A DNA stretch of 64,000 nucleotides from an uncultured Ignavibacteriales bacterium. Lineage in GTDB: Bacteria; Zixibacteria; MSB-5A5; GN15; FEB-12. The notes beneath the pieces were generated by a model. That model was given only the letters and a program-made list of their open reading frames with translations, was not told the origin of the DNA and did not search any database. Positions within the stretch are counted from its first letter, which is position 1. Every line of letters starts with the position of its first letter. A program made the position numbers and the translations under genes. Positions 1 through 64,000 of this stretch are shown here, piece after piece. The stretch is from positions 110,580 to 174,579 of the forward strand of contig CAYNIJ010000005.1 of NCBI GenBank assembly GCA_964397415.1, written 5' to 3'.

Positions 1-77
1 AGAGTCAGGGAGAAATCCTTTAATCCCCAGACTCCCCCCTTGTACTGTTTGGAGAGATTCTTTATCTCAAGTTGCAT
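1..77 (-). CDS. ABC transporter ATP-binding protein, N-terminal fragment (continues off the window start)
   Basis: Too short for the ORF track. Minus-strand ATG at 77-75 reads MQLEIKNLSKQYKGGVWGLKDFSLT..., a typical ABC ATPase N-terminus. A purine-rich GGTGGG lies about 10 nt upstream. Confidence 0.5.
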   Translation of the reverse strand, partial: MQLEIKNLSKQYKGGVWGLKDFSLT

Positions 78-173
78 GAATGAGAGTCCCACCGTTCGGT
101 TGTTTTCTCTTCTGTACGGAGAATTCGCGAATCGGATACAAAGAAAATGTGCGGAACCGTTCATGGACGGTCC

Positions 174-212
174 GCTCAAAACGCGAAGGGCTGCCCATTC
201 GGGCAGCCCTTC
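174..212 (-). terminator. Rho-independent terminator downstream of the S41 peptidase gene
   Basis: Perfect 12-bp stem GAAGGGCTGCCC / GGGCAGCCCTTC (185-196 / 201-212) with loop ATTC. On the minus strand it is followed by GCGTTTTGAG. Confidence 0.6.
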
Positions 213-247
213 AACGAACATGGAAGTATATGTATGAAGACCGAATC

Positions 248-1609
248 TCAGTTGGCCGACTGTTTCGGGAAACTCTTCTCGCGACCGTCCTTGAAGATCG
301 CAATCGCTCCGGTGACCGCGCCGGAGCTGTCCCGCTCAAACTTGAGTCGCACATAGTCCCCGCTATTGCCGCCGAACATGAACAGATCGCGGGTCATGGC
401 GATCAACGGGAATTTCGGCCCACCCTGACGCTGTGAAAAAAGCGCGCCATTCTCAAAGGTTATCGCGCGCGGCCCATAAGTACCGGCGCATGCGGCGAGT
501 TCGGCCTCCGTCGACTTGGGCGGATTAGCCTCTGCCTCAATGCGAGCGGCAAGCCATGTGTATTCACGCTTCAGCTCTTCTCTTGGGGTGGTCTCCTGCA
601 TCTTCTTGAATGCGTCCAATTGGGCCGCTACCAACGCCTGATCCGCGGGAACATCGATATCCGGCTTTACACCGACTCCCTCCCAGTTGGTGCCGGTGAT
701 CGGATTGATCGCCCGCGCGTACGGTACACGCATTGAGACCTTCAGATTCGGAAACGCATACTCATTTACCGGATGCGCGCCACCGCCGGTCGTTTCGCCG
801 ACAATGGTGGCTCGTTTGAGATTTTTCAGGTTATAACTGAACTCTTCAGCGGCTGAGAATGTGAAGTGGCTGGTCAGCACGTAGATCGGGATATCAGTCA
901 TCTTCTTGCCGACCACGCCAAGGCTGGTCCAGAATTGCTTCAGCGTATCGTTCCCGCGCTCTTCGAAGCTATTTAGATGGACGGAGTTCTTAAAAAAGTA
1001 ACTGGAAATAAGTTGGATCATGGTTGGATCGCCGCCGCCATTCTCTCGCAGATCAATTATCAGCGCGTCGGTGTTGGCTAGGAACCCCATCGCCGCAATG
1101 GCGGTCGGTCCGGCGATATCTGTCGGCGTAAAGCCCATCAGATTGAGATACCCGATATTCCCCGGGAGTATCTCCAGTCTCTTAAATCCATAATTGGCCC
1201 GACGTTCGGATTCCAAGTACTCTTTCTCCATCTCCGGCGAAATAGAGTCCCCTGCTGGACGTGGGTTCGGGTCAAATCGCACGCCAAAGTGTCCGTCCTT
1301 GCAGACCTCGCGAAGGTCATTATGCAGCGCCATCAGGAATGGAACGGTGGTCTTGAACTCTTTGTACCCACCGGCTTTCAGTTTCTTGCGCGCCGCGGCC
1401 TCCATCTTTTTGGCGACATCAGGAAATACGTACGCTCGATTGACGAATACGGAGACACTGTCGATGATCTCGGCCTTGCGAGTATCTGTGATCGGCTCAT
1501 CCTGCCCCCCGGCCACCATTTGCTGACCGCTAGCAATGTCCGCGGCGCCAATGAAGCAAGCTACGATAAGGCTCGCCAACATGATCACCCGAGTCGCGTA
1601 CGTTTTCAT
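248..1609 (-). CDS. S41 family peptidase (tail-specific / IRBP-like), secreted
   Basis: The translation shows S41-type features (GYLNL...GFT, IIDLRENGGG, TSHFTFSAAEEF) and an N-terminal signal peptide. I moved the start to the ATG at 1609 (MKTYATRV...), which is preceded by AAGGAG; the ORF-track start at 1636 is GTG. Confidence 0.8.
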   Translation of the reverse strand: MKTYATRVIMLASLIVACFIGAADIASGQQMVAGGQDEPITDTRKAEIIDSVSVFVNRAYVFPDVAKKMEAAARKKLKAGGYKEFKTTVPFLMALHNDLREVCKDGHFGVRFDPNPRPAGDSISPEMEKEYLESERRANYGFKRLEILPGNIGYLNLMGFTPTDIAGPTAIAAMGFLANTDALIIDLRENGGGDPTMIQLISSYFFKNSVHLNSFEERGNDTLKQFWTSLGVVGKKMTDIPIYVLTSHFTFSAAEEFSYNLKNLKRATIVGETTGGGAHPVNEYAFPNLKVSMRVPYARAINPITGTNWEGVGVKPDIDVPADQALVAAQLDAFKKMQETTPREELKREYTWLAARIEAEANPPKSTEAELAACAGTYGPRAITFENGALFSQRQGGPKFPLIAMTRDLFMFGGNSGDYVRLKFERDSSGAVTGAIAIFKDGREKSFPKQSAN

Positions 1610-1632
1610 ACTAATCTCCTTTTTGCTCCCTG

Positions 1633-2607
1633 TCACCTTTTTCGCTTTTTATTCCCGCGTAATTCTAATCTCATTTTGATCGATGGCCGATGGTGCTCGT
1701 CGTGCTTCGGGTCAACCGGCACCTCTACAAACCCGGTTGACCGATACAGATTGGTCGCCGCGGTCAATTTCGGGTTGGTGTGCAGGAAGACGGCCGATGC
1801 CCCCTTCTGTCTGGCAAAGTCAAGAGCGACCGCCAGGAGACACCGTCCCACCTGCTGCCCCTGAGCCTTCGGGATCACTCCCATCTTTCCGAGCTTGAAT
1901 TCTTTCGGTCCTCGCTTGAACAAAGCACAGGTTCCGACCACCTCGCCATCCAATTTGGCAAAAAACACCATCCCCCCCTTGTTTATGATCTTCCCGACCG
2001 GATCATTCAGGATCACCTCATCGGATGGCTCCACTGAGAAATACTTCTCCAGCCACTCAACTGTGATAGACTTAAAGTATTTCTTGAAGGATGGTCTGTA
2101 TTCCACTACTTCGATTGAATCCAATCGACGATCCTGTAGCCGGGTCATCACCCGCTGATACATATCCGTTCGGTCAAGTTCCTTCTCGATCCTGGACAGC
2201 ATCGTCAGCAGATCCTTCCCCGCCGATCTCAGCAGTTCCCGGTTAGCCGCCTCGATCTCTTCCCAGACTGGCGTCAACCGCTTGACCACTTCCTTCGCTT
2301 TGGGGGTCAGGCTGAGCATCCGTTGCCGTTCATCCGCTTTGGCTTTCTGGCCGACCAGAAGCCCCCGCTTGACCATCGCGTCCGCTATCTGATTGATCGC
2401 AGGATGCGTCAGGCCAAGTGCCCGGGCGATCGCCGTCACATTCATGGTCCCTTCCTGATTGAGCAGGTAGGTGACCGCAAACCAGCGCGGCTCGAATTCC
2501 ACCTGCTGGGCATCGTAGACTCGCGTGACATCGCGCATCAATCGCTCGCTGAGCCGTCGAAGCCGACTTCCCAGGGCCAGCGGCCCCAGTTCCTTGATCA
2601 GGTCCAT
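1633..2607 (-). CDS. MarR-type HTH regulator fused to a GNAT N-acetyltransferase domain
   Basis: The N-terminal half looks like a MarR winged helix (AIARALGLTHPAINQIADAMVKRGLL). The C-terminal half looks GNAT (QGQQVGRCLL, acetyl-CoA loop). Confidence 0.75.
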   Translation of the reverse strand: MDLIKELGPLALGSRLRRLSERLMRDVTRVYDAQQVEFEPRWFAVTYLLNQEGTMNVTAIARALGLTHPAINQIADAMVKRGLLVGQKAKADERQRMLSLTPKAKEVVKRLTPVWEEIEAANRELLRSAGKDLLTMLSRIEKELDRTDMYQRVMTRLQDRRLDSIEVVEYRPSFKKYFKSITVEWLEKYFSVEPSDEVILNDPVGKIINKGGMVFFAKLDGEVVGTCALFKRGPKEFKLGKMGVIPKAQGQQVGRCLLAVALDFARQKGASAVFLHTNPKLTAATNLYRSTGFVEVPVDPKHDEHHRPSIKMRLELRGNKKRKR

Positions 2608-2656
2608 TGATTCCCCGTTTCTTGCCCGCGACCCCGGCGGGTCGCTTGAGCTATTT

Positions 2657-2674
2657 TACGTAAGTGCTTACATA
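2657..2674. promoter_or_regulatory. Imperfect 18-bp palindrome, candidate MarR operator
   Basis: TACGTAAGTGCTTACATA (GTAAG-TG-CTTAC core) lies about 50 nt upstream of the MarR-GNAT start codon. Confidence 0.3.
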
Positions 2675-2754
2675 TTTGTTTCCGCAGTTTTGCGAACCTG
2701 CAAGCCCCAACATAGCGGCTGGAAACGACGAAAGCTACCTAGTTATTCGGATGC

Positions 2755-4212
2755 TCATTGTACCCGACCCAGAATGCGCCGAATGGCCGCGCCGAGTCGC
2801 TCGGCGCTGGGCGGATCGTAATTGGACAGGACTATTATGATTGTTTTGGTCATCAGATCGCACTCTATAACGCCATTCACTCCGGGCGACCCACCCGCGA
2901 TCCCCATCCCTCCACTGGTCAAAGGCAGTACCGGCTCCTCTGTCTCCGCATGCGGATATTCACCCGTGATTATCCAGGACGCATACTTGCTATCAAGGAC
3001 CCTGCCGTCTCGAAGTGCCACGATGAACCTGTGCAGATCATCCGTGGTCGAATATCCGCCTCCCGCCGCGCTTCCCCGCGCTGGAAGCGTATAGATATTC
3101 GAGTGCCGTTTATCACTCCCATTCCCCCCTTCGGTCGTCTGCCCTACCGCTCGATTCGTGACAATCTCATCGAGCGCATAGGAATCAGTACTGGTCATGC
3201 CGGCCGGTCTGAAAATACGCTCTCTCACATAGTCGTAGTAGGAGATCCCTGTAACCGACTCAACGACCGCTCCGAGCAAGACATATGAACCGTTGGAATA
3301 CTTGCGGTCGGTTCCCGGTTCAAACCACAGCGGCTTGTCCGCGAAGAGCGGAATGTAATCAGCGTTCGTGCGAAACCTGTCTTTCGGGCTCTGCTCGAAC
3401 TCTTCACCAAAGAAATCTGGAATACCCGAAGTCATCTCGAGCAACTGCCGAATGGTCACTTTTCCTGCTACCTCTGGATTGGGATAGTTCTTCAGATACT
3501 TTCCAAATGGGCTATCTATAGTGAGCTTCCCCTGTTGCAAAAGTTGCCCGATCGCTATCTTGGTGAAGATCTTGTTGATTGACCCGAGATTGAACGTGGT
3601 TGAATCATTCACCGGCACCCCAAACCCTGCGTCTGCCATGCCGACAGAGATCCGCACCAGTGGCTTCTCATCCCGGATCACCAGCACGTTCCCCGAAAAC
3701 TCATCTTCGCCCGCCAATGAATCCACCAACTGGCGTATCCTGTCGCCTGCCTCCTGCAGTGTGAGTGGAGTCTCCGGCTCTGAACTGACCGGCCCTTCCA
3801 TGAGCTCGATGCCGATTCCTGTTAGAAAATGTGGTGGCTCCGCTTCAAACCCAAATTCCATCCTCATCAATTCCTGGTTGGCATTGGAGGCGATGACCAC
3901 AACCATTGAGTCAGTGACCACGCGCGCTTCTTTGAGTGTCATCAAACGGATCTCTCGCCATATCTCCCGATACCTGCCCACTCTGACCTCTACAGGTCGC
4001 GCGGATTTTCCTTCAGCGCTGAGATTCGCTTCAAAATACTGCCGCATCGCGGCAGTATCCCCCGTATTGAAAGCCTCCACATATGCCAGTGCCCGCTCCC
4101 CGGTCTGGCTTTTTCGAAGCGTGTCGGCGGCGTCCTTCGGCTGGGCCAAAACCAAACTGGCCGCTGTCAGCACCAGTGCCGCGACACTCCAGATATATCG
4201 ATTATGTCTCAT
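2755..4212 (-). CDS. Serine hydrolase, beta-lactamase (class C-like) family, secreted
   Basis: SxxK motif (SINK), YSN motif (KYSNGSY) and a signal peptide. Start chosen at the second ATG (MRHNRYIW), which follows GGGAG; the ORF-track start is 4224. Confidence 0.8.
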   Translation of the reverse strand: MRHNRYIWSVAALVLTAASLVLAQPKDAADTLRKSQTGERALAYVEAFNTGDTAAMRQYFEANLSAEGKSARPVEVRVGRYREIWREIRLMTLKEARVVTDSMVVVIASNANQELMRMEFGFEAEPPHFLTGIGIELMEGPVSSEPETPLTLQEAGDRIRQLVDSLAGEDEFSGNVLVIRDEKPLVRISVGMADAGFGVPVNDSTTFNLGSINKIFTKIAIGQLLQQGKLTIDSPFGKYLKNYPNPEVAGKVTIRQLLEMTSGIPDFFGEEFEQSPKDRFRTNADYIPLFADKPLWFEPGTDRKYSNGSYVLLGAVVESVTGISYYDYVRERIFRPAGMTSTDSYALDEIVTNRAVGQTTEGGNGSDKRHSNIYTLPARGSAAGGGYSTTDDLHRFIVALRDGRVLDSKYASWIITGEYPHAETEEPVLPLTSGGMGIAGGSPGVNGVIECDLMTKTIIIVLSNYDPPSAERLGAAIRRILGRVQ

Positions 4213-4433
4213 TACCACTCCCATTTTGATCGCAGGTGTAGTCTTTGTTGATGTGAATTTCCGTTCCTAACATACCGGGGCAGCCCGGTTGAGAGGAGTT
4301 AATTAGTGTTAACGGACCGCCCCGTATCTCTGCGCACGGGAGGCTTGACATCGTCGGGATTTTTCCCCTCTTTCCACCTCAGCTTGACCCGCATTGTACC
4401 GGGTCCCCACGTCAAACCGAATAGAAAGAGCGT

Positions 4434-6113
4434 ATGGCCGATAAGTTCATTTTTACCATGTTGCGCCTGAACAAGTTCTACGGACAGAAACAGGTGCTCA
4501 AAGAGATCAACCTCAGCTTTTTCCCCGGCGCCAAGATCGGCATTGTCGGTGAAAACGGCTCCGGCAAATCGACCGTCCTCAAGATCATGGCTGGCATGGA
4601 TGACCACTTCCAGGGGACCGCGGAGATCACTCCCGGCTACAAACGGGGTATCGTCCCACAGGAACCGCATCTCGATGAAGCTGCCACAGTGAAGCAAAAT
4701 CTCGAAGCATCCTTTGGCGAGATTCAAAAACTGATGGCCGAATATGACGCCATCACCGCCAAACTGGCCGAGCCACTCTCCGATGCCGAGATGGACAAGG
4801 CGATGACCCGCATGGGCGAATTGCAGGACAAACTTGATGCCGCCGACGCCTGGAATCTTGACCAGAAGATCAACCGCGTTGCCGACGCGCTCTGCCTTCC
4901 CGACGATAACCGCTCGGTCGCCACGCTCTCCGGCGGTGAGAAACGACGTGTCGCGCTCTGCAAGATCCTCCTCGAACAGCCGGATCTTGTCCTGCTCGAC
5001 GAGCCAACCAACCATCTCGATGCCGAAACAGTTGACTGGCTCGAAGCGCAATTGAAAGACTATCCCGGCACGGTCATCATCGTGACCCACGACCGCTACT
5101 TCCTCGATAACATCACTCGGTGGATCCTTGAACTGGAGAACGGCAAAGGGATCCCGTGGGAAGGGAACTACACGTCCTGGCTGGAGCAGAAACTCCAGAG
5201 ACTGGCCGGTGAAGCGGCTCAGGAATCTCCCCGCCGCAAGATGCTCGAGCGCGAACTTGCCTGGATCCGGATGAGCAACAAAGATCGCCACGAGATGTCG
5301 CGCATTCGCCTCGCCGAATACGAACAATTGGTCGCGAAAGAGACTGCCGCGTCCAAAGACGAGAACCATGTCATCACTATCGCCCCGGCTCCACATCTTG
5401 GCGACCAGGTCGTGGAATTCGACAATGTCTCCAAAGGTTACGGCGACAACCTACTCATCAAAGAGATGAGCTTCAAACTGCCGAAAGCGGCCGTGGTTGG
5501 AGTGATCGGCCCAAACGGCGCCGGAAAAACCACACTCTTCAAAATGATCACCGGCGACGAAAAGCCGGATAGCGGCACAGTCAGCGTCGGCCCGACTGTC
5601 AAGCTCGCGTATGTTGAACAGATGCGCGATTCGCTGAACAGCGATCTGCCGGTGATACAGGCGGTCTGCGGCGGCGACGGTGACATTCCATTTGGTAATC
5701 GTACTGTCCCGGCGCGGCAATATCTCGCACGCTTCGGCTTCAAGGGTGCCGACCAACAGAAATCAGTGCAGGCGCTCTCCGGTGGCGAACGAAACCGCGC
5801 CCACCTCGCGCAGATCCTCAAGTCCGGTGGCAACCTGATCCTTCTCGACGAACCGACCAACGACCTCGATGTCAACACACTCCGCTTGCTTGAAGAAGCT
5901 ATCCTTGCTTTTTCTGGATGCGCCATGATCATCAGCCACGATCGCTTCTTCCTCAACCGCGTGTGTACACACCTGCTGGTGTTCGAGGGCGAAGGAAATG
6001 TCAGATGGTTTGAAGGGAACTACCAGGAATACGAAGAGTGGCGCATGAAAGAACTTGGCAGCGGACTTTTCGAGAACCGACGGAACCGCTATCGCAAACT
6101 GACCCGCATCTAA
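4434..6113 (+). CDS. ettA: Energy-dependent translational throttle protein EttA (ABC-F ATPase)
   Basis: Collinear over its full length with E. coli EttA as I remember it. It has two ABC cassettes plus HDRYFLDN and GNYxxWLEQK. Confidence 0.9.
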   Translation: MADKFIFTMLRLNKFYGQKQVLKEINLSFFPGAKIGIVGENGSGKSTVLKIMAGMDDHFQGTAEITPGYKRGIVPQEPHLDEAATVKQNLEASFGEIQKLMAEYDAITAKLAEPLSDAEMDKAMTRMGELQDKLDAADAWNLDQKINRVADALCLPDDNRSVATLSGGEKRRVALCKILLEQPDLVLLDEPTNHLDAETVDWLEAQLKDYPGTVIIVTHDRYFLDNITRWILELENGKGIPWEGNYTSWLEQKLQRLAGEAAQESPRRKMLERELAWIRMSNKDRHEMSRIRLAEYEQLVAKETAASKDENHVITIAPAPHLGDQVVEFDNVSKGYGDNLLIKEMSFKLPKAAVVGVIGPNGAGKTTLFKMITGDEKPDSGTVSVGPTVKLAYVEQMRDSLNSDLPVIQAVCGGDGDIPFGNRTVPARQYLARFGFKGADQQKSVQALSGGERNRAHLAQILKSGGNLILLDEPTNDLDVNTLRLLEEAILAFSGCAMIISHDRFFLNRVCTHLLVFEGEGNVRWFEGNYQEYEEWRMKELGSGLFENRRNRYRKLTRI

Positions 6114-6124
6114 GTGCCGAATTC

Positions 6125-6156
6125 AGAGACCTGATCGATTGCCCGGTCAGGTCTCT
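6125..6156. terminator. Hairpin between convergent ettA and yihY
   Basis: Perfect 10-bp stem AGAGACCTGA / TCAGGTCTCT with a 12-nt loop. The U-tract is weak on both strands. Confidence 0.45.
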
Positions 6157-6159
6157 CTA

Positions 6160-7095
6160 TCAACTCGCATTGGCATCTTTGTTCGCTGCTTCTCGAAGTT
6201 CCTTGTACGTTTGCCCGATCAGTGCTCCAACGATAAAGACCAACGACGAATAGTAGATCCAGAGCCCGAGCATCACCGCCACCACATACGCGCCGTAAAT
6301 CTTCTTCAGGCTGGAGGTATGCAGGACATACCATCCAAACGCTTCTTTAGCCAGAAACCAGAGAACAGTCGCGGACAGCGCGGCGATCATCACGACTCGC
6401 ATCGGTTGTCGCCGCTGTGGCACAGCCAGATAAAGAGTGGCATACCCTCCCAAAATCAACACGACTGTCACTACCTGAAACAGGTAGCGCTGAGCCATTT
6501 CGAGATTGAATTTCTGAAGTACCTGTAGTCTGGATGCCAGCGTTAATCCGACATCGGTCAACGGAACTACGCCGATGGAAAGAACGAAATAGGCCATGAC
6601 AAGCAACACGACTCCCAGATCCCGAAACTTGCCATGGTAAATGCGCGCTCCCCCTTGCACCCGAAACGCCGCGTTCAATATGGTCCGCATGCTCGAAAAA
6701 AGACCACTCGAGGCCAGCAAAAGACCAAGAATACCTATTAGCCCGGCGGCGTTCTTGTAAATTCGAAATTCTTCCGCCCGCGCGAAAACCACCGACTTGA
6801 GGGAATCGGCGAACTGCTGATGTGGCACGGCCCGATCTATGAATTGCCCGATCTCCGCGATCAACGCCGTCTTTTCGAAAACCATCCCGAGTACCGAAAA
6901 CGCGATCAAGCCGAGCGGGATTATGCAGAACAAGAACGAAAACGCCAGCCCTCCGGACATGAGGAACAGATGGTGCTCCTCCACCTTGTGGTACATAATA
7001 GTTATGAACCGCCAGATGCTCGACCAGATATGCTTCGCCTTTTTCATCTCAGCAAATATATCATTCAACAACCCCGGCCGCCAGATTTTTGCCAC
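6160..7095 (-). CDS. YihY/BrkB family inner-membrane protein
   Basis: A multi-pass membrane protein with the typical YihY layout (HHLFLMSGGLAFSFLF...). Confidence 0.75.
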   Translation of the reverse strand: MAKIWRPGLLNDIFAEMKKAKHIWSSIWRFITIMYHKVEEHHLFLMSGGLAFSFLFCIIPLGLIAFSVLGMVFEKTALIAEIGQFIDRAVPHQQFADSLKSVVFARAEEFRIYKNAAGLIGILGLLLASSGLFSSMRTILNAAFRVQGGARIYHGKFRDLGVVLLVMAYFVLSIGVVPLTDVGLTLASRLQVLQKFNLEMAQRYLFQVVTVVLILGGYATLYLAVPQRRQPMRVVMIAALSATVLWFLAKEAFGWYVLHTSSLKKIYGAYVVAVMLGLWIYYSSLVFIVGALIGQTYKELREAANKDANAS

Positions 7096-7154
7096 TCACC
7101 ATATCTTGCCGGAAAGGGCTTGTGTCTGCAGGACAGAATTGTATCTTCGACCGC

Positions 7155-7913
7155 ATGCTTGAGCCATTTTATAAGTTCACTACGATCGCCGAACGGCCCG
7201 ATCTTGAGCCCAAGATCCACGACCTGACCAGCGCCTCCTGGCCTGGCTTCATGTATGAGAACGAGGTCGCCAACGTCAATTTCAAGTACCTCTTCTCCGA
7301 CTTCCCGCAGTACCAATTCGCCCTGGTCGATACTCGCGATGACTCAGTCGTCGCTCAGGGAAACTCCATCAGCTTCCACTGGGATCACCCGATCGAACAA
7401 CTTCCCGATGAAGGCTGGGAGTGGGTTATTTTGAAGGGAATCGAGGATCTCCGCGCCGGACGAACCCCCAATTGTCAATCTGCCTTGCAGATCTGCATTA
7501 GCTCGGGTTTGCGAAGCAAAGGAGTCAGCGGCGAAGTCGTCAAGTTTATGCGAAGCCTTGGCGGAAGGAACGGTATTCCCCATATGGTCGCGCCGGTCCG
7601 CCCGAATCGGAAAGCTGATTATCCGCTCGTTTCGATGGATGACTACATAACATGGAAAACCGATGAAGGCCTTCCCTTCGATGCCTGGATGCGCGTCCAT
7701 GCCCGCCTCGGCGCGCGCGTCGTTTCAGTTTGTCACAAAGCGTTTTGGGTGAAAAATACGATCGCCAACTGGGAGAAATGGACCGGCCTGTCATTCAAAC
7801 AGTCTGGTTCGTACACAATTCCTGGAGCGCTGAATCCGATCGAGATTGATATGAAGGCTGACCTCGGGGTCTACTGCGAACCGAACGTCTGGATGTATCA
7901 TCCCCCTCGCTGA
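7155..7913 (+). CDS. Hypothetical protein, possibly GNAT-fold acyltransferase
   Basis: RSKGVSG resembles the R/Q-x-x-G-x-G/A acetyl-CoA loop. Start placed at the ATG at 7155 (MLEPFYKF). The 7089 start would overlap the divergent yihY. Confidence 0.45.
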   Translation: MLEPFYKFTTIAERPDLEPKIHDLTSASWPGFMYENEVANVNFKYLFSDFPQYQFALVDTRDDSVVAQGNSISFHWDHPIEQLPDEGWEWVILKGIEDLRAGRTPNCQSALQICISSGLRSKGVSGEVVKFMRSLGGRNGIPHMVAPVRPNRKADYPLVSMDDYITWKTDEGLPFDAWMRVHARLGARVVSVCHKAFWVKNTIANWEKWTGLSFKQSGSYTIPGALNPIEIDMKADLGVYCEPNVWMYHPPR

Positions 7914-7929
7914 AAAAGCAAGGCAATGA

Positions 7930-9042
7930 CTAGCGCCAATACGGCGCTAGTCGGCGTATCCCCTCTTCAATCTGCTCTGGCTTTGCGGCGAAGCTGACCC
8001 GCACATATTTTCTTCCTCGTTCGCCGAACGCCAGACCAGGTATCACCACCACATCTACTTCATCGCGAATCCGCAGAGCAAAGCCAATAGGATCATCGAT
8101 TGCCGACATTGGCAACTTCATGAAATGGTAGAATGATCCATCCGGCGGAGTCTCCTCGACTCCGAAATGTTCGCGCTTGGCCCTGCGAACTGCCTCCCAT
8201 CGCGCATTCAGCTCCATGCGCGCCGCGCGGTGTATCTCCTCGCTGTGCTCCACAAGCGCCAGCGCCGCTTTCTGCGCCACGTACGATGGTGAAGTAGTTG
8301 CATAACTATGCACCGTCCGGGCCGGGGCCAGAGTATCAGGACTCCCGACCATCCAACCCACCCGCAACCCCGGCGCCCCCCACCCTTTGCTGACAGAACT
8401 GACTACCACGCCGTATGTTGAAACTTCCCGAAGACTTGGTGGCCGCTTCTCAAAATAGAGATCGCGATAGACCTCGTCAGAAATCAGCAATATCCCACGC
8501 TCATGACATGCCTCAGCGATTTGCCGTAGGTCATCCGCCGTGCACCCTGCTCCCGTAGGATTCGACGGATGATTCACTATCACCGCCTTGACGTTCGGAT
8601 TGCCGAGCCGCGACAATAATTCGCCCGCGTTCAATCTGAATCTATTCGCTTGATCAAGCGGATAGTAATCCGGCTCCGCCTGCGAGAACCGTACTATATT
8701 GGGGTAGGTGACAAATCCGGGGTCCGGCAACAACACCTTGTCCCCCGGTCCCACCCACGACTGGATAAGTGAGAACAGACCACCGATCGACCCCTGCGTG
8801 ATCACCACTTCATCGAAGGTAACCCCGTAATACTTCGCGACCGCGTGTCGAAGTTCAGGCAGTCCTGTCCCCGCACCGTATGGCGCACGCCCAGACCAAT
8901 CACGCAATACTTTCTGCGCCGGCTCCGGCAGATCCCAGGTCGGCTCGCCAATCCCCAACGGTATCGCGGTTGGTCGAGCCCCTTCCGCTATCTGACGGAT
9001 CAGGCTGATATCCAGCGACCCTATACGCGATGCCCGCTCCAT
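7930..9042 (-). CDS. Class I/II PLP-dependent aminotransferase (aromatic/aspartate type), last gene of the aro operon
   Basis: Aminotransferase motifs (NPSNPTG, SKGWGAPGLRVGW). Start placed at MERASRIG, 5 nt after the tyrA stop. Confidence 0.8.
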   Translation of the reverse strand: MERASRIGSLDISLIRQIAEGARPTAIPLGIGEPTWDLPEPAQKVLRDWSGRAPYGAGTGLPELRHAVAKYYGVTFDEVVITQGSIGGLFSLIQSWVGPGDKVLLPDPGFVTYPNIVRFSQAEPDYYPLDQANRFRLNAGELLSRLGNPNVKAVIVNHPSNPTGAGCTADDLRQIAEACHERGILLISDEVYRDLYFEKRPPSLREVSTYGVVVSSVSKGWGAPGLRVGWMVGSPDTLAPARTVHSYATTSPSYVAQKAALALVEHSEEIHRAARMELNARWEAVRRAKREHFGVEETPPDGSFYHFMKLPMSAIDDPIGFALRIRDEVDVVVIPGLAFGERGRKYVRVSFAAKPEQIEEGIRRLAPYWR

Positions 9043-9046
9043 CGGT

Positions 9047-9913
9047 CTACTTTTTCCCCCGCTTGCTCGCCTTGTGCGCCTGCTTGACATATTGCGCCAG
9101 AGCATCGGAGTCCGGCTTGTTGATCAGTTTGCGAAGTTTCGCGAGCTCCGATTCCATTTGAGAAATTGCCTTGGTCACTTCGGCCCGATTACTCTGCAAG
9201 AGATTCTTCGTGAGTTCAGGCGAGGACTTCGCAACCCGCGTCGCGCTCTTGAGGCTCCCTCCCGCCAGACGCCACAGCAGTTTGTCGCTCTGCCCGGTTT
9301 CAGCAGTCACCTGAACTAGCGCTGTCGCGATCGCATATGGCAAATGGCTGGTCTGCGCCAGCAATCGGTCATGCCGTTTTGCGCCGATCATCAGCGGCAC
9401 GCCGCCGAGGGACTGTATCATCTGTTTGACCAGTCGTACTTGCGAAGGTTTGGCGCTTGTCGCGGGAGTCATGGTGATGATCTTCTTCTCGAACAACCCC
9501 GCTGTCGCCGACTCTATTCCCTCTCCCTCCGTTCCCGCGATCGGGTGAAGGCTCACATACCCCGCGAGTGGCTTCAGTCGCTCCACCGCCTGAAGTATCT
9601 CGACTTTGGTACTCGCAACATCAACGCAAAGACTGCCAGCCGGAAGCATCTCAAGTACCGAGGGCAATAGCCGAAGAGTCACATCGATCGGTGTCGCCAA
9701 TATCACGATTTCCGCGGAGCTCAATCCTGCTCGAAGGTTCGCCACCGTTTGGTCGACCGCGCCTCGTTCCTGGGCGCGAGCCATAACCGCTTTGTGCGAA
9801 TCGAATCCGACAACTCGCGCCACAATTCGCCGTCCCACCAGATCCAGCCCTATCGAGCCACCGATCTGACCAAGACCGACCGTGAGCGCGGTCATCTCGC
9901 CAAGCTTTTTCAT
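9047..9913 (-). CDS. tyrA: Prephenate dehydrogenase
   Basis: Rossmann motif VGLGQIGGS and a prephenate dehydrogenase-like C-terminal half. ATGA overlap with the aroF stop. Confidence 0.8.
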
Positions 9914-10923
9914 ATCGTCCGTTTTACTGCCTGTGCCACATGCTCCAGATCATTCATTAGTTCGGCAAAATCCGCCGGATACATACTCTGAACACCGTCG
10001 GAAAGCGCGCGTTCCGGATCGGGATGCACTTCGATTATCAGTCCATCCGCTCCGGTCGCGACGGAGCCTTTTGAGACCGGCCCGACCAGTTCGCGCTTGC
10101 CTACCGCGTGACTCGGGTCGACGATCACCGGAAGATGACTCAACTGCTTGAGGATCGGTACCGCCGAGATATCCAGTGTGTTGCGTGTCCATTTCTCAAA
10201 ACTGCGGATACCTCGCTCGCAGAGCATCACGTTTGGATTCCCATTCGACAGAATATATTCCGCCGACATCAACAACTCCTCGATCGTCGCCATCAACCCG
10301 CGCTTCAATAGCACCGGTTTGTGGCTCTTGCCGCACTCTTCTAACAGCGAAAAGTTCTGCATATTCCGCGCCCCGATCTGAAGTATGTCCGCGTAGCTCG
10401 CGACCAGCGATACATCCTGAGGCGATACCACCTCGGTCACTATCGGCAGCCCGAACTGCTCACCAACTTCTTTGAGTATGATCAAGCCCGGTTCACCCAA
10501 CCCCTGGAAACTGTACGGCGACGTTCTCGGTTTGAATGCACCACCTCTCAGGATCTTCGCCCCCGCTTTCGCTACTGCGTCGGCCGAGGCCATCATCTGG
10601 TCGCGCGTTTCCACCGCGCATGGCCCGGCCATCACCACCACCTGTTTCCCCCCGATCTTCACATTGCCGGCCGTGATGACAGAATCTTCCGGCTTGAACT
10701 CCCGACTCGACAGTTTGAACGGCTTCAGGATCGGCACAACTGACTCAACCCCGATCAGCGTCTGAAAGACCGCCGGGTCAACTACCTTTCCGTTGCCGAC
10801 CACGCCGATGATCGTTTTTTTGTCGCCGCGTGAAAGATGCGGACGAAACCCCAACTCCTGTACTCGCTCCAGCACATGCTGGAGACGTTCCTCCGTGGCG
10901 TCCGAGCGCATCACAATGATCAT
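9910..10923 (-). CDS. aroF: 3-deoxy-7-phosphoheptulonate (DAHP) synthase, type I-beta, with N-terminal ferredoxin-like regulatory domain
   Basis: KDO8PS/DAHPS I-beta-like core ([28 protein letters not shown]). The N-terminal ~70 aa resembles the Thermotoga-type regulatory domain. Confidence 0.85.
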
Positions 10924-11294
10924 ACGGGATCTCCTTCGGTGAGGTCGGGGCGTAACTGCCTCGCCTCTCTCAGATATTGGTGTTTTATCTCTTGCGGCGA
11001 TCTGGCGGTATTGACGAGTAGAAGTACCCGCACCACCGATCGCATCGCGCCCGGAACATCGATCTCTTGTGCGCAGATGAGCGGCACGGTCGGCCAGTGG
11101 AGACCGCGTACCGCGTACGCCGGGAACTCGGCCGTCAGATCCGGTGTCGCCGTGAACATGATCCCCGCGATATCATCCGGCTCTAACTGGTTTTCCCGGA
11201 CGATCGCCACCAGCAACTCCCGCGTTGCCGAGGTTATCGCTTCTTTGTTGTTTGCGTCGACCGTCACGGCCCCGCGAATGCCACGCACTGCCAT
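10920..11294 (-). CDS. aroH: Chorismate mutase, AroH class
   Basis: MAVRGIRGA..., a typical AroH N-terminus, at about 120 aa. AAGGAGA RBS. ATGA overlap with aroF. Confidence 0.85.
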
Positions 11295-11327
11295 CGTTGG
11301 ATTCTCCTTGCGGAGGTTTTAATACTA

Positions 11328-11360
11328 TGAAAAAGGCCCGCTGCCATTTGGTAGCGGGCC
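11328..11360 (-). terminator. Attenuator terminator immediately upstream of aroH
   Basis: Minus-strand GGCCCGCU / AGCGGGCC stem (11360-11335) followed by UUUUU (11334-11330). It lies about 35 nt before the aroH start. Confidence 0.7.
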
Positions 11361-11383
11361 TGGATATCTTGCTGACCTTGCTG

Positions 11384-11494
11384 TCAGACTGACATACCAC
11401 CCACTACCGGGTAGAGAGAATAGTAGTAATAGCCCCAATATCGGGCGGCATCATCGGTGGAAAGAGAAGCAATGTAGGATGTCTGGACTACCAT
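11384..11494 (-). CDS. Tyr/Trp-rich leader peptide of the aro operon (36 aa): MVVQTSYIASLSTDDAARYWGYYYYSLYPVVGGMSV
   Basis: AGGAGA lies 9 nt before the ATG at 11494. The peptide has 7 Tyr and 1 Trp, including four consecutive Tyr codons at 11431-11420, and ends in TGA at 11386-11384. It is below the ORF-track size cutoff. Confidence 0.65.
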   Translation of the reverse strand: MVVQTSYIASLSTDDAARYWGYYYYSLYPVVGGMSV

Positions 11495-11518
11495 TGAGTA
11501 ATATCTCCTGGTGTTCTC

Positions 11519-11546
11519 AGTATACCCCAAAGTGCAATTTTGTCAA
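11519..11546 (-). promoter_or_regulatory. Sigma-70-type promoter of the aro leader and operon
   Basis: TTGACA (11546-11541), 16-nt spacer, TATACT (11524-11519) on the minus strand. Confidence 0.6.
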
Positions 11547-11602
11547 GATGGATTCTTTCAGTCGCCTATTGACCGCGGGATAAATGTACCGTGATTGAAC
11601 AG

Positions 11603-11629
11603 CGGGGCTCCCGCTCCACAGGAGCCCCG
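11603..11629 (-). terminator. Hairpin just downstream of the 5'-nucleotidase stop
   Basis: 9-bp GC stem CGGGGCTCC / GGAGCCCCG. The U-tract on the minus strand is poor. Confidence 0.4.
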
Positions 11630-11649
11630 GCCTTTAGATTGACTGCCTC

Positions 11650-13821
11650 CTACTGGAGCAGTAGCATCTTACGCGTCGCCACTGCCCCGTTTGTCTCAAG
11701 TCTATAGAAGTAGACGCCACTGGCAACCGGGTTGCCTGAGGCATCCATCGAATTCCAGGTCGCGGTGTGTATCCCTGCGGATAGATCCCCCTCGACCAGC
11801 GTTGCTACCCGTTCACCCAGTATGTTGTATACCACCAGGCTGACATGAGTCGGCTGTGGCAGGCTGAAAGAGATCGACGTGGTTGGATTGAATGGATTGG
11901 GATAATTCTGCTCCAGAACCAATTCGCTTGGCAAAGTCGCCACTTTCGCCGCTGGCGGCGCCTGCGGTGCGATCATCCCCTGAATATAGCCGGCCAGGTA
12001 GACCAGTCGTTCGGCCGCCATCGGATCAAGATACTTGGATGGCGTCCTTTCGACCTCCTGCTTGAAGATCTCCAGCATCTGCCAGGCCGCTTGCAACGCG
12101 CCGCGCTCTATCAGCTTCTGCGCTTTTAGCACGTGCAGATGCCATGGCGCGACATTGTAGGTCCGCTTCAGCAGCTTGGAATCGATATACTGGGTGATCG
12201 CCTGATCCAGCAGGAGCGCTGCGTCGGCCGGATCAGCCATCGGCGCCAGATCGAACACCCGCCCGCCGCGATATGCTACCACTGGCGTATGGTCGATCAT
12301 GTAGTCCTTCACGACCGTGTAGACCGGCAAATCAAGGAAGTTAAGATTACTGATAGAGAATCCCGGTATCTGGCTGACAAATCCAACCACCGCGTCCGAG
12401 GTCGACACCGTGTATGTTGCATACGGGTCTATCGGTACGCCGTTGATGCGAACCGATGTATAGTCGACACGCGAGCCGGGTGGATTCGCTTGATTGTACG
12501 CGTACATGATATTTGAACCATGCAGTATGAAATCCTCGGAGTACGGTAGATTGTAGACCGCGAACTCAAGCCCCGCCAGAATAGACATACCGTTCGTCTC
12601 GAACGTCACCAGCTTCAGCCCCAGCCCCGTGGTCTGGTCAAACCCGTATGGGACAGCCTGGAAGATATCCATCCCCCTGACCAGCCCTTTGTAGATCGTC
12701 TGACCGCAAAACCCCTGCGGCTGGAACGCGATATCCGTTCCAGTCACTATCCGGAACGCGTCCGCGATCATATTCCCCATCGGCGTATCCTGGAAGATCC
12801 CATCCGTTCTTGTCTTAGTGATATCAACCGCCGCCACTGCCAGGTTTTCGGAGTATACTGGTCCAAATCGGGGATCCGCCTCGATTCCCATAGCCAGCAT
12901 CTGGATCTGACCGGCAATAGTCGGTTCTTCCGGGACCGACTGATCTATCGGGACAGGATAATAGTCAAAGCCGACCAGGTCTCCGCTTTCGACAACCAGC
13001 GTTGTCCTGCCGACATGCCCCGCAAACTCTCCTGCCTGCACGATCCTGACTCCATTGACCTCAACAGCACCGGGCAGATAGGTGTGAGAATGTCCGCCGA
13101 CTATAACGTCTGCCCCTGAGACCATTTGCGCCAGAACGCAGTCAACTTCAAACCCCAGGTGACTAAGGATTATCACGACATCACAGTCATGCGCCGCAAG
13201 CGTATCGATCCACCTCTGCGCTTCTCCAATGGCCGGCAGCACCAGTACCGGCGATGGATTGGATATCTGGTTCGCGCTTTCGGTCAGCAACGCCACCACC
13301 CCGACCCGCGTGTTCCCGTAATCTTTGATCATGTACGGCTGAACAAAGTATCCCATGGTCGGCTCGCCACTGACATCCAGATTGGCGCAGAGCACCGGCA
13401 TGGCCGGGTCAGGCAACCCCGCTTGAATCAGCATATACTGCAGGGTCGATGGATAGAGATCAAATTCATGGTTCCCCAGCGCAACCGCATCATACCCGAT
13501 CGCTTTCATCAGCATCAACTGGGGAATGCTGAGATACTCCTGAAACATGAAATCCCCGACCGAATAGTCCCCGGCATCCAACACCAGAGTATTGGGCGAC
13601 TGCATCCGGGTCATCCCGATCAGCGTCGCGACTCGGGCAAAACCTCCCCATTGCCAGTTCCCCGAGGCATCCTTTGGCCCATACGGCAAGAGATGCGCAT
13701 GCGTGTCATTCGTGTGCAGAATGACGATCGAATCCGGCTGAGCAATCGCTACAGCGCAGCACATCAGTATCGCCGCCAGCACTGTTACTAACGTTTTCAC
13801 TGAAGCCTTCCCTTGCGGCAT
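11650..13821 (-). CDS. Secreted metallophosphatase/5'-nucleotidase with T9SS-type C-terminal sorting domain
   Basis: HTNDTHAH and GNHEFD motifs and a signal peptide. The C-terminal ~85 aa (LEQNYPNPFNPTT...GVYFYRL...KMLLLQ) is a typical Por/T9SS CTD. Confidence 0.85.
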   Translation of the reverse strand: MPQGKASVKTLVTVLAAILMCCAVAIAQPDSIVILHTNDTHAHLLPYGPKDASGNWQWGGFARVATLIGMTRMQSPNTLVLDAGDYSVGDFMFQEYLSIPQLMLMKAIGYDAVALGNHEFDLYPSTLQYMLIQAGLPDPAMPVLCANLDVSGEPTMGYFVQPYMIKDYGNTRVGVVALLTESANQISNPSPVLVLPAIGEAQRWIDTLAAHDCDVVIILSHLGFEVDCVLAQMVSGADVIVGGHSHTYLPGAVEVNGVRIVQAGEFAGHVGRTTLVVESGDLVGFDYYPVPIDQSVPEEPTIAGQIQMLAMGIEADPRFGPVYSENLAVAAVDITKTRTDGIFQDTPMGNMIADAFRIVTGTDIAFQPQGFCGQTIYKGLVRGMDIFQAVPYGFDQTTGLGLKLVTFETNGMSILAGLEFAVYNLPYSEDFILHGSNIMYAYNQANPPGSRVDYTSVRINGVPIDPYATYTVSTSDAVVGFVSQIPGFSISNLNFLDLPVYTVVKDYMIDHTPVVAYRGGRVFDLAPMADPADAALLLDQAITQYIDSKLLKRTYNVAPWHLHVLKAQKLIERGALQAAWQMLEIFKQEVERTPSKYLDPMAAERLVYLAGYIQGMIAPQAPPAAKVATLPSELVLEQNYPNPFNPTTSISFSLPQPTHVSLVVYNILGERVATLVEGDLSAGIHTATWNSMDASGNPVASGVYFYRLETNGAVATRKMLLLQ

Positions 13822-13943
13822 CCGCCGCGTGAATATGTATGAGTATAGACACGACCGGTCAGAAGGCCAATCGCGCCCCGTCCGTCTGCGTCGTGATGAT
13901 TTTTGTCCCGGATAGAATTCGTGGTTCGATAGGAATTAAGAAT

Positions 13944-13972
13944 AATGTAGGCATGCTTCTCCACTATGTCAA
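13944..13972 (-). promoter_or_regulatory. Candidate promoter for the 5'-nucleotidase gene
   Basis: Minus strand: TTGACA (13972-13967), 17-nt spacer, TACATT (13949-13944). Confidence 0.35.
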
Positions 13973-14138
13973 GAGAGAAGTGCGGTATGTTACTGATAGA
14001 CAAATGCTCATTCTGCAGACCTACGCTTCAGTCACCGAAGTGATCTCTATCGATTCCGGCCGGAATCCAGGGCTTGCCTGTTCTGCCCCGAAATGCTTTC
14101 TTTGGAGAGCACAGGACCACCCTTAGCTCCGGATTGAT

Positions 14139-15320
14139 ATGCAGAAGCCAGATGATGTTGCGCTCCTTCGCCTGATCCTTGACACACTCAGCTTGCCAGT
14201 CATCGTCGTCGACCGCGACTTGCGTATAGTCTATTGCAATGAGACTCTCTCCAAATGGAACGCCGAGTTTAAATGGAACGCCGATGACCTTATCGGTAAG
14301 CCGATGTTCGAGGTTTTCAGCTTCCTCCCTCAGCGAGCCAGAAACAACTATGATGTCGTCTCGAAAACTGGTCAGCCTCTTCGCTCGGAATCAAGTTACA
14401 GCTTCGGTGACAAGCAGCTCTCCGTCGAAGTGGAACTGCTGCCTGTCGTACTTGATAACAAGGTTCAATACATCATTACCTTGCTCCGCAATATCACCCG
14501 CCAGCGTGAGATGCAGCTCGCCCTCCAACAAAGCGAGGAACGCTTCCGCCTCCAGTTTATGGCCCTGCCGCTCCCCACTTTCACCTGGGAGCAGTCAGGA
14601 TCGGATTTCAAACTGGTCAGCTATAATGACGCCGCCGCGTCAATTACCGAAGGTGGCGCGGCAAAGCTGGTTGGCTTGGGAGCGGCCAAATTGTATGGCG
14701 AGCAATCCGAGATAATGTCCGACCTGCGGAAATGTCTTGAAACTCGCGAAGTCGTGCAACGGGAGATGCTGTATGCGATGAAGTCGTTTCCCGGTCACAA
14801 ATATATTCGTGCGTATTATGTCTTTATTCCCCCGAATCAGGTCCAGATCCACAGCATCGACCTCACCGCCCTCAAGGAGTCGGAGGAACAGCTTCGTCAG
14901 GCCCAATTTCACCTGGCGCAGAAGATCGCCGAACGAACCGAGGAGTTGGAGCACGCGAACGAACAACTGACCATCGAACGCGAAACCCTGCAGCGAAAAA
15001 ACCTGCTGCAGCAGGAGCTTCTTGATCAGATCGGTGAAAGTCGGCGCGCCGCCGCCCTCCAGATACAAGCTAATATCGACCGTATCGTCATGCCGCTGTT
15101 CGAACATATGCGGGGAAAAGTAGATACCCGAAGCGCGGAGTACGTCGAGATGATCAGGAAATCTCTCTTGGAGATCACCTCGCCGCTGGTCAGCAGACTG
15201 GAGCAGAAATTCAGACATCTCACTCCTCAGGAGATCCAGATCTGCTCAATGATTCGCCGTGGATACAGCAGTAAGGAAATCGCAGGAATCCGCAACTGCT
15301 CTCCGCAGACAGTACTCTAA
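14139..15320 (+). CDS. PAS-domain sensor / LuxR(GerE)-type HTH regulator, cut by an in-frame TAA inside the HTH
   Basis: Two PAS-like segments and a coiled coil, then LTPQEIQICSMIRRGYSSKEIAGIRNCSPQTVL-stop. The same frame continues QRKTIRRKLGLAKSKANLATFLA... to TGA at 15423-15425. Confidence 0.7.
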   Translation: MQKPDDVALLRLILDTLSLPVIVVDRDLRIVYCNETLSKWNAEFKWNADDLIGKPMFEVFSFLPQRARNNYDVVSKTGQPLRSESSYSFGDKQLSVEVELLPVVLDNKVQYIITLLRNITRQREMQLALQQSEERFRLQFMALPLPTFTWEQSGSDFKLVSYNDAAASITEGGAAKLVGLGAAKLYGEQSEIMSDLRKCLETREVVQREMLYAMKSFPGHKYIRAYYVFIPPNQVQIHSIDLTALKESEEQLRQAQFHLAQKIAERTEELEHANEQLTIERETLQRKNLLQQELLDQIGESRRAAALQIQANIDRIVMPLFEHMRGKVDTRSAEYVEMIRKSLLEITSPLVSRLEQKFRHLTPQEIQICSMIRRGYSSKEIAGIRNCSPQTVL

Positions 15321-15507
15321 CAGCGCAAGACCATACGGCGGAAACTTGGACTCGCTAAGTCCAAAGCGAACCTCGCGACCTTTCTAGCGTCAGTCTCAGT
15401 AGAATCGACGGTCAATCAGGAGTGACTGGATTCATATCTCTATTCTGTTGCAAAGCAGAGCATTAGATTGATAATCGTGGATGTTGGATGATCGACGAGG
15501 TGCAATA

Positions 15508-15534
15508 TTATGGGGTATGACTCATACCCCATAA
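15508..15534. repeat. 27-nt perfect palindrome
   Basis: TTATGGGGTATGA-C-TCATACCCCATAA, in an AT-rich convergent intergenic region. Confidence 0.6.
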
Positions 15535-15777
15535 ATAGCCTACAATTAACCGTTGTGCCCTAACGTGTATTATTAGATATTCGACTGGCGCCGGGTGACA
15601 CCCTCGCATATTCTAGGGGTAAATGTGGGCCAACTAGGGCTTCATACAGTGTACTCCTGCATTACACTTGGCGCTAAAAATATGAGCCCGTCTTGGCTGG
15701 AATGCAGTTCCCCCCTCCCCCCCTGCATTGCTCCTTGGCGGGTTCTTTTTTTGTGTGCGATTTCGCTGCGCAATGAA

Positions 15778-16587
15778 TTAGACAGCTTCCGCGCTGAATC
15801 GCGCGATTGCCCCGGTTCGAAGATTTCGACGGTAGATTTTGACGAAGAATCCATACGCCCCCACCAGGTAGATCAGCGACAACACTCCTCCTGTCAGCAG
15901 ATTGATCCAGACCTGCTCTGCCACTATCTCTCCCGACAATATCCCGCGCATGCTCTCAAACACATAGCTAGCGGGAATGATTCGCGCTATCCACTGCATC
16001 ATTTCGGGCAATGTCGCTATTGGATAGTAAACTCCCACAAAGACTGATAGCAGGAATGGGATTGGCCACCCCAACCACTCTGCGGTCGGTCCGAATCTGA
16101 AGATCACCCCCGACACAAACACCCCCATCGCCGCGACAAAAACAAAGAGTATCAGCATGAACGGTAGGATCATTGTGCCCACGACCATGACATCGTAACC
16201 AAACGCGATTCCGGCAAGTATCACCATCGCCATCAAACCGGCCATCGCGGTCACGATACTCGTCAGCACCAGCCCGCTCAGATACTCCGTTAGCTTGAGG
16301 GGTGACACGAAATAGTTGATGAAGTTCTGGCTCCAGACATCCTCGAGAAAACTGGTCATGATCCCCGCCTGGATACGGGCACAAAACTCAAAGAAGATGA
16401 TTGCTCCCAGAATAACAGTGACGAAACTGAACGTCGCCTCGCCGAACGTCAGCAGATACTTCCTGACAAATCCCCACTGCACTAGGTCGATCAACAGCCA
16501 AAGAAAGACCGAGGACAAACGCGTCGGATTTCCCGATATCAGGTACATTTGTCGCAAAAAGATCGCGTACACTCGGGATATCGACAT
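15778..16587 (-). CDS. ABC-2 type transporter permease
   Basis: Six-TM ABC-2 layout, directly downstream of the ATPase gene with a 1-nt gap. Confidence 0.8.
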   Translation of the reverse strand: MSISRVYAIFLRQMYLISGNPTRLSSVFLWLLIDLVQWGFVRKYLLTFGEATFSFVTVILGAIIFFEFCARIQAGIMTSFLEDVWSQNFINYFVSPLKLTEYLSGLVLTSIVTAMAGLMAMVILAGIAFGYDVMVVGTMILPFMLILFVFVAAMGVFVSGVIFRFGPTAEWLGWPIPFLLSVFVGVYYPIATLPEMMQWIARIIPASYVFESMRGILSGEIVAEQVWINLLTGGVLSLIYLVGAYGFFVKIYRRNLRTGAIARFSAEAV

Positions 16588-16588
16588 T

Positions 16589-17344
16589 CTATTCCTCCCT
16601 CAGGGAGAGCGGCTCGCGCGCCACCGCGATGAACAGCTCCTCGAGATCTTTCTTGCCGTATTCCGATGCCACCGTTCGTGGATAGCCGGTCAACAGTACT
16701 CTCCCATGCGACAAAAACATCACCCTATCGCACACTGCCTCTATCTCCCGCATATTGTGCGACGTCCAGAGTACAGCGGTGCCACGTTCCCTGACATATC
16801 CCCGTATCCGCTCACGGATCATCTGGGCGATGCTTGGGTCGAGCGAAGCGGTCGGTTCATCGAGCAACAGCAATTTCGGCTCATTGATGACCGCCTTGGC
16901 CAAACTGAGACGGCTCAGTTCTCCCGAAGACAACAGTCCGGCCTTCGAGTCCGCGAACTTTTCCAGATCGAACTGACTCAACAACTCCTCAACCCGCAGT
17001 TTGGGATGTTTTACGCCATACAGCAGCGCGAAAACACGGAGATTCTGCCTCACCGTCAGATTCAGCGGGACATGGGCGTACACCGCCGCGAAATTGACCT
17101 GTCGCGAGATCGTCGAACGCTCCCTTGCCAGTTCCTTTCCAAAAACGCGGATCGTTCCCTCCGTCGGCTCCAGGATACCAAGGATCATATTGATAGTGGT
17201 CGATTTCCCCGCCCCATTCGGCCCGAGCAGGCCGATGATCTCCCCCGCGTTGATCGAAAACGAGATATGGTCAACCGCGATGGTCTGGCCATATAGTTTG
17301 GTCAGAGATTGGATATCAAGCACTGTGGATGGTTCGCTCACCAT
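16589..17344 (-). CDS. ABC transporter ATP-binding protein
   Basis: Walker A GPNGAGKST, signature LSSGE, Walker B LLLLDEP. Confidence 0.9.
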   Translation of the reverse strand: MVSEPSTVLDIQSLTKLYGQTIAVDHISFSINAGEIIGLLGPNGAGKSTTINMILGILEPTEGTIRVFGKELARERSTISRQVNFAAVYAHVPLNLTVRQNLRVFALLYGVKHPKLRVEELLSQFDLEKFADSKAGLLSSGELSRLSLAKAVINEPKLLLLDEPTASLDPSIAQMIRERIRGYVRERGTAVLWTSHNMREIEAVCDRVMFLSHGRVLLTGYPRTVASEYGKKDLEELFIAVAREPLSLREE

Positions 17345-17439
17345 AGCGCAAAATAGATGTCCAAAATGCGCATGGGAAGTTAAACATTGGCATCGATTCG
17401 CCGGCCGCCCCCATCAAAATCCTGTTGAATTATAGATAG

Positions 17440-17455
17440 AAATAATCTATTATTT
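17440..17455. promoter_or_regulatory. AT-rich 7-2-7 inverted repeat, Fur/PerR-box-like
   Basis: AAATAAT-CT-ATTATTT lies between the divergent ABC exporter operon and a small His/Cys-containing ORF. Confidence 0.25.
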
Positions 17456-17558
17456 AATGGTAACTGAAAGTGCCCGGAACCATCGACTCGACACCTTTCG
17501 CCTCTCCCCCTTCCGGCACCAGGCTCCATCTGACACTATTTGCTGCAAGGAGATTCCT

Positions 17559-17837
17559 ATGCCCAGATTCTACATCGAGATTCCGCACGAAGCAGAAACG
17601 ATCGCTTGCCTGAGAGCAGTTCGAGTACTCCAGGATACCGGCTCGCATCTCCTGACCCATGCCGACTACGGATGTTACGATGGTGACCATACGGCCCGGA
17701 TCGTCGTTGAGGTCGATACTAAAACCGACGCGCTGATGATGGTCCCCCCGGTTTATCGACCCAAAGCGCGAGTCATCCAACTGAATAGTTTCTCGCGGGA
17801 GGAGATCGACGAACTGATGAAGAGGCACTCTGGGTAG
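17559..17837 (+). CDS. Small hypothetical protein (92 aa)
   Basis: ATG at 17559 is preceded by AAGGAG. I recognise no family. Confidence 0.5.
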   Translation: MPRFYIEIPHEAETIACLRAVRVLQDTGSHLLTHADYGCYDGDHTARIVVEVDTKTDALMMVPPVYRPKARVIQLNSFSREEIDELMKRHSG

Positions 17838-17969
17838 TATGTGACGGTATGCAGCGGGAGCTGATGGCCGGAGACCCCTCCCGATTGGTCGCCTGTCTCG
17901 TTGATTCACAATGGCTTGCGACGTTTTTGTATCATCCCTCTCTTCGGTCTTGCCGAATTCGGCGTTTCG

Positions 17970-18632
17970 ATGTATCCTATCCGGATGAAACTGGACAAAT
18001 CACTCCATTACGCTCCGCATCCCGATGACGCTGCCCCCGTCGAACGGATGCCCGCTGTCATTGAAACCAAAGACAGCACCGCCAACCCGGCCCCTCTTGG
18101 GCTCCTGGGATTCGGCATGACCACCGTACTTCTTAATCTCCACAACGCCGGCTATTTCGGACTCGACAGCATGATTCTCGGTATGGGGATATTCTATGGT
18201 GGCATCGCCCAAATCATCGCCGGTTTGATGGAATGGAAAAAGAAGAATACCTTCGGCACCACAGCCTTCACCTCATATGGCCTCTTCTGGCTGACGCTTG
18301 TGGCCCTGCTGGTACTGCCAAAGGTGGGCTGGGGAACCGCCCCGACCAAAGAAGCGATGACCGCCTATCTCTTCATGTGGGGACTTTTCACCGCCTGCAT
18401 GTTCGTCGGCACCTTGAAACTGAATCGTGCCCTGCAGGTGGTCTTTGCGTCGCTGACCATTCTCTTCTGGCTACTGGCATTGGGAGATATCACCGAGAAT
18501 GCCACAATCAAAACGATAGCTGGCTATGAAGGGATCTTCTGTGGCCTATCGGCGATCTACACCGCGATTGCGCAGATCCTAAACGAAGTCTGCAACCGAA
18601 CGGTTCTCCCCCTGGGGCCGATCACAAGTTAG
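17970..18632 (+). CDS. GPR1/FUN34/YaaH family acetate (succinate-acetate) channel
   Basis: Hallmark [14 protein letters not shown] motif and six TM helices. The start is uncertain (ATG at 17970 or 17985; the ORF-track start at 17901 is TTG). Confidence 0.85.
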
Positions 18633-18657
18633 TTGTATGAAATTGAGAGAAGATTGG

Positions 18658-18681
18658 GCGGACACTTAAACGTGTCCGCCT
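18658..18681. terminator. Hairpin between the convergent acetate-channel gene and typA
   Basis: 9-bp stem GGCGGACAC / GTGTCCGCC with loop TTAAAC. The U-tracts are weak. Confidence 0.45.
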
Positions 18682-18691
18682 GAGAATTGTC

Positions 18692-20608
18692 TCACGCCGA
18701 GATGCGGGCGGCTGTGGAACTCGCGCTGTCATCCAGCATCGCCTGCTTCTTCTCCGCTCGCTTCCGCTCCTCAACATCAAGGATCGCTTTCCGCACTCGG
18801 ATCGATTTCGGCGTCACCTCGACCAGCTCATCCGTGCGGATCCACTCCATCGCCTGCTCCAGCGTCATCTTCCGCGGAACATCCATCTTCACCGCGATAT
18901 CCTTGGTGGAGGACCGATGATTCGTCAGCGCCTTTTTCTTCGTCGGATTGCAGATGAGATCGGTATTGCGCGAGTTCTCGCCGACTATCTGTCCGGCATA
19001 CACTTTCTCCATCGGCTCGACAAAAATCACCGACCGTTCCTGCAGTCCCTCCAGTGCGTACGCCGTGGCGACACCTGTATCCAGGCTGACCACTGACCCA
19101 CGACTCCGCGAGACGATATCCCCTCGCCACGCGCCGTAGCCGATGAACCGCGACGCCATCACGCCCATTCCCCGAGTGTCAGTGAGAAATTCCGAGCGAT
19201 ACCCTATCAGGCCGCGCGTAGGAATATTGAACTCAATTCGCACCGTGTTGGTGCCGGAGTTATCTACCGAGGTCAACTCCCCTTTGACTCGAGACAGTCG
19301 TTCGATCACCACTCCCTGATATTCTTCGGGCACATCGATTATCAACTGCTCGATCGGCTCAAGCGTATTGCCGTTAGCGTCGGTATGGATGATGATCTCC
19401 GGTCGCGATACGCAGAACTCCAGTCCTTCGCGACGCATCTCCTCGATCAGGATAGCCAGATGCAATTCGCCACGCCCCGAGACCTTTACACCGTCCGCGC
19501 GTCCCAGATCTTCCATCCGTAGCGCGACATTGACGCGTAATTCCCGCTCCAGCCGTTCTTTGAGCTGGCGAAGCATGATCGAGTTCCCTTCCTGGCCCGA
19601 GAATGGCCCGGTATTTACCAGGAAAAACATCGACAGCGTCGGTTCCTCGATCTCCAGCGGCTTTAGCGCGTTCACCGGATCTTCATTCTTCGAAAATGTA
19701 TCCCCAATGCCGATCTCCGAGGGACCCGCCAACCAAACGATATCACCGGCCGAGATCTCGTCCGTCTCCACTCGCTTTAGTCCGCGCGTCACCCACATCA
19801 CGGTCGATTGGACTTTCGAAGACGACACCACTGACCATCCTGCCCCGTCAGTATTCAACTCATCCTGCTCGGTCACGAAACGGGTGAATACTTCACCTTT
19901 TTGCAGTTTTCCGCGCATCACGCGTCCGCACCCGATCTGACCGAGGTAATCGGACCAGTCAAGTGAGGTAACCTGCATGAGGAAATCCCCTTCCTCATCC
20001 ACCTGCGGCGCCGGCACTTCAGAGATGATCGTCTCAAAGAGCGCGTCCATCCCCGAATGCGCGTCTTTCTCCAGATCGCGCACAAACCATCCATCCAGAC
20101 CCGAGCCGTACAGCACCGGGAAATGCGCCTGTTCATCCGTGGCGCCAAGATCTATGAATAGATCAAAAGTCTTATTCAGAGCGAAATCCGGGCGTGCCCC
20201 CTTGCGGTCAACTTTGTTGATCAGGACGATCGGCCGAAGACCCAGTCTCAGCGCGCGCATCAATACATATCGCGTCTGCGGCATCGGTCCTTCATTGGCA
20301 TCCACCAGCAACAGCACTGAGTCGACCATCGAAAGAACTCGCTCCACTTCGCCCGAAAAATCCGCGTGCCCCGGCGTGTCGATGATATTGACCAGATAGT
20401 CATTCCAGGTGACCGTGCAATGCTTGGCGCGAATGGTTATCCCACGCTCCCGCTCCAGGACATTGTTGTCCATCAGACGTTCCGCCACTTCCTGATTCTC
20501 CCGGAATGTCTGCGTCGCGCGGAAGATCGAATCGATCAGCGTCGTTTTCCCATGATCGATATGGGCGATGATCGCAAGATTGCGGATATTGGCGATGTTC
20601 GTCGTCAC
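18692..20608 (-). CDS. typA: Translational GTPase TypA/BipA
   Basis: AHIDHGKTTL and DTPGHADF G-domain motifs with BipA-like domain order, plus a short charged C-terminal extension. Confidence 0.9.
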   Translation of the reverse strand: MTTNIANIRNLAIIAHIDHGKTTLIDSIFRATQTFRENQEVAERLMDNNVLERERGITIRAKHCTVTWNDYLVNIIDTPGHADFSGEVERVLSMVDSVLLLVDANEGPMPQTRYVLMRALRLGLRPIVLINKVDRKGARPDFALNKTFDLFIDLGATDEQAHFPVLYGSGLDGWFVRDLEKDAHSGMDALFETIISEVPAPQVDEEGDFLMQVTSLDWSDYLGQIGCGRVMRGKLQKGEVFTRFVTEQDELNTDGAGWSVVSSSKVQSTVMWVTRGLKRVETDEISAGDIVWLAGPSEIGIGDTFSKNEDPVNALKPLEIEEPTLSMFFLVNTGPFSGQEGNSIMLRQLKERLERELRVNVALRMEDLGRADGVKVSGRGELHLAILIEEMRREGLEFCVSRPEIIIHTDANGNTLEPIEQLIIDVPEEYQGVVIERLSRVKGELTSVDNSGTNTVRIEFNIPTRGLIGYRSEFLTDTRGMGVMASRFIGYGAWRGDIVSRSRGSVVSLDTGVATAYALEGLQERSVIFVEPMEKVYAGQIVGENSRNTDLICNPTKKKALTNHRSSTKDIAVKMDVPRKMTLEQAMEWIRTDELVEVTPKSIRVRKAILDVEERKRAEKKQAMLDDSASSTAARISA

Positions 20609-20739
20609 TCAGTCTACCTTTCGTTCGAGCATCAATTGCTCATTCAACCAGTCCAGGGAATCGTCAGATCACACTTTTGGGGGGATGATCACGCTGGATA
20701 AACCGACACAGGAGCTAACCTGTTCCCAAAGAATCTGTT

Positions 20740-20767
20740 AGTATACGGCAAAAACGCGATTTGTCAA
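20740..20767 (-). promoter_or_regulatory. Sigma-70-type promoter of typA
   Basis: Minus strand: TTGACA (20767-20762), 16-nt spacer, TATACT (20745-20740). This implies a leader of about 125 nt. Confidence 0.55.
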
Positions 20768-20850
20768 TTTAATTGGGTGTTGACCATAACATGAGTCCTC
20801 TTGCGGCTCACAAGCGAATTCGTTATCTATAAGGCAGGCAGGAAATCAGA

Positions 20851-21192
20851 GTGCAGATTATCACGGAAGTCATTCAACTTGAAGAACTTCGGCCCATGAC
20901 CGCCAAATTCTATGGCGAAATGGTCAAAGCTGTGGTCGATATTGACCGCGAAATCATAGCAGTCGATGCTGACATGCACGCTGACCTGGAGAGGCTTCTT
21001 CTTGAGGTTGGCTCCGAGCAACGCTTCCTTTGGGGTATCAACCTCTATCCTCAACTGACTGGTGACGCTTTTGTCGAATTCGACTCAATGATTAACCTTA
21101 GACCGGTTCATGGCAATCGCTCACGTTCAGTCGAAGACCCGGAAACACGTCGCCGTATTATCGAAGTGGTCAACCGTCGAGTCAGCCGATGA
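20851..21192 (+). CDS. Conserved-looking hypothetical protein (113 aa)
   Basis: GTG start after AGGAAA. Translationally coupled (ATGA) to the next ORF. Confidence 0.55.
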   Translation: MQIITEVIQLEELRPMTAKFYGEMVKAVVDIDREIIAVDADMHADLERLLLEVGSEQRFLWGINLYPQLTGDAFVEFDSMINLRPVHGNRSRSVEDPETRRRIIEVVNRRVSR

Positions 21193-21527
21193 ATTACCAG
21201 CACCAGGAAATGGCCGACGGTCGATGGCGTGAATTTCAACTCGTCGAACAACTCGCCCATGTCGGCTCTGAGATCTCCCGCGCCCTCAACTGGCAGGAGA
21301 AAGGGAATCGCCAACTCTCCTACGGCGCTTTCATCCGCGCCCTTGAGTTACTTGACCTGACAATTCAGGACCCCAAGAACCGCTATCGCCTCAAAGAACC
21401 CTGCCGAGTCCGCGAAATGCTGGTAGACTTTTTCGACGGCGACAACATCTACGCCTCCTCCCCTGCGGAATGGCGTAAGTATTTCCATCACTTTGCGCTC
21501 GCCACCGCCGCGATGCACAATCGATAG
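21189..21527 (+). CDS. Hypothetical helical protein (112 aa)
   Basis: 4-nt overlap with the upstream ORF. Its stop abuts the M24 peptidase gene. Confidence 0.55.
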   Translation: MNYQHQEMADGRWREFQLVEQLAHVGSEISRALNWQEKGNRQLSYGAFIRALELLDLTIQDPKNRYRLKEPCRVREMLVDFFDGDNIYASSPAEWRKYFHHFALATAAMHNR

Positions 21528-21547
21528 TGAATAGACAGAGGAATCCC

Positions 21548-22717
21548 ATGGATATCATCAAAGCCAAGATCGACCAGGCCACCAAACTCCTCGACGAACT
21601 CAATATCGATGCCTGGGCACTGTTCGAGCGCGAAACCGCCATGCTACAGGACCCGACGCATGCCATGGTCGTTGGCATCCCGGTCGCCTGGAACTCCCTC
21701 TTCCTCTTCACGCGACATGGCGATGCTATCGCGTTGATCGGCAATTTCGATGAACCGGACTTCACCGCTTCCGGACGATTCACGCAGGTGCATCCCTATG
21801 TTCAGGGACCCCGCGAACTTATGAAGAAGATCTTCGGTCAAGTGAACCCACAAACCCTGGCCCTCAATTACTCGGTCAACGACCCGGTCTCCGATGGCCT
21901 CACTCATGGCATGTTCCTCCTCCTGCAGTCATATCTCAAGGAAACACCCTACGCCGACCGGATAATCTCCTCGCAGGAAATTGTCGGGAAACTTCGCGCA
22001 CGCAAACTCCCCGAAGAGGTGGCGCGCCTTGAGCGTGCCGCTATCCTTGCCACCCAAGCCTGGAATCGCGCCTATCAGCGGATTCAAGTCGGTATGTCCG
22101 AAAAACAGATTGGCGCTATCATCGATGACGAGATTCGCAAATCCGGCGGCGAACCATCCTTTCCCACTATTGTCAATGCCGGCGCGAAAACCTCGGCCGG
22201 ACATGTCGCTCCGACCGATGCCATCATCGAACCGGGCGAACTGCTCCATATCGATTTCGGCATCAAGATCAGCGACTACTGCTCCGATCTCCAGCGGCTG
22301 GTCTATTTCAAGCGTCCCGGAGAATCCGCTCCTCCTGCCGAACTCCAGCGCGCCTTTGACACGGTCGCGATGGTCATCACCAAAACCGGCGAAGCCGCCC
22401 TCCCTGGCAAACAAGGGGTAGAGATCGATGCTCTCGCTCGCCAACTCCTTCGCGACAACGGTTACCCGGAGTATCAGCATGCGCTGGGACATCAGTTGGG
22501 TCGCGATGTTCATGATGGCGGCGGTATTCTCGGCCCGCAGTGGGAGCGTTACGGCAACACGCCGAACATCCCGCTCGAAGTCGGCAATGTCTTCACTTTG
22601 GAATTGGAGATCATGTTGGATGGCAGCGGCTGTGTGGGTCTCGAGGAAGATGTCGTCATCACCCCGACCGGCGCAAAATATCTGTGTGAACGCCAGACGG
22701 CGTTGTTAGTAAAATAG
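21548..22717 (+). CDS. M24 family metallopeptidase (Xaa-Pro peptidase/creatinase-like)
   Basis: Pita-bread metal-ligand pattern (HIDFG...SDLQR...GHQLGRDVHDGG...LELE). Start placed at MDIIKAK after AGAGGA. Confidence 0.8.
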   Translation: MDIIKAKIDQATKLLDELNIDAWALFERETAMLQDPTHAMVVGIPVAWNSLFLFTRHGDAIALIGNFDEPDFTASGRFTQVHPYVQGPRELMKKIFGQVNPQTLALNYSVNDPVSDGLTHGMFLLLQSYLKETPYADRIISSQEIVGKLRARKLPEEVARLERAAILATQAWNRAYQRIQVGMSEKQIGAIIDDEIRKSGGEPSFPTIVNAGAKTSAGHVAPTDAIIEPGELLHIDFGIKISDYCSDLQRLVYFKRPGESAPPAELQRAFDTVAMVITKTGEAALPGKQGVEIDALARQLLRDNGYPEYQHALGHQLGRDVHDGGGILGPQWERYGNTPNIPLEVGNVFTLELEIMLDGSGCVGLEEDVVITPTGAKYLCERQTALLVK

Positions 22718-22813
22718 CACTACTCGCTTGCGCCCGCGCATCTCAGCGTTTCAGTGTCTCAGCACCGCATCATGCCGCGTAGGCGGGCATCCAGACTATT
22801 CGATTCACTGTAC

Positions 22814-22831
22814 CCCACCATTTATGGTGGG
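22814..22831. repeat. CCCACCATTTATGGTGGG palindromic repeat, copy 1
   Basis: 8-2-8 perfect palindrome preceded by GTAC and by a GC hairpin at 22772-22790. It sits in a convergent intergenic gap. Confidence 0.7.
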
Positions 22832-22845
22832 CTCCTACCGCCGTC

Positions 22846-25308
22846 CTACGGACAAGCCGGCAACGCCGGCCGCGGCGTCTGTGTCAGGTAGGCAATGAGC
22901 AGAGAAAGGTCTGAAAGGTCCGGTCTAGTCCCCAAGCCATTTACATTCGCTTCCTCAGGACATCCACATTCCAACCAGGACCACATTGTCAAAGACTCGA
23001 TAAGCATTGACAGATCCGAAAGGTCTACTCCTCCAAACCCATCGACATTTCCCCGGATTCCCACACAGCAGCACGCATTCCCGATTCCATCACCATTGGT
23101 GTCTTTTTGGTCCGAATTGCTTACAAGGGGACAGTTGTCGCTGTCGTCCGGCACTCCATCACCATCCGAATCGATCTTCTTTGTCCATGCCGCAACATGA
23201 TTGGCCGCAACCTCACCTGCAGTAGTAAACCTTCCTCCGACAATGAGCATGGTGTCGAATACGCAGAGTGATGACACCGCAGAGTCAGTACCAGACCCCA
23301 GCGGCTGCCAGGTTACGCTGTTCCAACCGGCAATGTGCGGGGCCAAGAATCCACCCGCGGCGCGAAAATCTCCGCCGGCGATGAGCAAATTCCCCCTCGC
23401 GACCAATGATCTTACTTCACCATCGGTTCCTGTGCCCAGAGGTGACCAGGTTGCGCCATTCCATGCCGCAATATGCTGAGCCGCGCCGTTTCCCGCGGTC
23501 GTGAAGCTGCCGGCGGCAATCAAGGAGTTGTTGTAGAGGGCGAGGCATTTTACTTCGCCGTCTGTTCCTGATCCAACTGCTGACCATGACACACCATCCC
23601 AAGTGGCGATGTTGTCAGCGGGTATCTCACCTGCCGCGGTAAAGTTGCCGCCTGCGACCAACCGATCTTCATACACAATGAGCGAATTCACTCTCCCATT
23701 CACCCCATCTCCTACAGGCTTCCACATGCCCTCGTCCCACACGGCAACATGACTAACCACTTCTCCCGCGGCTGAGTTGAATTCTCCTGCCGCGAACAGG
23801 TGACCACGAAAGGCCGTGAGCGCGAGAACAGATTGTTCAAATCCGCTACCTATCGGAGACCACTGCTCTCCGCTCCAGAGAGCAACGCGATTGGCCGCGA
23901 CTCCTCCGGCCATAGTAAACGAACCACCAACTACTAGCTCATTATCGAATGCACCAAGGGAGGAAACAGTGCCATTCACCCCCAGCCCAAGGCCACTCCA
24001 CGTTGTTCCATCCCACGATGCTATGTGGGAAGCCGGAAATCCTGCTATTCGTGAAAAATCACCCGCGATGATCAGTTTTTTTTTAGAACTGCAAGCGGCG
24101 AGAACTGATGCGTTCGTTCCTAATCCCCACGACAACCATTCGAACCCATTCCACGACGCGAAGTATGCCGCGTCAACATCGCCGGCCCGCGTGAACAAGC
24201 CACCCGCCGTCAGACTCTCCTCATCGGCATGCAGGACACCAATGTAGTCATTTGCTCCCGCACCTAATGGTGACCAGCCGATTCCGTCCCATGCAGCTAT
24301 GTGGCTGGAGGCTACATCTCCGGCCACAGTGAAATTTCCTCCTGCGATCAATTCATCCTGAAAGACAGTGAGACTCCAGACCCCCTCGTTCATGCCCGAT
24401 CCCAGACCAGACCACGCGCCACCATTCCAGGCCGCAATGTAAGGGAAAGGCCCACCTCCGGCCGACGTGAAGGTCCCGCCGACTATCAGTTGGCTATCAT
24501 ACACGCACAATGTGCGAACGTAATCATTAGTCCCCCAGCCGAGTGGCGCCCAGTTCACTCCATCCCATGACGCAATGCAACTGACGTTTCTTTCGCCGGC
24601 CCGGGTAAACGCTCCGCCCGCGATCAACTTGCCATCATACACTGCAAGAGCTTCGCAATGATCGTTTAGCCCTGACCCGAGGGAAGACCATGCGGCGCCA
24701 TTCCAGGCGGCAATACGACTCGCAGGATTCCCCCCGGCGGTTGTGAAGTACCCCCCAGCGATCAACAAATCATCGTAGACTATCAGATCAAACACCTCAC
24801 GGTCAGTTCCCTCGCCAAGAGGGAGCCATTCGACACCGTCCCATTCCGCCACCCTCATCGCGGTGGTCTCTCCCGAGGCAGTGAAATTGCCCGCCGCGAT
24901 CAACCTGTCCTTGTATACTGCGAGGGAAAAGACCGAACGATTAAGGCCCTCGCCCAGGGGAGTCCATCTGCTTCCATCCCAGACCGCGATATTGTCTGCG
25001 CTGATATTACCGACAGCGGAAAAACTCCCGGCAATTACCAACTTCCCCTGGAAACGACAGATTGCGGAGACACGCCCATTGGTGCCGGTTCGTGAGAAAT
25101 CTTGTGACCAGTATTGATCATCTGGATTCAAAGTGGCCAGCACTCCCGCCGGCAAAATCTCAGCCTTAATCCCCTCCAGTGCCTGTGACTCGCCAAAGGC
25201 AAAGAGGATCAATCCACATCTGATGAATGTGATAAGAGCTTTCACGCGTAAGTATCGTGGGATCGTATGACATGTGAACATAGCCGAGCGTCGTCCATTG
25301 ATAATCAT
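22846..25308 (-). CDS. Secreted repeat protein: about 14 beta-propeller blades, a thrombospondin type-3-like Ca-binding repeat, and a dockerin-like C-terminus
   Basis: 13 full copies of a ~47-aa unit (IAxW[DN]GxxWxxLGxGxNxxVxxLxxxxxxLIxGGxFTxAG). These are followed by [29 protein letters not shown] and two D/N-rich segments ([37 protein letters not shown]). Confidence 0.75.
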
Positions 25309-25429
25309 GATGTCGATACTTTCTGATACGTATAGTAGACGTCCGTGGCTACGTTTTTATCAAGTATCTAAGGAAGGCAATCGATCGTGCGGAGGTGCCA
25401 GATTGGATTTAGGTTAGCTGAAGGAATTT

Positions 25430-25503
25430 TGGCTGGGAGACAGGGATTCGAACCCCGATTCTACGGTCCAGAGCCGCATGTCCTACCGTTGGACGATCTC
25501 CCA
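25430..25503 (-). tRNA. tRNA-Gln (anticodon CUG), CCA encoded
   Basis: Hand-folded cloverleaf: acceptor TGGGAGA/TCTCCCA (U1-A72), discriminator G, D arm GTCC/GGAC, anticodon loop CUCUGGA, T arm CGGGG-TTCGAAT-CCCTG. Confidence 0.9.
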
Positions 25504-25544
25504 GTATGTCAACTCTGCGGAACGGGCGCCCCGCAAGTCCGCCC

Positions 25545-25572
25545 AATATAGTGTCACAACCCCATTTGTCAA
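25545..25572 (-). promoter_or_regulatory. Promoter of tRNA-Gln
   Basis: Minus strand: TTGACA (25572-25567), 16-nt spacer, TATATT (25550-25545), about 35 nt before the mature 5' end. Confidence 0.55.
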
Positions 25573-25666
25573 GCAACCAAATGGATTCCACGCGCATGGC
25601 GCAACCAATTGTCACACCGTAAGATAATCGACAAAAGGAAGAAAATCTTCACTCCCCCGCCACCGT

Positions 25667-26320
25667 CTATTTTCGACCGAATTGACGAACCAACAGCGCC
25701 ATCCCCTTCACCCCAAAGGTCGCACGACGTGACGTCACCCGATTCCGCATCCCCAACGACCTACCCCGCAATACCTCCACTCCGCGAACATTGTAGCTCG
25801 TCCCGGTCGTGGTCAGACTCACTTTGCCTGACAGCGGAAGCACCGACACCAGATCGCCAGTCGCATTACGCAACACCACCATACTGTCATTGAGCAACTG
25901 CACTTCGTAGCGACGATTGATTATTCGTATCTCCGGATGGTATCTCCCCTGCTGTTTCCCCGCCGCCACCAACAATATCAGAAAATTCCCCAGCATCTGA
26001 TCTGGCTCACCATACGATGGCTGCACGATATCTATCCGCTTCGCCTTACGCGCCAAACAATGATCCAGCGCCAGTTCAGCATCGGTCTTGTCTTTCATCG
26101 GAGGGAAACGCTCGACGATCGTTGATTTAGGAAGATCCCGTGGCATTCGTCGGATCGAATCAAAATCACCGATCAGCAAATTCGGAAACAGCCCCGCCGC
26201 CGTGAAGAACCGATATCCCCCATCCACCGCGACCGTATATCTCCCCCGACAGAGCGCGCGATAGTACTCAATATCCCGGCGCGCATATGCGCCGTTGAGA
26301 AAGAGGATACAGTCTTTCAT
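25667..26320 (-). CDS. Thiamine diphosphokinase
   Basis: VAVDGGYRFF...PNLLIGDFDSI motif. It is the last gene of the pentose-phosphate operon. Confidence 0.75.
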   Translation of the reverse strand: MKDCILFLNGAYARRDIEYYRALCRGRYTVAVDGGYRFFTAAGLFPNLLIGDFDSIRRMPRDLPKSTIVERFPPMKDKTDAELALDHCLARKAKRIDIVQPSYGEPDQMLGNFLILLVAAGKQQGRYHPEIRIINRRYEVQLLNDSMVVLRNATGDLVSVLPLSGKVSLTTTGTSYNVRGVEVLRGRSLGMRNRVTSRRATFGVKGMALLVRQFGRK

Positions 26321-26321
26321 G

Positions 26322-27290
26322 CTATTTTCCGTCGCGAAGCGCCAGTGTCCCGGCGCCGATCAGCGCGGTCTTCTCTTCGATAATGATCGAAACCGGCATC
26401 CGCGCCAGCAATGACTCCATCTTCCCCTGCTTGACAAACCGCTGCATGAACCTCCCCTGATCCAAGAGCGTGATGATCTGTGGCCCGATCACGCCACCAA
26501 TGAATATGCCGCCCAACGTCATCCCCTTGAGCGCGAGATTCGCCGCTTCCGACGCGTAGCAATCGACAAAAATATCCAGGGTCGTGATCGCGTCGGCATC
26601 TTTTCCCGACAGCGCCTTCTCGATTATCACTCCCGATTTATCCACCGCCTTCTCAAACCAGGCCGCCGGCGGTTTCCCCTGCGATTCCCGCACGAAGGTA
26701 TATATCCGTTCCAGCCCTTTCAGGCTGAGCACATCTTCAACCTCTACATGTCCAAGTTCCGAATACAGAAACTCCCACAACTCCATCTCGCGCTGGCTCC
26801 CCGGCGCAAAATCGGCGTGTCCCCCTTCCGACGCGTACGGGAAATAGCGGTCATCATGCACATGGATCAACGCCTCACCAAGTCCCGACCCCGCCGCGAT
26901 CAATCCGACATTCCCGTTCTTCTGCTTAACCCCGGCGTTGATGACGTAGTACCGATCATCTTTGACGTGCGGCAAACCGTACGCCAGCGCGACGATATCA
27001 TTCAGCAGTTTCACTTTGCCGATCTTGAACTTCTCTTCGATCGTCGAGGCGATCAACAACCACGGAAGATTCGTCGTGCGTACCTCTCCGTTGATCACGG
27101 GACCTGCCACGCCAAAACAAGCCTGCTTTATCGGCGTCGTGTTCTTTTTGAGATAGAGATTGAGGATCTGTTCGAAACTGGTGAAATCGCGGCTGTTGTA
27201 GGTAGTCTGGTTATAGAGTTTGACCCCCGACTCTGACTCCTTGACGCGAGCCAGTTCAACTGTCGCCCCGCTGATATACCCTGCTAACAT
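26322..27290 (-). CDS. glk: Glucokinase
   Basis: Glk-family motifs (LLNDIVALAYG, AGSGLGEALI, SEGGHADFAP). Confidence 0.7.
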   Translation of the reverse strand: MLAGYISGATVELARVKESESGVKLYNQTTYNSRDFTSFEQILNLYLKKNTTPIKQACFGVAGPVINGEVRTTNLPWLLIASTIEEKFKIGKVKLLNDIVALAYGLPHVKDDRYYVINAGVKQKNGNVGLIAAGSGLGEALIHVHDDRYFPYASEGGHADFAPGSQREMELWEFLYSELGHVEVEDVLSLKGLERIYTFVRESQGKPPAAWFEKAVDKSGVIIEKALSGKDADAITTLDIFVDCYASEAANLALKGMTLGGIFIGGVIGPQIITLLDQGRFMQRFVKQGKMESLLARMPVSIIIEEKTALIGAGTLALRDGK

Positions 27291-28045
27291 ATATCTACTG
27301 TTCCTCGCGCGCGGGAAGGGTCGAGCTGCGCCGATGCCGCTTTGTCCAGCAGCCAGATCGTGCGCTCCGCTTCCACCCGTCTCGCCGGAAGAATATCCCC
27401 TTCAACATCGGCTGACAAGACCTTTTTCACTGCCAGCGCTTTGTCTGTCCCAGTGACAATAAACAGCACCGCCTGCGCGGCATTCAACAATGTCAGAGTG
27501 AACGTCAGGCGACTGCTCTGCAACGATTGCACATACGGCGCGTCCACCAGTCGTTTGGCGGACTTGGCAAAGTCATAACCCGGGAACAACGATGCCGTAT
27601 GGCCATCCGACCCCATTCCTAACAGGATCATATCCAGACGAGGGACCTCTGTTGGTCCAACCCCCGCCTTCCGTCGGACAAGATCTTCATAGCTGCGTGC
27701 TTCCGCGGCCAGGTCCGCTGATTCGCCCCGCATACGGGAGACATTGGTATTCCCTATCTGGAGGGGATTCAGGAGACCCACTCTGGCAGTATTGAAGTTG
27801 GATTCCTCTGATTCCGGATTGACCGCCCGTTCATCCGAAAAGAGAAATTCCACCTTCGATCGAAACATCGGCCCGGCCTCCGGATTCTGCCGAAGAAACT
27901 CGTACACCTTTTTGGGCGTATTTCCCCCGGACAGCGCCAGGAGGAATCGCTTGCGCTCACGCGATGCGCTGAGCTGTTCATAAACAAAACGCGCCGCTGC
28001 CTTGGCGACAGCGGCGTCATCGGGATAGATCTGTATTGATATCAC
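27284..28045 (-). CDS. pgl: 6-phosphogluconolactonase
   Basis: LALSGGNTPKKVY and FSDERAV motifs. GTG start after AGGAA. Confidence 0.85.
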   Translation of the reverse strand: MISIQIYPDDAAVAKAAARFVYEQLSASRERKRFLLALSGGNTPKKVYEFLRQNPEAGPMFRSKVEFLFSDERAVNPESEESNFNTARVGLLNPLQIGNTNVSRMRGESADLAAEARSYEDLVRRKAGVGPTEVPRLDMILLGMGSDGHTASLFPGYDFAKSAKRLVDAPYVQSLQSSRLTFTLTLLNAAQAVLFIVTGTDKALAVKKVLSADVEGDILPARRVEAERTIWLLDKAASAQLDPSRARGTVDIC

Positions 28046-28055
28046 ATTGTTCCTG

Positions 28056-28373
28056 TCACTCTACAACCACCGCGGTTCCGGCCGCCGATACCATCAGCAT
28101 CGACCCGGAGCCGACCGTCTCGTAGTCGAGATCGACTGCGATCACCGCGTTCCCGCCCATTTGCTCCGCTTGCGCCTGCATCTCCTGCAACGCGATCGTT
28201 TTCGCTTTCTGCAGCTCGCGCTCATACGCGCCTGACCTTCCACCCACGATATCCGTGATATTGGCGAAAATATCCTTGAAAATATTCGCGCCCAGTATCG
28301 CTTCTCCGGTCACGAGGCCAAGATACTTGGTGATCCGTCTTCCTTCAAGCGTATTTGTCGTCGTAATTAACAC
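28056..28373 (-). CDS. YbjQ (UPF0145) family protein
   Basis: Start re-set to the GTG at 28373, 7 nt after AAGGAG, giving (M)[18 protein letters not shown].... The longer ORF-track version overlaps opcA. Confidence 0.75.
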
Positions 28374-28444
28374 TCTCAACTCCTTGTTGTCTGTTTGCTC
28401 ATTGAAACGTTTGGCGGGGTCAAATGTTGCGGAAATAGGACTGC

Positions 28445-29491
28445 TTATCGTTCGATTTTCGTGATCCGGTCGAGCGCGGTCACTACCGAGGCATACTCCG
28501 CGAACTCGCTCGCGTCCTGCATCGCCTCCACTACGTAAATAGATAACGGCATCGCTGTCGATGCCCGCTCCAGCTTCCACCCCCGATGTTCCGCGCTGTA
28601 CACAGGATATCCCGCAGGCGTCGCACCACTCGTGCGAATCACTCCCACCGACCCGTCATTGAACTCCATTCGAATCAAACTGTCGCCGGGCAGATTCTCG
28701 CTGACTTCCACTATCAGACTATACTCCCTATACCCGGCGATTATTCGATCCCCCTGCTGCACCGGCCCCTCAGTTTTGAGCCGCGCCAATAGCCAGCCGC
28801 ACAGCAGGTCTCCATAGGTGTCAATTCTCTCAGAGCTCTGTATCTGACATTTCACCGGAAATGCCCGGCAATCTGTCGCGTTTAGACGTCCGAACATCTC
28901 ACCCAATAACTCACGAATCGTTAATGTCCAGTACCACCGTAATGGAAGATACCGATGTTGCAATGGACCGCTCGGTACCACGCCGGCGTTAACGTAATAG
29001 TAATCTGATAACTCGAGGACAGCATTGTCGAATACGGGAGTCGACTGGTACGCCCTGAAATCAACGGCGATCACCGGCACCGACCCAACCAACAGCGATC
29101 GCAGCGCCCCCGGCAGAAAGTGCATTCTGCCGATGTCCGCTATCATCTCGACCACTTCAAAACAGCGCAGCGTCCCCGACTCCTTGTCGCGCTGACACGC
29201 CGTGCGCACAAACGCCGAGTACGCGCCATCCAGTTCATCTATTACGATCAGGAATACTCTCGATGGATATGCCCCCGCTATCTCGTTGGCCAACTGCTCA
29301 GCCTCGGGCCGCGAAGCCGCGTCTGTCACCACCAGCATATTGGAGAGACAAAGCTTGGTCAGCGGAACATCGCCGCGATACTGCGCAGATGCTTCCCTCC
29401 AAACCTCGTTCAGCCGCTTTTCGATCTTCTCGGCATTTAGTTCAATATGTCCGCCATCATAGACGGTCTGTGGCGAGCGCGAATCGGTCAT
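28445..29491 (-). CDS. opcA: OpcA-like glucose-6-phosphate dehydrogenase assembly protein
   Basis: ATGA-coupled to the zwf stop. The pattern IEKRLNEVW...LSNMLVV...YPSRVFLIV resembles OpcA. Confidence 0.6.
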
Positions 29492-31032
29492 AGCCGCAAC
29501 CACTCCCGTCCATCTTTCTTGAGGAACTCATCGGCAGCATCCGGCCCCCATGTCCCCGCCTCATACAAATGCAGCGGCTCCTTACGCCAGCTACTGATGA
29601 TTCTATCCACCAGCCGCCAGGAAAGTTCCACTTCATCCTCACGCGCGAACAACGTCGAATCGCCGGTCAGCGCATCAAGGATCAATCGCTCATACGCCTC
29701 CGAGGTTGCCGCCTCGAACGCGCTTTCATACATGAAATCCATCCGCACTGGCGATACCCGCACTTCCTGTCCCGGCATCTTCGCGTGGAACGACAGCGTT
29801 ATCCCCTCCTGCGGCTGAATTCTGAAGCGAAGTACATTTGTGTCTGTCTGTGGGTTGCCCGTCCGATTGAACAGCATATGCGGGGGCGCCTTGAACACTA
29901 TCCCAACTTCCGTCACCCGCTTGGGCAACCGTTTACCCGACCGCAAATAAAACGGCACCCCGGACCATCGCCAGTTGTCGACATGTAGCTTGAGCGCCAC
30001 ATACGAATCCGTCATCGAATTCTCAGGAACGCCTTCCTCCTGACGGTACCCATACACCTGCTCACCCCCAATTGACCCCGGCCCGTACTGCCCGCGCACC
30101 GAGTACGCTGGAAGTTGTTCATCCGGTATTTGGCGGAGTGATTTCAGCACCTTGACTTTCTCGTCCCGTATGGCGGTCGCGTCAAACGATGCCGGCGGTT
30201 CCATCGCTATCAGCGAGAAAACCTGCATAATATGCGATTGGATCATATCCCGGATTATTCCGACTTCGTCAAAGTACCCTGCCCGTGACCCGACCCCCAG
30301 TGATTCCGCCACCGATATCTGGATATGATCGATATACCGCCTGTTCCAGAGTGGCTCGAATATCGCGTTGGCCAGTCTGAAGACGAGTATATTCTGAACA
30401 GTCTCTTTCCCCAGATAGTGATCGATTCGATAGACCTGGCGTTCTGCGAAGACCGAGTGAACCATCTTGTTCAATTCACCGGCTGAGTGCGCGTCATGTC
30501 CAAACGGTTTTTCGATCACGATCCGCGACCACGGCTCATGCTCCCCATGTTCCGATACCAGACCATGCGTATGCAACGCGCCAAGGATCTGCGGGAACGC
30601 GTCCGGCGGCGTTGCCAGATAATACATCACATTTTCCGCGGCCCCTTGAGTCTGCGCCTGCTCGCTGATCCTTGACTTGAGTCGGGTATAGCCCTCTCCC
30701 CCTTCGAATGTCCCCTGCACATAGGAGAGGCCGTTGAGGAACCGTTCAACCTGCTCCGGATTATCAGCCTGACGCCGCGAGAATTTCGCGAGTGCCGCCT
30801 TCATCTCCGCTCGAAATTGCGCGTCGCTCTTGTCACGACGCGCGAATCCGATAACCGAAAATGGCCGGCTGAGAAAACCGTCGAGATAAAGATTAAAAAG
30901 CGCCGGGATCAGCTTCCGCTGGGTGAGATCTCCGGTCGCCCCAAAGATGACAAACGTAAAAGAGCCTGCCTGCTTCGCACGCATGAACCGACTGGCGAAA
31001 GGGTTGCCAAAGGTCTCGGTTCGTATACTCAC
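29488..31032 (-). CDS. zwf: Glucose-6-phosphate dehydrogenase
   Basis: FGATGDLTQRKL and RIDHYLGKE motifs. Confidence 0.95.
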   Translation of the reverse strand: MSIRTETFGNPFASRFMRAKQAGSFTFVIFGATGDLTQRKLIPALFNLYLDGFLSRPFSVIGFARRDKSDAQFRAEMKAALAKFSRRQADNPEQVERFLNGLSYVQGTFEGGEGYTRLKSRISEQAQTQGAAENVMYYLATPPDAFPQILGALHTHGLVSEHGEHEPWSRIVIEKPFGHDAHSAGELNKMVHSVFAERQVYRIDHYLGKETVQNILVFRLANAIFEPLWNRRYIDHIQISVAESLGVGSRAGYFDEVGIIRDMIQSHIMQVFSLIAMEPPASFDATAIRDEKVKVLKSLRQIPDEQLPAYSVRGQYGPGSIGGEQVYGYRQEEGVPENSMTDSYVALKLHVDNWRWSGVPFYLRSGKRLPKRVTEVGIVFKAPPHMLFNRTGNPQTDTNVLRFRIQPQEGITLSFHAKMPGQEVRVSPVRMDFMYESAFEAATSEAYERLILDALTGDSTLFAREDEVELSWRLVDRIISSWRKEPLHLYEAGTWGPDAADEFLKKDGREWLRL

Positions 31033-31967
31033 TTCTTCTTTCCTTTGGCGGCAGGCTTCCCTTCAGCGCCTTTCTTCTCCACCACCGCATGTCCGCCAAA
31101 TTGCGCGCGCAATGCCGCCAGTACTTTTGACGAAAACGATTCCTCCTGCCGCGAACGGAATCTATTCATCAGCGCATAAGTCAGCGTGACCGCTGGCACA
31201 TCGAGATCGATCGCCTCCTGCACTGTCCAGCGTCCCTCGCCGGAATCCGCCACGTAGCCGGTGATCTTGGCTAATGACGGATCCTGCTTGAACGCCCTCT
31301 CCGACAGTTCCAACAGCCACGATCTCACCACCGACCCCTGATTCCACAGGTGGCAGACATCCGCCAGCTTGACGTCATATTCCGACTTCTCGAGTATCTC
31401 AAACCCTTCCGCGTACGCCTGCATCATGCCGTACTCGATCCCGTTATGGATCATCTTGACAAAGTGACCTGCCCCCGATGGTCCGCAGTGCAAATAGCCG
31501 TCTGGAGGCGCAAGTGTCTTAAAGATCGGCTCCGCTTTGCCAAATGCCTTCTTATCGCCGCCGATCATCATGCAATACCCGTTCTCAAGTCCCCAGATAC
31601 CGCCAGAGGTTCCAGAGTCCAGCAACGTTATCCCTTTGGCGTCAACTTCGGCTGCGCGACGTTTCGTTTCCCGATAATTCGAATTGCCGCCGTCAATGAT
31701 GGTATCACCTTTGCTCAGCAGTTTGGTCAGGTCATGGATCACCTGCTCTGTCGCTTCACCGGCCGGGACCATCACCCAGACGATCCGTGGAGCCCTGAGC
31801 TTACTCACCAAGTCGACCAGCGACTTTGCCGCTACCGCGCCAACCGCCGCTGCCTCTTTGACCGATTGCGGATTCCGCCCGTACACCACAATATCGTGAC
31901 CGCCGCGACGCAACCGTTTGACCATATTCCCCCCCATTTTCCCCAGCCCGACAAACCCGATCCTCAT
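31029..31967 (-). CDS. gnd: 6-phosphogluconate dehydrogenase, decarboxylating (short form)
   Basis: MRIGFVGLGKMGGNM Rossmann motif. The ~300-aa GntZ/YqeC-like form. Confidence 0.85.
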   Translation of the reverse strand: MRIGFVGLGKMGGNMVKRLRRGGHDIVVYGRNPQSVKEAAAVGAVAAKSLVDLVSKLRAPRIVWVMVPAGEATEQVIHDLTKLLSKGDTIIDGGNSNYRETKRRAAEVDAKGITLLDSGTSGGIWGLENGYCMMIGGDKKAFGKAEPIFKTLAPPDGYLHCGPSGAGHFVKMIHNGIEYGMMQAYAEGFEILEKSEYDVKLADVCHLWNQGSVVRSWLLELSERAFKQDPSLAKITGYVADSGEGRWTVQEAIDLDVPAVTLTYALMNRFRSRQEESFSSKVLAALRAQFGGHAVVEKKGAEGKPAAKGKKK

Positions 31968-33913
31968 ATCTTTACTCCCGTTGTTGTCCGTACTCCACGA
32001 ATTCGCGTCGCCACACTGGCCGCATCCATCCCCAGCGTTTTATACAGGTCATCCGGCTTTCCTGACCCGGCGTATTGCGGCACGCCAATCTTCATAAACT
32101 GAGTCTGCAGCCCAAGCGCAAACATACTCGAAGCAATATGCGTCCCTAATCCGGTCTTCACGTTGTGATCTTCGAGTACCACCACATGACGATGCATCGC
32201 CAGCATTCTCAGATCATCCTCATCCAGATCGCTCCAGTCGGAGACCGACACTAGTGATATCCGTCTCCCCTCTCCATTCAACGTCTCCCACGCCTGCATG
32301 CCGTACGGCAGCATATTACCGGAACAAACTAAGGCGATCTCCTCTCCCTTGCGTATCACTTCCATCCGGCCATAACGATATTGATAACCTTCTCCAAAAT
32401 ACGGCGAGCCATCCTCGCGAACTATCGTCGGTACTACCGCGCGTCCCATGATCACCGCAAATGACCCCGGCTGACTCAAAACGTAGCGTGTGATAGCATC
32501 CGTCTGATTCGGGTCGGCCGGCGTTATCACTTTCCAGCCGAATGTCGAATTGAGCAGACCAAAGTAGTCGATACACTGGTGGGTTTTCCCATCCTCGCCG
32601 ACATTCACCCCTGAGTGCGTGCAGAACAACTTGAAATTGGCATGATTGATATCATTCAACCGCGCCTGGTTGTATGTCTCCGCGATGCCGAAGACACCAA
32701 AATCCGACCAGATCGCCACCGCGTTCTCGGTCGACAGCGCTCCGACCGTTGCGGCGGTGGAATGCTCAGATATTCCCATCTGATAGAAATTGGATGGCCA
32801 CTTCTTTTCAAATCCATCCGTCTTGACTGATTTCGAAAGATCACAGTCAAACACCGCCATCGCGAATCCCGGGCGATTCATATTCGCTTCGGCGACCGAG
32901 ACCAGCGCCTTCCCCCATGCCCCGCGATTATCCGACTTGTCCTCCGCTTTGTAGCGGATCGGCGTGCCAGTCTCCACTTGGATATACTCATGTTCCGGCG
33001 TTTCAAACATCGGCGGCGGGCCTTGTTTGCGACGGTTCATCAATTCATCAAGGTCGTCATTGATCCCGCCAAGTTCCAGAAAGGCTTTCTTTGCCTGATC
33101 CGGCTTGAGCGCCGCGCCATGATACTCCGCGTCATTCTCCATAAACGACACCCCCTTCCCCATCACCGTATGCGCCAGTATCATGATGGGCGCGCCATCA
33201 TTGTGATAGGCGGTCCGCATCGCTTTGTAGAGCGCACGAAGATCATGCCCGTCCACTTCGATCACCCGCCACCCATCCGACTCCCACCCCGCCTTGATAT
33301 TCTGCGGCATCACTTTCGTCACGTCACCCGATATCTGCAACCGATTGTAATCAATTATCGCGATCACTCTGTTCAAACCAAACTTAACCGCCGTGCGACG
33401 CGCTTCCGCGATCTGCCCCTTCTGTTGTTCACCATCCCCCATCAGACAGAACGACCGGAAATCCATCCCTTTCAATCTCGCGTAGATCGCCTTGCCGACC
33501 GCGACCGACAACCCCTGCCCAAGATTTCCCGTATCCCACTCAATTCCCGGCACTGTCCGCTCGACATGCCCTTCAAACGGCGAACCCGCCTGACGGAATC
33601 CATGCAGCGCCGGATAGATATCGAAGAACCCTGCCGACGCCAGACCCGCGTATGCTCCCGGCGATGTATGCCCGTGTGACACGATTATTCTATCGCGATC
33701 ATCGCGATGTGGTTTCTTCGGATCGACCTTTGCCATGTGATAACACAGCAGATAGAACTCCAACGATGACATCGAGCCGCCCGGATGCCCCGAGGCCGCC
33801 ACCGTAGTCATCTTGATGATGTGACCGCGCGCCTTGCGACCTTCCTCGGTCAACTTCTCAAACCATGCCTGCGATAACTCGCTTTCGCCAAATCCACGCC
33901 AGGGATCAAACAT
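31964..33913 (-). CDS. tkt: Transketolase
   Basis: GHPGGSMS TPP motif. Full-length single-chain enzyme. Confidence 0.9.
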   Translation of the reverse strand: MFDPWRGFGESELSQAWFEKLTEEGRKARGHIIKMTTVAASGHPGGSMSSLEFYLLCYHMAKVDPKKPHRDDRDRIIVSHGHTSPGAYAGLASAGFFDIYPALHGFRQAGSPFEGHVERTVPGIEWDTGNLGQGLSVAVGKAIYARLKGMDFRSFCLMGDGEQQKGQIAEARRTAVKFGLNRVIAIIDYNRLQISGDVTKVMPQNIKAGWESDGWRVIEVDGHDLRALYKAMRTAYHNDGAPIMILAHTVMGKGVSFMENDAEYHGAALKPDQAKKAFLELGGINDDLDELMNRRKQGPPPMFETPEHEYIQVETGTPIRYKAEDKSDNRGAWGKALVSVAEANMNRPGFAMAVFDCDLSKSVKTDGFEKKWPSNFYQMGISEHSTAATVGALSTENAVAIWSDFGVFGIAETYNQARLNDINHANFKLFCTHSGVNVGEDGKTHQCIDYFGLLNSTFGWKVITPADPNQTDAITRYVLSQPGSFAVIMGRAVVPTIVREDGSPYFGEGYQYRYGRMEVIRKGEEIALVCSGNMLPYGMQAWETLNGEGRRISLVSVSDWSDLDEDDLRMLAMHRHVVVLEDHNVKTGLGTHIASSMFALGLQTQFMKIGVPQYAGSGKPDDLYKTLGMDAASVATRIRGVRTTTGVKI

Positions 33914-33931
33914 CGAACTTCCTTTATTCTT

Positions 33932-35623
33932 TTACTTGCTGACTATCTTCTTGATATGTCGATACAATTGCTCCAGCCCGTCGGCGGGCGAGCCATCCAC
34001 CTCGAACACCAGCGTCGGAAACTTCCGCTGTATCAGCGCCTGCGAATCCCCGATCGCCTGCGCCGTGATCAATTCACCAAACCCGAATTGCTGATTCGGT
34101 ATCGGCGCTTTGCCGTAGTCCCGTCGCATCAACACAATGAACATCCCCGTCGAATCTCCCCCTTTATACAATTGCCCGATCGAATGCAAAAACCTCGGCC
34201 CATACCCTCTTAATGTCGCGCACATTGACGCGTCACGTATGGTTGCGCGCATTTCGGCCAGAATTGACTCTGTCCGCCTGTCCGATTTAAAGTAATTCAG
34301 GATCGCGATATACTTCGGCGGCTTAGCTTTCGCGAAAAACTTCGCGAGTGATTCTTCGACTGAATCGCTGCTTTTTCCACCGAGAGAAATCAGCGTCAAT
34401 GCTTTCGACATGTTCCCCCGCTGCAGCGGGAACCGCCGCGATCTGCTGTACTTGTCCAGGATCGCCTTGGTATTCTCTTTACTCTCCGTCACATTCGGCT
34501 CGTCGAATGGATTGATCTCCATACACCAGCCTGCCGCTGCGGTCGCCGCTTCCCAGAGCAAAAACTGCCCTCCTAGCGAACTCAACTCCGGCAATGATAT
34601 TTCAACTATTGGCGCGCGAAGCATCGCCAGCTTCCGCTTCAACGTCTGCTGCTCTTTCGCCGACTCGTTCGCCATCTTGAGGAATACGAACATCCGGTCC
34701 GGACCATACGCGTCCACACTCCCCATTGGTTCCGCTTCTATCGGTACCACTCCGCGTTTCTTCTTACCGGTCGACTCCGCCACCAGCTGCTCAACCCACG
34801 GCACAAATGGCGCCGTCTTCTTCGACGCGACAAACGTCAGCTTGTCGATTCCCGACTTCCATCCCGCCGCCATAAACGCTCCCAGCGCCAGCGCCGGATT
34901 TGATTCATCCCCGCGTTCGGCTATCAACTCCTGCATCGCGCGCGCGTCATCCAGCAACTTTGCCAGATCTACCCCCGCGAAAAACCCCGGCACTAGTCCA
35001 AACAGCGAGAGCGAGGAATACCGCCCTCCAATGTCCGCCGGATTGAGAAATATCTTTCTGTACTTGTTCACCTTGGCAAACGCTTCCAGCCCGCTCCCCG
35101 GGTCAGTGATCGCCACGAACTGGCGCCCCGGCGTCTTGACATGCAATTCTCTCAACCGCGCCAGGAAATATGCCTCCTGCGACCGCGTCTCGATTGTCCC
35201 CCCCGATTTCGATGCCACTATGAACAACGTCCGCTTTAGGTCTACCGCTCGTGCCACCGCTGTCACGGCGTTCGGGTCCGTCGAATCAAGCACATGGAAT
35301 GAGGTCAATTTCGGATGTGTCCCGAACATCAGATTGAAAACTTCAGGACACAATGATGACCCCCCCATCCCCATCAGTATCACATGATCTATACCGCTCT
35401 TTATCGCGCTTTCGCCGAACGACACGATCGACTTTGCCTGCTTGCGCATCGCAAGCGTAACATCCACCCACCCCAAACGATTCGCGATCAATTTCTCGAG
35501 CGCGGCATCCCCGCCGAAAACCGAGGCTTCCCTTTGCATCAACAACGGAAGCATCGCTTCCGCCACTCCCCGCTTCATCATCAGCTCGTATTGCTTTTCT
35601 ATCTTCCCGGCTGCTATCTTCAC
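33932..35623 (-). CDS. pgi: Glucose-6-phosphate isomerase
   Basis: SIS-domain pattern (LMGMGGSSLCPEV, VASKSGGTIET, GGRYS). Confidence 0.8.
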   Translation of the reverse strand: MKIAAGKIEKQYELMMKRGVAEAMLPLLMQREASVFGGDAALEKLIANRLGWVDVTLAMRKQAKSIVSFGESAIKSGIDHVILMGMGGSSLCPEVFNLMFGTHPKLTSFHVLDSTDPNAVTAVARAVDLKRTLFIVASKSGGTIETRSQEAYFLARLRELHVKTPGRQFVAITDPGSGLEAFAKVNKYRKIFLNPADIGGRYSSLSLFGLVPGFFAGVDLAKLLDDARAMQELIAERGDESNPALALGAFMAAGWKSGIDKLTFVASKKTAPFVPWVEQLVAESTGKKKRGVVPIEAEPMGSVDAYGPDRMFVFLKMANESAKEQQTLKRKLAMLRAPIVEISLPELSSLGGQFLLWEAATAAAGWCMEINPFDEPNVTESKENTKAILDKYSRSRRFPLQRGNMSKALTLISLGGKSSDSVEESLAKFFAKAKPPKYIAILNYFKSDRRTESILAEMRATIRDASMCATLRGYGPRFLHSIGQLYKGGDSTGMFIVLMRRDYGKAPIPNQQFGFGELITAQAIGDSQALIQRKFPTLVFEVDGSPADGLEQLYRHIKKIVSK

Positions 35624-35634
35624 GGTGTCCTTCC

Positions 35635-36303
35635 TTATTTGCGCGATGGCCGCGCTGGGATCCGTTCAATCTCCGTAACCAATTCCGCCCTGTCTTTCAC
35701 CCCGAAAAATCCTGTCCCCATTACCAGCAGATCCGCCCCAGCTTCTACAACTTTCCTCGCGTTGTTCCGGTCTATCCCGCCATCCACCTCGATTTGCGTA
35801 TGCAATTGATGATGGTCCACATACTCCCGCGCCGCGACGATCTTCGGCGTCACCGACTCGATATAACTTTGCCCGCCAAATCCCGGAAAGACCGACATGA
35901 TCAACAGCAGATCAAAATGCTCCAAATACGGCAACACTTTTTCTACCGGCATATCCGGATTGATAGAAATCCCCGGCTTGATCCCCATCTCCTTGAGGCG
36001 TGCGGCATGTTCTCGTGGATCAGGATGGACCTCGAGATGGAAGGTGATATAATCCGAGCCGGCCTTGGCGAACGGTTCGAAATACTTCTCCGGTTCAGTC
36101 AACATCAGGTGAACATCCAGCGGATGTTCCGTCAGCTTGTTGACCATCTTCACCACGCCCGGCCCGAACGAGATATTCGGTACAAAGTGGCCATCCATGA
36201 TATCGAGGTGATAGATCGAAATACCAGCCAGCTCAGCGCTGGCGATCTCTTCCCCCAAACGGGAGAAATCGGCGCCCAGGATCGAAGGTGCGATTTTTGC
36301 CAT
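35635..36303 (-). CDS. rpe: Ribulose-phosphate 3-epimerase
   Basis: Start set at MAKIAPSILGADF. Also HLDIMDGHFVPN and VDGG motifs. Confidence 0.9.
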   Translation of the reverse strand: MAKIAPSILGADFSRLGEEIASAELAGISIYHLDIMDGHFVPNISFGPGVVKMVNKLTEHPLDVHLMLTEPEKYFEPFAKAGSDYITFHLEVHPDPREHAARLKEMGIKPGISINPDMPVEKVLPYLEHFDLLLIMSVFPGFGGQSYIESVTPKIVAAREYVDHHQLHTQIEVDGGIDRNNARKVVEAGADLLVMGTGFFGVKDRAELVTEIERIPARPSRK

Positions 36304-36571
36304 AGCTTGAATAATGGCGATTGTATCCCAGTCGGGCAAATCCTTTTTTCCCGCTGTCACACGCCGATATTGCCCCCACAACCCACACTCGCTGAGCAAG
36401 TTACTTCACACCTTCCTCCCCCGGCGCTAGCCAGCATCACTTTGTATTGTGGGCCCATATTCCTCGCTTGCATCCGCCCCCCTCAATCCCTACTTTGACT
36501 CTGTCCGATGGCGCCCTGCGCCCCGACTTAGTCAACCAGACAAATGCATCTATATCTAAAAGGAGCGACCC

Positions 36572-37048
36572 ATGCGTACGCTACTCGTCCTCACCCTTTT
36601 CGCGATCATCGCCTGCGGTGCCATGATCGTTGCCCAGGATGCCGAAAAGCCCTGGTTTGATCTCAAAAACTGCGTCTTCTGCAAGGAGATCGAGGCTCAG
36701 CCGGGCCTGAAAGATCACATGCGCCATGAGTACCACCCGATCCACGATGGCCTCGTCTCGATCTCATATATTGACAAGGATTGGTGGGATGAATTTGCCG
36801 GAGCTCAGGCCGGTATGCAAAAAGTTGCCGGCAACATGAATCCGACCAGCCTCCCCCCGATGTGCCAGCATTGCTCAAAGATCGGCGAGTTCTATATGAA
36901 GGGGGTCAAGATGGAGGAGATTAGATCAGAACAAGCGATCGTAGTGGTTTACAGCCATACCGATGCTGCTGTCGTCAAAGACATCCAGGCCTGGGGTGCT
37001 CGCACCGCCGATGAACTGAAGAAAATGATGTCTTCAAAGGCAAACTAA
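36572..37048 (+). CDS. Secreted hypothetical protein with two CxxC motifs
   Basis: Signal peptide, CVFC and CQHC motifs, AAGGAG RBS. Confidence 0.6.
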   Translation: MRTLLVLTLFAIIACGAMIVAQDAEKPWFDLKNCVFCKEIEAQPGLKDHMRHEYHPIHDGLVSISYIDKDWWDEFAGAQAGMQKVAGNMNPTSLPPMCQHCSKIGEFYMKGVKMEEIRSEQAIVVVYSHTDAAVVKDIQAWGARTADELKKMMSSKAN

Positions 37049-37070
37049 GTCTGAGATCAGAGGATCACTT

Positions 37071-37106
37071 GAACGCGGAGCCGAATACGCTCCGCGTTCT
37101 TTGTTG
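37071..37106 (+). terminator. Rho-independent terminator
   Basis: Perfect 11-bp stem GAACGCGGAGC / GCTCCGCGTTC followed by TTTGTTG. Confidence 0.75.
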
Positions 37107-37110
37107 AAGT

Positions 37111-38355
37111 CTAGTGCGTAACAGTCACACCTTTCGCTTCAAGCGCGGGTATCTGCACCGTCAGCGCCGTCTCCGAAAGCGGGTTTCCACCTAAATGGAC
37201 CGCATCCCCCGTTCCCAGCCCTGCGTTGTCAACCAGCCCCTGAATATCAGAGATCGAATTATAGGTGAGGTTCAGCGTGTGAAGGTTTACCAATGTCGAC
37301 AACGGGCCAACATCACTGATCTGATTCATCATCAGATCCAATCCCTCCATCTCCACCAACCCGCTCAATGGCGCGACTGACACAATGTTATTGCTGTTCA
37401 GCTTGCATATCCGCAGATGCGTCAGATGACTCATGAAACTTATATCAGTCAGGTTCATCGTGGCAAAATGCACATCATCCAGCGCGGGCTGATTATATAG
37501 CGGCGTGAAGTCCGTCACCGGACATCCCCACAGGAAGAGCTGCTGGAGCGAGGTTACCGAGGCCAGCGGCCCGATATTCGTCAGTGGATTCGTGGCAATG
37601 TGCAATTGTCGAAGTTCAGACAATCCTGCCAATGGAGTTAGATCCGTGATCAGATTACTCCCCAGTGACAACCCACTAATGTGTGTTAAGCCCGCCACCG
37701 GTGACAGATCGACGATCCGATTGTCCCATAGATTCGCTCCGATCAGCGATATGAAGTATTCGGCTCCGCTCAGACTGACCAGGCCGGCCTGCGGCAGTTC
37801 GATATAGAGAATCGTATCAACGTCGGTCGAGAGAATATCCCCGGTCGTTTTGCCGACATGTCCGCGCACCCAGCTTTCCAGAACGGCATCCTCAAATGTC
37901 ACGACTGCTATGGCCGGACAATGTCCCTTGCAGCAATTGGAAATGCCGCTCCAGTTCCCCTTATCATCGCGGGACTTCATCGCGAAATAATAGGTCGAAT
38001 CCGGCTCCAGCATCTCCACTTCGGTCTGCTGAATCGCCCCGGCCGGCGCCCACGGCGGAACCGAGTCGATCCGATAAGCGCTGGCGAAATTCGTCGCCGT
38101 GATCGAATCGTACGACACGCGCAAATCATACTCCTGAATAAACCCCGCGGAATTATCATCCCGGTAGTCCGCCGGCGCGGTCCACTGGAGTGTCAGCGCG
38201 TGCGATGTGATGGTGATCACGTGAAGATCCGCTATCAACTCCGGCGGTCGACCGTCCTGCTCGTCATCATCAACTGATTTGGATTTGGAGCACTGCAGTG
38301 TTGCCAGGAGCAACGGTGCGAGTATACAGAGAGAGAACCGAGTTGAAGTACGCAT
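37111..38355 (-). CDS. Lipoprotein with an FN3-like domain and leucine-rich repeats
   Basis: Lipobox LATLQC. About 8 LRR units of ~22 aa (LxxLxxLxLxxNxIxDIxPL). Confidence 0.75.
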   Translation of the reverse strand: MRTSTRFSLCILAPLLLATLQCSKSKSVDDDEQDGRPPELIADLHVITITSHALTLQWTAPADYRDDNSAGFIQEYDLRVSYDSITATNFASAYRIDSVPPWAPAGAIQQTEVEMLEPDSTYYFAMKSRDDKGNWSGISNCCKGHCPAIAVVTFEDAVLESWVRGHVGKTTGDILSTDVDTILYIELPQAGLVSLSGAEYFISLIGANLWDNRIVDLSPVAGLTHISGLSLGSNLITDLTPLAGLSELRQLHIATNPLTNIGPLASVTSLQQLFLWGCPVTDFTPLYNQPALDDVHFATMNLTDISFMSHLTHLRICKLNSNNIVSVAPLSGLVEMEGLDLMMNQISDVGPLSTLVNLHTLNLTYNSISDIQGLVDNAGLGTGDAVHLGGNPLSETALTVQIPALEAKGVTVTH

Positions 38356-38511
38356 ATCTTCCCCTGCGGCTTGATTTTGATTGTTCTGCTGGCGAGCGCC
38401 TCAATATACGACTCAAATGTCCATGATGCAAGCAAAAGACCTAACCCTCGTTAAAAAGATAGGGTTGAGAGAGGTTATGGGAGCGGGATTTCTGTGATTT
38501 GGGCGCTGCAA

Positions 38512-38540
38512 TTGACAACCCCAAAACGCACTGCTATAAT
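38512..38540 (+). promoter_or_regulatory. Perfect consensus sigma-70 promoter
   Basis: TTGACA (38512-38517), 17-nt spacer, TATAAT (38535-38540). Confidence 0.6.
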
Positions 38541-38563
38541 GGTCACATGGGAGAGTTCGTATC

Positions 38564-39043
38564 TTGGAACGAATAACAGATATAGCTGGCTTTGCTCGAC
38601 GTTTTCTTTTTACGCTTGAGGCAAGTATACCTGAATTGTCTCAGCACAACTGGCTAAAATTGGCCCCAGCAGATACTACCGGTCACTTTGTCAATTATGA
38701 GATACAGAACTCGAATAATCGCTTCGAGCTGCCTCTGGCAATACAGGCTTGCCACGAAGGGTTGGAGGTTGGCTTCGGCTTGTACCAGAATTTTGACTAC
38801 TGGGATTACACCACTGAAGATGAGCTGTTCAGAGACGTTATCGAATGGTTGCAGTTGCTCTTCTCCGAAAAGCTTGTTTGGAACTCATGCTGGCAGGGTG
38901 AGGATCTTGTCGCATGTTGGTTTTCTGATCCGCCATACAATTGGGAGTTCGTAGATGCCTCAATCCGAAAGCGGATCAGTAGAGCTTCCGCTAGATCCTG
39001 GCACTGTACTTACGACCGCGATTTTTCGCCAAATGAAGTTTGA
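38564..39043 (+). CDS. Trp-rich hypothetical protein in a low-GC patch
   Basis: The only available start is TTG at 38564 and there is no obvious SD. The 3' end overlaps the queG 3' end by 34 nt. Confidence 0.4.
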   Translation: MERITDIAGFARRFLFTLEASIPELSQHNWLKLAPADTTGHFVNYEIQNSNNRFELPLAIQACHEGLEVGFGLYQNFDYWDYTTEDELFRDVIEWLQLLFSEKLVWNSCWQGEDLVACWFSDPPYNWEFVDASIRKRISRASARSWHCTYDRDFSPNEV

Positions 39044-40065
39044 ACCCACCCCGCACTCCGCTGCAACCCCTCCAACTTCGTCCGCGTCAGCGGTGTCCCC
39101 GCGGTCATCGCCAGAAAATCCTCACGCGTCTGCATCGCCAGCACTTTTCGTGTGTCAATAAACTCCCCTACCCCGCCCGACATGAACGCCTCATGCTTGG
39201 TCAACTTCTGACGTTGATAATTATGCGGGCAGACTTCCTGGCAGACATCACACCCGAATATCCGCTCCCCCATCTTCGGTATCAGCGACTCATCCACCAC
39301 CGTCGGACGTTCTATCGTCAGATACGATATGCACCGCGTCGAATCAACCACCCGATCTTCAACTATAGCCTGCGTCGGACATGCCTCAATGCACTTCTTA
39401 CACGTCCCGCACGTTCCATGTTTGATTGCTTTGGGGTCATCCGGCATCAACTCTAAAGTCGTGATTATCTCCGCAAGGAATATCCATGACCCGAACTGAC
39501 GACTGATCAGCATCCCATTCCGCCCGACATACCCCAGCCCTGCTTTCTCCGCATACGCCCGCTCCAGCATCGGCCCATAATCCACAAACCACCGAAACCG
39601 CGGCGACCCGCTCACGACTCTCTCCGCATAACCCTCGACCGCCTCATCCCCCTTTACCCCCTCATCCCCTTTTACCGCCTCATCCCAGCGAAAGCTGGGA
39701 TCCACTCCCATCTCTCCTTCTATCCCCCGAATCATCTCCTTTGTCTTCTTCGCGATCACCTTGTGATAATCCCTCCCGCGCGCGTACCGCGACACCCGCC
39801 CATGCCCCTCGGGCACAACCTCGGAATTCGGCTGGTAATAATTCAACCCAAGCATGATCACCGATTTCCCCCCTTCCAAAAGCAATCGAGGATCAGACCG
39901 CCGCTCAGGATTCTTGGCGAGATACGTTAGCTCCCCGTGATACTTCTTTTCCAGCCAGCGATAATACCTTTCCCGCGCCTCCGGTATGATCTCCGGCGCA
40001 CAGACACCACACAGGTCAAATCCGACCTGATACGCCAGCCTCTTTATCGCTTGAGCATCAATCAT
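39010..40065 (-). CDS. queG: tRNA epoxyqueuosine(34) reductase QueG
   Basis: N-terminus GFDLCGV..., 4Fe-4S motifs CGTCKKCIEACP and CDVCQEVCP, and SYLTIE. Confidence 0.85.
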   Translation of the reverse strand: MIDAQAIKRLAYQVGFDLCGVCAPEIIPEARERYYRWLEKKYHGELTYLAKNPERRSDPRLLLEGGKSVIMLGLNYYQPNSEVVPEGHGRVSRYARGRDYHKVIAKKTKEMIRGIEGEMGVDPSFRWDEAVKGDEGVKGDEAVEGYAERVVSGSPRFRWFVDYGPMLERAYAEKAGLGYVGRNGMLISRQFGSWIFLAEIITTLELMPDDPKAIKHGTCGTCKKCIEACPTQAIVEDRVVDSTRCISYLTIERPTVVDESLIPKMGERIFGCDVCQEVCPHNYQRQKLTKHEAFMSGGVGEFIDTRKVLAMQTREDFLAMTAGTPLTRTKLEGLQRSAGWVQTSFGEKSRS

Positions 40066-40241
40066 CTATCGTCGCACAATCTATTTTGTGAAATATAGCC
40101 ATTTTTGTCCGTTGCCAACCCCACCAATTTCTATCATACTGCTCCCCGATGGTGAACTGATGTATACCTCTTTCTCCTCTCGGAAAACCTTACGATACAG
40201 TAGACTATCCTCAATTCCAACTGAATTAGTCCGATATATTA

Positions 40242-40276
40242 TTGACAACTTTGTCACTATTGAATATCATGTGACA
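40242..40276 (+). promoter_or_regulatory. Promoter with overlapping inverted repeat, upstream of the NuoE/NuoF-like operon
   Basis: TTGACA (40242-40247), 17-nt spacer, TATCAT (40265-40270). TGTCAC (40252-40257) and GTGACA (40271-40276) bracket the -10 element. Confidence 0.45.
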
Positions 40277-40446
40277 GAAGTAACAAAGGAACGCTGAATT
40301 GGTGATGAAATCTCTCCTGCTCTGCCACCTGCAACTCCCCGGCAGCTATGTCTCCGAGGAGACCGATCGATGACCATATCGCTCTGTATTGTTGGCTCTC
40401 GATTCTCACCAGCGTTTGCATCCTCCCCGGGCGAAAGGAAATGATA

Positions 40447-40938
40447 ATGACTGAGGGCTCCTACCTGTTGGCCCGCTTTGCCGACCCTGAAAAACTCCTT
40501 CCTGCCATGCAGACCGTCCAGTCTTCGCACGATGTGGTCGAATGGAACGCGGTCGATGGCCATATCCATCTTGTCATGAAGGTCTCCAGACCATCCGGCT
40601 CCATTCCTGACCCGCTGAAACGTCTCGACGGAGTCGATCAGGTCATGACCTATGACATCCTTGACGACTCGCACAGCAAGGAACTCGACCACGCCATGGC
40701 CAACGCCTACGTTTTTCTCGAGGTCGAACCTCTCAAAGCCGACGCTTTGCGCAAGTCGCTTGCGGCAATTCCCGAAGTTGTTTCCTGTACGACCACCAAA
40801 GGCGGCTGTGACCTCGTCGCTATCGTCACCGGCGGCAATTTCGACGCCGTCGATTCAACCATAAACGATCATATCCGGATGCTCGATGGCATACTTCGCG
40901 TAAAGCACGCCTATATCATCGAGCTGACGAAACTATAG
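40447..40938 (+). CDS. Protein of two tandem Lrp/AsnC-type ligand-binding (RAM) domains with no HTH
   Basis: The second half strongly resembles the AsnC effector domain (AYVFLEV...IPEVVSC...GGCDLVAIV...ILRVKHAYII). Start at 40447 follows AAGGAA. The 40348 alternative would add a hydrophobic N-terminus. Confidence 0.5.
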   Translation: MTEGSYLLARFADPEKLLPAMQTVQSSHDVVEWNAVDGHIHLVMKVSRPSGSIPDPLKRLDGVDQVMTYDILDDSHSKELDHAMANAYVFLEVEPLKADALRKSLAAIPEVVSCTTTKGGCDLVAIVTGGNFDAVDSTINDHIRMLDGILRVKHAYIIELTKL

Positions 40939-40949
40939 AGGAAGTGACC

Positions 40950-41456
40950 ATGTCTGACCAGCAGACGAACCAATTTAAACCGTTTAATGTCGATGTCTGG
41001 AAGTTCGATGGTCATGCCGGGGCGTTGATCCCGCTCCTCCAGTCGGCCCAGGATACCTACGGCTATGTCTCCGAGAAAGCTATCGATTATATCAGTCATG
41101 TCACCGGCATCCCGGCGGCTGATATCTACGGCGTCGTTACGTTCTACGCCCAGTTCCGCACTAAACCGCTTGGCAAGCATATCCTCAAAGTTTGCAACGG
41201 TACCGCCTGCCACGTCAATGGCGCCAAAGGTGTGTACGAAGTCATTCAGGATGAGCTGAGCATCAACTACGAAGAGACCTCCGACGATGGCGAGTTCTCT
41301 CTCCTCTCAGTCGCCTGTATCGGCTGTTGCTCGCTGGCGCCGGTTATCACCATCGATGGCGAAACATACGGCCGCCTGAACGCCCAGAAACTCCGCAAGA
41401 TCCTCCGCGATTTCAAACGCCAGATGAAGGATCAGGCGAAAGCGGCGGTGGAGTGA
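40950..41456 (+). CDS. NuoE/HydC-like [2Fe-2S] subunit
   Basis: Thioredoxin-like 2Fe-2S pattern (C...C...CxGxC: VCNGTACHVNGA, VACIGCCSLAP). Confidence 0.85.
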   Translation: MSDQQTNQFKPFNVDVWKFDGHAGALIPLLQSAQDTYGYVSEKAIDYISHVTGIPAADIYGVVTFYAQFRTKPLGKHILKVCNGTACHVNGAKGVYEVIQDELSINYEETSDDGEFSLLSVACIGCCSLAPVITIDGETYGRLNAQKLRKILRDFKRQMKDQAKAAVE

Positions 41457-41465
41457 GGTGAAACT

Positions 41466-43223
41466 ATGAAAACGATCACAGTCGGACTTGGCACCTGCGG
41501 CATCTCTGCCGGCGGCGAAAAAGTCTTTAAAGCATTACAGGACGAACACAAAGACCACCCGAACGCTTTCGTTCTCAAAGAGACCGGATGTGTTGGTATG
41601 TGCTATCGCGAAGTTCTGGTCGAGATCACTAATGGCTCCGGCACCGGCCATCTTTACGGCGAAGTTACTCCCGAGCGGGTCGGCCGCATCATCGATGAAG
41701 ACGTGCTCGGCAACAAACAGATCGACGAATGGCTCGTCTCCGGCGAACAGCGCGAAAAGGGATTCTTCGAAAATCAGGTTCGCATCGTCCTCCGCAATTG
41801 CGGAAAGATCGACCCCGGCTCAATCGATGAATACATCGCCGCCGGTGGCTACAAGGCGATTGAAAAAGCGCTCAGGTCGATGACTCAGGATCAGGTTATC
41901 GAAGAAGTCCTCCAGTCCGGCCTTCGCGGTCGCGGCGGCGCCGGTTTCATGACCGGCCTCAAATGGAAATTCACCAAAGCCGCCCCCGGCACCAAAAAGT
42001 ATATCCTCTGTAATGCCGATGAAGGCGACCCCGGCGCGTTTATGGATCGCTCCGTGCTCGAGTCCGACCCACACGCCGTTCTCGAAGGAATGATGATCGC
42101 CGCCTACGCGATCGGCGCCGATGATTCCTACATCTACTGCCGAGCTGAATATCCGAAAGCTGTTGCCCGTCTCCGCCAGGCGATCGGCCAATGCAAAGCC
42201 AAAGGGTTGCTCGGCGAGAATATCCTCGGTACCGGCTTCAAGTTTGATATCAAGATCAAGGAAGGCGCCGGCGCGTTCGTCTGCGGAGAAGAGACAGCGC
42301 TCATCGCCTCCATTGAAGGCCGCCGTGGCATGCCCCGCTTCCGCCCACCGTTCCCGGCCCAGTCCGGACTCTGGGGTAAACCAACCAACATTAACAATGT
42401 TGAGACGTACGCCAACGTCCCCTGGATTATTTTGAACTCCGGCGCAGCGTTCGCCGCCTACGGTACCGCCGATTCAAAAGGGACGAAAGTCTTCGCGATG
42501 GCCGGCAAAGTCCGTCGCACTGGGCTCGTCGAAGTCCCGATGGGGATCACCGTCAACCAGATCGTATTTGATGTCTGCGGCGGCATCGTCGACGACAAAA
42601 AGTTCAAAGCCGTCCAGATGGGCGGGCCCTCCGGTGGATGTATCCCCGCCTCAATGGGTGATATCTCAATCGACTACCAGAATATCCCCAAGACTGGCGC
42701 CATCATGGGCTCCGGCGGTCTCATCGTCATGGATGAAACCACCTGTATGGTCGATGTCGCCAAGTACTTCCTCACCTTTACGCAGGCTGAGTCCTGCGGC
42801 AAATGCACGTTCTGCCGCATCGGCACCAAGCGGATGCTTGAGATTCTCGAGCGCATCTGCGAAGGAAAGGGGACGATGGATGACCTCGCCAACCTCGACG
42901 AGCTCTCCGAACAGATCAAGGCCGCTTCGCTCTGCGGTCTCGGTCAATCCGCCCCCAACCCGGTCGTAACTACATTGAAATACTTCCGTGATGAATATGT
43001 CGCGCATATCGTCGATAAGAAATGCCCGGCCCATGTCTGCGCGCCGTTGTTGACCTACACCATCAACGACAACTGCACCGGCTGCGTCGTCTGTGCCAAG
43101 GCCTGCCCCACCAACGCTATCACCGGCGAACGAAAGCAAATGCACTTTATAACGCAGGATCTTTGCATCAAGTGCGGCAAATGCTTCACCGTCTGCCGCT
43201 TCGACGCGGTGGTGAAGGAGTAA
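41466..43223 (+). CDS. NuoF/HydB-like NADH-binding FMN/Fe-S subunit with extra N-terminal 2Fe-2S and C-terminal 2x[4Fe-4S] domains
   Basis: GRGGAGFMTGLKW, CNADEGDPGAF and ESCGKCTFCR motifs. The C-terminus has CTGCVVCAKACP and CIKCGKCFTVC. Confidence 0.9.
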   Translation: MKTITVGLGTCGISAGGEKVFKALQDEHKDHPNAFVLKETGCVGMCYREVLVEITNGSGTGHLYGEVTPERVGRIIDEDVLGNKQIDEWLVSGEQREKGFFENQVRIVLRNCGKIDPGSIDEYIAAGGYKAIEKALRSMTQDQVIEEVLQSGLRGRGGAGFMTGLKWKFTKAAPGTKKYILCNADEGDPGAFMDRSVLESDPHAVLEGMMIAAYAIGADDSYIYCRAEYPKAVARLRQAIGQCKAKGLLGENILGTGFKFDIKIKEGAGAFVCGEETALIASIEGRRGMPRFRPPFPAQSGLWGKPTNINNVETYANVPWIILNSGAAFAAYGTADSKGTKVFAMAGKVRRTGLVEVPMGITVNQIVFDVCGGIVDDKKFKAVQMGGPSGGCIPASMGDISIDYQNIPKTGAIMGSGGLIVMDETTCMVDVAKYFLTFTQAESCGKCTFCRIGTKRMLEILERICEGKGTMDDLANLDELSEQIKAASLCGLGQSAPNPVVTTLKYFRDEYVAHIVDKKCPAHVCAPLLTYTINDNCTGCVVCAKACPTNAITGERKQMHFITQDLCIKCGKCFTVCRFDAVVKE

Positions 43224-46200
43224 TGACCATGATATCAGTAACCATAAATGGCAAACAGCACTCGGTCCCGGCCGACAACACCATTCTTCAGACCTGCAAA
43301 GATCTCGGTATCGATAACATCCCGACTCTTTGTTACGACCCGAAACTCCCGCCGTTCGGCTCCTGTTTCCTCTGCGTGGTCGAGGTCGAAGGCCAGAATC
43401 GCCTCTTCCCCGCCTGCTCCACCAAGCCGACTGAGGGAATGAAGATCCACACCCGCTCAGACAAAGTTGTTGCCGCGCGCAAAACCTGTCTTGAACTGTT
43501 GCTTTCCGATCACTACGCCGACTGCTTCGGTCCCTGCCGTCTGAACTGCCCCGCCGATGTTGACATTCAGGGGTACATGTCCCTCATCAACCTTGGTAAA
43601 TTCAAAGAAGCGGTCGCGCTTATCAAAGAGAAGAACCCGCTTCCCTCTGTCTGTGGTCGTGTCTGCACGCGCAAGTGCGAGATCAACTGCCGTCGCACAC
43701 TGGTCGACGCCCCCGTCGGTATCGACTTCCTCAAGCGTTACGCCGCCGACCAGGATATGATCGGCCAGATGTGGCAGCCGGACACCAAGCCGGATAATGG
43801 CCAGCCGGTCGCTATCATCGGTGCAGGTCCTGCCGGTCTTACTGCCGCTTACTATCTCGTTCTCGAAGGCTACCGCCCGACTATTTTCGAAGCTCTCCCC
43901 AATCCGGGTGGAATGCTTCGTTACGGAATCCCTGAATATCGCCTGCCGAAAGAGGTCCTCGACAAAGAGATCAACTGGATTCTCGATCTCGGCGTCGAAC
44001 TCTACACCAACAAGATGCTTGGCCGCGATATCACTATCGACGGTCTCTTCAAGCAGGGCTTCAAATCCGTCTTCATCGGCCTCGGTGCGCAGGTCGGCAA
44101 ACCGATGGCCGTCGAGAATGAGAATGTCGATGGTGTCCTCTCCGGCGTGGACTTCCTTCGCCAGGTAGAACTGAAGACCAACCCGCCGATCAAGGGTCGC
44201 GTGGTTGTCGTCGGCGGCGGAAATACCGCTATCGATGCCGCCCGTACCTCGCTCCGCCTCGGCGCCGATGAGGTCATCCTCCTCTATCGCCGCACCCGCA
44301 ATGAAATGCCCGCTAATATGGTCGAGATCGAAGCCGCCGAGCACGAAGGCATCAAGATGCACTTCCTCGCCGCTCCGGTCCGCGTTAATGTCGCCAATGA
44401 GCGCATGGAATCGATCACCTGTATCCGCATGGAACTCGGCGAACCCGACTCGTCGGGCCGCCGCCGCCCTGTCGAAGTCAAAGGCTCGGATTACACGCTC
44501 GAATGCGATTGGGTTATTTCCGCTATCGGTCAGGAACCTGACCTCACCGGTGTCGAATCAAAACAGGGGGATGTCAAAGTCACCAAGTGGAAGACCATCG
44601 TCGCTAAAGAAGGGACATTCGACACCGACCGCCCCGGCGTTTTCTCCGGTGGTGATGTCGTCACCGGCCCGGCCGATGCTATCGACGCTATTGCCGCTGG
44701 TCGCATGGCCGCTCGCGCCATCGACAAGTATATCCGCACCGGCATTGTCGAACCGTTCGTCGATCGCTTCGAGAGCAAGCGCGACAACTTCCACAAGATG
44801 ACGCGTCAGGATATACCGCAGGTACAAGAATCCCACCGCCATCATGCCAAAGAAATGCCGGTCGAAAAACGGATTCGTTCATTTGAAGAAGTTGAATTCG
44901 CCTACGACGAAAAGGATGCCTTCGAAGAATCCCTCCGTTGCGCCGAGTGCGGCTGCGATGTCGGTCTCGCCTGCACCCTGCAGGACTACTGCACCGAGTA
45001 CGGCGTCGATCAGACCCGCTTTGTCGGCGAATACAACAAATACAAAGTTGATACTCGCCATCCGTTCATCAAGCTTGATGCCAACAAGTGCATCCGCTGT
45101 GGACGGTGCGTCAACACCTGCGCCGAGATTCTCAATGTCTCCGCGCTCGGGTTCGTCAATCGTGGCTTTCGTACGATTGTCAAGCCGGCGATGGAAAAGG
45201 CGCTTCACGAAACAAACTGCGTCTCGTGCGGCAACTGCATCGATGTCTGCCCAACTGGCGCGCTGGTCGAAAAAATGCCATTCCGCCGCTCCGGCCCGTG
45301 GAAGATGGATTCAGTCGAGAATGTCTGCAACTATTGCTCGGTCGGCTGTAACCTGACCCTCAAGGTCAAAACCAACGACATCTTCTATGTAGCTGGTGCC
45401 TCTCCAGAGTCTCAGCCAAACCACGGCGAACTTTGCGTCAAAGGACGCTTCGGTTATCAGCATTATCTCGATGGCTCCCGCGTCACCAAACCAATGCTCA
45501 AACGCGCTGGGAAACAGGTGCCGACCAGTTGGAACGAAGCCTTCGACGCTATCGAGTCCGGCCTGCAGAAAGTCATCGAGGATTATTCCCCCGATGAGAT
45601 CCTCGTTGCCGCTTCCCCGAAACTGACCAACGAGGAACTCTACCTCGCCGGCCGTTTTGCACGCGCAGCGATCGGAAATAATAACCTGGTTTCGTTCCAT
45701 CAGCTTATTAACGACGCTGACTACCACGCGCTCGATGATATGTTCGGCGCCACGCTTTCGACAGCGACCACTGATGATGTCGCCAACGCCGACCTCTATC
45801 TTTTCCTCGGCGGCAATCCGACCAGCGAGAACCCCGTTCTTGGCTGGCAGATGAAGCGCCGCATGAAGCAGGGGACCAAGTCGATCGTCATCAACTCCTC
45901 GCAGATCGACCTGGTCGCCTACGCCTCCGTCTGGGCCGATGCCCGCCGTGGCACCGCCACCACTCTGTTGAATGGCGTCATGGGTGAACTGATCCGTCGC
46001 GGCAAGGATGATACTGAATACTTGAAATCGAAAACGGTCAACTCCGATCAGGTCATCGCGGTCCTCGCCAAGACTGACCTGACCGAAGTCGCGAACATTA
46101 CCGGCGTCTCTATTGATTCCATTCGCAACATGGCTGACCTGTTGGCCGATCCGTCGAAAAAGATCGTCGCCTGGTACAATCTCGATAGCCGCATCGAGCG

Positions 46201-46966
46201 TGCGTCGAACGATCTCAAAGCGCTCGCCACTCTCATGCTCCTGCTTGGACGCGTTGGCAAACCCGGCAACGGTATCGCCCTGATGTCCAGTCAGGCGAAT
46301 CACACCGGAAGTCGGATAGTTGGATTCGACGCAAGACTCCTCCCGGGTGGCGGACTTATTGACAACAGCAAACTTCTCGCGGAGACCTCCAAAGTCTGGC
46401 GCACCGACCTGGCGAAACTCATCGAAAAGTCGGGCACCAATGTCAGCCGGAAACTCCGTCAGGATAAGATCCGCGCCGCGGTGATCATTGGCGAAAATCC
46501 GGCAGCGTCGCCGGAATTCAATGCCTTCATCAACAATCTCGATTTCCTCGTGGTTGCCGACCTTTTCCAGACCGAGACCGCTATGGCCGCGGATGTTTTC
46601 ATCCCGCTTTCCAGCTATCTCGAGACCGAAGGTCACCTGACCAACTGGTCCGGCATGCGCCAATCAACTACACCTATCGGTGAGCCGATGAACGGCCTCT
46701 CCACGCGCGCCATCATCGAACGACTCTGCGAAGATATGGGGCACCATATCGGGTTGGCGAATTTCGATGAATTGGTGAGTGAGATTGAATTCATGATGCG
46801 CGAAGCCGGCTGTGAGGGACGGATCAACGGCTCATTCCTGACTCCGGATAACAAAGCGCATTTAGTGCTTTACTCCGACCAGGTAATGCCGACTCGCGCC
46901 GATCAGACACAGGTGATCGAACTCGACCGCCGCATCACCGACCGGATGAAACTCATCCGCGCGTAA
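43223..46966 (+). CDS. 1247-aa fusion: NuoG-type 2Fe-2S, GltD-like FAD/NAD(P)H module, 4Fe-4S ferredoxin domains, and a degenerate formate dehydrogenase alpha-like molybdopterin domain
   Basis: Start at TAATG (43223) or ATG at 43229; the 43022 ORF-track start lies inside the previous gene. Motifs: CYDPKLPPFGSCFLC; VAIIGAGPAGLTAAY and VVGGGNTAIDAA; CIRCGRCVNTC and CVSCGNCIDVCP; VCNYCSVGCN; NHGELCVKGRF. Confidence 0.85.
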   Translation: MTMISVTINGKQHSVPADNTILQTCKDLGIDNIPTLCYDPKLPPFGSCFLCVVEVEGQNRLFPACSTKPTEGMKIHTRSDKVVAARKTCLELLLSDHYADCFGPCRLNCPADVDIQGYMSLINLGKFKEAVALIKEKNPLPSVCGRVCTRKCEINCRRTLVDAPVGIDFLKRYAADQDMIGQMWQPDTKPDNGQPVAIIGAGPAGLTAAYYLVLEGYRPTIFEALPNPGGMLRYGIPEYRLPKEVLDKEINWILDLGVELYTNKMLGRDITIDGLFKQGFKSVFIGLGAQVGKPMAVENENVDGVLSGVDFLRQVELKTNPPIKGRVVVVGGGNTAIDAARTSLRLGADEVILLYRRTRNEMPANMVEIEAAEHEGIKMHFLAAPVRVNVANERMESITCIRMELGEPDSSGRRRPVEVKGSDYTLECDWVISAIGQEPDLTGVESKQGDVKVTKWKTIVAKEGTFDTDRPGVFSGGDVVTGPADAIDAIAAGRMAARAIDKYIRTGIVEPFVDRFESKRDNFHKMTRQDIPQVQESHRHHAKEMPVEKRIRSFEEVEFAYDEKDAFEESLRCAECGCDVGLACTLQDYCTEYGVDQTRFVGEYNKYKVDTRHPFIKLDANKCIRCGRCVNTCAEILNVSALGFVNRGFRTIVKPAMEKALHETNCVSCGNCIDVCPTGALVEKMPFRRSGPWKMDSVENVCNYCSVGCNLTLKVKTNDIFYVAGASPESQPNHGELCVKGRFGYQHYLDGSRVTKPMLKRAGKQVPTSWNEAFDAIESGLQKVIEDYSPDEILVAASPKLTNEELYLAGRFARAAIGNNNLVSFHQLINDADYHALDDMFGATLSTATTDDVANADLYLFLGGNPTSENPVLGWQMKRRMKQGTKSIVINSSQIDLVAYASVWADARRGTATTLLNGVMGELIRRGKDDTEYLKSKTVNSDQVIAVLAKTDLTEVANITGVSIDSIRNMADLLADPSKKIVAWYNLDSRIERASNDLKALATLMLLLGRVGKPGNGIALMSSQANHTGSRIVGFDARLLPGGGLIDNSKLLAETSKVWRTDLAKLIEKSGTNVSRKLRQDKIRAAVIIGENPAASPEFNAFINNLDFLVVADLFQTETAMAADVFIPLSSYLETEGHLTNWSGMRQSTTPIGEPMNGLSTRAIIERLCEDMGHHIGLANFDELVSEIEFMMREAGCEGRINGSFLTPDNKAHLVLYSDQVMPTRADQTQVIELDRRITDRMKLIRA

Positions 46967-46992
46967 ACCACGGAAGTGGGGATAATCTCAGT

Positions 46993-47030
46993 AAAAAAGC
47001 GGGACTCCGGTGAGTCCCGCTTTCAATTTC
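46993..47030. terminator. Bidirectional rho-independent terminator
   Basis: 12-bp stem AAAGCGGGACTC / GAGTCCCGCTTT with loop CGGT. It has an A-run upstream and a T-rich tail downstream. Confidence 0.75.
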
Positions 47031-47044
47031 CACTTCAAACAGAA

Positions 47045-48469
47045 CTACCCCTTCGGGTCGATATTCTGATTCATGCAGAATAGATTGTTTGGATCATATT
47101 TCCGCTTCACTTCCACCAGGCGATCCCACCCCTCGCCGTACGCCTCACGGATACGATCCTTTTCATCGGACGTGAGGAAATTGACATACACGCCACCCAG
47201 AGCAAACGGCGCGGTGTCGCGATAAACGTCGCGAGTCCATGCAATCCCCTTTTCGTCCTGTTGCGGTGTCGTCCAGCGGCCATGCACATTCATCGCCCAT
47301 CCGCAATCTCGGTGCGGATAAGCGGCTGAGGATTTCGGCTTCTTATTGGACACCCCCTGGATGAACCCAAGAAAGAGATCGCTCTCATCCGATGGCAACG
47401 CCATGGCAGCGCTGATGATCGTTTGAATGAACTTGTCGCTCAACTCCCCGAAGTTGTGGGACTTCCAGTAATTCCGGGCACCGGGGCCAAGCAGACCGTC
47501 AAACATCTTCTGCCAATTCTCATACGGCATTTCATCAATGAACTCGCCGATCGCCTTCCCAAAATGTCGCACTGGTTCGAGCTGCTTCATCCCCGCCTCT
47601 TTCCTGCCATTGTAAAAGACAGGAAACACCAAGACGTCCGTCCCATGATATTCCACCGGTAGAAACGGAAGCGGCGGAGCTTTGCGCAGAACTACCCAGA
47701 CGTTTGATTCGAGTGGGAGGGTTTTGACATACTCGTTGTACTGCTTGAGAGCCCCGGCCGCCTCGGAATTCGGATACACGACCAATCCGGCCGTGATCAT
47801 CGGACCAACCGGATGCAGGGTGAACTCAAAACGCGTGACCACACCAAAGTTGCCGCCTCCACCACAGAGCGCCCAAAAGAGGTCGGCATGTTGAGAGGTA
47901 TTGCAGGTAACCATCTTTCCATCGGCCGTGACCACATCCATGGCGCGAAGATTATCGATGGACAGACCATGTTGCCGGGTCAGCCAACCAAATCCCCCGC
48001 CCAGCGTCAGACCGGCAACGCCGGTGGTCGAATTGATGCCAAGCGGGACCGCAAGTCCGTGCGCCTGGGTCGCGTGGTCGACATCGGCCAAGAGTGCGCC
48101 CGCCTCGACATGAGCGATCTTCGCTGCGCTATCGACCCTCACGTTACGCATAAGCGCGAAGTCAATTAATATGCCGTCATCGCAGACGGCATTGCCGGCG
48201 ATATTATGACCGCCGCCTTTGATGGCGACAATGAGGTTCTGTTCGCGGGCAAAGTTGACAGCCTTTTGCACGTCCCCCGCCTCCATCGGCTGAACGATGA
48301 TGGCGGGTCTCCGGTCGATCATCGCGTTCCAGATCGTCCTCGCCTCATCGTACCCCTGATCCCCTTCACGAAGCAGTTTTCCTTTGAGCGATTTCTTCAG
48401 TGCGTCGATCTCGCCGGCACTGACGTTCTTCCCCGATTGTTTTCCAGTAGTAGTTCCTACAGTTGCCAT
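47045..48469 (-). CDS. FAD-linked oxidase (FAD_binding_4 plus BBE-like C-terminus)
   Basis: Start set at MATVGTT after GGAGG. Also IKGGGHN and a C-terminal DPNNLFCMNQNI. Confidence 0.8.
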   Translation of the reverse strand: MATVGTTTGKQSGKNVSAGEIDALKKSLKGKLLREGDQGYDEARTIWNAMIDRRPAIIVQPMEAGDVQKAVNFAREQNLIVAIKGGGHNIAGNAVCDDGILIDFALMRNVRVDSAAKIAHVEAGALLADVDHATQAHGLAVPLGINSTTGVAGLTLGGGFGWLTRQHGLSIDNLRAMDVVTADGKMVTCNTSQHADLFWALCGGGGNFGVVTRFEFTLHPVGPMITAGLVVYPNSEAAGALKQYNEYVKTLPLESNVWVVLRKAPPLPFLPVEYHGTDVLVFPVFYNGRKEAGMKQLEPVRHFGKAIGEFIDEMPYENWQKMFDGLLGPGARNYWKSHNFGELSDKFIQTIISAAMALPSDESDLFLGFIQGVSNKKPKSSAAYPHRDCGWAMNVHGRWTTPQQDEKGIAWTRDVYRDTAPFALGGVYVNFLTSDEKDRIREAYGEGWDRLVEVKRKYDPNNLFCMNQNIDPKG

Positions 48470-48795
48470 AACTGGCCTCCAGAGTGAGATTGGTTGAGCC
48501 TTCCGGGAATGGTGCAGGGACCGATCGTTTGGTCTCTTGCCACCCATGCCGAGTCGGGCACTCATACAATGAAATTGCAGATTTGATATTCACTCAGCGG
48601 CCGGATGAGTTTTGGCAGGCAGAGCAACGAAGGTCGCGGAGTATAGCCCGGACAGCACGAATCTTGTGGCGAAAGTTGAGTTTTTGAAGACGTCCAGGTG
48701 GCAAAATTCGCGCACCCGAAGCATAAGGGTAACGCTCAGGAAACGCAAGCTAAATTGGACTAATTAACTCTATTTAACAATCGACTGGATTGAGC

Positions 48796-48815
48796 GGCAG
48801 ACCTCCCGGTCTGCC
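48796..48815. repeat. GGCAGACC-TCCC-GGTCTGCC hairpin module (homologous to 52325-52344)
   Basis: 8-bp perfect stem. It shares the GCGGCAG...TCCC...GTCTGCCC frame with the second copy. Confidence 0.55.
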
Positions 48816-48847
48816 CTTATATACTCTGAAGAGGGTAGACGCTTAAC

Positions 48848-48916
48848 GTCATTGCGAGGAGCATGCGAACGGAGTGAGCGGCGCCTGCCCCCTCGAAGGC
48901 GGGGGACGAAGCAACC
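48848..48916. repeat. GTCATTGCGAG...CGAAGCAACC element, copy A
   Basis: Its 11-nt 5' end and 10-nt 3' end are identical to the copy at 58240-58310. The interior is self-complementary. Confidence 0.6.
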
Positions 48917-48933
48917 TCATGGCGCTTCGCTCC

Positions 48934-49599
48934 TCACCCCTTCTTTCCAAATCCCACTGTCACTCCAAAGCAAAATCCCCAATCCGTGTTCATCGTACTC
49001 GCTCCACTAGCGGTGTTAAATGAGAGGTACCTTCTGATTCCAAGTTCTGCTGCTAAGCGGGGCCGAACCCGCATCTGCAACCCTGTCTCCCACTCTACTA
49101 GCAGATCAGGATCGTGCAACTTTGGTCTCCAAATATATCCAGGTCGGCCAGTCGAATCTGCTAAGAGTACCCTTCCATCTGATTCGTAATGCAATTTGCC
49201 TGCCGTAAGATCCGAATAGAACCGCAACTTCTTCCAGCCGAAGAGACTTCTAGTGGTGTATCTAAAGCCAGCGGAATATCGGTATGATGAAAACTCAAGA
49301 TCCGAAGCGTACGCTGTGTATGAGCCATCGTCATATAGCTGCGGAAGTTCATCCAACTTCAGCCCCGACCTACCGTAGTTTCCAATGATCGCAAAACTCC
49401 CACTGATGGGAAACATCAGCTGCAAGTTGTAACCTAACCCTGAATGGAGGGTTGACTCATCGGCACCCCGCACAATGTCCCATGCCCCCGCCACCCGCAC
49501 CGCAAACTTCCATCTAACTTCCGTCGAATCTCCCCCCTGCGACTTCCCAGTAAACCCCACGAGTATCAACAGCCCCAATACCAGTATTCGTCTTGTCAC
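48934..49599 (-). CDS. Outer-membrane beta-barrel protein (OmpA-like 8-strand type)
   Basis: GTG start after GGGAGGAG gives the signal peptide VTRRILVLGLLILVGFTG. Alternating amphipathic strands follow. Confidence 0.5.
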   Translation of the reverse strand: MTRRILVLGLLILVGFTGKSQGGDSTEVRWKFAVRVAGAWDIVRGADESTLHSGLGYNLQLMFPISGSFAIIGNYGRSGLKLDELPQLYDDGSYTAYASDLEFSSYRYSAGFRYTTRSLFGWKKLRFYSDLTAGKLHYESDGRVLLADSTGRPGYIWRPKLHDPDLLVEWETGLQMRVRPRLAAELGIRRYLSFNTASGASTMNTDWGFCFGVTVGFGKKG

Positions 49600-49927
49600 G
49601 GAGTCTCCTCCCTCTCTTGGTTGATGGATTACTATATCCAATTCCCTCCCCAAAATCAACCCGCCCATCACGGTCGCCCCATTTCCGGATTCATCCCTCA
49701 ACCAGTCAACAACTTCCCTCTGAGGTGCCGAATTTCATTCGCCGAATTATCTTCCCTCACAACCTGATGACGACGCACCATAGTCAGTGTACAAACAGTT
49801 AATCCAACAATTGTTCGGAATTTGACGTCTTTTCCTATAGAAACAGCTTGCGCTTTTGACGATAATTGATATGTTGCGGTCACCCACAATCGGCGACTAG
49901 GCCAAGATGAACATAGAGGAAACGACT

Positions 49928-51211
49928 ATGAATCCAACCGACACTCTGCATCGCTCAGCCACGACGTACTCAAACGTCTCCGATGACCAGATCTTCGACT
50001 GGGAAACCACATACGGCGCCAATCACTATGGCCGCCTCCATATGGTGGTGCGCAAAGCCGAAGGCGCCTGGCTCACTTCTTTGGATGACAAAAAGTATCT
50101 CGACTGCCTCTCCGCCTATTCCGCCGCCAACCCCGGTCACCATCATCCGAAGATCGTGCAGGCGTTGGTTGACGCCCTGCACGGCAATTACGCGTCGGTC
50201 ATTTCAAATGTCGTCTACACCGACCCGCTTGGATTTTTCCTGAAAAAGTGCGCGACTCTTGTCCCGCAGCTTGGCCCACGTTTCGGCGCCAAAGGGAACA
50301 AAGTCCTCGCCAAAAACGGCGGCGTTGAATCTGTCGAGACCGCCATCAAGCTCGGCCGCGCCTACGGCTACAAAGCCAAAGGAATCCCGGATGGCAAGCA
50401 GGAGATCATCGTTTTCGGCAACAACTTCCATGGCCGCATGATTACCATCGTTTCGTTCTCCACCTCTCAGAAATACAAAGAAGGCTTCGGCCCGTTGACC
50501 CCCGGTTTTGTGACGGTCGATTTCGGCGACCTCGAAGGCGTCAAAAAGGCCGTCAATAAAAACACCTGCGCGATTCTCGTCGAGCCGATGCAGGGCGAGG
50601 GCGGCATGTATCAGCCGCCGGCGGGATTCCTGAAGGGTCTCCGCGAGATCGCCGATGCCAACGATCTGCTGTTGCTCTTCGATGAGATCCAGGTCGGCCT
50701 CGGACGTACCGGCAAAAACTTCTGCTTCGAGCATGAAAACGTCATCCCCGATGCCGTCATTCTCGGCAAAGCGATTTCCGGCGGTCTGGTCCCGCTCTCT
50801 GTGATGGTCACCAATTCTCACCTGATGGATCTCGTCTTCCAGCCGGGTCGCGATGGCTCCACCTACGGTGGCTACCCGCTCGCCTGTGTTGCCGGCGTCG
50901 CCGCGCTCGATGTTCTGGTCGATGAAAAACTCTCCGACAAGGCCGCCGCTACCGGCAAGATTCTCAAGGAGAAGATCCTTGATGTCGCCAAGCGCTCCAA
51001 GCATGTCAAAGAAGTCCGCGGACGCGGTCTTTTTATCGGTATCGAAGTGAACGATGGCGACGCTATGAACTACTGCCGTCAACTGCTCGAACTCAACGTA
51101 CTTGCGAACGACAGCCACGGCCACACCATCCGAATCTCCCCGCCGCTTATCATCACTGAGAAAGAGGTCGACTACCTGGTCGAACGCCTCGAAAAAGTGT
51201 TGGTCGGTTAA
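49928..51211 (+). CDS. rocD: Ornithine--oxo-acid aminotransferase
   Basis: Collinear with B. subtilis RocD as I remember it (YGANHY, SAYSAANPGHHHPKI, DEIQVGLGRTGK). Start at 49928 follows GAGGAA. Confidence 0.8.
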   Translation: MNPTDTLHRSATTYSNVSDDQIFDWETTYGANHYGRLHMVVRKAEGAWLTSLDDKKYLDCLSAYSAANPGHHHPKIVQALVDALHGNYASVISNVVYTDPLGFFLKKCATLVPQLGPRFGAKGNKVLAKNGGVESVETAIKLGRAYGYKAKGIPDGKQEIIVFGNNFHGRMITIVSFSTSQKYKEGFGPLTPGFVTVDFGDLEGVKKAVNKNTCAILVEPMQGEGGMYQPPAGFLKGLREIADANDLLLLFDEIQVGLGRTGKNFCFEHENVIPDAVILGKAISGGLVPLSVMVTNSHLMDLVFQPGRDGSTYGGYPLACVAGVAALDVLVDEKLSDKAAATGKILKEKILDVAKRSKHVKEVRGRGLFIGIEVNDGDAMNYCRQLLELNVLANDSHGHTIRISPPLIITEKEVDYLVERLEKVLVG

Positions 51212-51232
51212 GTCGATACACGCTGTTCATAG

Positions 51233-51264
51233 AAAAGGCGGCTCACCTGAGCCGCCTTTGTTTT
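51233..51264. terminator. Rho-independent terminator (bidirectional context)
   Basis: Stem GGCGGCTC / GAGCCGCC with loop ACCT, followed by TTTGTTTT. Confidence 0.75.
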
Positions 51265-51287
51265 GTCCGCTATCCACAAAAATCGGC

Positions 51288-52241
51288 TTACTTGCGTATC
51301 GACCCGAAGTATATCGCTGCCAGCGTTACCACCGCCCCAATCAATTGCAGCGGCCCGAGCATCTCACCGAAGAATAGAAATCCCCAGACTGTCGCCATGG
51401 TCGGTTGTAACAGAAGTGCCAGCCCCGCACGGTGCGCGTCGATATGCGGCAACGATGATGATATCACCCTCCACCCTATCGCCTGCGGAATCAATCCCAA
51501 TCCCAATAAAAAGAGCCAGCTTCTCCCGTCGGGCGGCAACATCTCCTCCCCTTCAATAAGTCCCGAAGCTCCGAGAAATATCGCGCAGAAGAGCGCAGTC
51601 CAGGCCATCAAGGCAAGCGTCCCGACCTGCACATGCTCATGGCTCGCTTTTTTCACCAGCGAGATATACGACGCGTAGCAGATCCCCGTCAGCAGCCCGA
51701 AGAATACCCCCATCAAATAGTGCTCGGTCAACTGAATATCTTCACTCCCCACACCGATCAAGAGCACGATCCCGACAAACCCCACTATCGCCGCGACAAA
51801 AAACTTGAGCGTCAGCTTTTCTCTAAACGCGAAATAGCCGAGTATCGCGCTTCCGAACACTTGTGTATTTCCGAGAATGGTCGCCATCCCCGCCCCGGTG
51901 ATGAAGATCGACCGATGCCAGGTCCAGAGATCGCAGAAGAACGCAAACCCCGCCGCGATCGACCAGAGATATATCCGCTTGGGTAACCCGAGACTTTTCC
52001 CTTCAAGAGCCGTCCACGCAAACATGATGACCGAACCAAGCAACATCCGCCAAAATCCGATCGCGCTCGGCCCCATCCGATCACTCCCGATCCCCTTCAC
52101 GAATATTGCCGCAAAGGAGATACAGAGCGCCCCGAACAACAGTAACACAAACGCCCGCGACGCACTGATATGATGCGGGCTATTTGACTGACTGCTTACT
52201 GGGATATTTGACGGAGTATTGTGTGGAAAGTCTGTCGCCAT
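51288..52241 (-). CDS. EamA/DMT family transporter
   Basis: Ten predicted TM helices arranged as two EamA-like halves. Confidence 0.8.
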   Translation of the reverse strand: MATDFPHNTPSNIPVSSQSNSPHHISASRAFVLLLFGALCISFAAIFVKGIGSDRMGPSAIGFWRMLLGSVIMFAWTALEGKSLGLPKRIYLWSIAAGFAFFCDLWTWHRSIFITGAGMATILGNTQVFGSAILGYFAFREKLTLKFFVAAIVGFVGIVLLIGVGSEDIQLTEHYLMGVFFGLLTGICYASYISLVKKASHEHVQVGTLALMAWTALFCAIFLGASGLIEGEEMLPPDGRSWLFLLGLGLIPQAIGWRVISSSLPHIDAHRAGLALLLQPTMATVWGFLFFGEMLGPLQLIGAVVTLAAIYFGSIRK

Positions 52242-52324
52242 GACCGCAAGAATAACTCCCCCGATTTACTCCGCCAAGTACTTTGATGTCACAGATGCAA
52301 TTCGCATTGCGCCGGGATCTGCGC

Positions 52325-52383
52325 GGCAGGCGTCCCCGTCTGCCCACCCTATTGATTCACCGTACCCCACCATTTATGGTGGG
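52325..52383. repeat. Composite repeat: GGCAGGCG-TCCC-CGTCTGCC hairpin, ATTGATTCAC, and GTAC-CCCACCATTTATGGTGGG (copy 2)
   Basis: Hairpin at 52325-52344 and palindrome at 52366-52383. The linker is nearly identical to the one at 22797-22813. Confidence 0.7.
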
Positions 52384-52453
52384 ATTTTCAAAGAAATTGT
52401 AGGTCAGGAACCTTGCTCGAAGGGCGGCGTAGCCGGTTCCTGACATCTTCTCT

Positions 52454-52522
52454 GTCATCGCGAGCCTTGCCCTGCACTTCCCTCTCATCTCAACCCGACT
52501 CTTCGACGGCAAGGCGTCGCGA
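52454..52522. repeat. GTCATCGCGAG... element, diverged copy B
   Basis: Long inverted repeat TCGCGAGCCTTGCC / GGCAAGGCGTCGCGA flanking about 36 nt. Confidence 0.5.
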
Positions 52523-52707
52523 TCCCCTCTTTTCTTCTCTTGCCTCACCCCTCCCATTTTGGTTTCTTACGACTCGGGAGTAACCATGACCAACATCCGG
52601 ATGAATTCTGTCGAATCCCCAGCCTCGCCAACCCTACGGGCATCGGATTTGACGTCACAAACTCGAATTCGCTAATAGTTCGGACAAGGAGCGGGAAGAG
52701 GCAGATT

Positions 52708-53796
52708 ATGACGGTATGGCAAATTGCAGCAGGGGAGTCTGGTCGATATTATGATGATCTGTTCCTCAAGTGGAACATAATGTTCATGGGGCCAGGCCAG
52801 TTCGGTGCGTACGATCCATCAACGTATGGGAAGTGCGTCGCAAGCAAAATCCTCACCAAGCATAAGAACGATCAGTTGTGCAAGTTTGCGAACGAAGTCG
52901 AGCCGGGCCAGCTAGTCCTGCTAAGGAAGGGATACACGGTGACGTGCGTGGGGATTGTTGCAGACCAGCCATACGTTTGGGATAGACGCTTTGACGATGT
53001 CTACGGGTGGGACTTGCAGCACACGCGACGCGTTATCTGGCAAACGAACACGACACCGCGACTCTTGGAAATACAAGAATATAGTCCTGATGACGAGAGG
53101 TATCGGAAGCCGCTGTTCGGCGGCCGAAAACAAATTCCAACATTTACTAGGGTCGATGATGTGCGCGTCATAGAGCCGATTAGACACTTGCTAAATAGCC
53201 AGGACGTCGCTACACCAGAGCCAATCGATCTTAATGTTCCCGAGCCTTTGACCCTGGACCAATTGGGTGAACTGCTTTTTGCGAAAGGACTCTCAAACGA
53301 TTCGGTTGAGGAGGTGCTTGACGCGATTCGACGGCAACGACGACTTGGTAAGTGGTACCAAACGCAGCGTGATAGCGGAAGACCGGCTGAGCACGAGGTC
53401 GTCGCCCACATGATCCTGCCATTGTTGCTGGGACTAGGGTGGTCCGAACAACTACTAGCGGTCGAGTGGCAACGTATCGATTTGGCCGGTTTCCGATCGA
53501 CGCCAACTGGGAAAGACTCGTGCGTCTTGCTGTGTGAAGCAAAACAAATGTGGTACCCCTTACAACCTGCTCTTGACCAAGCTCGAGGTTATGTTGACAG
53601 CCTCGGATTGACCCATTGCAAGAGAATCATGCTTACCGATGGGGTCAGGATCTACGTGTACCGAAAGAACAACGATCTGTGGTCCGACCAGCCATCGGGC
53701 TATGTAAATATGAATCTGATTCGTCTTGACCACCTTGCCCCACAAGGCGTAAGTGCTGTAGATACACTGATGGAACTGACGCCTGGCGCACAATGA
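52708..53796 (+). CDS. Standalone PD-(D/E)xK nuclease (HsdR-N / Mrr-like C-terminal domain) with an uncharacterised ~190-aa N-terminal domain
   Basis: Start at MTVWQIAAGE after GAAGAGG. The C-terminus has EHEVVAHMILPLLLGLGW...IDLAGF...VLLCEAKQ...QARGYV (E...D...ExK...QxxxY). The codon usage is more AT-rich than in the neighbours. Confidence 0.6.
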   Translation: MTVWQIAAGESGRYYDDLFLKWNIMFMGPGQFGAYDPSTYGKCVASKILTKHKNDQLCKFANEVEPGQLVLLRKGYTVTCVGIVADQPYVWDRRFDDVYGWDLQHTRRVIWQTNTTPRLLEIQEYSPDDERYRKPLFGGRKQIPTFTRVDDVRVIEPIRHLLNSQDVATPEPIDLNVPEPLTLDQLGELLFAKGLSNDSVEEVLDAIRRQRRLGKWYQTQRDSGRPAEHEVVAHMILPLLLGLGWSEQLLAVEWQRIDLAGFRSTPTGKDSCVLLCEAKQMWYPLQPALDQARGYVDSLGLTHCKRIMLTDGVRIYVYRKNNDLWSDQPSGYVNMNLIRLDHLAPQGVSAVDTLMELTPGAQ

Positions 53797-53858
53797 GCTT
53801 GTAGTCGACAATCCGGCCGCTATAGCTGGCCTGCGACGCACCATCGCCTTGCGATCAT

Positions 53859-53895
53859 AAAAAAAAAACAGGGCCTTACGGCCCTGTTCTCTTCT
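53859..53895. terminator. Bidirectional terminator (strong for htrA)
   Basis: A10 run, then stem AACAGGGCC / GGCCCTGTT with loop TTAC, then CTCTTCTTC. Confidence 0.75.
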
Positions 53896-53909
53896 TCGGT
53901 CTCACCTCC

Positions 53910-55397
53910 TCAACCGATATCAAACGCCACAAACCGCTGCATCTCGCCGCGTGACACCAGGAGCAACACCGTACTCCCTTTCTTAAGCGACCGCAGCGCG
54001 CTGTCGAACTCCGCCACCGATGTCACCGGTTTGCGATTCACTTCGCGGATGACATCGCCGACGCGCAATCCACCCTGACGCGCCGCCATACTCGACTCAT
54101 CGACATTGGTCACCACGACGCCGTCGGCATTTTCCGGGATCTCGAACTGCCGGGCATACTCACGTGTGATAGTCCCGACATCAAAGCCTGGATCGATCGC
54201 CAGCTCACTCTCTTCTCCTTTCGACTGGCGACGGATCGTGCCATCCTCGTTCTGCTCCGGCAGTTCGCCCAGCTTGACTGTCAGCGCCTTTTCGCGGTTA
54301 TCCCGAATCAGACCAAGGGTCACGGTTGTGCCCGGGTCGGTCCGCGCGATCAGGTTGCGCAACTGCGCCGAATTGTTCACTTCTGTGCTGTTCACTTTCA
54401 CCACGACATCACCCGGCGCGATACCGGCATCCTCCGCCGGACTCTCCGGAGCCACCGAGCCGATCAGAACACCACTGTTATCATCGAGCCCCATCGCTCG
54501 CGCCATGACATCGTTGACATCCTGTATTCCGACCCCGAGCCATCCGCGCACCACGCGCCCGTTGTCGACCAGTTCGTTCTTGATATCCATCGCCATATTG
54601 ACCGGTACGGCGAATCCGATCCCCTGGAAACCACCTGAGCGTGACGCGATGGCGGTGTTAATCCCGACCAGCTCACCATCCAGATTCACCAGCGCTCCAC
54701 CGGAGTTACCCGGGTTGATCGCGGCGTCCGTCTGAATGAAATCTTCATAATCGGCCAGGCCGACATTCGAGCGCCCCTTCGCGCTGACAATACCCTGCGT
54801 CACCGTATGCGCGAGATTCGGATTCAAGGGCGAACCGATCGCCATCACCATTTCGCCGACTTCAAGCTGATCGCTGTTCCCCTGTTTCACGGGAGTCAGG
54901 TTGTCCGCTTCGACTTTTATCACCGCGATATCGGTTTTGTCGTCCGCGCCGATCACTTTGGCGGCATAGGTCTTGCCGTCACTGAAGCGGACCACGATCG
55001 AGTCAGCGCCTTCGATCACATGATTGTTGGTCAGGATATAGCCATCCTCCGACACCACCACTCCCGAGCCCAATCCCTGCTGCCGCAACTCCTGTTGCGG
55101 GGACTGTCCTCCGCGCGGCGTCCCGAAGAACTGCTCGAACTGGTCACCGAACGGTCCGAAATTGAAATTCCCGATCCCCCGCATCTTTACCACTTTCTCG
55201 GTCGAGACGGTCACGACCGAGGGAGTAACATCTTTGGCGATCTGGATGAACGCCTTGTTCAGATCACGGAGCGACTGCATCGCCGCGCTTCCATCCCCCT
55301 TCTGCGCCACCGCTGATCCTGCCGGTAGCATATACGCCAGTCCTATCACCAACAGAACCAACAGCGACATCACTGTCATCTGTCTAGTCTTGAGCAT
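53910..55397 (-). CDS. Do/DegP/HtrA family serine protease with two PDZ domains
   Basis: TNNHV and GNSGGALVN catalytic motifs, a signal peptide and two PDZ-like segments. Confidence 0.9.
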   Translation of the reverse strand: MLKTRQMTVMSLLVLLVIGLAYMLPAGSAVAQKGDGSAAMQSLRDLNKAFIQIAKDVTPSVVTVSTEKVVKMRGIGNFNFGPFGDQFEQFFGTPRGGQSPQQELRQQGLGSGVVVSEDGYILTNNHVIEGADSIVVRFSDGKTYAAKVIGADDKTDIAVIKVEADNLTPVKQGNSDQLEVGEMVMAIGSPLNPNLAHTVTQGIVSAKGRSNVGLADYEDFIQTDAAINPGNSGGALVNLDGELVGINTAIASRSGGFQGIGFAVPVNMAMDIKNELVDNGRVVRGWLGVGIQDVNDVMARAMGLDDNSGVLIGSVAPESPAEDAGIAPGDVVVKVNSTEVNNSAQLRNLIARTDPGTTVTLGLIRDNREKALTVKLGELPEQNEDGTIRRQSKGEESELAIDPGFDVGTITREYARQFEIPENADGVVVTNVDESSMAARQGGLRVGDVIREVNRKPVTSVAEFDSALRSLKKGSTVLLLVSRGEMQRFVAFDIG

Positions 55398-55442
55398 CGT
55401 ACAAATCCTCCATTCAAGTTTATCCTGGTCGGTTTGGAGAAT

Positions 55443-55470
55443 TATACGCGGCTGGTTTCGGGCCGGTTCG
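55443..55470 (-). promoter_or_regulatory. ECF-sigma-type promoter candidate for htrA
   Basis: Minus strand: CGAACC (55470-55465), 16-nt spacer, CGTATA (55448-55443). The TATAAT reading overlaps the -10. Confidence 0.4.
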
Positions 55471-55782
55471 CGCCGGAGCCGGCCCCGCTTTCCGGTTTAA
55501 CCAACCTTAACAATGGCCTCCTCCCCCCACTCCCCGGACCCCTAAAATCACGATTTTCCCCGTATTCAGTAAATTGGCGATACCATCTAACTCATTGTAT
55601 CCCAACGCCGATCAGTCAACAAATACCCGACCGCCCCGGTCGCTGTTTCATTTTGAAATATTCTTCAAGTTGGGCCCCGCCGTGGCCGAATCACTCTAAA
55701 GAGACTGGCAGAATTGGAAGGTAGCTTTTCGCCGGACTCGTCGTGGTTCTGACCACCAACCGCTACCTCCAGGAGATCACGT

Positions 55783-57987
55783 ATGCGCTACTCGAGAACC
55801 TTACTCTGCGTCGGCCTCTGCCTCTTTGTAGCTGCCGCGGCGGCAGTGAAGGCCGAGAACGATCACCGCTGTCCCCCGGTTTTTTCGGACAGCAAGTACA
55901 AGCTGGAATACAATCACTGTGACAGCGCCAGCTATACCTTCAAAGCGACACCGCCCAAAAATCGCAAGGGCGAGTATCCCGCCGATGGCATTATCCGCTA
56001 TCGACTGGTGAAGGGCCCCGGCTCGCTTGATTCCGTCTCCGGTTATTGGTCGCTTCCCGCCGGTACTCCGGTCGATTGGCGCAATTGCGTGGTCCTGATC
56101 GAGGCTTACTGGAAGAGCGCTCCTCGTCTGAAGACCCGGACCGGTCTGGTGCTTTTCCCGAAGAACGCCAAGCCGGTGATTATGGTCAATGAGGTAGAAC
56201 GCCGCGATACCATCGAAGTCCCGCTTGGCGCGCCATTCTCCTTGCCGATATCTGTGGTCGACCGTGATGAGTGCGATCAGCCGGTACTGACCCTCGAGCG
56301 CGTCCGTCCGCTCCCAAACGGCGCGGTTGAATTGGCGCAGAACGGTTCAGACTGGGCGCTCAATTTCGAGCCGACTCCCGAAGACTCCGGCAAGTATTTC
56401 ATTGTGATGCTGAACGCGTCCGATGGCTACAGCCATAACAAGTTCAAATTCTTCTTTGTCGTCGTGCCTGCTGAAGACGACGGCGAAGGCGAAGGTGACG
56501 ACAACGGCGGCGGTGGTGGCGAGCAGGAAGTCTTCACTTCGCTCGGCCTCTCGCTTGGTGTCGCGCGCAATCTTGATCCCGGCCAGATCGCCGAGATCCC
56601 GCTTAACCTTGACTCTATCTCGCAGCAGCAGGGTGTCGGTGGCTTCGATGTGCTCATCGCGTTCGACAGCCTCGCCCTCTCTGTTTCTGAAGTTCTCCCC
56701 GGCTCGCTCTATGATTCCTGCGCCTGGGAATACTTCACCTATAGTGCGTCGCCCGGTCAGGTTCGCATAGTTGGTATCGCCGAAACCAACAACGGCGATA
56801 TCCACCCGTCGTGCGGTGTCCCGACTCTGCCTGCTTCGCTGGCGAAACTTCGCTTCCTGGTCGGCTCCGATGCTTCCTGGCGCTGCCGCTTTGCGCCGGT
56901 CCGCTTCTACTGGACCGACTGCAGCAGCAACTCCATCTCCTCCGCCTCAGGTCTGCACCTCTTTGGCGCGGAGAAGGTCTTTGAATTGCAGGATTCTCTC
57001 TTTGTAGAACTCCCAGCCGCGTCCGCGTCGCTCCCCGGCTTTGGCGGCCTTCCGCTGGTAGGCTGCGATGGCCCCGTGCGTAAGATCGTCTTCTACTCCG
57101 GCGGTGTCAGTATCACCTGCCCGCCTCCGGCGTACGTATTCCAGCGCGGTGATGTCAACCTCGATACCCTCGCGTTTGGTGTCGAAGATTTCCGTCTCTT
57201 TGGACGCGTATTCACGCAGGGTCCGTCGGTCTTGACGCTCGACCCGAACAAGCAGTCCGAGCTGTCCGACATCAATCAGGACAGCACGCCGCTCGCAATC
57301 GAAGACTATGTGTTGATGTATCGCCGCAACACCGGTCTGGATACGTCCGATGTTCTCCCGCCTAACTCGCCGAACATCGCGTCATTCTTCATCAATGCCG
57401 GTATGCTTGTCGCGGCGACTTCTGACACGCTTGGCGCGGTTCAGATAGTGCTCTCGGGCAATGTCGCGCCGCAACTGCTTGCGACGACTATGTCGATGTC
57501 CACCTACGCGCGCAACGGCTCTACCTACGTTCTGCTTTCTCCTAAGGAGAATTTCCCGAACGCCACGTTCTTCCGGGCCAGCCCGCTGTTACGCATCCTG
57601 ACGACGACCTCGATCCAGTCGGTCGCCACTGCCACCAAGTATGGCGGCAAGGTGACGGCGCAGGTTGGCCAGACGATGGTCAACGCTTCACTGACCGAAG
57701 GTCTTCTGCCGGGCTCGTATGAGCTGCAGCAGAACTACCCGAACCCGTTCAACGGCGCGACTGTCATCTCCTTCGCTCTGCCGACCAGCGGCGAAGTCAA
57801 TCTGGAGATATTCAACGTGCTCGGTAAGGTCGTCTATCGTCGATCTGAATCGCTTGAGGCCGGCAGTCACCAGTTTAGCTGGGATGGCACCGCGCTGGAT
57901 GGCTCCGATGTCGCCACAGGCATCTACTACTATCGCCTGACTTCCCGCGACTTCACCGCGACGAAGAAGATGATGTACCTGAAGTAG
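55783..57987 (+). CDS. Secreted multi-domain protein: Ig/cadherin-like, acidic Gly linker, cohesin-like, dockerin-like, T9SS C-terminal sorting domain
   Basis: Signal peptide. FEPTPEDSGKYFIVMLNASDG (Ig-like). EDDGEGEGDDNGGGGGE linker. IPLNLDSISQQQGVGGFDVLIAFDSLAL (cohesin-like). GDVNLDTLAFGVEDF and SDINQDSTPLAIEDY (dockerin-like pair). LQQNYPNPFNG...GIYYYRL...MMYLK (T9SS CTD). Confidence 0.7.
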   Translation: MRYSRTLLCVGLCLFVAAAAAVKAENDHRCPPVFSDSKYKLEYNHCDSASYTFKATPPKNRKGEYPADGIIRYRLVKGPGSLDSVSGYWSLPAGTPVDWRNCVVLIEAYWKSAPRLKTRTGLVLFPKNAKPVIMVNEVERRDTIEVPLGAPFSLPISVVDRDECDQPVLTLERVRPLPNGAVELAQNGSDWALNFEPTPEDSGKYFIVMLNASDGYSHNKFKFFFVVVPAEDDGEGEGDDNGGGGGEQEVFTSLGLSLGVARNLDPGQIAEIPLNLDSISQQQGVGGFDVLIAFDSLALSVSEVLPGSLYDSCAWEYFTYSASPGQVRIVGIAETNNGDIHPSCGVPTLPASLAKLRFLVGSDASWRCRFAPVRFYWTDCSSNSISSASGLHLFGAEKVFELQDSLFVELPAASASLPGFGGLPLVGCDGPVRKIVFYSGGVSITCPPPAYVFQRGDVNLDTLAFGVEDFRLFGRVFTQGPSVLTLDPNKQSELSDINQDSTPLAIEDYVLMYRRNTGLDTSDVLPPNSPNIASFFINAGMLVAATSDTLGAVQIVLSGNVAPQLLATTMSMSTYARNGSTYVLLSPKENFPNATFFRASPLLRILTTTSIQSVATATKYGGKVTAQVGQTMVNASLTEGLLPGSYELQQNYPNPFNGATVISFALPTSGEVNLEIFNVLGKVVYRRSESLEAGSHQFSWDGTALDGSDVATGIYYYRLTSRDFTATKKMMYLK

Positions 57988-58058
57988 GCTCATGTATTGT
58001 AGCGTAGGATCCTTCGCGTAACTCGCGACGCGATCGTGTCAGTTGATTGTCGATTGCT

Positions 58059-58155
58059 GTAGGGCGGGTCCGTCTTCGAACCCGCCTTACTCCAGACCAA
58101 AACCGTACCCCACCATTCATGGTGGGGCTAGGCTGTACGCCACCATTTATGGTGG
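58059..58155. repeat. Composite repeat: GC hairpin plus two tandem GTAC-CCACCATTyATGGTGG palindromes (copies 3 and 4)
   Basis: Hairpin GTAGGGCGGGT / ACCCGCCTTAC (58059-58090). Palindromes at 58108-58127 and 58140-58155. Confidence 0.7.
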
Positions 58156-58164
58156 GTCCAATGA

Positions 58165-58218
58165 AAACCCGGCGCGTCTTGCGGTACTAGTAGAGCAAGA
58201 GCGCCGGGTTTGTCTTTT
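58165..58218 (+). terminator. Rho-independent terminator of the cohesin/dockerin gene
   Basis: Long stem ACCCGGCGCGTCTTGC / GCAAGAGCGCCGGGT with one bulge, followed by TTGTCTTTT. Confidence 0.7.
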
Positions 58219-58239
58219 CAATCAAACCATTGCTTGACT

Positions 58240-58310
58240 GTCATTGCGAGAAATCGCGGCCACTGCGTTCGATTGAAGGCAGTTCTATCCTCCGCGATTT
58301 CGAAGCAACC
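58240..58310. repeat. GTCATTGCGAG...CGAAGCAACC element, copy C
   Basis: Same termini as copy A. Internal perfect 10-bp inverted repeat GAAATCGCGG / CCGCGATTTC. Confidence 0.6.
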
Positions 58311-58371
58311 CCTCCCCTGCACATCTCAAAAACGAGACTCAGCTTGTGCAATCTCGCTTTCATCAGCACCC

Positions 58372-58401
58372 ACAAAAAAGCCCGCTCTCTCAAGCGGGCT
58401 T
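58372..58401 (-). terminator. Rho-independent terminator of the pyk-deacetylase unit
   Basis: 9-bp stem AAGCCCGCT / AGCGGGCTT. On the minus strand it is followed by TTTTTTGTG. Confidence 0.75.
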
Positions 58402-58424
58402 TCACATCACACTAGCAAAAACTC

Positions 58425-59309
58425 TTACTCTTCTTCCAGCGCCAGCATATCCAGATACCCCACCCCGCGCAAACCATAGTAGCTCTCCGACTGCGCGTAC
58501 ACCTCATCACGAAGCGCCGCGTCGAGTGTGATGAACTTATACCCCGCCTCCTCCAGCGCGGTCAGTAGTTCATCCAGATAGATCGCGTTCAGACGATTCG
58601 CCTGGAGCATTAATATTTGCTTCACCTGGCGTCCGACCAGATCATTCGCCATCATCTCGGCCCGTTCCAGTTCATCAAACACGCTGTTGAAATACTCATC
58701 CCGCAACACCACGTACTGCAGCGAATCAAGTACCTTCCCCATTTTGCCCAGCGTGAAATTGTACATATGGTCATCCGGCACTACCGACGCATGCGCCACC
58801 GCGGTCCCTGACGCGGACAGATACCCCTTCACCTGACGCTTATCTTCCTTGGTCGCGCCATAGTGAAGATACGGAAAGCGGAAATACCTCCGCTTCTGCC
58901 CGAAACTCTCGAGCATCGTCTCCAGCTCCGCTTCCCCCGAGGCTACCTCTTCGATGAACTTCTCGTACCCGATATCATTGAGGTCTTCGTTGTTGTACGT
59001 CATGCTCCCGATCGCGTGGCCGTCGTTCAGCCACTGCCCGATTAGGTCATACTGGTTCTCCAGACTGGCGCCGACCACAAACCCTGCAGCCTTTACCTCA
59101 TGCTTTTTCAACGCCTGAAGTATCAAGAAATTGATCGCCTCGGGATTCACCTCGCCGAATGCTTCCGCCGCCGGAAGTTCATTGAACGTGATTGCGATCG
59201 ACTTGGTCGCCTTGACCGGCTTGGCCGGGGCATCATCCTGTGATATCGCGGCTCCCGCTATGACCATCACCAGCGCCAGACTCAGAATTCCGATTTTCGC
59301 ACGCATCAT
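58425..59309 (-). CDS. Secreted NodB-like polysaccharide deacetylase homolog with degenerate catalytic motifs
   Basis: Start at MMRAKIGIL (signal peptide), ATGA-coupled to the pyk stop. RFPY motif present, but TFDD is TFNE and HxxxH reads HAIGSM. Confidence 0.65.
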   Translation of the reverse strand: MMRAKIGILSLALVMVIAGAAISQDDAPAKPVKATKSIAITFNELPAAEAFGEVNPEAINFLILQALKKHEVKAAGFVVGASLENQYDLIGQWLNDGHAIGSMTYNNEDLNDIGYEKFIEEVASGEAELETMLESFGQKRRYFRFPYLHYGATKEDKRQVKGYLSASGTAVAHASVVPDDHMYNFTLGKMGKVLDSLQYVVLRDEYFNSVFDELERAEMMANDLVGRQVKQILMLQANRLNAIYLDELLTALEEAGYKFITLDAALRDEVYAQSESYYGLRGVGYLDMLALEEE

Positions 59310-60715
59310 TCCACCTCGTGGATCATCACCAGGTTCGATGGCACTGTTTTGCCGAAAGGCGCGCCGCCGGTGATGATCACATGCTGTCCTTTGCTTGCCA
59401 GTTGATATTTCCGGCTCACCGCATTCACTGACGAAACCAGCGCATGGAACGAACCGGGCTGCCGTACATATATCGGCCAAACCGACCGGATCAATGAGAG
59501 CTGTCGCATGACATTTTTGTCGGATGTGAGCGCCGCGATCGTCTGCCGTGGAAACAGGTTGGCAATAAGTTCGGCCGTAAATCCCGATGTGGTAAAGGCA
59601 AAGATCACCCGGATCACACTGTCGTCGGATATCGCCCCTACCATCCGCGAAACCAAATGTGGCTCAATGGTATCCGTCAGGTCGCGCACGACCATCCCGG
59701 AGTTCACCTCCCGACGTTCTTCACTCGCCGTCAGAACCGCCGCCATCATCCGCACAGTCTCCAACGGATATTTCCCTGTCGCCGTCTCCGCCGAAAGCAT
59801 CACCGCGTCGGCATGGTCGAAAACCGCCGTCGCGACATCGTTCACCTCTGCGCGTGTCGGCCGCGGTGAGAACCGCATCGACTCCAACATTTGGGTCGCG
59901 ACTATCACCGGCTGACGGTGCAGATTCGCCAACTCGACTATTCGTTTCTGCAGATTCGGCAGTCGTTCCGGCGGCAACTCCACTCCCAGATCCCCTCGCG
60001 CGATCATCACGCCATCGGCCACATCCATGATCGACTCGAGCGACTCGATTGCCTCACGCTTCTCCAGCTTCGCGATAATCCTTTGCTTCCCGCCATACTG
60101 CTTTATCAGTTTCCGCGCGAGCAATACATCATCCGCCGACCGCACAAACGACAGCGCGACAAAATCCGCGCCGTTTGTCACCGCCGTCTTGATATCCTGC
60201 TTGTCCTTCGCCCCGATCGTAGGCATCTGCACGATTGAATCAGGCAGATTGATCCCTTTCGCGGGCAACAGCACGCCCGGATTCAGCACCGAAAGTTGCA
60301 CTCTGCCGTTCGCGCATTTCTCCGCTTTCAGACCAATAGCGCCATCATCGATAAACACCCGCTCTCCCGGTTTTATCGACGCGATGATCTTTGGGTGATT
60401 CACCGCTATCTCGCGTTTCGCGAGATCACTCGCCGATGTTGTCAGCGTGATCTTATCTCCCGCCTTCACCGGCAATTCCCCGGTGAATCGCGCCAGTCTC
60501 AGCTTGGGACCTGAGATATCAAAGAGAATTCCGACCGGCCATCGATGCGTCCCGGTCGCTTTTCGGATTTGACGGACCGCTCGCGAAAAATCTTCGGTGC
60601 TTCCGTGAGAGCAGTTTATGCGGAAAGCATTTACGCCTTCATCGACCATCCGACGGAGCAACCGCTCTGAACTGACCGCCGGACCATATGTCGCCAGTAT
60701 TTTGGTTCGTTTCAT
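59306..60715 (-). CDS. pyk: Pyruvate kinase
   Basis: Start at MKRTKILATYGPA. Also RINCSHG and MIARGDLGVE motifs. Confidence 0.9.
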   Translation of the reverse strand: MKRTKILATYGPAVSSERLLRRMVDEGVNAFRINCSHGSTEDFSRAVRQIRKATGTHRWPVGILFDISGPKLRLARFTGELPVKAGDKITLTTSASDLAKREIAVNHPKIIASIKPGERVFIDDGAIGLKAEKCANGRVQLSVLNPGVLLPAKGINLPDSIVQMPTIGAKDKQDIKTAVTNGADFVALSFVRSADDVLLARKLIKQYGGKQRIIAKLEKREAIESLESIMDVADGVMIARGDLGVELPPERLPNLQKRIVELANLHRQPVIVATQMLESMRFSPRPTRAEVNDVATAVFDHADAVMLSAETATGKYPLETVRMMAAVLTASEERREVNSGMVVRDLTDTIEPHLVSRMVGAISDDSVIRVIFAFTTSGFTAELIANLFPRQTIAALTSDKNVMRQLSLIRSVWPIYVRQPGSFHALVSSVNAVSRKYQLASKGQHVIITGGAPFGKTVPSNLVMIHEVE

Positions 60716-60964
60716 GACCTCAAATAACGCGAGATAGCGCCCGGAATCAGTCAAAAAACCACCCTTCAAGTGCCGAATATCACATTCAGGAAATCTTTTC
60801 CCCGAAATACAGTTTTATCTTGCAACAACTTACCTAACCATCCCCCCAAAACTCCGCTTTTCTTCTCTCCGACCCTTTCATTTCCACGTACAATGTCGTA
60901 TATTAAGCCGGTCGAGTGGGAGACCTACCAACAGATAAGGAGATCCCTGAGGGGTATTTCATTT

Positions 60965-61336
60965 ATGCAGAATAAGAAGGTATTGATTGCCGTCAACAAT
61001 ATGATCTTCACTTCTAAGATCATGTCGGTCCTTGACGGGATGGATGCCGAGGGCATTAAAGCCATTCGTTCAGACGAGATTTTCACCAAAGCGCAGGAAC
61101 TTCGGCCGGATCTTATCATAATCGACCTCAACCTGAACGGGATTGAGGCGCCGTCGCTGATCAACAAACTACGCTCCTATGGAGCGACCAAGTCGATCCC
61201 GATCGTTTGCTATTCGCCACATGTCATGGCGGATCAGATGAAAGCTGCGCTTTCTGCGGGGGCCACTGAAGTGTTACCAAACTCCAAGATGACCTCCCGT
61301 ATGAACCAGATCCTGGGGAAATATATCAACAACTGA
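60965..61336 (+). CDS. Single-domain response-regulator receiver (atypical acidic pocket)
   Basis: CheY-like fold pattern. The phospho-acceptor Asp is present (LIIIDLNL), but the N-terminal DD pair is NN. Confidence 0.7.
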   Translation: MQNKKVLIAVNNMIFTSKIMSVLDGMDAEGIKAIRSDEIFTKAQELRPDLIIIDLNLNGIEAPSLINKLRSYGATKSIPIVCYSPHVMADQMKAALSAGATEVLPNSKMTSRMNQILGKYINN

Positions 61337-61375
61337 ACGAACGGTTCTTTCCGCCGCTCGTGATCAAATTGAAGG

Positions 61376-61402
61376 ACCGGGAGTTCACCTCCCGGTTTTT
61401 TT
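61376..61402 (+). terminator. Rho-independent terminator
   Basis: Stem ACCGGGAG / CTCCCGGT with loop TTCAC, followed by a T7 run. Confidence 0.8.
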
Positions 61403-61404
61403 CT

Positions 61405-61788
61405 ATGCTGAGAATGCTTGAAATTCATCTCGAGGTCAAAGACCTCGACATATCTGAGAAGTTCTACGCCACCCTTCTTCCCCACGCGCGCATCTCCCGC
61501 TGGGATGATGGCTCTGCTGTTGCACTGATCCTCGAGGACGGCACTGCGATCGGTCTCTGGCGCAAAGGGAAACGCGGCCTTTTCGATGGCCGCGGCGGCG
61601 AACATCTTCACTTCGCCTTCCAGATATCCCGCGACGAGATCGACCTCTACCGCGACAAACTCTACAGTCTCGGTGTCGACCTCATCGAACATACCTGGCC
61701 ATCCGGCGACATGAGCCTCTACTTCTTCGACCCCGATGGCCACCAGGGGGAGTTTATGACCAAAGACTGGCTGACCCCCTTCCGTTAA
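61405..61788 (+). CDS. VOC (glyoxalase/bleomycin-resistance) family protein
   Basis: The beta-alpha-beta-beta-beta module pattern with HLHFAF and YFFDPDGH. The start is uncertain (61405 or 61414) and no SD is visible. Confidence 0.7.
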   Translation: MLRMLEIHLEVKDLDISEKFYATLLPHARISRWDDGSAVALILEDGTAIGLWRKGKRGLFDGRGGEHLHFAFQISRDEIDLYRDKLYSLGVDLIEHTWPSGDMSLYFFDPDGHQGEFMTKDWLTPFR

Positions 61789-61872
61789 GACACTGATCTC
61801 ACTTTTGGTTTTCTTTCCCTCATACGGGGGAACGAAACTCTCCTTGCGCTGTTACATCCCGTATCATCCGCT

Positions 61873-63270
61873 ATGGGCAAGCGCTATCAAAAGTCACTGC
61901 ATATCTTCCGTCGGGATCTTCGTCTCGACGACAACACTTCCCTGCGCTCCGCCCTGGAGTCATCCGAACAGGTCATCCCCTGCTTCATCTTCGACCCCGC
62001 GCAGATCCGCGACAACCCGTACCGCGGCGATCATTCCCTCCAGTTCATACTCGAATCTTTGGATTCATTACAGAAACAACTCTCTTCAAGAGGCGGTCGA
62101 CTTTTCGTCTTCGAAGGAGAACCGTCTGAAGTTGTCGAGCGACTGATCCGCGAACAGCAAATCGATGCGGTCTTCGTCAACCGCGATTACACACCGTACT
62201 GTATCGCCCGCGACAACGCCATCGCTGATACATGCCGCCGCCACAGCATCCCGTTCCAGCAACACGCCGATGCTCTCTTGACTGAGCCGGAGGCTGTCCT
62301 CAAAGATGACGGCAGACCCTACACTATCTTTACGCCGTTCTCCCGTCGCGCGAGAACCATGCTCGTCTCCGACCCGCAGCCGACCGATGCCAAGAATTTC
62401 TACACGGGCAATATCAAGAACGATACTCCATCTCTGCTCTCTTCCATCCTTCCAAAGCGTAACTCAAATCTCTATACCCATGGCGGCTCCGAGGAAGCCG
62501 ACCAACGACTCGACAATCTCGATAGATTTCGGGATTACGCTTCAACGCGCGATATCCCTTCTCTCGACTCAACCACCGGCCTCTCTGCCCACCTGAAGTT
62601 CGGGACAATTTCCGTTCGTCGGGTTTACCAGACGATCACCTCCCGCTATGGCGAGAGCCACTCGCTGATAAACGAGATCTACTGGCGCGATTTCTTCACC
62701 CACATCGCGTTTCATTTCCCCCATGTTTTCAAAGGCGCGTTCCACGGCAAGTACGACCAACTCCCCTGGTCAAATGACACCTCTGCTTTTGAACGATGGT
62801 GCGCGGGGAACACCGGTTTTCCCATTGTCGATGCCGGCATGCGGCAACTCAACGCGACCGGCTTTATGCACAATCGCGTCCGCATGATCGTCGCCTCATT
62901 TCTGATCAAAGATCTGCATATCGACTGGCACTGGGGGGAAAAGTATTTCGCGCAGAAACTTTCCGACTACGATCCGGCCGTCAACAACGGCAACTGGCAA
63001 TGGGCCGCCTCCACCGGATGCGATGCCGCCCCCTATTTCCGCATCTTCAATCCCTGGCTCCAGCAGAAGAAGTTCGACCCCGACTGCAAGTACATCGCGC
63101 GCTGGATACCAGAACTTGCTTTGTACTCCCCTGCAGAGATACATTCCCTGCATACATCGAATATGATCGTCCCGGGGTATCCATCCCCGGTGGTCGACCA
63201 TCGAGTCGAGGTTGAGATAACCAAGCAGATGTTTGCCGCACTTGCTCCTCAAACGAAAGGTCTGTTATGA
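61873..63270 (+). CDS. Cryptochrome/photolyase family protein (deoxyribodipyrimidine photolyase-like)
   Basis: LHIFRRDLRLDDN N-terminus and a C-terminal FAD-binding block (NNGNWQWAASTGCDAAPYFRIFNP). Confidence 0.9.
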   Translation: MGKRYQKSLHIFRRDLRLDDNTSLRSALESSEQVIPCFIFDPAQIRDNPYRGDHSLQFILESLDSLQKQLSSRGGRLFVFEGEPSEVVERLIREQQIDAVFVNRDYTPYCIARDNAIADTCRRHSIPFQQHADALLTEPEAVLKDDGRPYTIFTPFSRRARTMLVSDPQPTDAKNFYTGNIKNDTPSLLSSILPKRNSNLYTHGGSEEADQRLDNLDRFRDYASTRDIPSLDSTTGLSAHLKFGTISVRRVYQTITSRYGESHSLINEIYWRDFFTHIAFHFPHVFKGAFHGKYDQLPWSNDTSAFERWCAGNTGFPIVDAGMRQLNATGFMHNRVRMIVASFLIKDLHIDWHWGEKYFAQKLSDYDPAVNNGNWQWAASTGCDAAPYFRIFNPWLQQKKFDPDCKYIARWIPELALYSPAEIHSLHTSNMIVPGYPSPVVDHRVEVEITKQMFAALAPQTKGLL

Positions 63271-63752
63271 ATCACGAAGAACGGCTCGCCCTCATTGAGC
63301 GCTACGGTCAGGCCTATCAAAAACTGACCGATGCGCTCACTCGTTTTCCCCGCGACATGTGGCACTTCAAGCCTGCCCCCAGCCGATGGTCCATCCATGA
63401 GATCATCATCCACCTTGCCGATTCCGAAGCCAACAGCTTCATTCGCGCGCGCTGTTTTATCGCCGAACCAGGCAAAACCGTCATGGCCTATGACCAGGAC
63501 AAATGGGCGTCAGATTTGCGCTATGACCTGCAGGATACCGAAGGCGCGCTTGAGCTCTTCAAATGGCTCCGCGAATCTACCTACCGCATAATCAGAGTCA
63601 TTCCCGAATCTTATTGGGGACGAACCGTCAACCACCCGGAAAACGGCGTCATGACCTTCGACCAGTGGCTGAAGATCTACGAGGATCATGTCCCTCTGCA
63701 CATCAGCCAGATGCAGAAGAATTACGATATTTGGCTCTCGCGACAGAAGTAA
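63267..63752 (+). CDS. DinB superfamily protein
   Basis: Four-helix DinB-like pattern (WSIHEIIIHLADSE..., HVPLHISQM). ATGA overlap with the photolyase gene. Confidence 0.7.
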   Translation: MNHEERLALIERYGQAYQKLTDALTRFPRDMWHFKPAPSRWSIHEIIIHLADSEANSFIRARCFIAEPGKTVMAYDQDKWASDLRYDLQDTEGALELFKWLRESTYRIIRVIPESYWGRTVNHPENGVMTFDQWLKIYEDHVPLHISQMQKNYDIWLSRQK

Positions 63753-63809
63753 CCGCCGGCGCCAAATAGAAGAGCAAGTCAAGCGCCTATCTCCGCTACG
63801 GATAAACCC

Positions 63810-63837
63810 TTGACAGTGGACAGATACTGCCTATCTT
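63810..63837 (+). promoter_or_regulatory. Candidate promoter
   Basis: TTGACA (63810-63815), 16-nt spacer, TATCTT (63832-63837). Confidence 0.35.
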
Positions 63838-63897
63838 TGAGTGATACTACCAATCTCTGGTCAACCCGTTGCACCAGCAAAAGAGGACTTCCCGATT

Positions 63898-64000
63898 ATG
63901 CGTCAGTTGATCACACTCGCGCTCGTGGTCTGTCTGGCCGGTTCGCTTTTGGCCGCGGCTGCGCAACAACAGCCCGCCATCTCCCGGCTCGACAACCTTT
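63898..64000 (+). CDS. Secreted protein, N-terminal fragment (runs off the window end)
   Basis: AAGAGGA RBS, then ATG at 63898 reading MRQLITLALVVCLAGSLLAAAAQQQP..., a signal peptide. Confidence 0.5.
   Translation, partial: MRQLITLALVVCLAGSLLAAAAQQQPAISRLDNL

Follow-up and report, generated by a model that had tools for sequence, protein, structure and literature searches.

In the genome of an uncultured member of Candidatus Zixiibacteriota we find what is very probably a conserved transcription attenuator of the leader-peptide type, which would sense how much charged tRNA-Tyr is available and set read-through into an operon of aroH, a DAHP synthase gene, tyrA and an aminotransferase gene. 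Our analysis covered a 64-kb stretch of this genome, hereafter the window. Sequence and folding models suggest that the attenuator most likely turns the operon on at tyrosine shortage; we infer translation of the leader ORF, the stalling of ribosomes on it, transcript termination and a tyrosine response from the arrangement of elements, their folds and folding energies, conservation and covariation. The original prediction had proposed a Tyr-tuned leader attenuator over this operon in a host from the FCB group: mutually exclusive folds, a ribosome-position model and conservation in five clades now support the former, and the phylum of the host bears out the latter.

In the mechanism that we propose, transcription would begin about 18 nt 5′ of a 36-codon ORF bearing four successive Tyr codons (Tyr22-Tyr25). 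When Tyr-tRNA is plentiful, the ribosome would reach the stop codon and cover about half of the antiterminator strand in segment 2, so that too little would be left to hold segment 3; in an untranslated leader, segment 1 would hold segment 2. With the ribosome at the stop, or with no translation, segments 3 and 4 would form a GC hairpin and RNA polymerase would terminate at about 11330, leaving a transcript of ~180 nt. When Tyr-tRNA is scarce, the ribosome would stall on Tyr22-Tyr25, cover segment 1 and halt just before GGUAGUGGGUGG, which would pair with GCCCGCUACC ahead of the synthesis of segment 4; this 2:3 pairing would preclude the terminator, and the operon would be transcribed.

Organization of the leader and operon

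The upstream gene stops at 11650 and the aroH start codon lies at 11294, leaving a gap of 355 nt that holds every element of the candidate leader (Table 1). The promoter, ribosome-binding site, 36-codon ORF, UAU UAC UAC UAU run, GC hairpin, adjoining U-run, and two complementary stretches GGUAGUGGGU and GCCCGCUACC all lie where they had first been placed; only the distance of the U-run had to be corrected, from 35 nt before the aroH ribosome-binding site to about 21 nt, the 35 nt being the distance to the aroH ATG.

Table 1. Features of the leader region and operon, in window coordinates.
Feature	Coordinates	Strand	Details
Sigma-70-type promoter	11519..11546	-	TTGACA 11546-11541, 16-nt spacer, TATACT 11524-11519
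Shine-Dalgarno AGGAGA	11504..11509	-	9 nt 5′ of leader ATG (11494)
Leader ORF	11384..11494	-	36 codons and UGA (11386-11384); predicted product MVVQTSYIASLSTDDAARYWGYYYYSLYPVVGGMSV
Segment 1 (anti-antiterminator strand)	11434..11455	-	GAUGAUGCCGCCCGAUAUUGGG; directly 5′ of the Tyr run; holds small hairpin CCCGAUAUUGGG
Other aromatic leader codons		-	Tyr19 11440-11438, Trp20 11437-11435, Tyr28 11413-11411
Candidate regulatory codons	11420..11431	-	UAU UAC UAC UAU, Tyr22-Tyr25
Segment 2	11391..11411	-	CCCGGUAGUGGGUGGUAUGUC; within the ORF 3′ end
Antiterminator strand	11408-11397	-	GGUAGUGGGUGG; part of segment 2
Segment 3	11350..11363	-	CCAGGCCCGCUACC; common to the antiterminator (2:3) and the terminator 5′ arm
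Intrinsic terminator	11330..11361	-	Stem GGCCCGCU/AGCGGGCC 11360-11335, then UUUUU 11334-11330
Segment 4	11345-11334	-	Terminator 3′ side
aroH, AroH-class monofunctional chorismate mutase	10920..11294	-	First structural gene; Pfam CM_1 1.4e-45
DAHP synthase, type I-beta	9910..10923	-	N-terminal ferredoxin-like domain; Pfam DAHP_synth_1, DAHP_snth_FXD
tyrA, prephenate/arogenate dehydrogenase	9047..9913	-	Pfam PDH_N, PDH_C
Class I/II aminotransferase	7930..9042	-	Last operon gene; Pfam Aminotran_1_2 1.2e-55

The promoter scores 11 matches of 12 and ranks first among 13 promoter-like sites in 7 kb (shuffles: 4.0), with a transcription start predicted near 11512; its -35 box, extended as CTTGACAAAAT, and a TAnAnT -10 box recur with unchanged spacing in all five relative clades and in L081. 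The ORF that follows encodes seven Tyr and one Trp, and its TAYx4 motif occurs once on the two strands of the window, against a chance expectation of 0.01. A window-wide scan for amino-acid-run leaders followed by a terminator, with overlapping frames at the Tyr leader set aside, returned seven further ORFs, none of which we judged leader-like.

Downstream, the UGA stop lies 10 nt 3′ of the antiterminator strand, and the terminator hairpin (-19.6 to -20.8 kcal/mol) consists of an unbroken 8-bp stem around a 10-nt loop that contains two extra pairs, an inner CC/GG step closed by an AAAU loop. A simple terminator scan did not list this hairpin because its rule demands an unbroken stem with a loop of 3-8 nt. 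The antiterminator pairs GGUAGUGGGU (11408-11399) with GCCCGCUACC (11359-11350), or in its longer form GGUAGUGGGUGG with CC..GCCCGCUACC. The region combines a short ORF that has its own start signal and lies in the 5′ leader, 3′ of the operon promoter; a codon cluster for an amino acid that the operon makes; an intrinsic terminator that follows the leader ORF and precedes the first structural gene; and an antiterminator with one strand in common with the terminator, which it excludes. These are among the defining elements of the attenuator class.

Two of the enzymes are assigned well above family cutoffs, aroH by the TIGR01796 equivalog (143.8 bits against 82) and the DAHP synthase by NF006421 (503 bits against 335). 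NCBIfam matches to the aminotransferase are generic and all below cutoff; its gene probably starts near 9042, although the longest ORF extends to 9105, and the corresponding gene call in L161, 370 residues long, begins 5 nt past tyrA. The Zixibacteria operons contain tyrA and lack pheA, and their leaders are almost pure Tyr. As a marker, the leader would flag the aroH-aroF-tyrA-aminotransferase cluster as tyrosine-responsive, which could aid the prediction of auxotrophy and cross-feeding in metagenome-assembled genomes.

Alternative folds and ribosome position

The minimum free energy (MFE) structure of the 218-nt leader combines 1:2 with 3:4 at -67.9 kcal/mol (z = -2.75), and none of 200 shuffles folded as well. 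Its 1:2 helix joins GAUGAUGCCGCCCGAUAUUGGG (11455-11434) to CCCGGUAGUGGGUGGUAUGUC (11411-11391) with the Tyr run in the loop. When the alternatives were compared over the full leader, 1:2 with 3:4 came to -56.9 kcal/mol against -49.5 kcal/mol with 2:3 forced, and the separate domains came to -25.3 (1:2), -29.2 (2:3) and -20.8 kcal/mol (3:4). In a transcript ending before segment 4 the 2:3 helix folds, and segment 2 is the best duplex partner of segment 3 among all 14-nt windows of the leader (-18.7 kcal/mol). The alternative helices of the 1:2 / 2:3 / 3:4 scheme first envisaged are present in these predictions, but segment 1 lies elsewhere than first suggested: the Tyr-codon stretch CUAUUACUAC, which had been expected to pair with GUAGUGGG, could make only about five pairs with it, and none of the structures predicted for the window leader contains this pairing. 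The stretch that serves in its place, GAUGAUGCCGCCCGAUAUUGGG, is not conserved in position between clades. Changing GGUAGUGGG to GGUAGUCCC would be expected to disrupt 2:3.

Constrained folding had been suggested as a check, and its outcome depends on the RNA that is folded. At equilibrium the full-length RNA keeps the terminator in its MFE structure under every ribosome constraint applied (footprint forced single-stranded), and the L166 and L170 leaders switch poorly under full-length constraints. Equilibrium folding of the full leader cannot separate the states and was dropped as a test of them in favour of a nascent-RNA model, in which only the RNA 3′ of the ribosome is folded, up to segment 4, and in which exclusive states do appear. 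Because equilibrium prefers the terminator, the proposed mechanism requires kinetic, co-transcriptional control, and classic attenuators are likewise understood to operate kinetically.

In the nascent-RNA model, the probability that segment 3 is sequestered is 0.88-1.0 with the A-site on any Tyr codon of the run and 0.01-0.45 with the A-site on the stop codon, for all seven distinct leaders. The window leader switches directly after Tyr25, the modelled probability falling from 0.88 through 0.68 and 0.37 to 0.10 at Tyr28. The Tyr run is in this model the last stall position that spares the antiterminator strand, and a ribosome stalled at Tyr28 would block it. The geometry expected of an attenuator is found here by a weakly specific measure: values of at least 0.8 also arose in 56 of 500 shuffles (11%) of the stretch from the Tyr run to segment 3, and for that reason we do not take sequestration as statistical proof.

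Conservation and covariation among relatives

A scan of metagenome contigs with an AroH alignment yielded no close relatives (best match 63% identical), and close relatives were gathered by exact-protein look-ups. Five relative clades, with AroH identities of 75-97%, keep the whole layout of promoter, Tyr-run ORF, antiterminator strand in the ORF 3′ end, terminator and aroH, with the promoter and the placement of the terminator the same in every clade. The 36-codon frame is kept in the clade of L004, L165 and L172, and the ORFs of L166, L169 and L170 have 31-40 codons. The run itself is kept in all relatives as YYYY, YYYYY, YSYYYY or YYYWF, and the Tyr codons of L004, L165 and L172 differ by synonymous UAU/UAC swaps alone.

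Compensatory changes in relatives, like the retention of Tyr codons, had been named in advance as a check on the attenuator, and both were found, in five clades and in both the 2:3 and 3:4 helices. The covariation set held nine sequences from the five clades, so that its statistical power is modest. Pairing holds in 93.5% of the cells of the antiterminator helix (slid controls, 23-50%), where three pairs have changed on both sides; in the terminator helix 98% of cells are paired, against 36-65%, four pairs show compensatory changes, and the observed score was reached in none of 500 shuffles. RNAalifold recovered the terminator independently, and the GUGGG core of segment 2 is invariant in all nine sequences. 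A positionally conserved 1:2 helix was sought and rejected: every clade sequesters segment 2 differently, and in L166, L169 and L170 its partner lies at the ORF 5′ end.

Variation at the strain level points to purifying selection on the same elements, as judged by sequence comparison. Across four strain haplotypes the 111-nt ORF and every stem are identical, whereas the 66 nt upstream carry 5-7 changes, two hairpin loops differ, and changes are numerous in the post-terminator spacer. A contig from SRR13723393 is identical to the window across the ~270 nt compared.

These comparisons bear on the possibility that a trans-acting factor (a TRAP- or PyrR-like protein, a T-box-type uncharged tRNA or a small molecule) runs the switch, with translation irrelevant and the Tyr codons incidental or part of a binding motif. 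The support assembled here concerns RNA structures rather than translation; the Shine-Dalgarno sequence, present in the window clade, is weak or absent in certain other clades; and a short hairpin 5′ of the Tyr run is conserved together with CGA-UAY at the nucleotide level and could therefore be a binding site. We nevertheless consider a trans-acting factor very unlikely. The Tyr run varies synonymously while remaining Tyr, and the number of Tyr residues and their interruptions differ by clade, which fits selection acting on what the codons mean rather than on a motif in the RNA. All clades keep an in-frame ATG and a stop at a fixed distance from segment 2, and the run falls exactly at the last ribosome position that leaves segment 2 free. 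No gene for an RNA-binding regulator adjoins the operon, and the 1.2 kb around the leader (10800-12000, both strands) gave no T-box or riboswitch match even at E <= 10.

Could the ORF instead encode a functional Tyr-rich micro-protein, or have arisen by chance, next to a hairpin that acts as a constitutive or leaky terminator or as an insulator after the 5′-nucleotidase gene, with no sensing at all? Gene callers predict the 36-residue ORF as an unnamed hypothetical protein in 15 or more public contigs, and two clades share its C-terminal PVVGGM. That C-terminus, however, is also the antiterminator strand, and it changes along with segment 3 (GGCAGUGGG with CCCGCUGUC in L166; AUAGUGGGC with GCCCACUAU in L169), which implies a constraint at the RNA level; between clades an Arg-Tyr pair and the Tyr run are all that is conserved of the peptide. 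Because the near-consensus promoter separates the terminator from the upstream gene, it is the leader transcript, rather than that gene, on which the terminator would act. Moreover, the leader appears to travel with aroH and not with its upstream neighbour: a 5′-nucleotidase gene occupies that place in the window, whereas L165 has a gene for a DinB_2 protein there and the neighbour in L166 is divergent. Together with the enrichment of aromatic leaders described below, this makes a non-sensing arrangement extremely improbable, and the hypothetical ORF that recurs in public assemblies can be re-annotated as a regulatory leader.

A closer question is whether a ribosome-mediated attenuator at this site would sense aromatic amino acids generally (Tyr and Trp, perhaps Phe), which would suit its control over DAHP synthase, the enzyme that opens the common pathway. 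Trp20 lies two codons 5′ of the run in the window, and a stall there also sequesters segment 3 in the model (P 0.88); Trp or Phe occurs in or beside the run in L169 (WYYYY) and L170 (YYYWF), and leaders of other phyla mix Y, F and W. Against this, seven of the eight aromatic codons in the window leader are Tyr, the regulatory stretch holds no Trp or Phe in the L004/L165/L172 and L166 clades, and after chorismate mutase the operon has Tyr-branch enzymes only. Codon content need not equal response in any case, as the Phe-Tyr-Phe leader aroR of Corynebacterium glutamicum, in the account given in PMC11802643, answers Phe and not Tyr. We regard general aromatic sensing as unlikely and favour a tyrosine-specific attenuator.

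In the L166 genome a W-R-W leader ORF with a terminator precedes trpE, and the same lineage thus appears to use leader attenuation elsewhere.

Relation to known systems

The mechanism proposed is a known one, trp-type attenuation; it is new in its tyrosine specificity and in the phyla concerned, for which we found no description. With E. coli trpL and other enterobacterial leaders the candidate shares a short leader ORF with a run of end-product codons, the 1:2 / 2:3 / 3:4 hairpins, a stop placed for an unstalled ribosome to block segment 2, and an intrinsic terminator ahead of the first structural gene. Unlike the Trp, Leu and Thr leaders, it carries Tyr codons and belongs to the Zixibacteria rather than the Proteobacteria, and unlike those of the trp type it has its codon run in the 1:2 loop, not inside segment 1. 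Rfam models of these leaders give the region's only weak matches, which fall on the leader stretch itself, are mostly terminator-driven and stay far below threshold (Trp_leader RF00513, 19.3 bits against 41; Leu_leader RF00512, 18.7 against 50; Thr_leader RF00506, 15.2 against 55). At gathering thresholds, the 4227 Rfam families matched only tRNA in the window and nothing besides tRNA in 20 related loci.

The literature that we searched describes attenuation by leader peptides for Trp, Phe, His, Leu, Thr, Ile/Val and Cys and places tyrosine genes under protein repressors or T-boxes; the search returned no Tyr-run leader, and nothing for leader peptides in Chloroflexi or Zixibacteria. A 2010 survey by Lopatovskaya et al. 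reportedly covers attenuators across bacteria, and Vitreschak et al. are said to have proposed candidate attenuators in Bacteroidetes/Chlorobi in 2004. A conserved Tyr-run leader would supply the missing aromatic specificity in leader-peptide attenuation. The repressor of E. coli aroF-tyrA is named TyrR.

The E. coli aroF-tyrA operon is under the control of protein repressors and not of a leader peptide (PMC11802643), and the known RNA-level control of tyrosine genes is the T-box (PMC1262725). The Tyr T-boxes of Firmicutes share with our candidate the sensing of tRNA-Tyr charging, a terminator/antiterminator switch and aromatic or tyrosine genes as targets (PMC1262725), but a T-box binds uncharged tRNA directly and involves no translation, whereas the window has a candidate translated Tyr-run ORF. 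E. coli pheL-pheA likewise has a leader-peptide attenuator, specific for one of the aromatic amino acids, ahead of a gene containing a chorismate mutase (PMC3082878, PMC11802643); it differs in its run of Phe codons, its bifunctional AroQ-type chorismate mutase-prephenate dehydratase and its gammaproteobacterial host.

Two further systems are closer in arrangement. The aroR leader that precedes aroF in C. glutamicum (Neshat et al., 2014, via PMC11802643) is an aromatic-codon leader peptide ahead of a DAHP synthase operon under ribosome-mediated attenuation and responds to Phe limitation; as summarized there, it has only a Phe-Tyr-Phe triplet, belongs to the Actinobacteria, and precedes an operon with neither a leading aroH-type mutase nor tyrA. 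The uORFC-13-1 motif predicted in Acholeplasma precedes aroF, has promoter boxes and lies next to an intrinsic terminator; it has been proposed to sense an aromatic amino acid via translation speed (Brewer et al., 2021, PMC8632094); its codons are for Phe (U-rich), and it is described from Acholeplasma and environmental sequences only. Compared by their published descriptions alone, aroR and uORFC-13-1 appear to be analogues and not relatives of the window leader, being Phe-based and found in unrelated phyla and different operons. Since both are already published, the novelty of the present leader lies in its Tyr specificity and its phyla only.

Aromatic leaders ahead of aroH in other phyla

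Defined as at least 5 aromatic residues of 6, Tyr/Phe-rich leaders lie 5′ of aroH at 26 of 154 loci, against 0 of 154 in the reverse complement and 4 of 1540 shuffles; the enrichment at this site is confined to aromatic residues. Similar leaders precede aroH in Chloroflexota, Atribacterota and further metagenome contigs; the original prediction knew of no described Tyr-run leader for a tyrA operon in a probably FCB-group lineage, and related Tyr/Phe leaders thus occur outside the Zixibacteria as well. All eight leaders from other phyla with pheA in the operon contain Phe codons, as in the Anaerolineae operon aroH-pheA-aroF-tyrA, and leader codon content appears to fit operon content, with nearly pure Tyr where only tyrA is present and Phe codons too where pheA is.

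We think it reasonably probable that the window leader is the first tyrosine-specific leader attenuator and a member of a broad, undescribed set of aromatic leaders ahead of aroH-led operons, with a codon mix that tracks operon content. The proposed set spans Zixibacteria, Chloroflexota (Anaerolineae and Chloroflexia), Atribacterota and other lineages. If so, classic ribosome-mediated attenuation extends well past the Proteobacteria, Actinobacteria and Firmicutes where it is documented, and uncultured phyla (Zixibacteria, Chloroflexota and Atribacterota) would use coupled transcription-translation sensing, which would imply close coupling of RNA polymerase and ribosome in those lineages. For engineering, the leader would provide a compact genetic part that responds to tyrosine and is probably portable.

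The Atribacteria-type leaders L024, L140, L143 and L150 showed no switch in simple stall/stop modelling, and their architecture may therefore differ. In L065 and L076, both from Chloroflexaceae, and in L122, the sole terminator-like site lies inside the leader ORF.

Anatomy of the leader

We examined the aroH upstream region on the minus strand, and every element of the original prediction was found within the 355-nt gap: promoter, AGGAGA and ATG, 36-codon ORF with its Tyr run, and GC hairpin with UUUUU (table). The promoter is the top sigma-70-like site of a 7-kb scan, and a run of four Tyr codons occurs once in the 64-kb window, both strands considered, against 0.01 expected by chance. The terminator hairpin escaped a simple terminator scan owing to the 10-nt loop that its unbroken stem encloses. 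The terminator had been placed about 35 nt before the aroH RBS; the 35 nt run instead from the U-run to the aroH ATG, and the RBS lies only ~21 nt away. Domain and family matches bore out the expected aroH-aroF-tyrA-aminotransferase order: an AroH-class chorismate mutase (TIGR01796 equivalog), a type I-beta DAHP synthase with a ferredoxin-like N-domain, prephenate dehydrogenase, and a class I aminotransferase.

Features of the aroH leader and of related leaders (L-numbers, aroH loci from relatives or metagenome contigs; A2, alignment of leader relatives)
Feature	Position	Strand	Remarks
Gap upstream of aroH	355 nt, 5'-nucleotidase gene stop (11650) to aroH ATG (11294)	-	T9SS-tailed 5'-nucleotidase upstream
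9-bp GC hairpin CGGGGCUCC...GGAGCCCCG	11600-11632	-	directly 3' of 5'-nucleotidase stop; no U-tract
Promoter TTGACA / 16 nt / TATACT	11546-11541 / 11524-11519	-	sigma-70-like, 11/12 matches
AGGAGA	11509-11504	-	9 nt ahead of ATG 11494
Leader ORF, 36 codons, MVVQTSYIASLSTDDAARYWGYYYYSLYPVVGGMSV	ATG 11494, UGA 11386-11384	-	
1:2 helix, GAUGAUGCCGCCCGAUAUUGGG with CCCGGUAGUGGGUGGUAUGUC	11455-11434 with 11411-11391	-	Tyr run in loop
Small hairpin CCCGAUAUUGGG	11434-11447; A2 columns 50-61	-	abuts Tyr run on 5' side, all clades
GC hairpin GGCCCGCU...AGCGGGCC	11360-11335	-	then UUUUU 11334-11330
Hairpin CUCC-GCAA-GGAG	11303-11316	-	aroH Shine-Dalgarno (AAGGAGA, 11309-11303) paired with upstream CUCC
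Leader peptide MVVQISQINRVATADIERYGYYYYYALYPVVGGMTV	L004, L165, L172		
Leader peptide MLNTSLTASRYAAASARYYAYSYYYYADSHGSGRRLSEPE	L166		
Leader peptide ...ARYGWYYYYTPRYIVGGR	L169		
Leader peptide ...RYARYGYYYWFTARRVVGSRHPV	L170		
Promoter-like CTTGACAAAT	within L166:3000-3245	+	
Short ORF MMCFTTAPRNQASARKTTTQQYWRWYPGIRLSDGGSL	within L166:3000-3245	+	UGG CGA UGG (W-R-W)
Strong terminator GGCCCGCUAUCAGGCAACUGAUAGCGGGUUUUUUUU	within L166:3000-3245	+	
Leader MIVAYYAWWTGFYFAGLRRPGLSPRAGQPG	L081:220-478	+	codons YY, WW, FYF: all three aromatics

Three further hairpins lie in the same region. The one abutting the Tyr run reads CCCGAUACGGG in L169 and L170, with compensatory change in 2/3 pairs and an invariant CGA-UAY (Arg-Tyr); speculatively, RNA polymerase may pause at it, which would synchronise transcription with translation. 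The hairpin at the aroH Shine-Dalgarno, present in the closest strains (L161, L171) and absent in the L004 clade, may add translational masking or be due to chance. The third stands between the 5'-nucleotidase gene and the aro leader promoter; it probably acts as a terminator for the former or as a stabiliser.

Folding and a proposed kinetic switch

Two strong hairpins make up the predicted fold of the 218-nt leader (-67.9 kcal/mol, z = -2.75, with none of the shuffles equally stable), the second being the terminator (3:4). The antiterminator (2:3) foreseen between GGUAGUGGGU and GCCCGCUACC is present and longer by GG/CC: GGUAGUGGGU with its added GG forms the best duplex with the terminator 5' arm among all 14-nt leader windows (-18.7 kcal/mol), and the antiterminator folds spontaneously when segment 4 is omitted. 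Domain energies are -25.3 (1:2), -29.2 (2:3), and -20.8 kcal/mol (3:4), and the whole leader reaches -56.9 kcal/mol terminated and -49.5 kcal/mol antiterminated. Folding bears out two alternative structures. At equilibrium, full-length RNA retained the terminator under every ribosome footprint imposed; the switch must therefore be kinetic, as classic attenuators are likewise understood to be.

A nascent-RNA model considered only the stretch already released on the 3' side of the ribosome, at a stage when segment 4 is still to be made. In it, the terminator 5' arm was sequestered with P = 0.88 when the A-site lay on Tyr19, Trp20, or Tyr22-Tyr25, with P = 0.68, 0.37, and 0.10 at one, two, and three codons past the Tyr run, and with P = 0.16 on the stop codon. 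As the drop comes right after Tyr25, the Tyr run holds the last stall positions that leave the antiterminator strand free. The sequestration measure alone is weak evidence, 56/500 shuffles reaching 0.8.

Conservation in Zixibacteria

By its AroH homologues, the window belongs to Candidatus Zixiibacteriota, FCB group. Exact-protein look-ups yielded loci of five sequence clades (AroH identity 75-97%), all five of which keep the promoter (CTTGACAAAAT..., then TAnAnT), an ORF of 31-40 codons with a Tyr run, a GUGGG-containing strand close to the ORF 3' end, and a GC hairpin with U-run 35-55 nt ahead of aroH. The leader stays with aroH across clades while the upstream neighbour gene differs. As anticipated, both helices carry compensatory changes: across a 9-sequence alignment, 93.5% of antiterminator cells are paired (23-50% with a slid partner), three pairs having changed on both sides, and 98% of terminator cells are paired (36-65% slid), with four compensatory pairs and a pairing score matched by 0/500 shuffles. 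RNAalifold independently recovers the terminator, a segment 2 self-hairpin, and the small hairpin that abuts the Tyr run on its 5' side. The 1:2 partner has no positional conservation, segment 2 of L166, L169, and L170 pairing with the ORF start. All seven distinct leaders switch in the nascent-RNA model (P 0.88-1.0 on Tyr codons, 0.01-0.45 at the stop).

A factor-operated switch working without translation is unlikely, as the Tyr run is conserved as codons and not as sequence (UAU/UAC swaps are its only differences among L004, L165, and L172), reading frame and the position of the stop have been retained, and neither a riboswitch nor a T-box model gives a fit. A micro-protein with its own function is unlikely too, as is a terminator acting constitutively: beyond the Tyr run, peptide conservation is confined to the strands engaged in RNA pairing, which co-vary with the strands they pair with. 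Substitutions are absent from the 111-nt ORF and from every stem in four strain haplotypes with identical peptide; these differ by 5-7 changes over the 66 nt upstream, in the loops of two hairpins, and by many changes in the post-terminator spacer. We conclude that the window element is very likely a real, conserved transcription attenuator of the leader-peptide type, tuned to tyrosine, for which we infer translation, stalling, termination, and a Tyr response; general aromatic sensing that includes Trp20 is a possible refinement. Separately, a Logan contig from SRR13723393 (L182) is identical to the window across the ~270 nt of leader region compared, and by this identity the run probably holds the same strain.

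Comparison with known systems

The mechanism is textbook; new within the literature covered are its Tyr specificity, the phyla that host it, and the breadth that the set of aroH-linked aromatic leaders appears to have. Apart from tRNA, no Rfam family reached threshold in the window or in 20 related loci, and the only weak matches on the leader strand (Trp_leader, Leu_leader, and Thr_leader, 15-19 bits against thresholds of 41-55) stem from a common terminator architecture and do not indicate membership. The leader contains no T-box. Described systems include E. coli pheL-pheA and trpL, C. glutamicum aroR ahead of aroF (Phe-Tyr-Phe), which responds to Phe and not Tyr (PMC11802643), and an Acholeplasma uORF based on Phe codons, likewise ahead of aroF (PMC8632094). 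A survey of Actinobacteria came up with no RNA element acting on tyrosine genes, and gave T-boxes as the RNA-level control known for this amino acid (PMC1262725). As of 2010, knowledge of leader peptides was said to be confined to Proteobacteria and Actinobacteria, plus a newly found Firmicutes case (PMC2965389). Our literature search, incomplete in coverage, returned no Tyr-run leader and no leader peptide in Chloroflexi or Zixibacteria.

Aromatic leaders in other lineages

In a set of 154 aroH upstream regions, all non-identical and drawn from genomes and metagenomes, short ORFs with at least five aromatic residues per six occurred in 26 forward, 0 reverse-complement, and 4/1540 shuffled sequences; for Tyr alone (at least 4/6) the forward strand gave 17 and the reverse 0. 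Among the named hosts are Anaerolineae, Chloroflexia, Chloroflexaceae, Herpetosiphonaceae, and Atribacteria. In most of these leaders a terminator-like hairpin comes 3' of the ORF and the model shows the stall/stop switch again, a pattern that the Atribacteria-type leaders lack. Leader codons fit operon content: pheA-carrying operons have Phe codons in 8/8 leaders (such as RAYYYYFGFAS, Anaerolineae, aroH-pheA-aroF-tyrA), and the Zixibacteria operons, which lack pheA, have leaders of almost pure Tyr. The L081 leader, on metagenome contig Ga0272449_1002752, has the same CTTGACAAAAT promoter and a strong terminator ahead of aroH-pheA-aroF-tyrA.

Several groups of leaders recur. Tyr/Phe-rich leader ORFs with terminators lie 80-330 nt upstream of aroH (locus position ~3001) in Chloroflexota and metagenome contigs (L011, L021, L023, L075, L085, L112, L133, L158, L160, and others); several carry GPSPHAR in frame, encoded by CCCGCACGC, which can pair with the terminator 5' arm (GCGUGG...) by complementarity. 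They appear to form a distinct sequence family with the same logic. Leaders of the form ...FNFYYYYYY(S/F)TDVYAL(T/V)S, with up to six consecutive Tyr codons, lie 170-370 nt upstream of aroH (ORF end 170-280 nt before it) in one Atribacteria genome and similar metagenome contigs (L024, L117, L140, L143, L150); the simple model shows no stall/stop switch in them, so that their architecture may differ. L065 and L076 (both Chloroflexaceae) and L122 share MAQR(V/M)HSF(Y/S)R(Y/F)FYYFTGPH.AW.LRTV 100-190 nt upstream of aroH; their sole terminator-like site is inside the ORF, with none 3' of it, and translational regulation or another mechanism may operate.

Links to trp genes

Where aroH has no aromatic leader it often lies inside a trp operon, after trpA or trpC. 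Examples without any separate leader come from other Zixibacteria (L020, L054), Ignavibacteria (L016), and Planctomycetota (L002), where the gene immediately upstream of aroH is trpA (Trp_syntA) or trpC (IGPS). The gene for AroH-type chorismate mutase is thus frequently part of a trp operon, an arrangement reminiscent of the B. subtilis aromatic supraoperon. In the related Zixibacteria contig ENA ERZ27267809 (L166), the region between the aminotransferase gene and trpE (Chorismate_bind) holds a promoter-like sequence, a W-R-W ORF, and a terminator, which together look like a Trp leader attenuator of the same lineage; the lineage would thus use the mechanism more than once.

Follow-up and report, generated by a model that had tools for sequence, protein, structure and literature searches.

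The closest described systems are the NfnABC/StnABC complexes of Sporomusa ovata, Caldicellulosiruptor saccharolyticus and Thermococcus sibiricus, all of which have solved structures. In StnABC of S. ovata (PDB 8OH5/8OH9; Kumar et al., 2023, PMC10482914) the FdhF domain of the large subunit, StnC, is catalytically inactive and its clusters lie off the electron pathway; removal of the domain or of its clusters abolishes assembly, and no active complex was recovered (PMC10482914). In NfnA of C. saccharolyticus (PDB 9BOV/9BP5), whose complex is a tetramer, the pterin site is incomplete, pterin density is absent, and clusters A2-A4-A5 form a dead-end branch regarded as an evolutionary remnant; the authors suggest a possible "overflow electron pool" (PMC11829005). 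The T. sibiricus complex (PDB 9N5U/9N5V) is a monomeric heterotrimer, and its NfnA, some 200 residues shorter than that of S. ovata, has no A4 cluster and only the lesser part of the formate-dehydrogenase-like domain (PMC12018979). Since this NfnA works with a much shorter domain, the full domain is not essential for bifurcation itself.

The window analysed here is a stretch of DNA of 64 kb from an uncultured bacterium of the FCB group. A first-pass annotation described a fusion protein with an FdhF-like half that has lost its active site. Both the FdhF-like half and its loss of the active site are confirmed, but the protein is not an unexplained fusion: it is NfnA/StnC, which forms the large subunit in an already known transhydrogenase of NADPH, NADH and ferredoxin. 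A dead formate dehydrogenase module has already been published from cryo-EM work on the solved family members, and thus the reading is correct but not new.

The nfn gene cluster

The three genes at 40944..46966 of the forward strand very probably encode an NfnABC (StnABC, Nfn-Bfu) electron-bifurcating transhydrogenase, because each best matches the corresponding subunit of 9BOV, 8OH5 and 9N5U. The first gene, nfnC (stnA in Stn nomenclature; 40944..41456, + strand), encodes a NuoE-like thioredoxin-fold [2Fe-2S] subunit (PF01257, E 2e-49), and its best solved-structure match is NfnC of T. sibiricus (9n5u_C, 5.5e-46), followed by 9bov_C and 8oh5_A. The second, nfnB (stnB; 41466..43223, + strand), encodes a NuoF-like FMN/NAD subunit (PF01512, PF10589) that ends in a 2x[4Fe-4S] ferredoxin domain (Fer4, residues 534-582); among solved structures the subunit is closest to 9bov_B (1e-255), 8oh5_B (3e-253) and 9n5u_B. 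The third, nfnA (stnC; 43223..46966, + strand), carries the finding and encodes the whole large subunit, as judged from 107 full-length homologues and from matches to 9bov_A (1.5e-248), 8oh5_C (1.6e-240) and 9n5u_A (4e-201). On the 3′ side of nfnA is a convergent FAD/BBE oxidase gene. There are no nuo genes beside nfnA.

An open reading frame for a putative Lrp/AsnC-type protein of 165 aa, which consists of the ligand-binding domain only (40441..40938, + strand; PF01037, E 7e-11), stops 5 bp before nfnC. It is also called as a gene in a syntenic locus whose NfnA is 95% identical (L082), and tblastn finds it directly 5′ of nfnC in 15 of 81 related loci. A promoter-like site is present at 40242-40270 (11/12 matches). 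This reading frame is a candidate for a fourth member of the nfn cluster.

Architecture of NfnA

The start listed for nfnA, at 43022, extends the gene too far upstream, and the true start is likely the ATG at 43223, which overlaps the stop codon of the upstream gene (TAATG) and is preceded by GAAGGAG; residues are numbered from this codon. Translation ends at TAA 46964-46966 and yields 1,247 aa, with no in-frame TGA, as the first-pass annotation had noted. The Pfam order is Fer2_4, Fer4_20, Pyr_redox_2, Fer4_Nqo3, Molybdop_Fe4S4 and Molybdopterin, and Molydop_binding is absent.

The N-terminal [2Fe-2S] domain (residues 2-79; 43226..43459, + strand; PF13510, E 4.5e-18) is followed by an NfnL/GltD-like NADPH/FAD module with two [4Fe-4S] clusters (residues 103-493; 43529..44701, + strand; PF14691, PF07992). 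This module, the predicted NADPH site of NfnA, matches the NfnB/NfnL structures 4ylf_B and 5jca_L. Residue K171 has a Lys counterpart in three of three solved NfnAs, where NfnL has a Glu cluster ligand. A NuoG-like Fe-S region, with a four-Cys cluster site and a two-cluster ferredoxin domain, spans residues 573-681 (44939..45265, + strand; PF22117, E 1.5e-13). Its cysteines (C573, C576, C578, C584, C623, C626, C629, C633, C666, C669, C672 and C676) show no variation across 25 homologues, and residues 561-693 show zero amino-acid differences from the 95% relative.

The formate-dehydrogenase-like part begins with a molybdopterin-oxidoreductase-type [4Fe-4S] domain (residues 696-747; 45308..45463, + strand; PF04879, E 3e-13). 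Its cluster, termed A5 in Nfn and C1 in Stn nomenclature, is the one that lies next to the pterin in formate dehydrogenases. The ligands C702, C705, C709 and C738 are invariant in the 25-sequence family alignment, and the equivalent of FdhF Lys44 is retained. Domains II and III follow (residues 753-1155; 45479..46687, + strand; PF00384, E 3.5e-39), without the catalytic residues. The tail (residues 1156-1247 and the TAA; 46688..46966, + strand) contains only the first strand of domain IV, as seen in the alignment with FdhF, and a helix at the end.

Loss of the active site and retention of the domain

The similarity of NfnA to formate dehydrogenases far exceeds chance. phmmer matches it to FdhF of the HDCR complex (7qv7_S) at E 2e-61 and to E. 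coli FdhF (1aa6) at E 4e-50, and in tblastn FdhF residues 1-508 match 45305-46795 of the window (E 2e-53). The E. coli FdhF blocks quoted in the first-pass annotation agree with the real sequence where compared, except for NEVNYVMQ, which should read NETNYVMQ. The register at the catalytic site was taken from two independent alignments, HMMER against 7qv7_S and MAFFT L-INS-i of NfnA with E. coli FdhF and 44 catalytic formate dehydrogenases. Both place Ile829-Asn830 (45707..45712, + strand) at Sec140-His141 of FdhF, with the Ile codon 45707-45709 opposite U140 and the Asn codon 45710-45712 opposite H141, and both place Ser1022 (46286..46288, + strand) at Arg333. These are the codons at which the losses had been proposed by eye, and the formal alignment upholds them.

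Erosion extends beyond these three residues. Of 121 alignment columns with a conservation of at least 90% among catalytic formate dehydrogenases, NfnA keeps 69 and has changed 52, the changes being concentrated in the DHCxRxCH, HP, DPR, MGxxQH, PLRG and VQ motifs. The former Sec loop retains its full length, and about half of the nucleotide-binding motifs (e.g. GENP and ADVxxP) are kept; on these grounds it is conceivable that the old pocket binds some ligand. The NCBIfam Fdh-alpha model gives 312 bits vs a cut-off of 666, and covers profile positions 2-496 of 672 only.

Domain IV is missing, as had been claimed. PF01568 is not found in NfnA by a Pfam search, although the same library detects it (E 8e-30) in an Aeromonas counterpart of identical architecture, and tblastn of the 64 kb window finds no copy in a downstream or separate reading frame (best E about 1). 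The early stop was recognized correctly, but its distance from the last FdhF-like block (...CEDMG) is 75 aa and not about 60. In the tail, the counterpart of the first FdhF domain IV strand remains alignable (F-TPD-KAH vs F-TPNGLAQ), and the C-terminus is homologous to that of C. saccharolyticus NfnA (FLTPDNKAHLVLYSD vs FATPDKTVHLFVSKD).

The catalytic loss is old and family-wide, as judged from the aligned sequences. The 107 full-length homologues (1,196-1,272 aa, 48-95% identity) come from many phyla, and in none of the 107 is a Cys or Sec found together with His at the catalytic positions. With the window protein included (108 sequences), the Sec-equivalent position is occupied by nine residues (V, L, A, T, I, S, N, Q and M), the His-equivalent position mostly by N, S or T, and the Arg333-equivalent position by S (63), T (33), R (9), N (2) or G (1), while the C-terminal end is constant to within five alignment columns. 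NfnA is typical in its erosion, keeping 63 of 106 formate-dehydrogenase-conserved columns (family median 57.5, range 38-71). nfnB lies directly 5′ in 73 of 80 related loci, all 73 of them without the Cys/Sec-His pair and with nfnC wherever the contig reaches far enough; one locus (L072) is unreadable at the active site, and the sole exception (L053) has almost no upstream DNA.

These data bear on whether the protein might still be a Mo/W formate dehydrogenase or other molybdoenzyme with a non-canonical site, which would make the complex an NADPH-linked bifurcating formate dehydrogenase. The strong overall likeness, the label "formate dehydrogenase major subunit" that metagenome pipelines give to homologues, and the existence of catalytic-looking proteins of the same architecture would fit such an enzyme. 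However, there is no Cys/Sec metal ligand, His or Arg, the ligand position varies among nine residues, the DPR, MGxxQH and PLRG motifs and domain IV are gone, the Fdh-alpha cut-off is failed, and no Mo-cofactor or formate-dehydrogenase accessory gene is present among the 20 flanking genes scanned with Pfam. It is in these very features that the catalytic-looking relatives depart from NfnA, and no nfnB or nfnC was found near their loci within the flanks examined (up to 6 kb per side). An active molybdoenzyme is therefore extremely improbable.

The formate-dehydrogenase-like domain is under purifying selection. Relative to L082 its dN/dS is 0.049 at dS 0.87, vs 0.024 for the GltD part and 0.048 for the 2Fe-2S part. 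The AF2 model, with a pLDDT of 94.4 for this part, confidently predicts formate dehydrogenase domains I-III, with TM-scores of 0.84-0.86 to solved formate dehydrogenases and 0.79-0.81 to solved NfnA/StnC. A domain without function that decays neutrally as a fossil is very unlikely, as is a gene that is merely a truncated pseudogene or an artefact of assembly. The disappearance of the catalytic residues and of domain IV might suggest decay, as might the faster evolution of this part (~58% identity within the family vs 79% for the GltD part and 86% for the Fe-S part). Yet the data on selection and conservation already speak against decay: the dN/dS is low, the reading frame is intact and its TAA stop is identical in syntenic L082, the end point is constant in homologues from many phyla, the cluster cysteines are invariant, and the model is very confident. 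The failure to recover active complex from StnC without its domain is a further point against it. The combination of residue loss, invariant cluster cysteines, low dN/dS and confident fold instead supports the proposal, made in the first-pass annotation, of a NuoG-like Fe-S or structural scaffold.

Proposed role and comparison with known systems

By analogy with the solved homologues, which are 25-28% identical to NfnA in the formate-dehydrogenase-like domain, NADPH would be oxidized at the FAD of the GltD/NfnL-like module, and electrons would pass through the [4Fe-4S]/[2Fe-2S] chain of NfnA to the FMN of NfnB, to be split reversibly between NAD+ and ferredoxin. The C-terminal 550 residues form a formate dehydrogenase α-subunit fold of domains I-III. 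Because the Sec/Cys-His-Arg residues, about 40% of the formate-dehydrogenase-conserved residues and nearly the whole of domain IV, the pterin cap, are lost, this part very probably holds no Mo/W-bis-pterin and does not oxidize formate. [quoted passage not shown] The domain is kept by selection, most likely because it packs against NfnB and NfnC and so serves as the scaffold of the complex.

Perhaps the domain is more than a scaffold, and a new function has been taken on by the old pterin pocket or by the dead-end branch of clusters, such as binding of a nucleotide or other small ligand, storage of overflow electrons, or docking of a partner or regulator. We consider this unlikely, but it has points in its favour. 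Purifying selection equals that on the 2Fe-2S domain, Lys44 and the loop lengths are retained, and clade-specific motifs (SFH, ADYHALD, VINS, WADPRRGT, GFDxxLLPGG and GHxTNW) are kept at the old active site; in addition, an electron pool was raised for the C. saccharolyticus structure, and a conserved ligand-binding-domain protein is encoded just 5′ of nfnC. Against this, solved homologues have no reported ligand density, the Sec- and Arg-equivalent positions drift, a packing interface would equally yield conserved surface motifs, and the erosion is no different from that of the family. The scaffold reading is preferred.

Among the solved relatives, C. saccharolyticus NfnA is the best overall match (residues 2-1219) and has a homologous C-terminus (F-TPD...HL), but lacks five residues precisely where the Sec-His loop lies and has Leu or Ile at the position of Cys144. 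S. ovata StnABC shares the three-gene complex and the domain order 2Fe-2S, GltD/NfnL-like, NuoG-like Fe-S and FdhF-like, and StnC likewise has no Sec/His pair, an equivalent end point and the cluster cysteines. However, StnC is from a Firmicute acetogen, is 75 residues shorter, and is only ~25% identical in the formate-dehydrogenase-like domain (Foldseek), where HMMER aligns separate stretches only. It also has gaps in the former Sec loop and an apparent Arg at the Arg333 position (LVRTKNN, in a low-scoring stretch), where NfnA has Ser. The T. sibiricus complex is alike in the N-terminal 800 residues of NfnA and in the Lys at the A7-cluster ligand position, but its NfnA is the short archaeal form whereas that of the window is the long bacterial one.

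Catalytic formate dehydrogenases (E. coli FdhF, 1AA6/1FDO; Thermoanaerobacter kivui HDCR FdhF, 7QV7; Rhodobacter capsulatus FdsA, 6TG9) are 27-33% identical to NfnA and share with it the fold of domains I-III (TM-score 0.83-0.86), the [4Fe-4S] site, Lys44 and several nucleotide-binding motifs, but have Sec/Cys140, His141, Arg333 and domain IV. Closer in architecture are single-polypeptide formate dehydrogenases with a GltD insertion, found in Aeromonas, Shewanella and Photobacterium (L074, L076, L077 and L080) and as selenoproteins in metagenome-assembled genomes (L013 and L021). They share the Pfam order and the N-terminal architecture of ~690 residues (39-51% identical), but at 1,359-1,401 aa they are longer, and DHCARL[C/U]H, PLRGQxNVQG and a domain IV of 130-146 residues are all still present in them. 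NuoG/Nqo3 of complex I offers the parallel case of a molybdopterin-oxidoreductase fold without cofactor that serves as an Fe-S and structural subunit. Its sequence matches to NfnA are significant, but it has no GltD insertion and belongs to another complex with another function, and the NCBIfam NuoG model scores NfnA at 326 bits vs a cut-off of 470.

The nfn gene cluster and its products

The formate-dehydrogenase-like sequence forms the C-terminal half of the protein encoded by nfnA (43223..46966, plus strand). The likely start is the ATG at 43223, which overlaps the preceding stop codon (TAATG) and lies downstream of a GAAGGAG ribosome-binding sequence; the listed open reading frame start at 43022 is rejected as an upstream extension overlapping the end of the preceding gene. 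The gene ends with TAA at 46964–46966 and has no in-frame TGA, as the first-pass annotation had stated. Pfam analysis of the 1,247-residue product reveals a 2Fe-2S domain (residues 2–79), a two-cluster domain of the dihydropyrimidine dehydrogenase/GltD type (103–179), a pyridine-nucleotide oxidoreductase domain (196–493), a NuoG-type two-cluster ferredoxin domain (614–681), a molybdopterin-oxidoreductase [4Fe-4S] domain (696–747) and the molybdopterin-oxidoreductase domain PF00384 (753–1155, E 3.5e-39). Upstream on the same strand are nfnC (40944–41456), which encodes a NuoE-like subunit, and nfnB (41466–43223), which encodes a NuoF-like subunit. The three genes form a close-packed or overlapping cluster.

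Among all solved structures searched, the best matches of NfnA are 9bov_A (E 1.5e-248, residues 2–1219), 8oh5_C (E 1.6e-240) and 9n5u_A (E 4e-201), which are large subunits of electron-bifurcating transhydrogenase. The other two products match the cognate chains: NfnB matches 9bov_B (E 1e-255) and 8oh5_B, with residues 4–582 giving a full-length alignment to both, and NfnC matches 9n5u_C, 9bov_C and 8oh5_A. The C-terminal ferredoxin-like domain of NfnB is present (Fer4 domains, residues 534–582, Pfam); this domain, with its B3/B4 clusters, separates bifurcating from non-bifurcating NuoF homologues. The enzyme is named NfnABC (Nfn-Bfu) in Caldicellulosiruptor saccharolyticus and Thermococcus sibiricus, and StnABC in Sporomusa ovata, where the large subunit is StnC. 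NfnA has the Nfn-Bfu architecture throughout, i.e. an N-terminal 2Fe-2S domain, an inserted NfnL/GltD-like FAD/NADPH module with two 4Fe-4S clusters, NuoG-like Fe-S clusters, and then a formate-dehydrogenase-like domain without a pterin site.

All cluster ligands are present, and the cysteine motifs that ligate the NfnA cluster chain do not vary among 25 homologues. Lys171, also invariant in the family alignment, corresponds in position to a lysine in each of the three solved NfnAs and to the glutamate ligand of the unrelated NfnL subunit (4ylf_B). We infer that it is the equivalent of T. sibiricus K165, the lysine ligand of cluster A7, the chain numbering being offset. Cys144 (43652..43654, motif PSVCGRVC) is invariant in the clade of the window protein and is a cysteine in NfnL and GltD as well, whereas Leu or Ile replaces it in each of the three solved NfnA/StnC proteins. 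The two clusters of the GltD-like module may therefore be ligated differently from those of the solved enzymes.

A NuoG identity can be rejected. NfnA scores 326 bits against TIGR01973, which has a cut-off of 470, and its neighbours are nfnC and nfnB, queG and a BBE oxidase, with no nuo genes. By analogy with the solved homologues, the FAD of the GltD-like module would be reduced by NADPH, the NfnA clusters would carry electrons to the FMN of NfnB, and there the electrons would be split reversibly between NAD+ and ferredoxin. The formate-dehydrogenase-like domain would be a dead-end cluster branch packed against NfnB and NfnC. NAD+-dependent ferredoxin reduction by NADPH, and the reverse reaction, have been shown for the enzymes of S. 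ovata (PMC10482914), T. sibiricus (PMC12018979) and C. saccharolyticus (PMC11829005), and the present gene cluster predicts a transhydrogenase for NADPH, NADH and ferredoxin.

The genes flanking the cluster are of the housekeeping type (queG, a BBE-type FAD oxidase, an aminotransferase, DegP), the one next to nfnA being the convergent FAD/BBE-type oxidase. None of the 20 flanking genes scanned with Pfam is a molybdenum-cofactor or formate-dehydrogenase accessory gene. Ending 5 bp before nfnC is an open reading frame (40441..40938, plus strand) for a 165-amino-acid protein that consists only of an Lrp/AsnC-type ligand-binding domain (PF01037), and in which no DNA-binding domain was found. With tblastn, such a gene is found in the same place in 15 of 81 related loci searched, and it is called also in the syntenic locus of the closest genome, GCA_016708025.1. 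Its product may be a fourth, undescribed component or a regulator of this NfnABC clade. A promoter-like site with 11 of 12 matches is found upstream of it (40242–40270); in the promoter and terminator scan, counts were not above those of shuffled controls.

About 5 kb upstream of the nfn genes, on the opposite strand, are oxidative pentose-phosphate genes (28445..36399), which include those for glucose-6-phosphate dehydrogenase (29488..31032), 6-phosphogluconate dehydrogenase (31029..31967), transketolase (31964..33913), a PGI-like protein (33932..35623) and ribulose-phosphate epimerase (35635..36399). This operon is an NADPH source and a sensible neighbour for an NADPH-linked transhydrogenase, although the proximity proves nothing. 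Elsewhere in the window, the products of 55783..57987 (plus strand) and 11650..13821 (minus strand) have a type IX secretion C-terminal sorting domain or FlgD-Ig-like C-terminal domain, which fits an FCB-group (Zixibacteria/Bacteroidota-like) origin, as for the closest relatives.

Loss of the catalytic residues and of the cofactor cap

The C-terminal half of NfnA matches FdhF of the Thermoanaerobacter kivui CO2 reductase (E 2e-61), E. coli FdhF (E 4e-50) and other solved formate dehydrogenases, a likeness that at the level of sequence is far beyond chance. The first-pass annotation had aligned it by eye with E. coli FdhF. That register is borne out by an alignment of the actual fdhF product of strain MG1655 with the window protein, close relatives and 44 formate dehydrogenases that have the catalytic residues, and an independent pairwise alignment by HMMER agrees. 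Sec140 and His141 of FdhF are replaced by Ile829 (45707–45709) and Asn830 (45710–45712), exactly the codons that had been named, and Arg333 is replaced by Ser1022 (46286–46288), within IALMSSQANHTG. Close by, at the former active site, most close relatives (homologues P0003–P0020) have a conserved, clade-specific cysteine, in the motif S/T-x-Q-C-N, at the first Asn of FdhF GQNNVQG; the window protein and its 95% identical relative have alanine there (Ala1026, 46298..46300, SQAN).

The early stop after the block matching ISEIATRMG was also correctly seen, but the tail is 75 residues long and not about 60. The C-terminal pterin-dinucleotide-binding β-barrel of FdhF (domain IV, PF01568) is absent, as had been proposed: Pfam gives no PF01568 match in NfnA, and the tail aligns with the first strand of domain IV only. 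Beyond FdhF residue 560, about 23 residues of the window protein can be aligned, vs 130–146 in catalytic relatives. No downstream or separate open reading frame supplies the missing part, since a tblastn search of the 64 kb with three domain IV sequences has a best E of about 1. TIGR01591, the model for the Mo/W-bis-pterin formate dehydrogenase alpha subunit of the FdhF/FdsA type, gives 312 bits vs a cut-off of 666.25 and covers only profile positions 2–496 of 672.

Within FdhF residues 1–545, the 44 catalytic enzymes share 121 columns with an identity of at least 90%; of these, 69 are kept in the window protein and 96 in E. coli FdhF. The lost columns cluster in the DHCxRxCH loop, the HP of GxNPxxxHP, DPR, MGxxQH, the PLRG and VQ of the Arg333 motif, and around FdhF positions 451–460. 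Retained are the [4Fe-4S] cysteines (C702, C705, C709 and C738), Lys44 (ELCVKGRF), which in FdhF bridges to the pterin, the structural glycines, and the motifs GENP, DxFxxETA and ADVxxP. Judged from these motifs, the pterin pocket appears eroded, and no pterin density is seen in the C. saccharolyticus homologue 9BOV (PMC11829005). An AlphaFold2 model of residues 690–1247 has a pLDDT of 94.4 and a pTM of 0.93, with TM-scores of 0.84–0.86 to solved formate dehydrogenases and 0.79–0.81 to the matching part of solved NfnA/StnC. With a model of such confidence and these scores to the formate dehydrogenases, the predicted fold of domains I–III is intact, and what is gone are the residues that bear the chemistry and the cap.

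The family-wide state and the catalytic counterparts

A search with the full-length protein detects >100 full-length homologues of 1,196–1,272 residues and 47–95% identity, from Zixibacteria, Bacteroidota, Ignavibacteria, Acidobacteriota, Verrucomicrobia, Syntrophorhabdales and unclassified genomes. PF00384 is detected in every one of them and PF01568 in none. The C-terminal half used as query had given only about 20 close relatives, mostly fragments, as if the clade were small and isolated. That picture arose from the way candidates were selected, given the full-length result and a scan of one genome per species that matched at least 600 stretches in many phyla.

In an alignment of 107 full-length homologues and the window protein, V, L, A, T, I, S, N, Q or M stands at the Sec position, N, S or T in most cases at the His position, and S or T at the Arg position, where nine have R; no sequence combines Cys or Sec with a following His. 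Those with arginine include P0228 and P0233 (Syntrophorhabdales type), and the arginine is retained in S. ovata StnC (LVRTKNN) and at loci L005, L008 and L058 of the genome scan as well, an example of the motif being IILLRDYSN. The Cys/Sec-His pair and domain IV are gone in these proteins all the same, and apparently the catalytic residues were not all lost together. All 107 homologues end within five alignment columns of the C-terminus of the window protein, which is homologous to that of C. saccharolyticus NfnA. The shared end point argues from sequence that the truncation is ancestral to the family and not a local accident.

The formate-dehydrogenase-like domain is the fastest-evolving part of the protein, with about 58% identity at a divergence where the GltD part has 79% and the Fe-S part 86%. 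Nevertheless, it is not a decaying fossil. Compared with the syntenic, 95% identical relative at the GCA_016708025.1 locus, dN/dS is 0.049 in this domain at a dS of 0.87, vs 0.024 in the GltD part and 0.048 in the 2Fe-2S part. The domain is under clear purifying selection, which rules out decay and fits a structural role. The idea that the window domain is an unusually preserved intermediate was prompted by its contiguous alignment and by TM-scores slightly higher to formate dehydrogenases than to StnC and C. saccharolyticus NfnA. In addition, the domain is 33% identical to a catalytic relative vs 25–28% to other NfnAs. However, of 106 columns that 17 catalytic domains conserve, it retains 63, where the family median is 57.5 and the range 38–71, and higher numbers are reached by several members from Firmicutes and Desulfovibrionaceae. 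The idea was rejected.

The best 80 loci of the genome scan were examined. The Cys/Sec-His pair is absent at 73 of the 79 that are readable at the active site, and nfnB is directly upstream of nfnA at 73 loci, i.e. 72 of the 73 degenerate loci and one (L072) whose active site is unreadable. L053, the sole degenerate locus where nfnB is missing, has hardly any DNA upstream. Wherever the contig of an nfnB-bearing locus reaches far enough, nfnC is also present. The other six loci look catalytic. Two, from metagenome assemblies, have an in-frame TGA at DHCARL-U-H (L013, position 3869; L021, position 2808) and encode, with readthrough, selenoproteins of 1,364 and 1,359 residues in which domain IV is normal. 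Four, from Aeromonas, Shewanella and Photobacterium (L074, L076, L077 and L080, genes from position 6001), encode Cys forms of 1,387–1,401 residues, with PF01568 at E 8e-30 and PF00384 at 292 bits vs 135 for the window protein. All six have an intact active site (DHCARL-U/C-H and PLRGQxNVQG) and share the N-terminal architecture of about 690 residues with NfnA, at 39–51% identity to the window protein. Neither nfnB nor nfnC is found within up to 6 kb on each side of any of them. From their sequences they look like single-polypeptide NADPH-linked formate dehydrogenases. Thus, one architecture exists in two forms, a catalytic form that stands alone and a dead form coupled to NfnBC.

Neighbour-joining trees of the formate-dehydrogenase-like and N-terminal parts place the catalytic GltD-fused proteins in conflicting positions; as this method is unreliable on fast-evolving domains and the trees disagree, they support no conclusion on one loss vs several. 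Two other proteins annotated as formate dehydrogenase alpha, P0022 (Chloroflexi, 897 amino acids) and P0029, keep PF01568 and lack the Cys-His pair, the site reading GSRLYNSSS and FTRYEHAPT, respectively. Both could represent further formate-dehydrogenase-like proteins, non-canonical or inactive, that do not belong to the Nfn family.

Annotation and comparison with the solved enzymes

In public metagenome annotation the homologues are labelled ‘formate dehydrogenase major subunit’ or ‘molybdopterin-dependent oxidoreductase’, and no NCBIfam model is at or above its cut-off for the window NfnA. Formate oxidation and a need for Mo or W could therefore be assigned in error when the metabolism of Zixibacteria, Bacteroidota, Ignavibacteria, Acidobacteriota and others is reconstructed. 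The practical value of the analysis lies in correcting this widespread annotation. The distribution, with at least 600 stretches in many phyla, is also much wider than the ‘mainly Firmicutes’ of a 2022 survey. Furthermore, the coexistence of catalytic and dead forms, only the latter coupled to nfnBC, offers a natural series from catalytic module to scaffold.

It can be asked if the former pterin pocket of this widely distributed bacterial NfnA form is more than packing and binds a small ligand or, with the dead-end A4/A5 clusters, acts as a regulated electron store in which the upstream AsnC-type protein might join. The loop lengths, Lys44, about half of the nucleotide-binding motifs, the domain's own conserved motifs and the purifying selection could be read in this way, yet we consider such a role improbable. 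The two FdhF-domain clusters of S. ovata StnC are described as an off-pathway evolutionary remnant, and with deletions of the domain or its clusters no correctly assembled, active complex was purified (PMC10482914). The A2-A4-A5 branch of the C. saccharolyticus enzyme is considered a likely non-functional remnant that might be an overflow electron pool, and the N-terminal domain of NfnC lies in the cleft between the formate-dehydrogenase-like domain and NfnB (PMC11829005).

The proposal of the first-pass annotation, a dead catalytic module retained as an Fe-S or structural scaffold, is supported, and it restates the published structures of NfnABC/StnABC. The window NfnA is an uncharacterised member of a known and structurally described family, and its dead domain, already known from three cryo-EM studies, is no new biology. 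The archaeal NfnABC is monomeric, with a shortened domain (PMC12018979). S. ovata and C. saccharolyticus NfnA have deletions in the former Sec loop, whereas the window protein aligns with formate dehydrogenases more contiguously.

Follow-up and report, generated by a model that had tools for sequence, protein, structure and literature searches.

Restriction enzymes of the VcaM4I/TspA15I group (EVE-HNH; PDB 6yex) carry an N-terminal PUA reader, a helical linker and a C-terminal nuclease on a single polypeptide of about 300–360 aa. In VcaM4I the helical linker joins the EVE and nuclease domains (PMC7897488), and enzymes of this group typically stand alone, without a methyltransferase (PMC6765204). 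Fusion of EVE to PD(D/E)XK is already recognised as a predicted architecture of type IV enzymes (PMC7641849; PMC6765204), represented by the predicted enzymes of Bell, Wolf & Koonin 2020, who also described EVE-type domains linked to type I restriction–modification (R-M) loci (PMC7641849). Lutz et al. 2019 reported PUA-PD-(D/E)XK enzymes, for example YenY4I, and noted a DNA methyltransferase close to fewer than 6% of PUA-nuclease ORFs (PMC6765204). A PUA-superfamily reader of m6A type is the specificity module of YTH-McrB and other 6mA-dependent type IV systems, among them the YTH-domain McrB of Thermococcus gammatolerans cited in PMC7897488; all of these depend on a GTPase motor and on McrC as a separate nuclease. 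On the nuclease side, a QxxxY motif has been defined for RecB-family and HsdR nucleases (PMC2475608). PADLOC also holds a single-gene candidate, PDC-S02, of about 310–350 aa; the one representative tested failed to protect E. coli B from T4, T5 or T7 (bioRxiv 10.1101/2024.09.26.614923).

The 362-aa protein studied here, encoded within the 64-kb stretch of DNA that we analysed (the window), shares its domain layout and size with the VcaM4I/TspA15I group but has a PD-(D/E)xK nuclease of HsdR/RecB type where VcaM4I has HNH. Its N-domain is only 11–14% identical to that of VcaM4I, has extra helices at aa 37–62 and is not seen by the Pfam EVE profile. The protein belongs to the same architectural class as the enzymes of Bell et al. 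and Lutz et al., with the same predicted logic of a reader coupled to a PD-(D/E)xK nuclease, although YenY4I carries an extra DUF3427 domain and the DUF8426 N-domain is a Pfam family of its own. Its reader has a YTH-like fold, as in the 6mA-dependent systems, but no P-loop domain accompanies it and by composition the protein is NTP-independent. The nuclease shares its fold (3h1t, 7lvv), weak HMM similarity and the motif order D…ExK then QxxxY in the next helix with HsdR-N (HSDR_N; EcoR124I) and the N-terminal nuclease of MmeI/DrdV; here no helicase/translocase or methyltransferase is attached and a reader domain replaces them, so target finding must differ from that of HsdR and MmeI. The likeness to PDC-S02 is confined to the N-domain core and leaves out the C-terminal nuclease.

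The protein is probably a single-gene type IV (modification-dependent) restriction enzyme, and the family in which we place it, DUF8426, is uncharacterised. It would attack chemically modified foreign (phage) DNA, and systems of this kind are already known. The features of the locus, in window coordinates, are these:

52649–52654, plus strand: TTGACG hexamer, left junction of the cassette (four-genome junction comparison)
52655–53853, no strand: the islet proper, a cassette specific to the window that lies in the htrA–EamA slot (blastn against syntenic relatives)
52708–53796, plus strand: coding sequence of the 362-aa protein, predicted DUF8426 family, stop codon counted in (ORF list, homologue starts)
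52708–53205, plus strand: predicted N-terminal PUA-superfamily (EVE/YTH-like) reader domain, aa 1–166 (AF2 models, Foldseek)
53206–53379, plus strand: inter-domain linker with two helices, aa 183–192 and 197–219 (AF2 secondary structure)
53380–53793, plus strand: predicted C-terminal PD-(D/E)xK nuclease domain of HsdR-N/MmeI-N type, aa 225–362 (Foldseek)
53479–53481, plus strand: codon of D258, the nuclease motif I/II aspartate in ‘RIDLAGF’ (D in 219/220 homologues)
53536–53544, plus strand: codons of E277-A278-K279, the ExK of ‘CEAKQ’ (E in 219/220 and K in 218/220 homologues)
53578–53592, plus strand: codons of Q291-A-R-G-Y295, the QxxxY in the helix right after ExK (Q in 215/220 and Y in 212/220 homologues)
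53859–53896, no strand: A10 run, 9-bp GC-rich hairpin and T-rich tail (terminator scan, folding energies)

The mechanical ORF list gives a frame of 52540–53796. We place the start of the coding sequence at the ATG at 52708 because the homologue alignments begin there, one to three residues ahead of a VWQIAAG motif, and because 52540–52654 is flank common to relatives that do not have the gene. This agrees with the original prediction of a coding sequence at 52708–53796 between EamA (51288–52241, minus strand) and HtrA (53910–55397, minus strand), and the 362-aa product is identical to a database protein record (P0001). The A/T-rich codon usage noted earlier is real, though modest: third-position GC is 0.564, against 0.675 and 0.713 in the two neighbour genes and a window mean of 0.642 (z = −1.4), with only 7 of 52 window ORFs lower; the gene as a whole has a GC of 0.519, while the ORFs of the window average 0.550 (z = −1.2). 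Searches of Pfam, NCBIfam and PDB (phmmer and two profile searches) returned no significant match for the protein, and an Rfam scan of the region gave sub-threshold noise only. Against a type IV reading, the immediate neighbours in the window are housekeeping genes, with no defence island, and the cargos that relatives have in this position are membrane or OMP-like proteins.

AlphaFold (AF2) models were of high confidence for the full protein (pLDDT 92.7, pTM 0.87) and for the N-domain alone (pLDDT 93.2, pTM 0.89), and show a PUA-superfamily fold at the N-terminus, joined by a helical linker to a PD-(D/E)xK nuclease of HsdR-N/RecB type at the C-terminus. In a Foldseek search of the PDB, the N-domain, modelled as a PUA-like beta-barrel, matched the EVE domain of VcaM4I, an EVE-HNH type IV enzyme, ahead of all others (E = 2.7e-4 and 3.3e-4, probability 1.0). 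Next came dozens of m6A readers of YTH type and two EVE proteins, 1zce and 2gbs. Probabilities were 0.99–1.0 for the VcaM4I EVE, YTHDF1-3, YTHDC1, 1zce and 2gbs, and all 50 matches listed for the isolated N-domain model were PUA-superfamily structures. The suggestion that the N-terminus resembles PUA/EVE-like readers is thus borne out at the level of fold. TM-scores were only 0.4–0.5 (about 0.5 for YTHDF2, as TMt), so the type of ligand is not transferable to this domain, which is similar in structure to YTH m6A readers and EVE alike. Neither the Pfam EVE (PF01878) and YTH profiles nor PDB sequence profiles matched the window protein, and the EVE profile matched one of 46 homologues (E = 0.16). 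Across 220 homologues, W4, R13, Y15, R73, D97, W101, H105 and W111 are conserved in 86–100%; W4, Y15, Y89, D97, W101, H105 and W111 are candidate residues of a modified-base pocket.

The nuclease signature recognised in the original prediction is not only present but can be sharpened. E228/E230, D258, E277-A-K279 and Q291-x3-Y295 are each kept in 212–219 of the 220 homologues (96–99.5%), with conservation of the catalytic residues holding down to about 27% identity; E230, D258 and E277-A-K279, found in 218–219 of them, supply the PD-(D/E)xK triad and the upstream helix glutamate. In the model, E230 lies on helix 228–242, D258 in strand 257–262 and E277 in strand 272–278, with K279 one residue past it, and Q291 and Y295 are on helix 287–299, which places the QxxxY 12 residues past K279 and on the helix that follows motif III; EcoR124I HsdR has it in the same position. 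The fold search on the C-terminal half likewise identified an HsdR-N/MmeI-N-like PD-(D/E)xK nuclease, with matches to an HsdR fragment (3h1t), DrdV (7lvv) and a phage ‘HsdR N-terminal domain’ protein (E = 2e-4). No Pfam HSDR_N or MmeI_N match rose above the curated threshold for the window protein; sub-threshold matches occurred in 6 of 46 homologues (MmeI_N in four, best E = 0.0023; HSDR_N in two, best E = 0.089), and the N-terminal regions of mad2 and MTase_I match aa 230–329. The analogy with Shedu that had been proposed stands in logic only, as PADLOC and Pfam scans gave no Shedu/DUF4263 match.

Most homologues, which are up to 65% identical, have a precomputed match to PF28530 (DUF8426), as do proteins consisting of the N-domain only. 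The record of the window protein itself shows ‘-’ for PF28530, and we infer its membership from its full-length homology to PF28530-bearing proteins. Our search for literature on PF28530/DUF8426 found none. The family comprises at least 589 clusters at 50% identity, drawn from numerous phyla of bacteria and from at least one archaeon, and its spread is patchy: 45 genomic loci fall in Zixibacteria, Planctomycetota, Verrucomicrobiota, Armatimonadota, Bacillota and an archaeon. In 44 of 101 family members, PDC-S02 HMMs match the DUF8426 N-domain core (aa about 50–125), and the match lies at an equivalent N-terminal position in both. The window protein matches over aa 51–118 only (E = 0.016), there was no significant full-length PDC-S02 match, and relatives align at about positions 35–166 of profiles 308–346 long; these profile matches indicate that the N-domain core is remotely homologous to the unvalidated PDC-S02, whose negative result with T4, T5 and T7 counts against the type IV reading. 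An apparent DUF8426–TIR_2 fusion (P0203) was set aside, as it looks like a truncated or rearranged ORF.

The closest homologues (58–65% identical) sit in unrelated contexts, which include an adjoining type III R-M system and a PIN-GNAT gene, in line with a mobile gene. The copy in Cupriavidus CH34 is near a TnsA-like gene, matches in a plasmid collection were only on the Cupriavidus chromid, and no DUF8426 copies were found in INPHARED phages or IMG/VR. About 80% of family copies are solitary. The family is enriched beside R-M genes: of 42 loci, 8 (about 19%) have type I R-M genes no more than 8 kb away, and R-M-adjoining copies are often directly upstream of hsdM. Writing X for the family gene, the order hsdR-hsdS-X-hsdM recurs in four loci from two distant lineages, where X overlaps hsdM or is at most 10 nt away, and the X and HsdM proteins have diverged in parallel. 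HsdM is the commonest neighbour family, and others include Mrr_cat, AAA_21, an integrase, IS66, the type III R-M system and PIN-GNAT; all-against-all clustering of neighbours across the 42 loci found no universally conserved one. In the 64-kb window there is no type I R-M homologue, the flanking genes being EamA and HtrA. The gene had been described as solitary, which is correct for the window, where it has no methyltransferase or ATPase partner, but does not extend to the family as a whole, about 19% of which is in or beside type I R-M operons.

Comparison with relatives placed the gene in a cassette of 1,199 bp. In blastn against three syntenic relatives (L053, L055 and L056), homology ends at 52654 and restarts at 53854 (53838 in L056). 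The flanks are about 90% identical in close Zixibacteria relatives that do not have the cassette, and the EamA of the syntenic relatives is 85–91% identical in amino-acid sequence, while the cargo differs: their htrA–EamA slot holds unrelated genes for membrane or OMP-like proteins, which are not defence-like. The slot has a GC of 0.522, lower than the 0.545 and 0.579 of its flanks. A 285-aa gene in two of the relatives (L053 and L055) was considered as a diverged homologue and rejected (BLASTP E = 21); its product looks like a membrane protein. At the two junctions we found no direct or inverted repeats suggesting an att site or a target-site duplication. The synteny check proposed with the original prediction shows that the gene does not belong to the core but was inserted into a variable slot or replaced other content there, and sequence comparison indicates that a single gene was horizontally acquired there. 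As close relatives hold different cargo between the same two junctions, the locus is a clean case of a gene-sized exchange hotspot.

Of the hallmarks of a type IV enzyme, a sensor domain fused to a nuclease is present in the predicted structure, and no cognate protective methyltransferase occurs within the 64-kb window. If the protein works like VcaM4I and other fusions of a PUA domain to a nuclease, the N-domain would flip a modified base of incoming DNA into the conserved aromatic/polar pocket; binding of modified DNA would then position or de-repress the nuclease, probably a dimer, and a cut would follow nearby. Host DNA would be spared for want of the mark, so that no cognate methyltransferase would be needed. 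Candidate marks are 5mC, 5hmC, a hypermodified pyrimidine and 6mA. That about 19% of copies lie beside a type I m6A methyltransferase, several of them overlapping it or nearly so, compares with the figure of under 6% given by Lutz et al. and would be awkward for 6mA as the target. Taken together, the interpretation first offered for this gene is supported, each computational test that was run having pointed as predicted.

The association with type I R-M also bears on other readings. It seems unlikely that the protein is a methylation-linked sentinel or abortive-infection nuclease instead of a classical type IV enzyme, with a YTH/EVE-like domain that senses a signal from the host methylome, or works with type I R-M, and so unleashes the nuclease; the signal might be the free m6A nucleotide from a phage-degraded chromosome, as reported for PUA-Cal-HAD. 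The recurrent hsdR-hsdS-X-hsdM order and the parallel divergence of X and HsdM favour such a sentinel, as do the structural nearness of the N-domain to YTH m6A readers as much as to EVE, a PUA module reported to bind m6-dAMP (PMC12871103), and the tie drawn by Bell et al. between EVE and ASCH proteins and type I R-M (PMC7641849). Yet about 80% of copies, that of the window included, have no methyltransferase nearby, and the protein has no oligomerisation or signalling domain. Moreover, type I operons commonly contain defence genes of unrelated kinds. We consider it quite unlikely that DUF8426 is a nuclease coupled to the methylome, with a YTH/EVE-like domain that recognises the mark set by a partner adenine methyltransferase, or breakdown products of it. 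Such a nuclease would make the four-gene order, with X and hsdM overlapping or nearly so, the ancestral functional unit, and solo copies would pair with an unlinked host methyltransferase; it could act as a second nuclease arm of type I R-M, alternative to the usual one and guided by the reader, or as a sentinel that fires on degradation of methylated host DNA or on R-M inhibition.

It is very unlikely that the protein is a toxin or nuclease directed at RNA, with a PUA-like reader for modified bases of tRNA, rRNA or phage RNA coupled to a PD-(D/E)xK domain that cleaves RNA. In favour of this, YTH and many EVE/PUA domains bind modified RNA, YTH domains are among the Foldseek matches, and RNA targeting is predicted for some type IV-like systems (PMC11090510). 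Against it, the top structural match, VcaM4I, acts on DNA, the nuclease is of the DNA-cutting HsdR/RecB/MmeI branch with QxxxY, and there is no adjoining antitoxin or immunity gene. Close relatives with the same flanks and no copy, the patchy distribution of the family across phyla and the absence of matches to repair-family models make it highly improbable that the gene encodes a housekeeping repair or recombination nuclease or is a functionless passenger, despite its housekeeping context in the window (aminotransferase, EamA and HtrA) and the other cargos of the slot, which are not defence-like; strong purifying selection on both domains also argues against decay.

If the type IV reading is confirmed, it would give DUF8426 a function and extend the repertoire of type IV restriction by a new clade of readers. 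Enzymes of this kind serve as epigenetic DNA-mapping reagents and help to explain arms races over hypermodification of phage DNA, here in poorly studied environmental phyla (Zixibacteria and Planctomycetota). The R-M-embedded subset is a tractable case for studying whether a reader-nuclease cooperates with classical R-M.

A repeat cluster at 52325–52522, proposed as the upstream border of the islet, lies inside the conserved flank and is not that border; it holds one copy (52354–52383) of a dispersed 25–30-nt hairpin repeat, and the region also holds a conserved 15-bp inverted repeat (52458–52525). The proposed promoter, TTGACG-18-TAATAG, found no support in a sigma-70 consensus scan (0 sites), and its TTGACG hexamer forms the very end of the left flank that the relatives share. 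The A10/hairpin terminator proposed downstream is present at 53859–53896, with a 9-bp stem and folding energies of −16.6 kcal/mol on the plus strand (z = −3.9) and −25.4 kcal/mol on the minus strand (z = −6.6). It is kept in the three syntenic relatives, as part of the conserved flank, and is primarily the terminator of the convergent htrA, since T10 follows the hairpin on the minus strand, and probably serves both directions.

The ORF list and sequence revealed a plus-strand ORF stopping at 53796. Judged from homologue alignments, ATG 52708 is its biologically sensible start, because every homologue starts 1–3 residues ahead of a conserved VWQIAAG motif and the in-frame extension upstream of the ATG (52540–52707) is mostly DNA common to relatives without the gene. 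ORF list, homologue starts and flank comparison thus bear out the coding sequence originally predicted between EamA and htrA, with a Por_Secre_tail protein and an aminotransferase further out. Records of an identical 362-aa protein exist from one NCBI assembly and two Logan runs. Homologues of the EamA protein assign the source organism to Zixibacteria. No type I restriction–modification (R-M) genes were found within the 64-kb window, in agreement, for type I systems, with the claim that no methyltransferase lies nearby. The promoter proposed for the gene (TTGACG-18-TAATAG) failed a consensus promoter scan.

Features of the locus
51288–52241, minus strand, DMT/EamA transporter, flanking gene
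52708–53796, plus strand, gene assigned to the DUF8426 family by full-length homology
53910–55397, minus strand, HtrA-type protease, flanking gene

Pfam, NCBIfam and PDB sequence searches with the window protein gave no match, but the 90%-identity cluster database held 477 homologues, most tagged PF28530 (DUF8426), with at least 589 representatives at 50% identity; nearly all are 340–380 aa long and span both halves. Literature searches found no publications on PF28530/DUF8426. AlphaFold2 models of the full-length protein (46-sequence alignment; pLDDT 92.7, pTM 0.87) and of the N-domain alone (pLDDT 93.2) were compared with known structures using Foldseek, indicating, from N to C, a reader of the PUA superfamily joined by a helical linker to a nuclease. 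Against the PDB, the N-domain placed VcaM4I, an EVE-HNH modification-dependent endonuclease, on top, followed by numerous YTH domains of the m6A-reader type and by two EVE proteins, 1zce and 2gbs. At fold level the PUA/EVE-like guess was therefore right; since TM-scores are only about 0.4–0.5, the domain shares this fold yet forms a distinct clade, and its model carries an extra helical insertion at aa 37–62. The C-domain of the full-length model matched an HsdR fragment (3h1t), DrdV (7lvv) and a phage protein that carries the annotation HsdR N-terminal domain, and 6 of 46 homologues gave sub-threshold MmeI_N or HSDR_N matches.

Conservation was counted in 220 full-length homologues, reaching down to about 27% identity to the window protein. 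The catalytic motifs are intact and conserved: E228 is kept in 217, E230 in 218, D258 and E277 each in 219 and K279 in 218, as are Q291 (215) and Y295 (212), which confirms, with the fold matches, the predicted PD-(D/E)xK nuclease. Q291-x3-Y295 lies in the helix directly after ExK and is the QxxxY motif of RecB/HsdR nucleases, as known from EcoR124I (PMC2475608). Similar conservation was found for N-domain residues W4, R13, Y15, R73, G82, Y89, D97, W101, H105 and W111 (the last in 220/220), which are candidates for a base-binding pocket. Strong purifying selection thus acts on both domains.

Three close relatives share the gene order Por_Secre_tail–HtrA–[slot]–EamA–aminotransferase, with EamA proteins 91%, 89% and 85% identical to that of the window and flank nucleotide identity of ~90% in the closest relative and 70–84% in the other two. 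With the same flanks they carry other cargo, so the gene is an insertion or replacement: loci L053 and L055 carry a 285-aa membrane-like protein unrelated to DUF8426, and L056 and L057 an OMP beta-barrel gene with a 76-aa ORF. The break points mapped by blastn (left 52654|52655, directly 3′ of a conserved TTTGACG; right 53853|53854, or 53837|53838 against L056/L057, just ahead of an A-run and hairpin) define a window-specific cassette of 1,199 bp with essentially the DUF8426 gene alone.

Coordinates of the variable slot
52655–53853, window cassette
3503–6000, L053
3968–6000, L055
4848–6000, L056

The cassette has a GC content of 0.522 (flanks, 0.545 and 0.579), and the alternative cargos are also GC-poor (0.49–0.51). 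Against the window's 52 ORFs, the gene itself has a GC of 0.519 (z = −1.2) and a GC3 of 0.564 (z = −1.4); the A/T-rich codon usage noted earlier is thus genuine, yet modest. We read the gene as acquired horizontally into this variable slot. The hairpin at 53867–53888, just past the right junction, is a good terminator by terminator scan and folding, as predicted; because the relatives keep it and its T10 run is on the minus strand, it is htrA's terminator, although it probably serves both convergent genes. The repeat cluster at 52325–52522, taken originally as the islet's border, belongs to the conserved flank. As a site, the htrA–EamA slot is a gene-exchange hotspot, with three low-GC cargos in four genomes at the same junctions and flanks 70–90% identical. 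In L053, moreover, window positions 52305 and 52320 are separated by ~730 bp of additional DNA.

The family is patchily distributed, its 45 genomic loci spanning Zixibacteria, Planctomycetota, Verrucomicrobiota, Armatimonadota, Acidobacteriota, Betaproteobacteria, Bacillota (Cohnella, Peribacillus), Ignavibacteria, Binatia and one archaeon; searches of 50,697 phage records and of IMG/VR gave no copies. Neighbour clustering at 42 loci revealed no universally conserved neighbour. Type I HsdM and HsdS were the commonest families, with AAA_21, Mrr_cat, integrase and IS66 also present, and type I R-M genes lay ≤8 kb away in 8 of the 42. Four of these 8 loci (L023, 4563–12192; L036, 5752–12522; L030; L028), from Planctomycetota and Ignavibacteria, show a recurrent type I operon variant with the DUF8426 gene just 5′ of hsdM, the two genes overlapping or separated by no more than 10 nt; L023 and L036, in which the DNA further upstream is resolved, have the order hsdR(EcoEI_R_C type)–hsdS–DUF8426–hsdM. 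The DUF8426 and HsdM proteins diverge in parallel across these loci.

Further copies have simply been inserted among housekeeping genes. The three closest homologues (58–65% identity) occupy unrelated contexts: a type III Mod/Res pair, PIN-GNAT and Mut7-C proteins, and a peptidase. In Cupriavidus metallidurans CH34 the copy (31% identity) is on the chromid, surrounded by unannotated ORFs and with a TnsA-like gene nearby. In three Planctomycetota genomes (L013, L021 and L024; about 7060–11935) an exact insertion of the gene separates purL (FGAM synthase) from purQ (glutamine amidotransferase), a housekeeping pair. At L049 (2121–4226), a 701-aa GNAT (Acetyltransf) and PIN_3 protein and a Mut7-C protein stand beside homologue P0003; this resembles the PIN-GNAT-EVE toxin-like proteins reported near defence loci by Bell et al. 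2020 (PMC7641849).

The window protein matched the PADLOC candidate defence model PDC-S02 only marginally (E = 0.016), whereas 44 of 101 divergent family members matched several PDC-S02 HMMs (best E ~1e-7 to 1e-8). In ten members examined the match was limited to the N-domain core (aa ~40–130 against profile ~35–130); C-domains matched N-terminal regions of mad2 and of a type I MTase model instead. These matches support a defence association of the reader domain but are no proof of activity, since PDC-S02 is itself an unvalidated candidate and one representative failed to shield E. coli B against any of T4, T5 and T7 (bioRxiv 10.1101/2024.09.26.614923). An N-domain profile search gave mostly fragments, besides a few proteins that seem to consist of the N-domain alone (P0413, P0418) and a single, doubtful ORF annotated as TIR_2.

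We consider the DUF8426 gene to encode, quite probably, a single-gene type IV restriction endonuclease, a new family within a known kind of system, because NTP-independent modification-dependent restriction enzymes are typically built as reader–linker–nuclease and fusions of the EVE-PD(D/E)XK type have previously been listed as predicted type IV enzymes (PMC7641849, PMC6765204). The presence of EVE-type proteins in type I R-M loci has likewise been described (PMC7641849). VcaM4I, whose parts are arranged in the same order, accommodates a flipped 5mC or 5hmC in its EVE pocket, and its linker exerts auto-inhibition (PMC7897488). By analogy, the N-domain would flip some modified base serving as the recognised mark, and the nuclease would dimerise and cut DNA near it. 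That an m6A methyltransferase is often linked to the gene speaks mildly against 6mA as the target, since such a partner would risk self-restriction; alternatively, this linkage points to a rival reading that we regard as unlikely, in which the protein is a sentinel or accessory nuclease coupled to the methylome, along the lines of PUA-Cal-HAD, reported to be an m6-dAMP sensor (PMC12871103). RNA targeting appears less likely, indeed improbable, and a housekeeping repair role very improbable.

A dispersed 25–30-nt intergenic repeat, containing the hairpin CCCCACCA-TTTA-TGGTGGG(G), has four copies in the window (52354–52383, 22802–22831, 58102–58126 and 58135–58156) and also occurs within the variable slot of L055 (reverse-complement coordinates about 8850–8880); this REP-like element may have a link to recombination at the hotspot. 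The EamA upstream region contains a 15-bp inverted repeat, ATCGCGAGCCTTGCC … GGCAAGGCGTCGCGAT, with a 36-nt loop (52458–52525), perfectly conserved across the four related genomes, with a duplication in L055; because 0/15 pairs covary, candidate explanations are a palindrome bound by a protein, a MITE-like element and an RNA structure. Codon-position GC is atypical in several mechanically called ORFs (GC2 ≥ GC1 and GC3), namely 22846–25308 on the minus strand (GC2 0.53) and three within 41488–42969 on the plus strand (GC2 0.65–0.77), which suggests wrong-frame calls or unusual low-complexity proteins.
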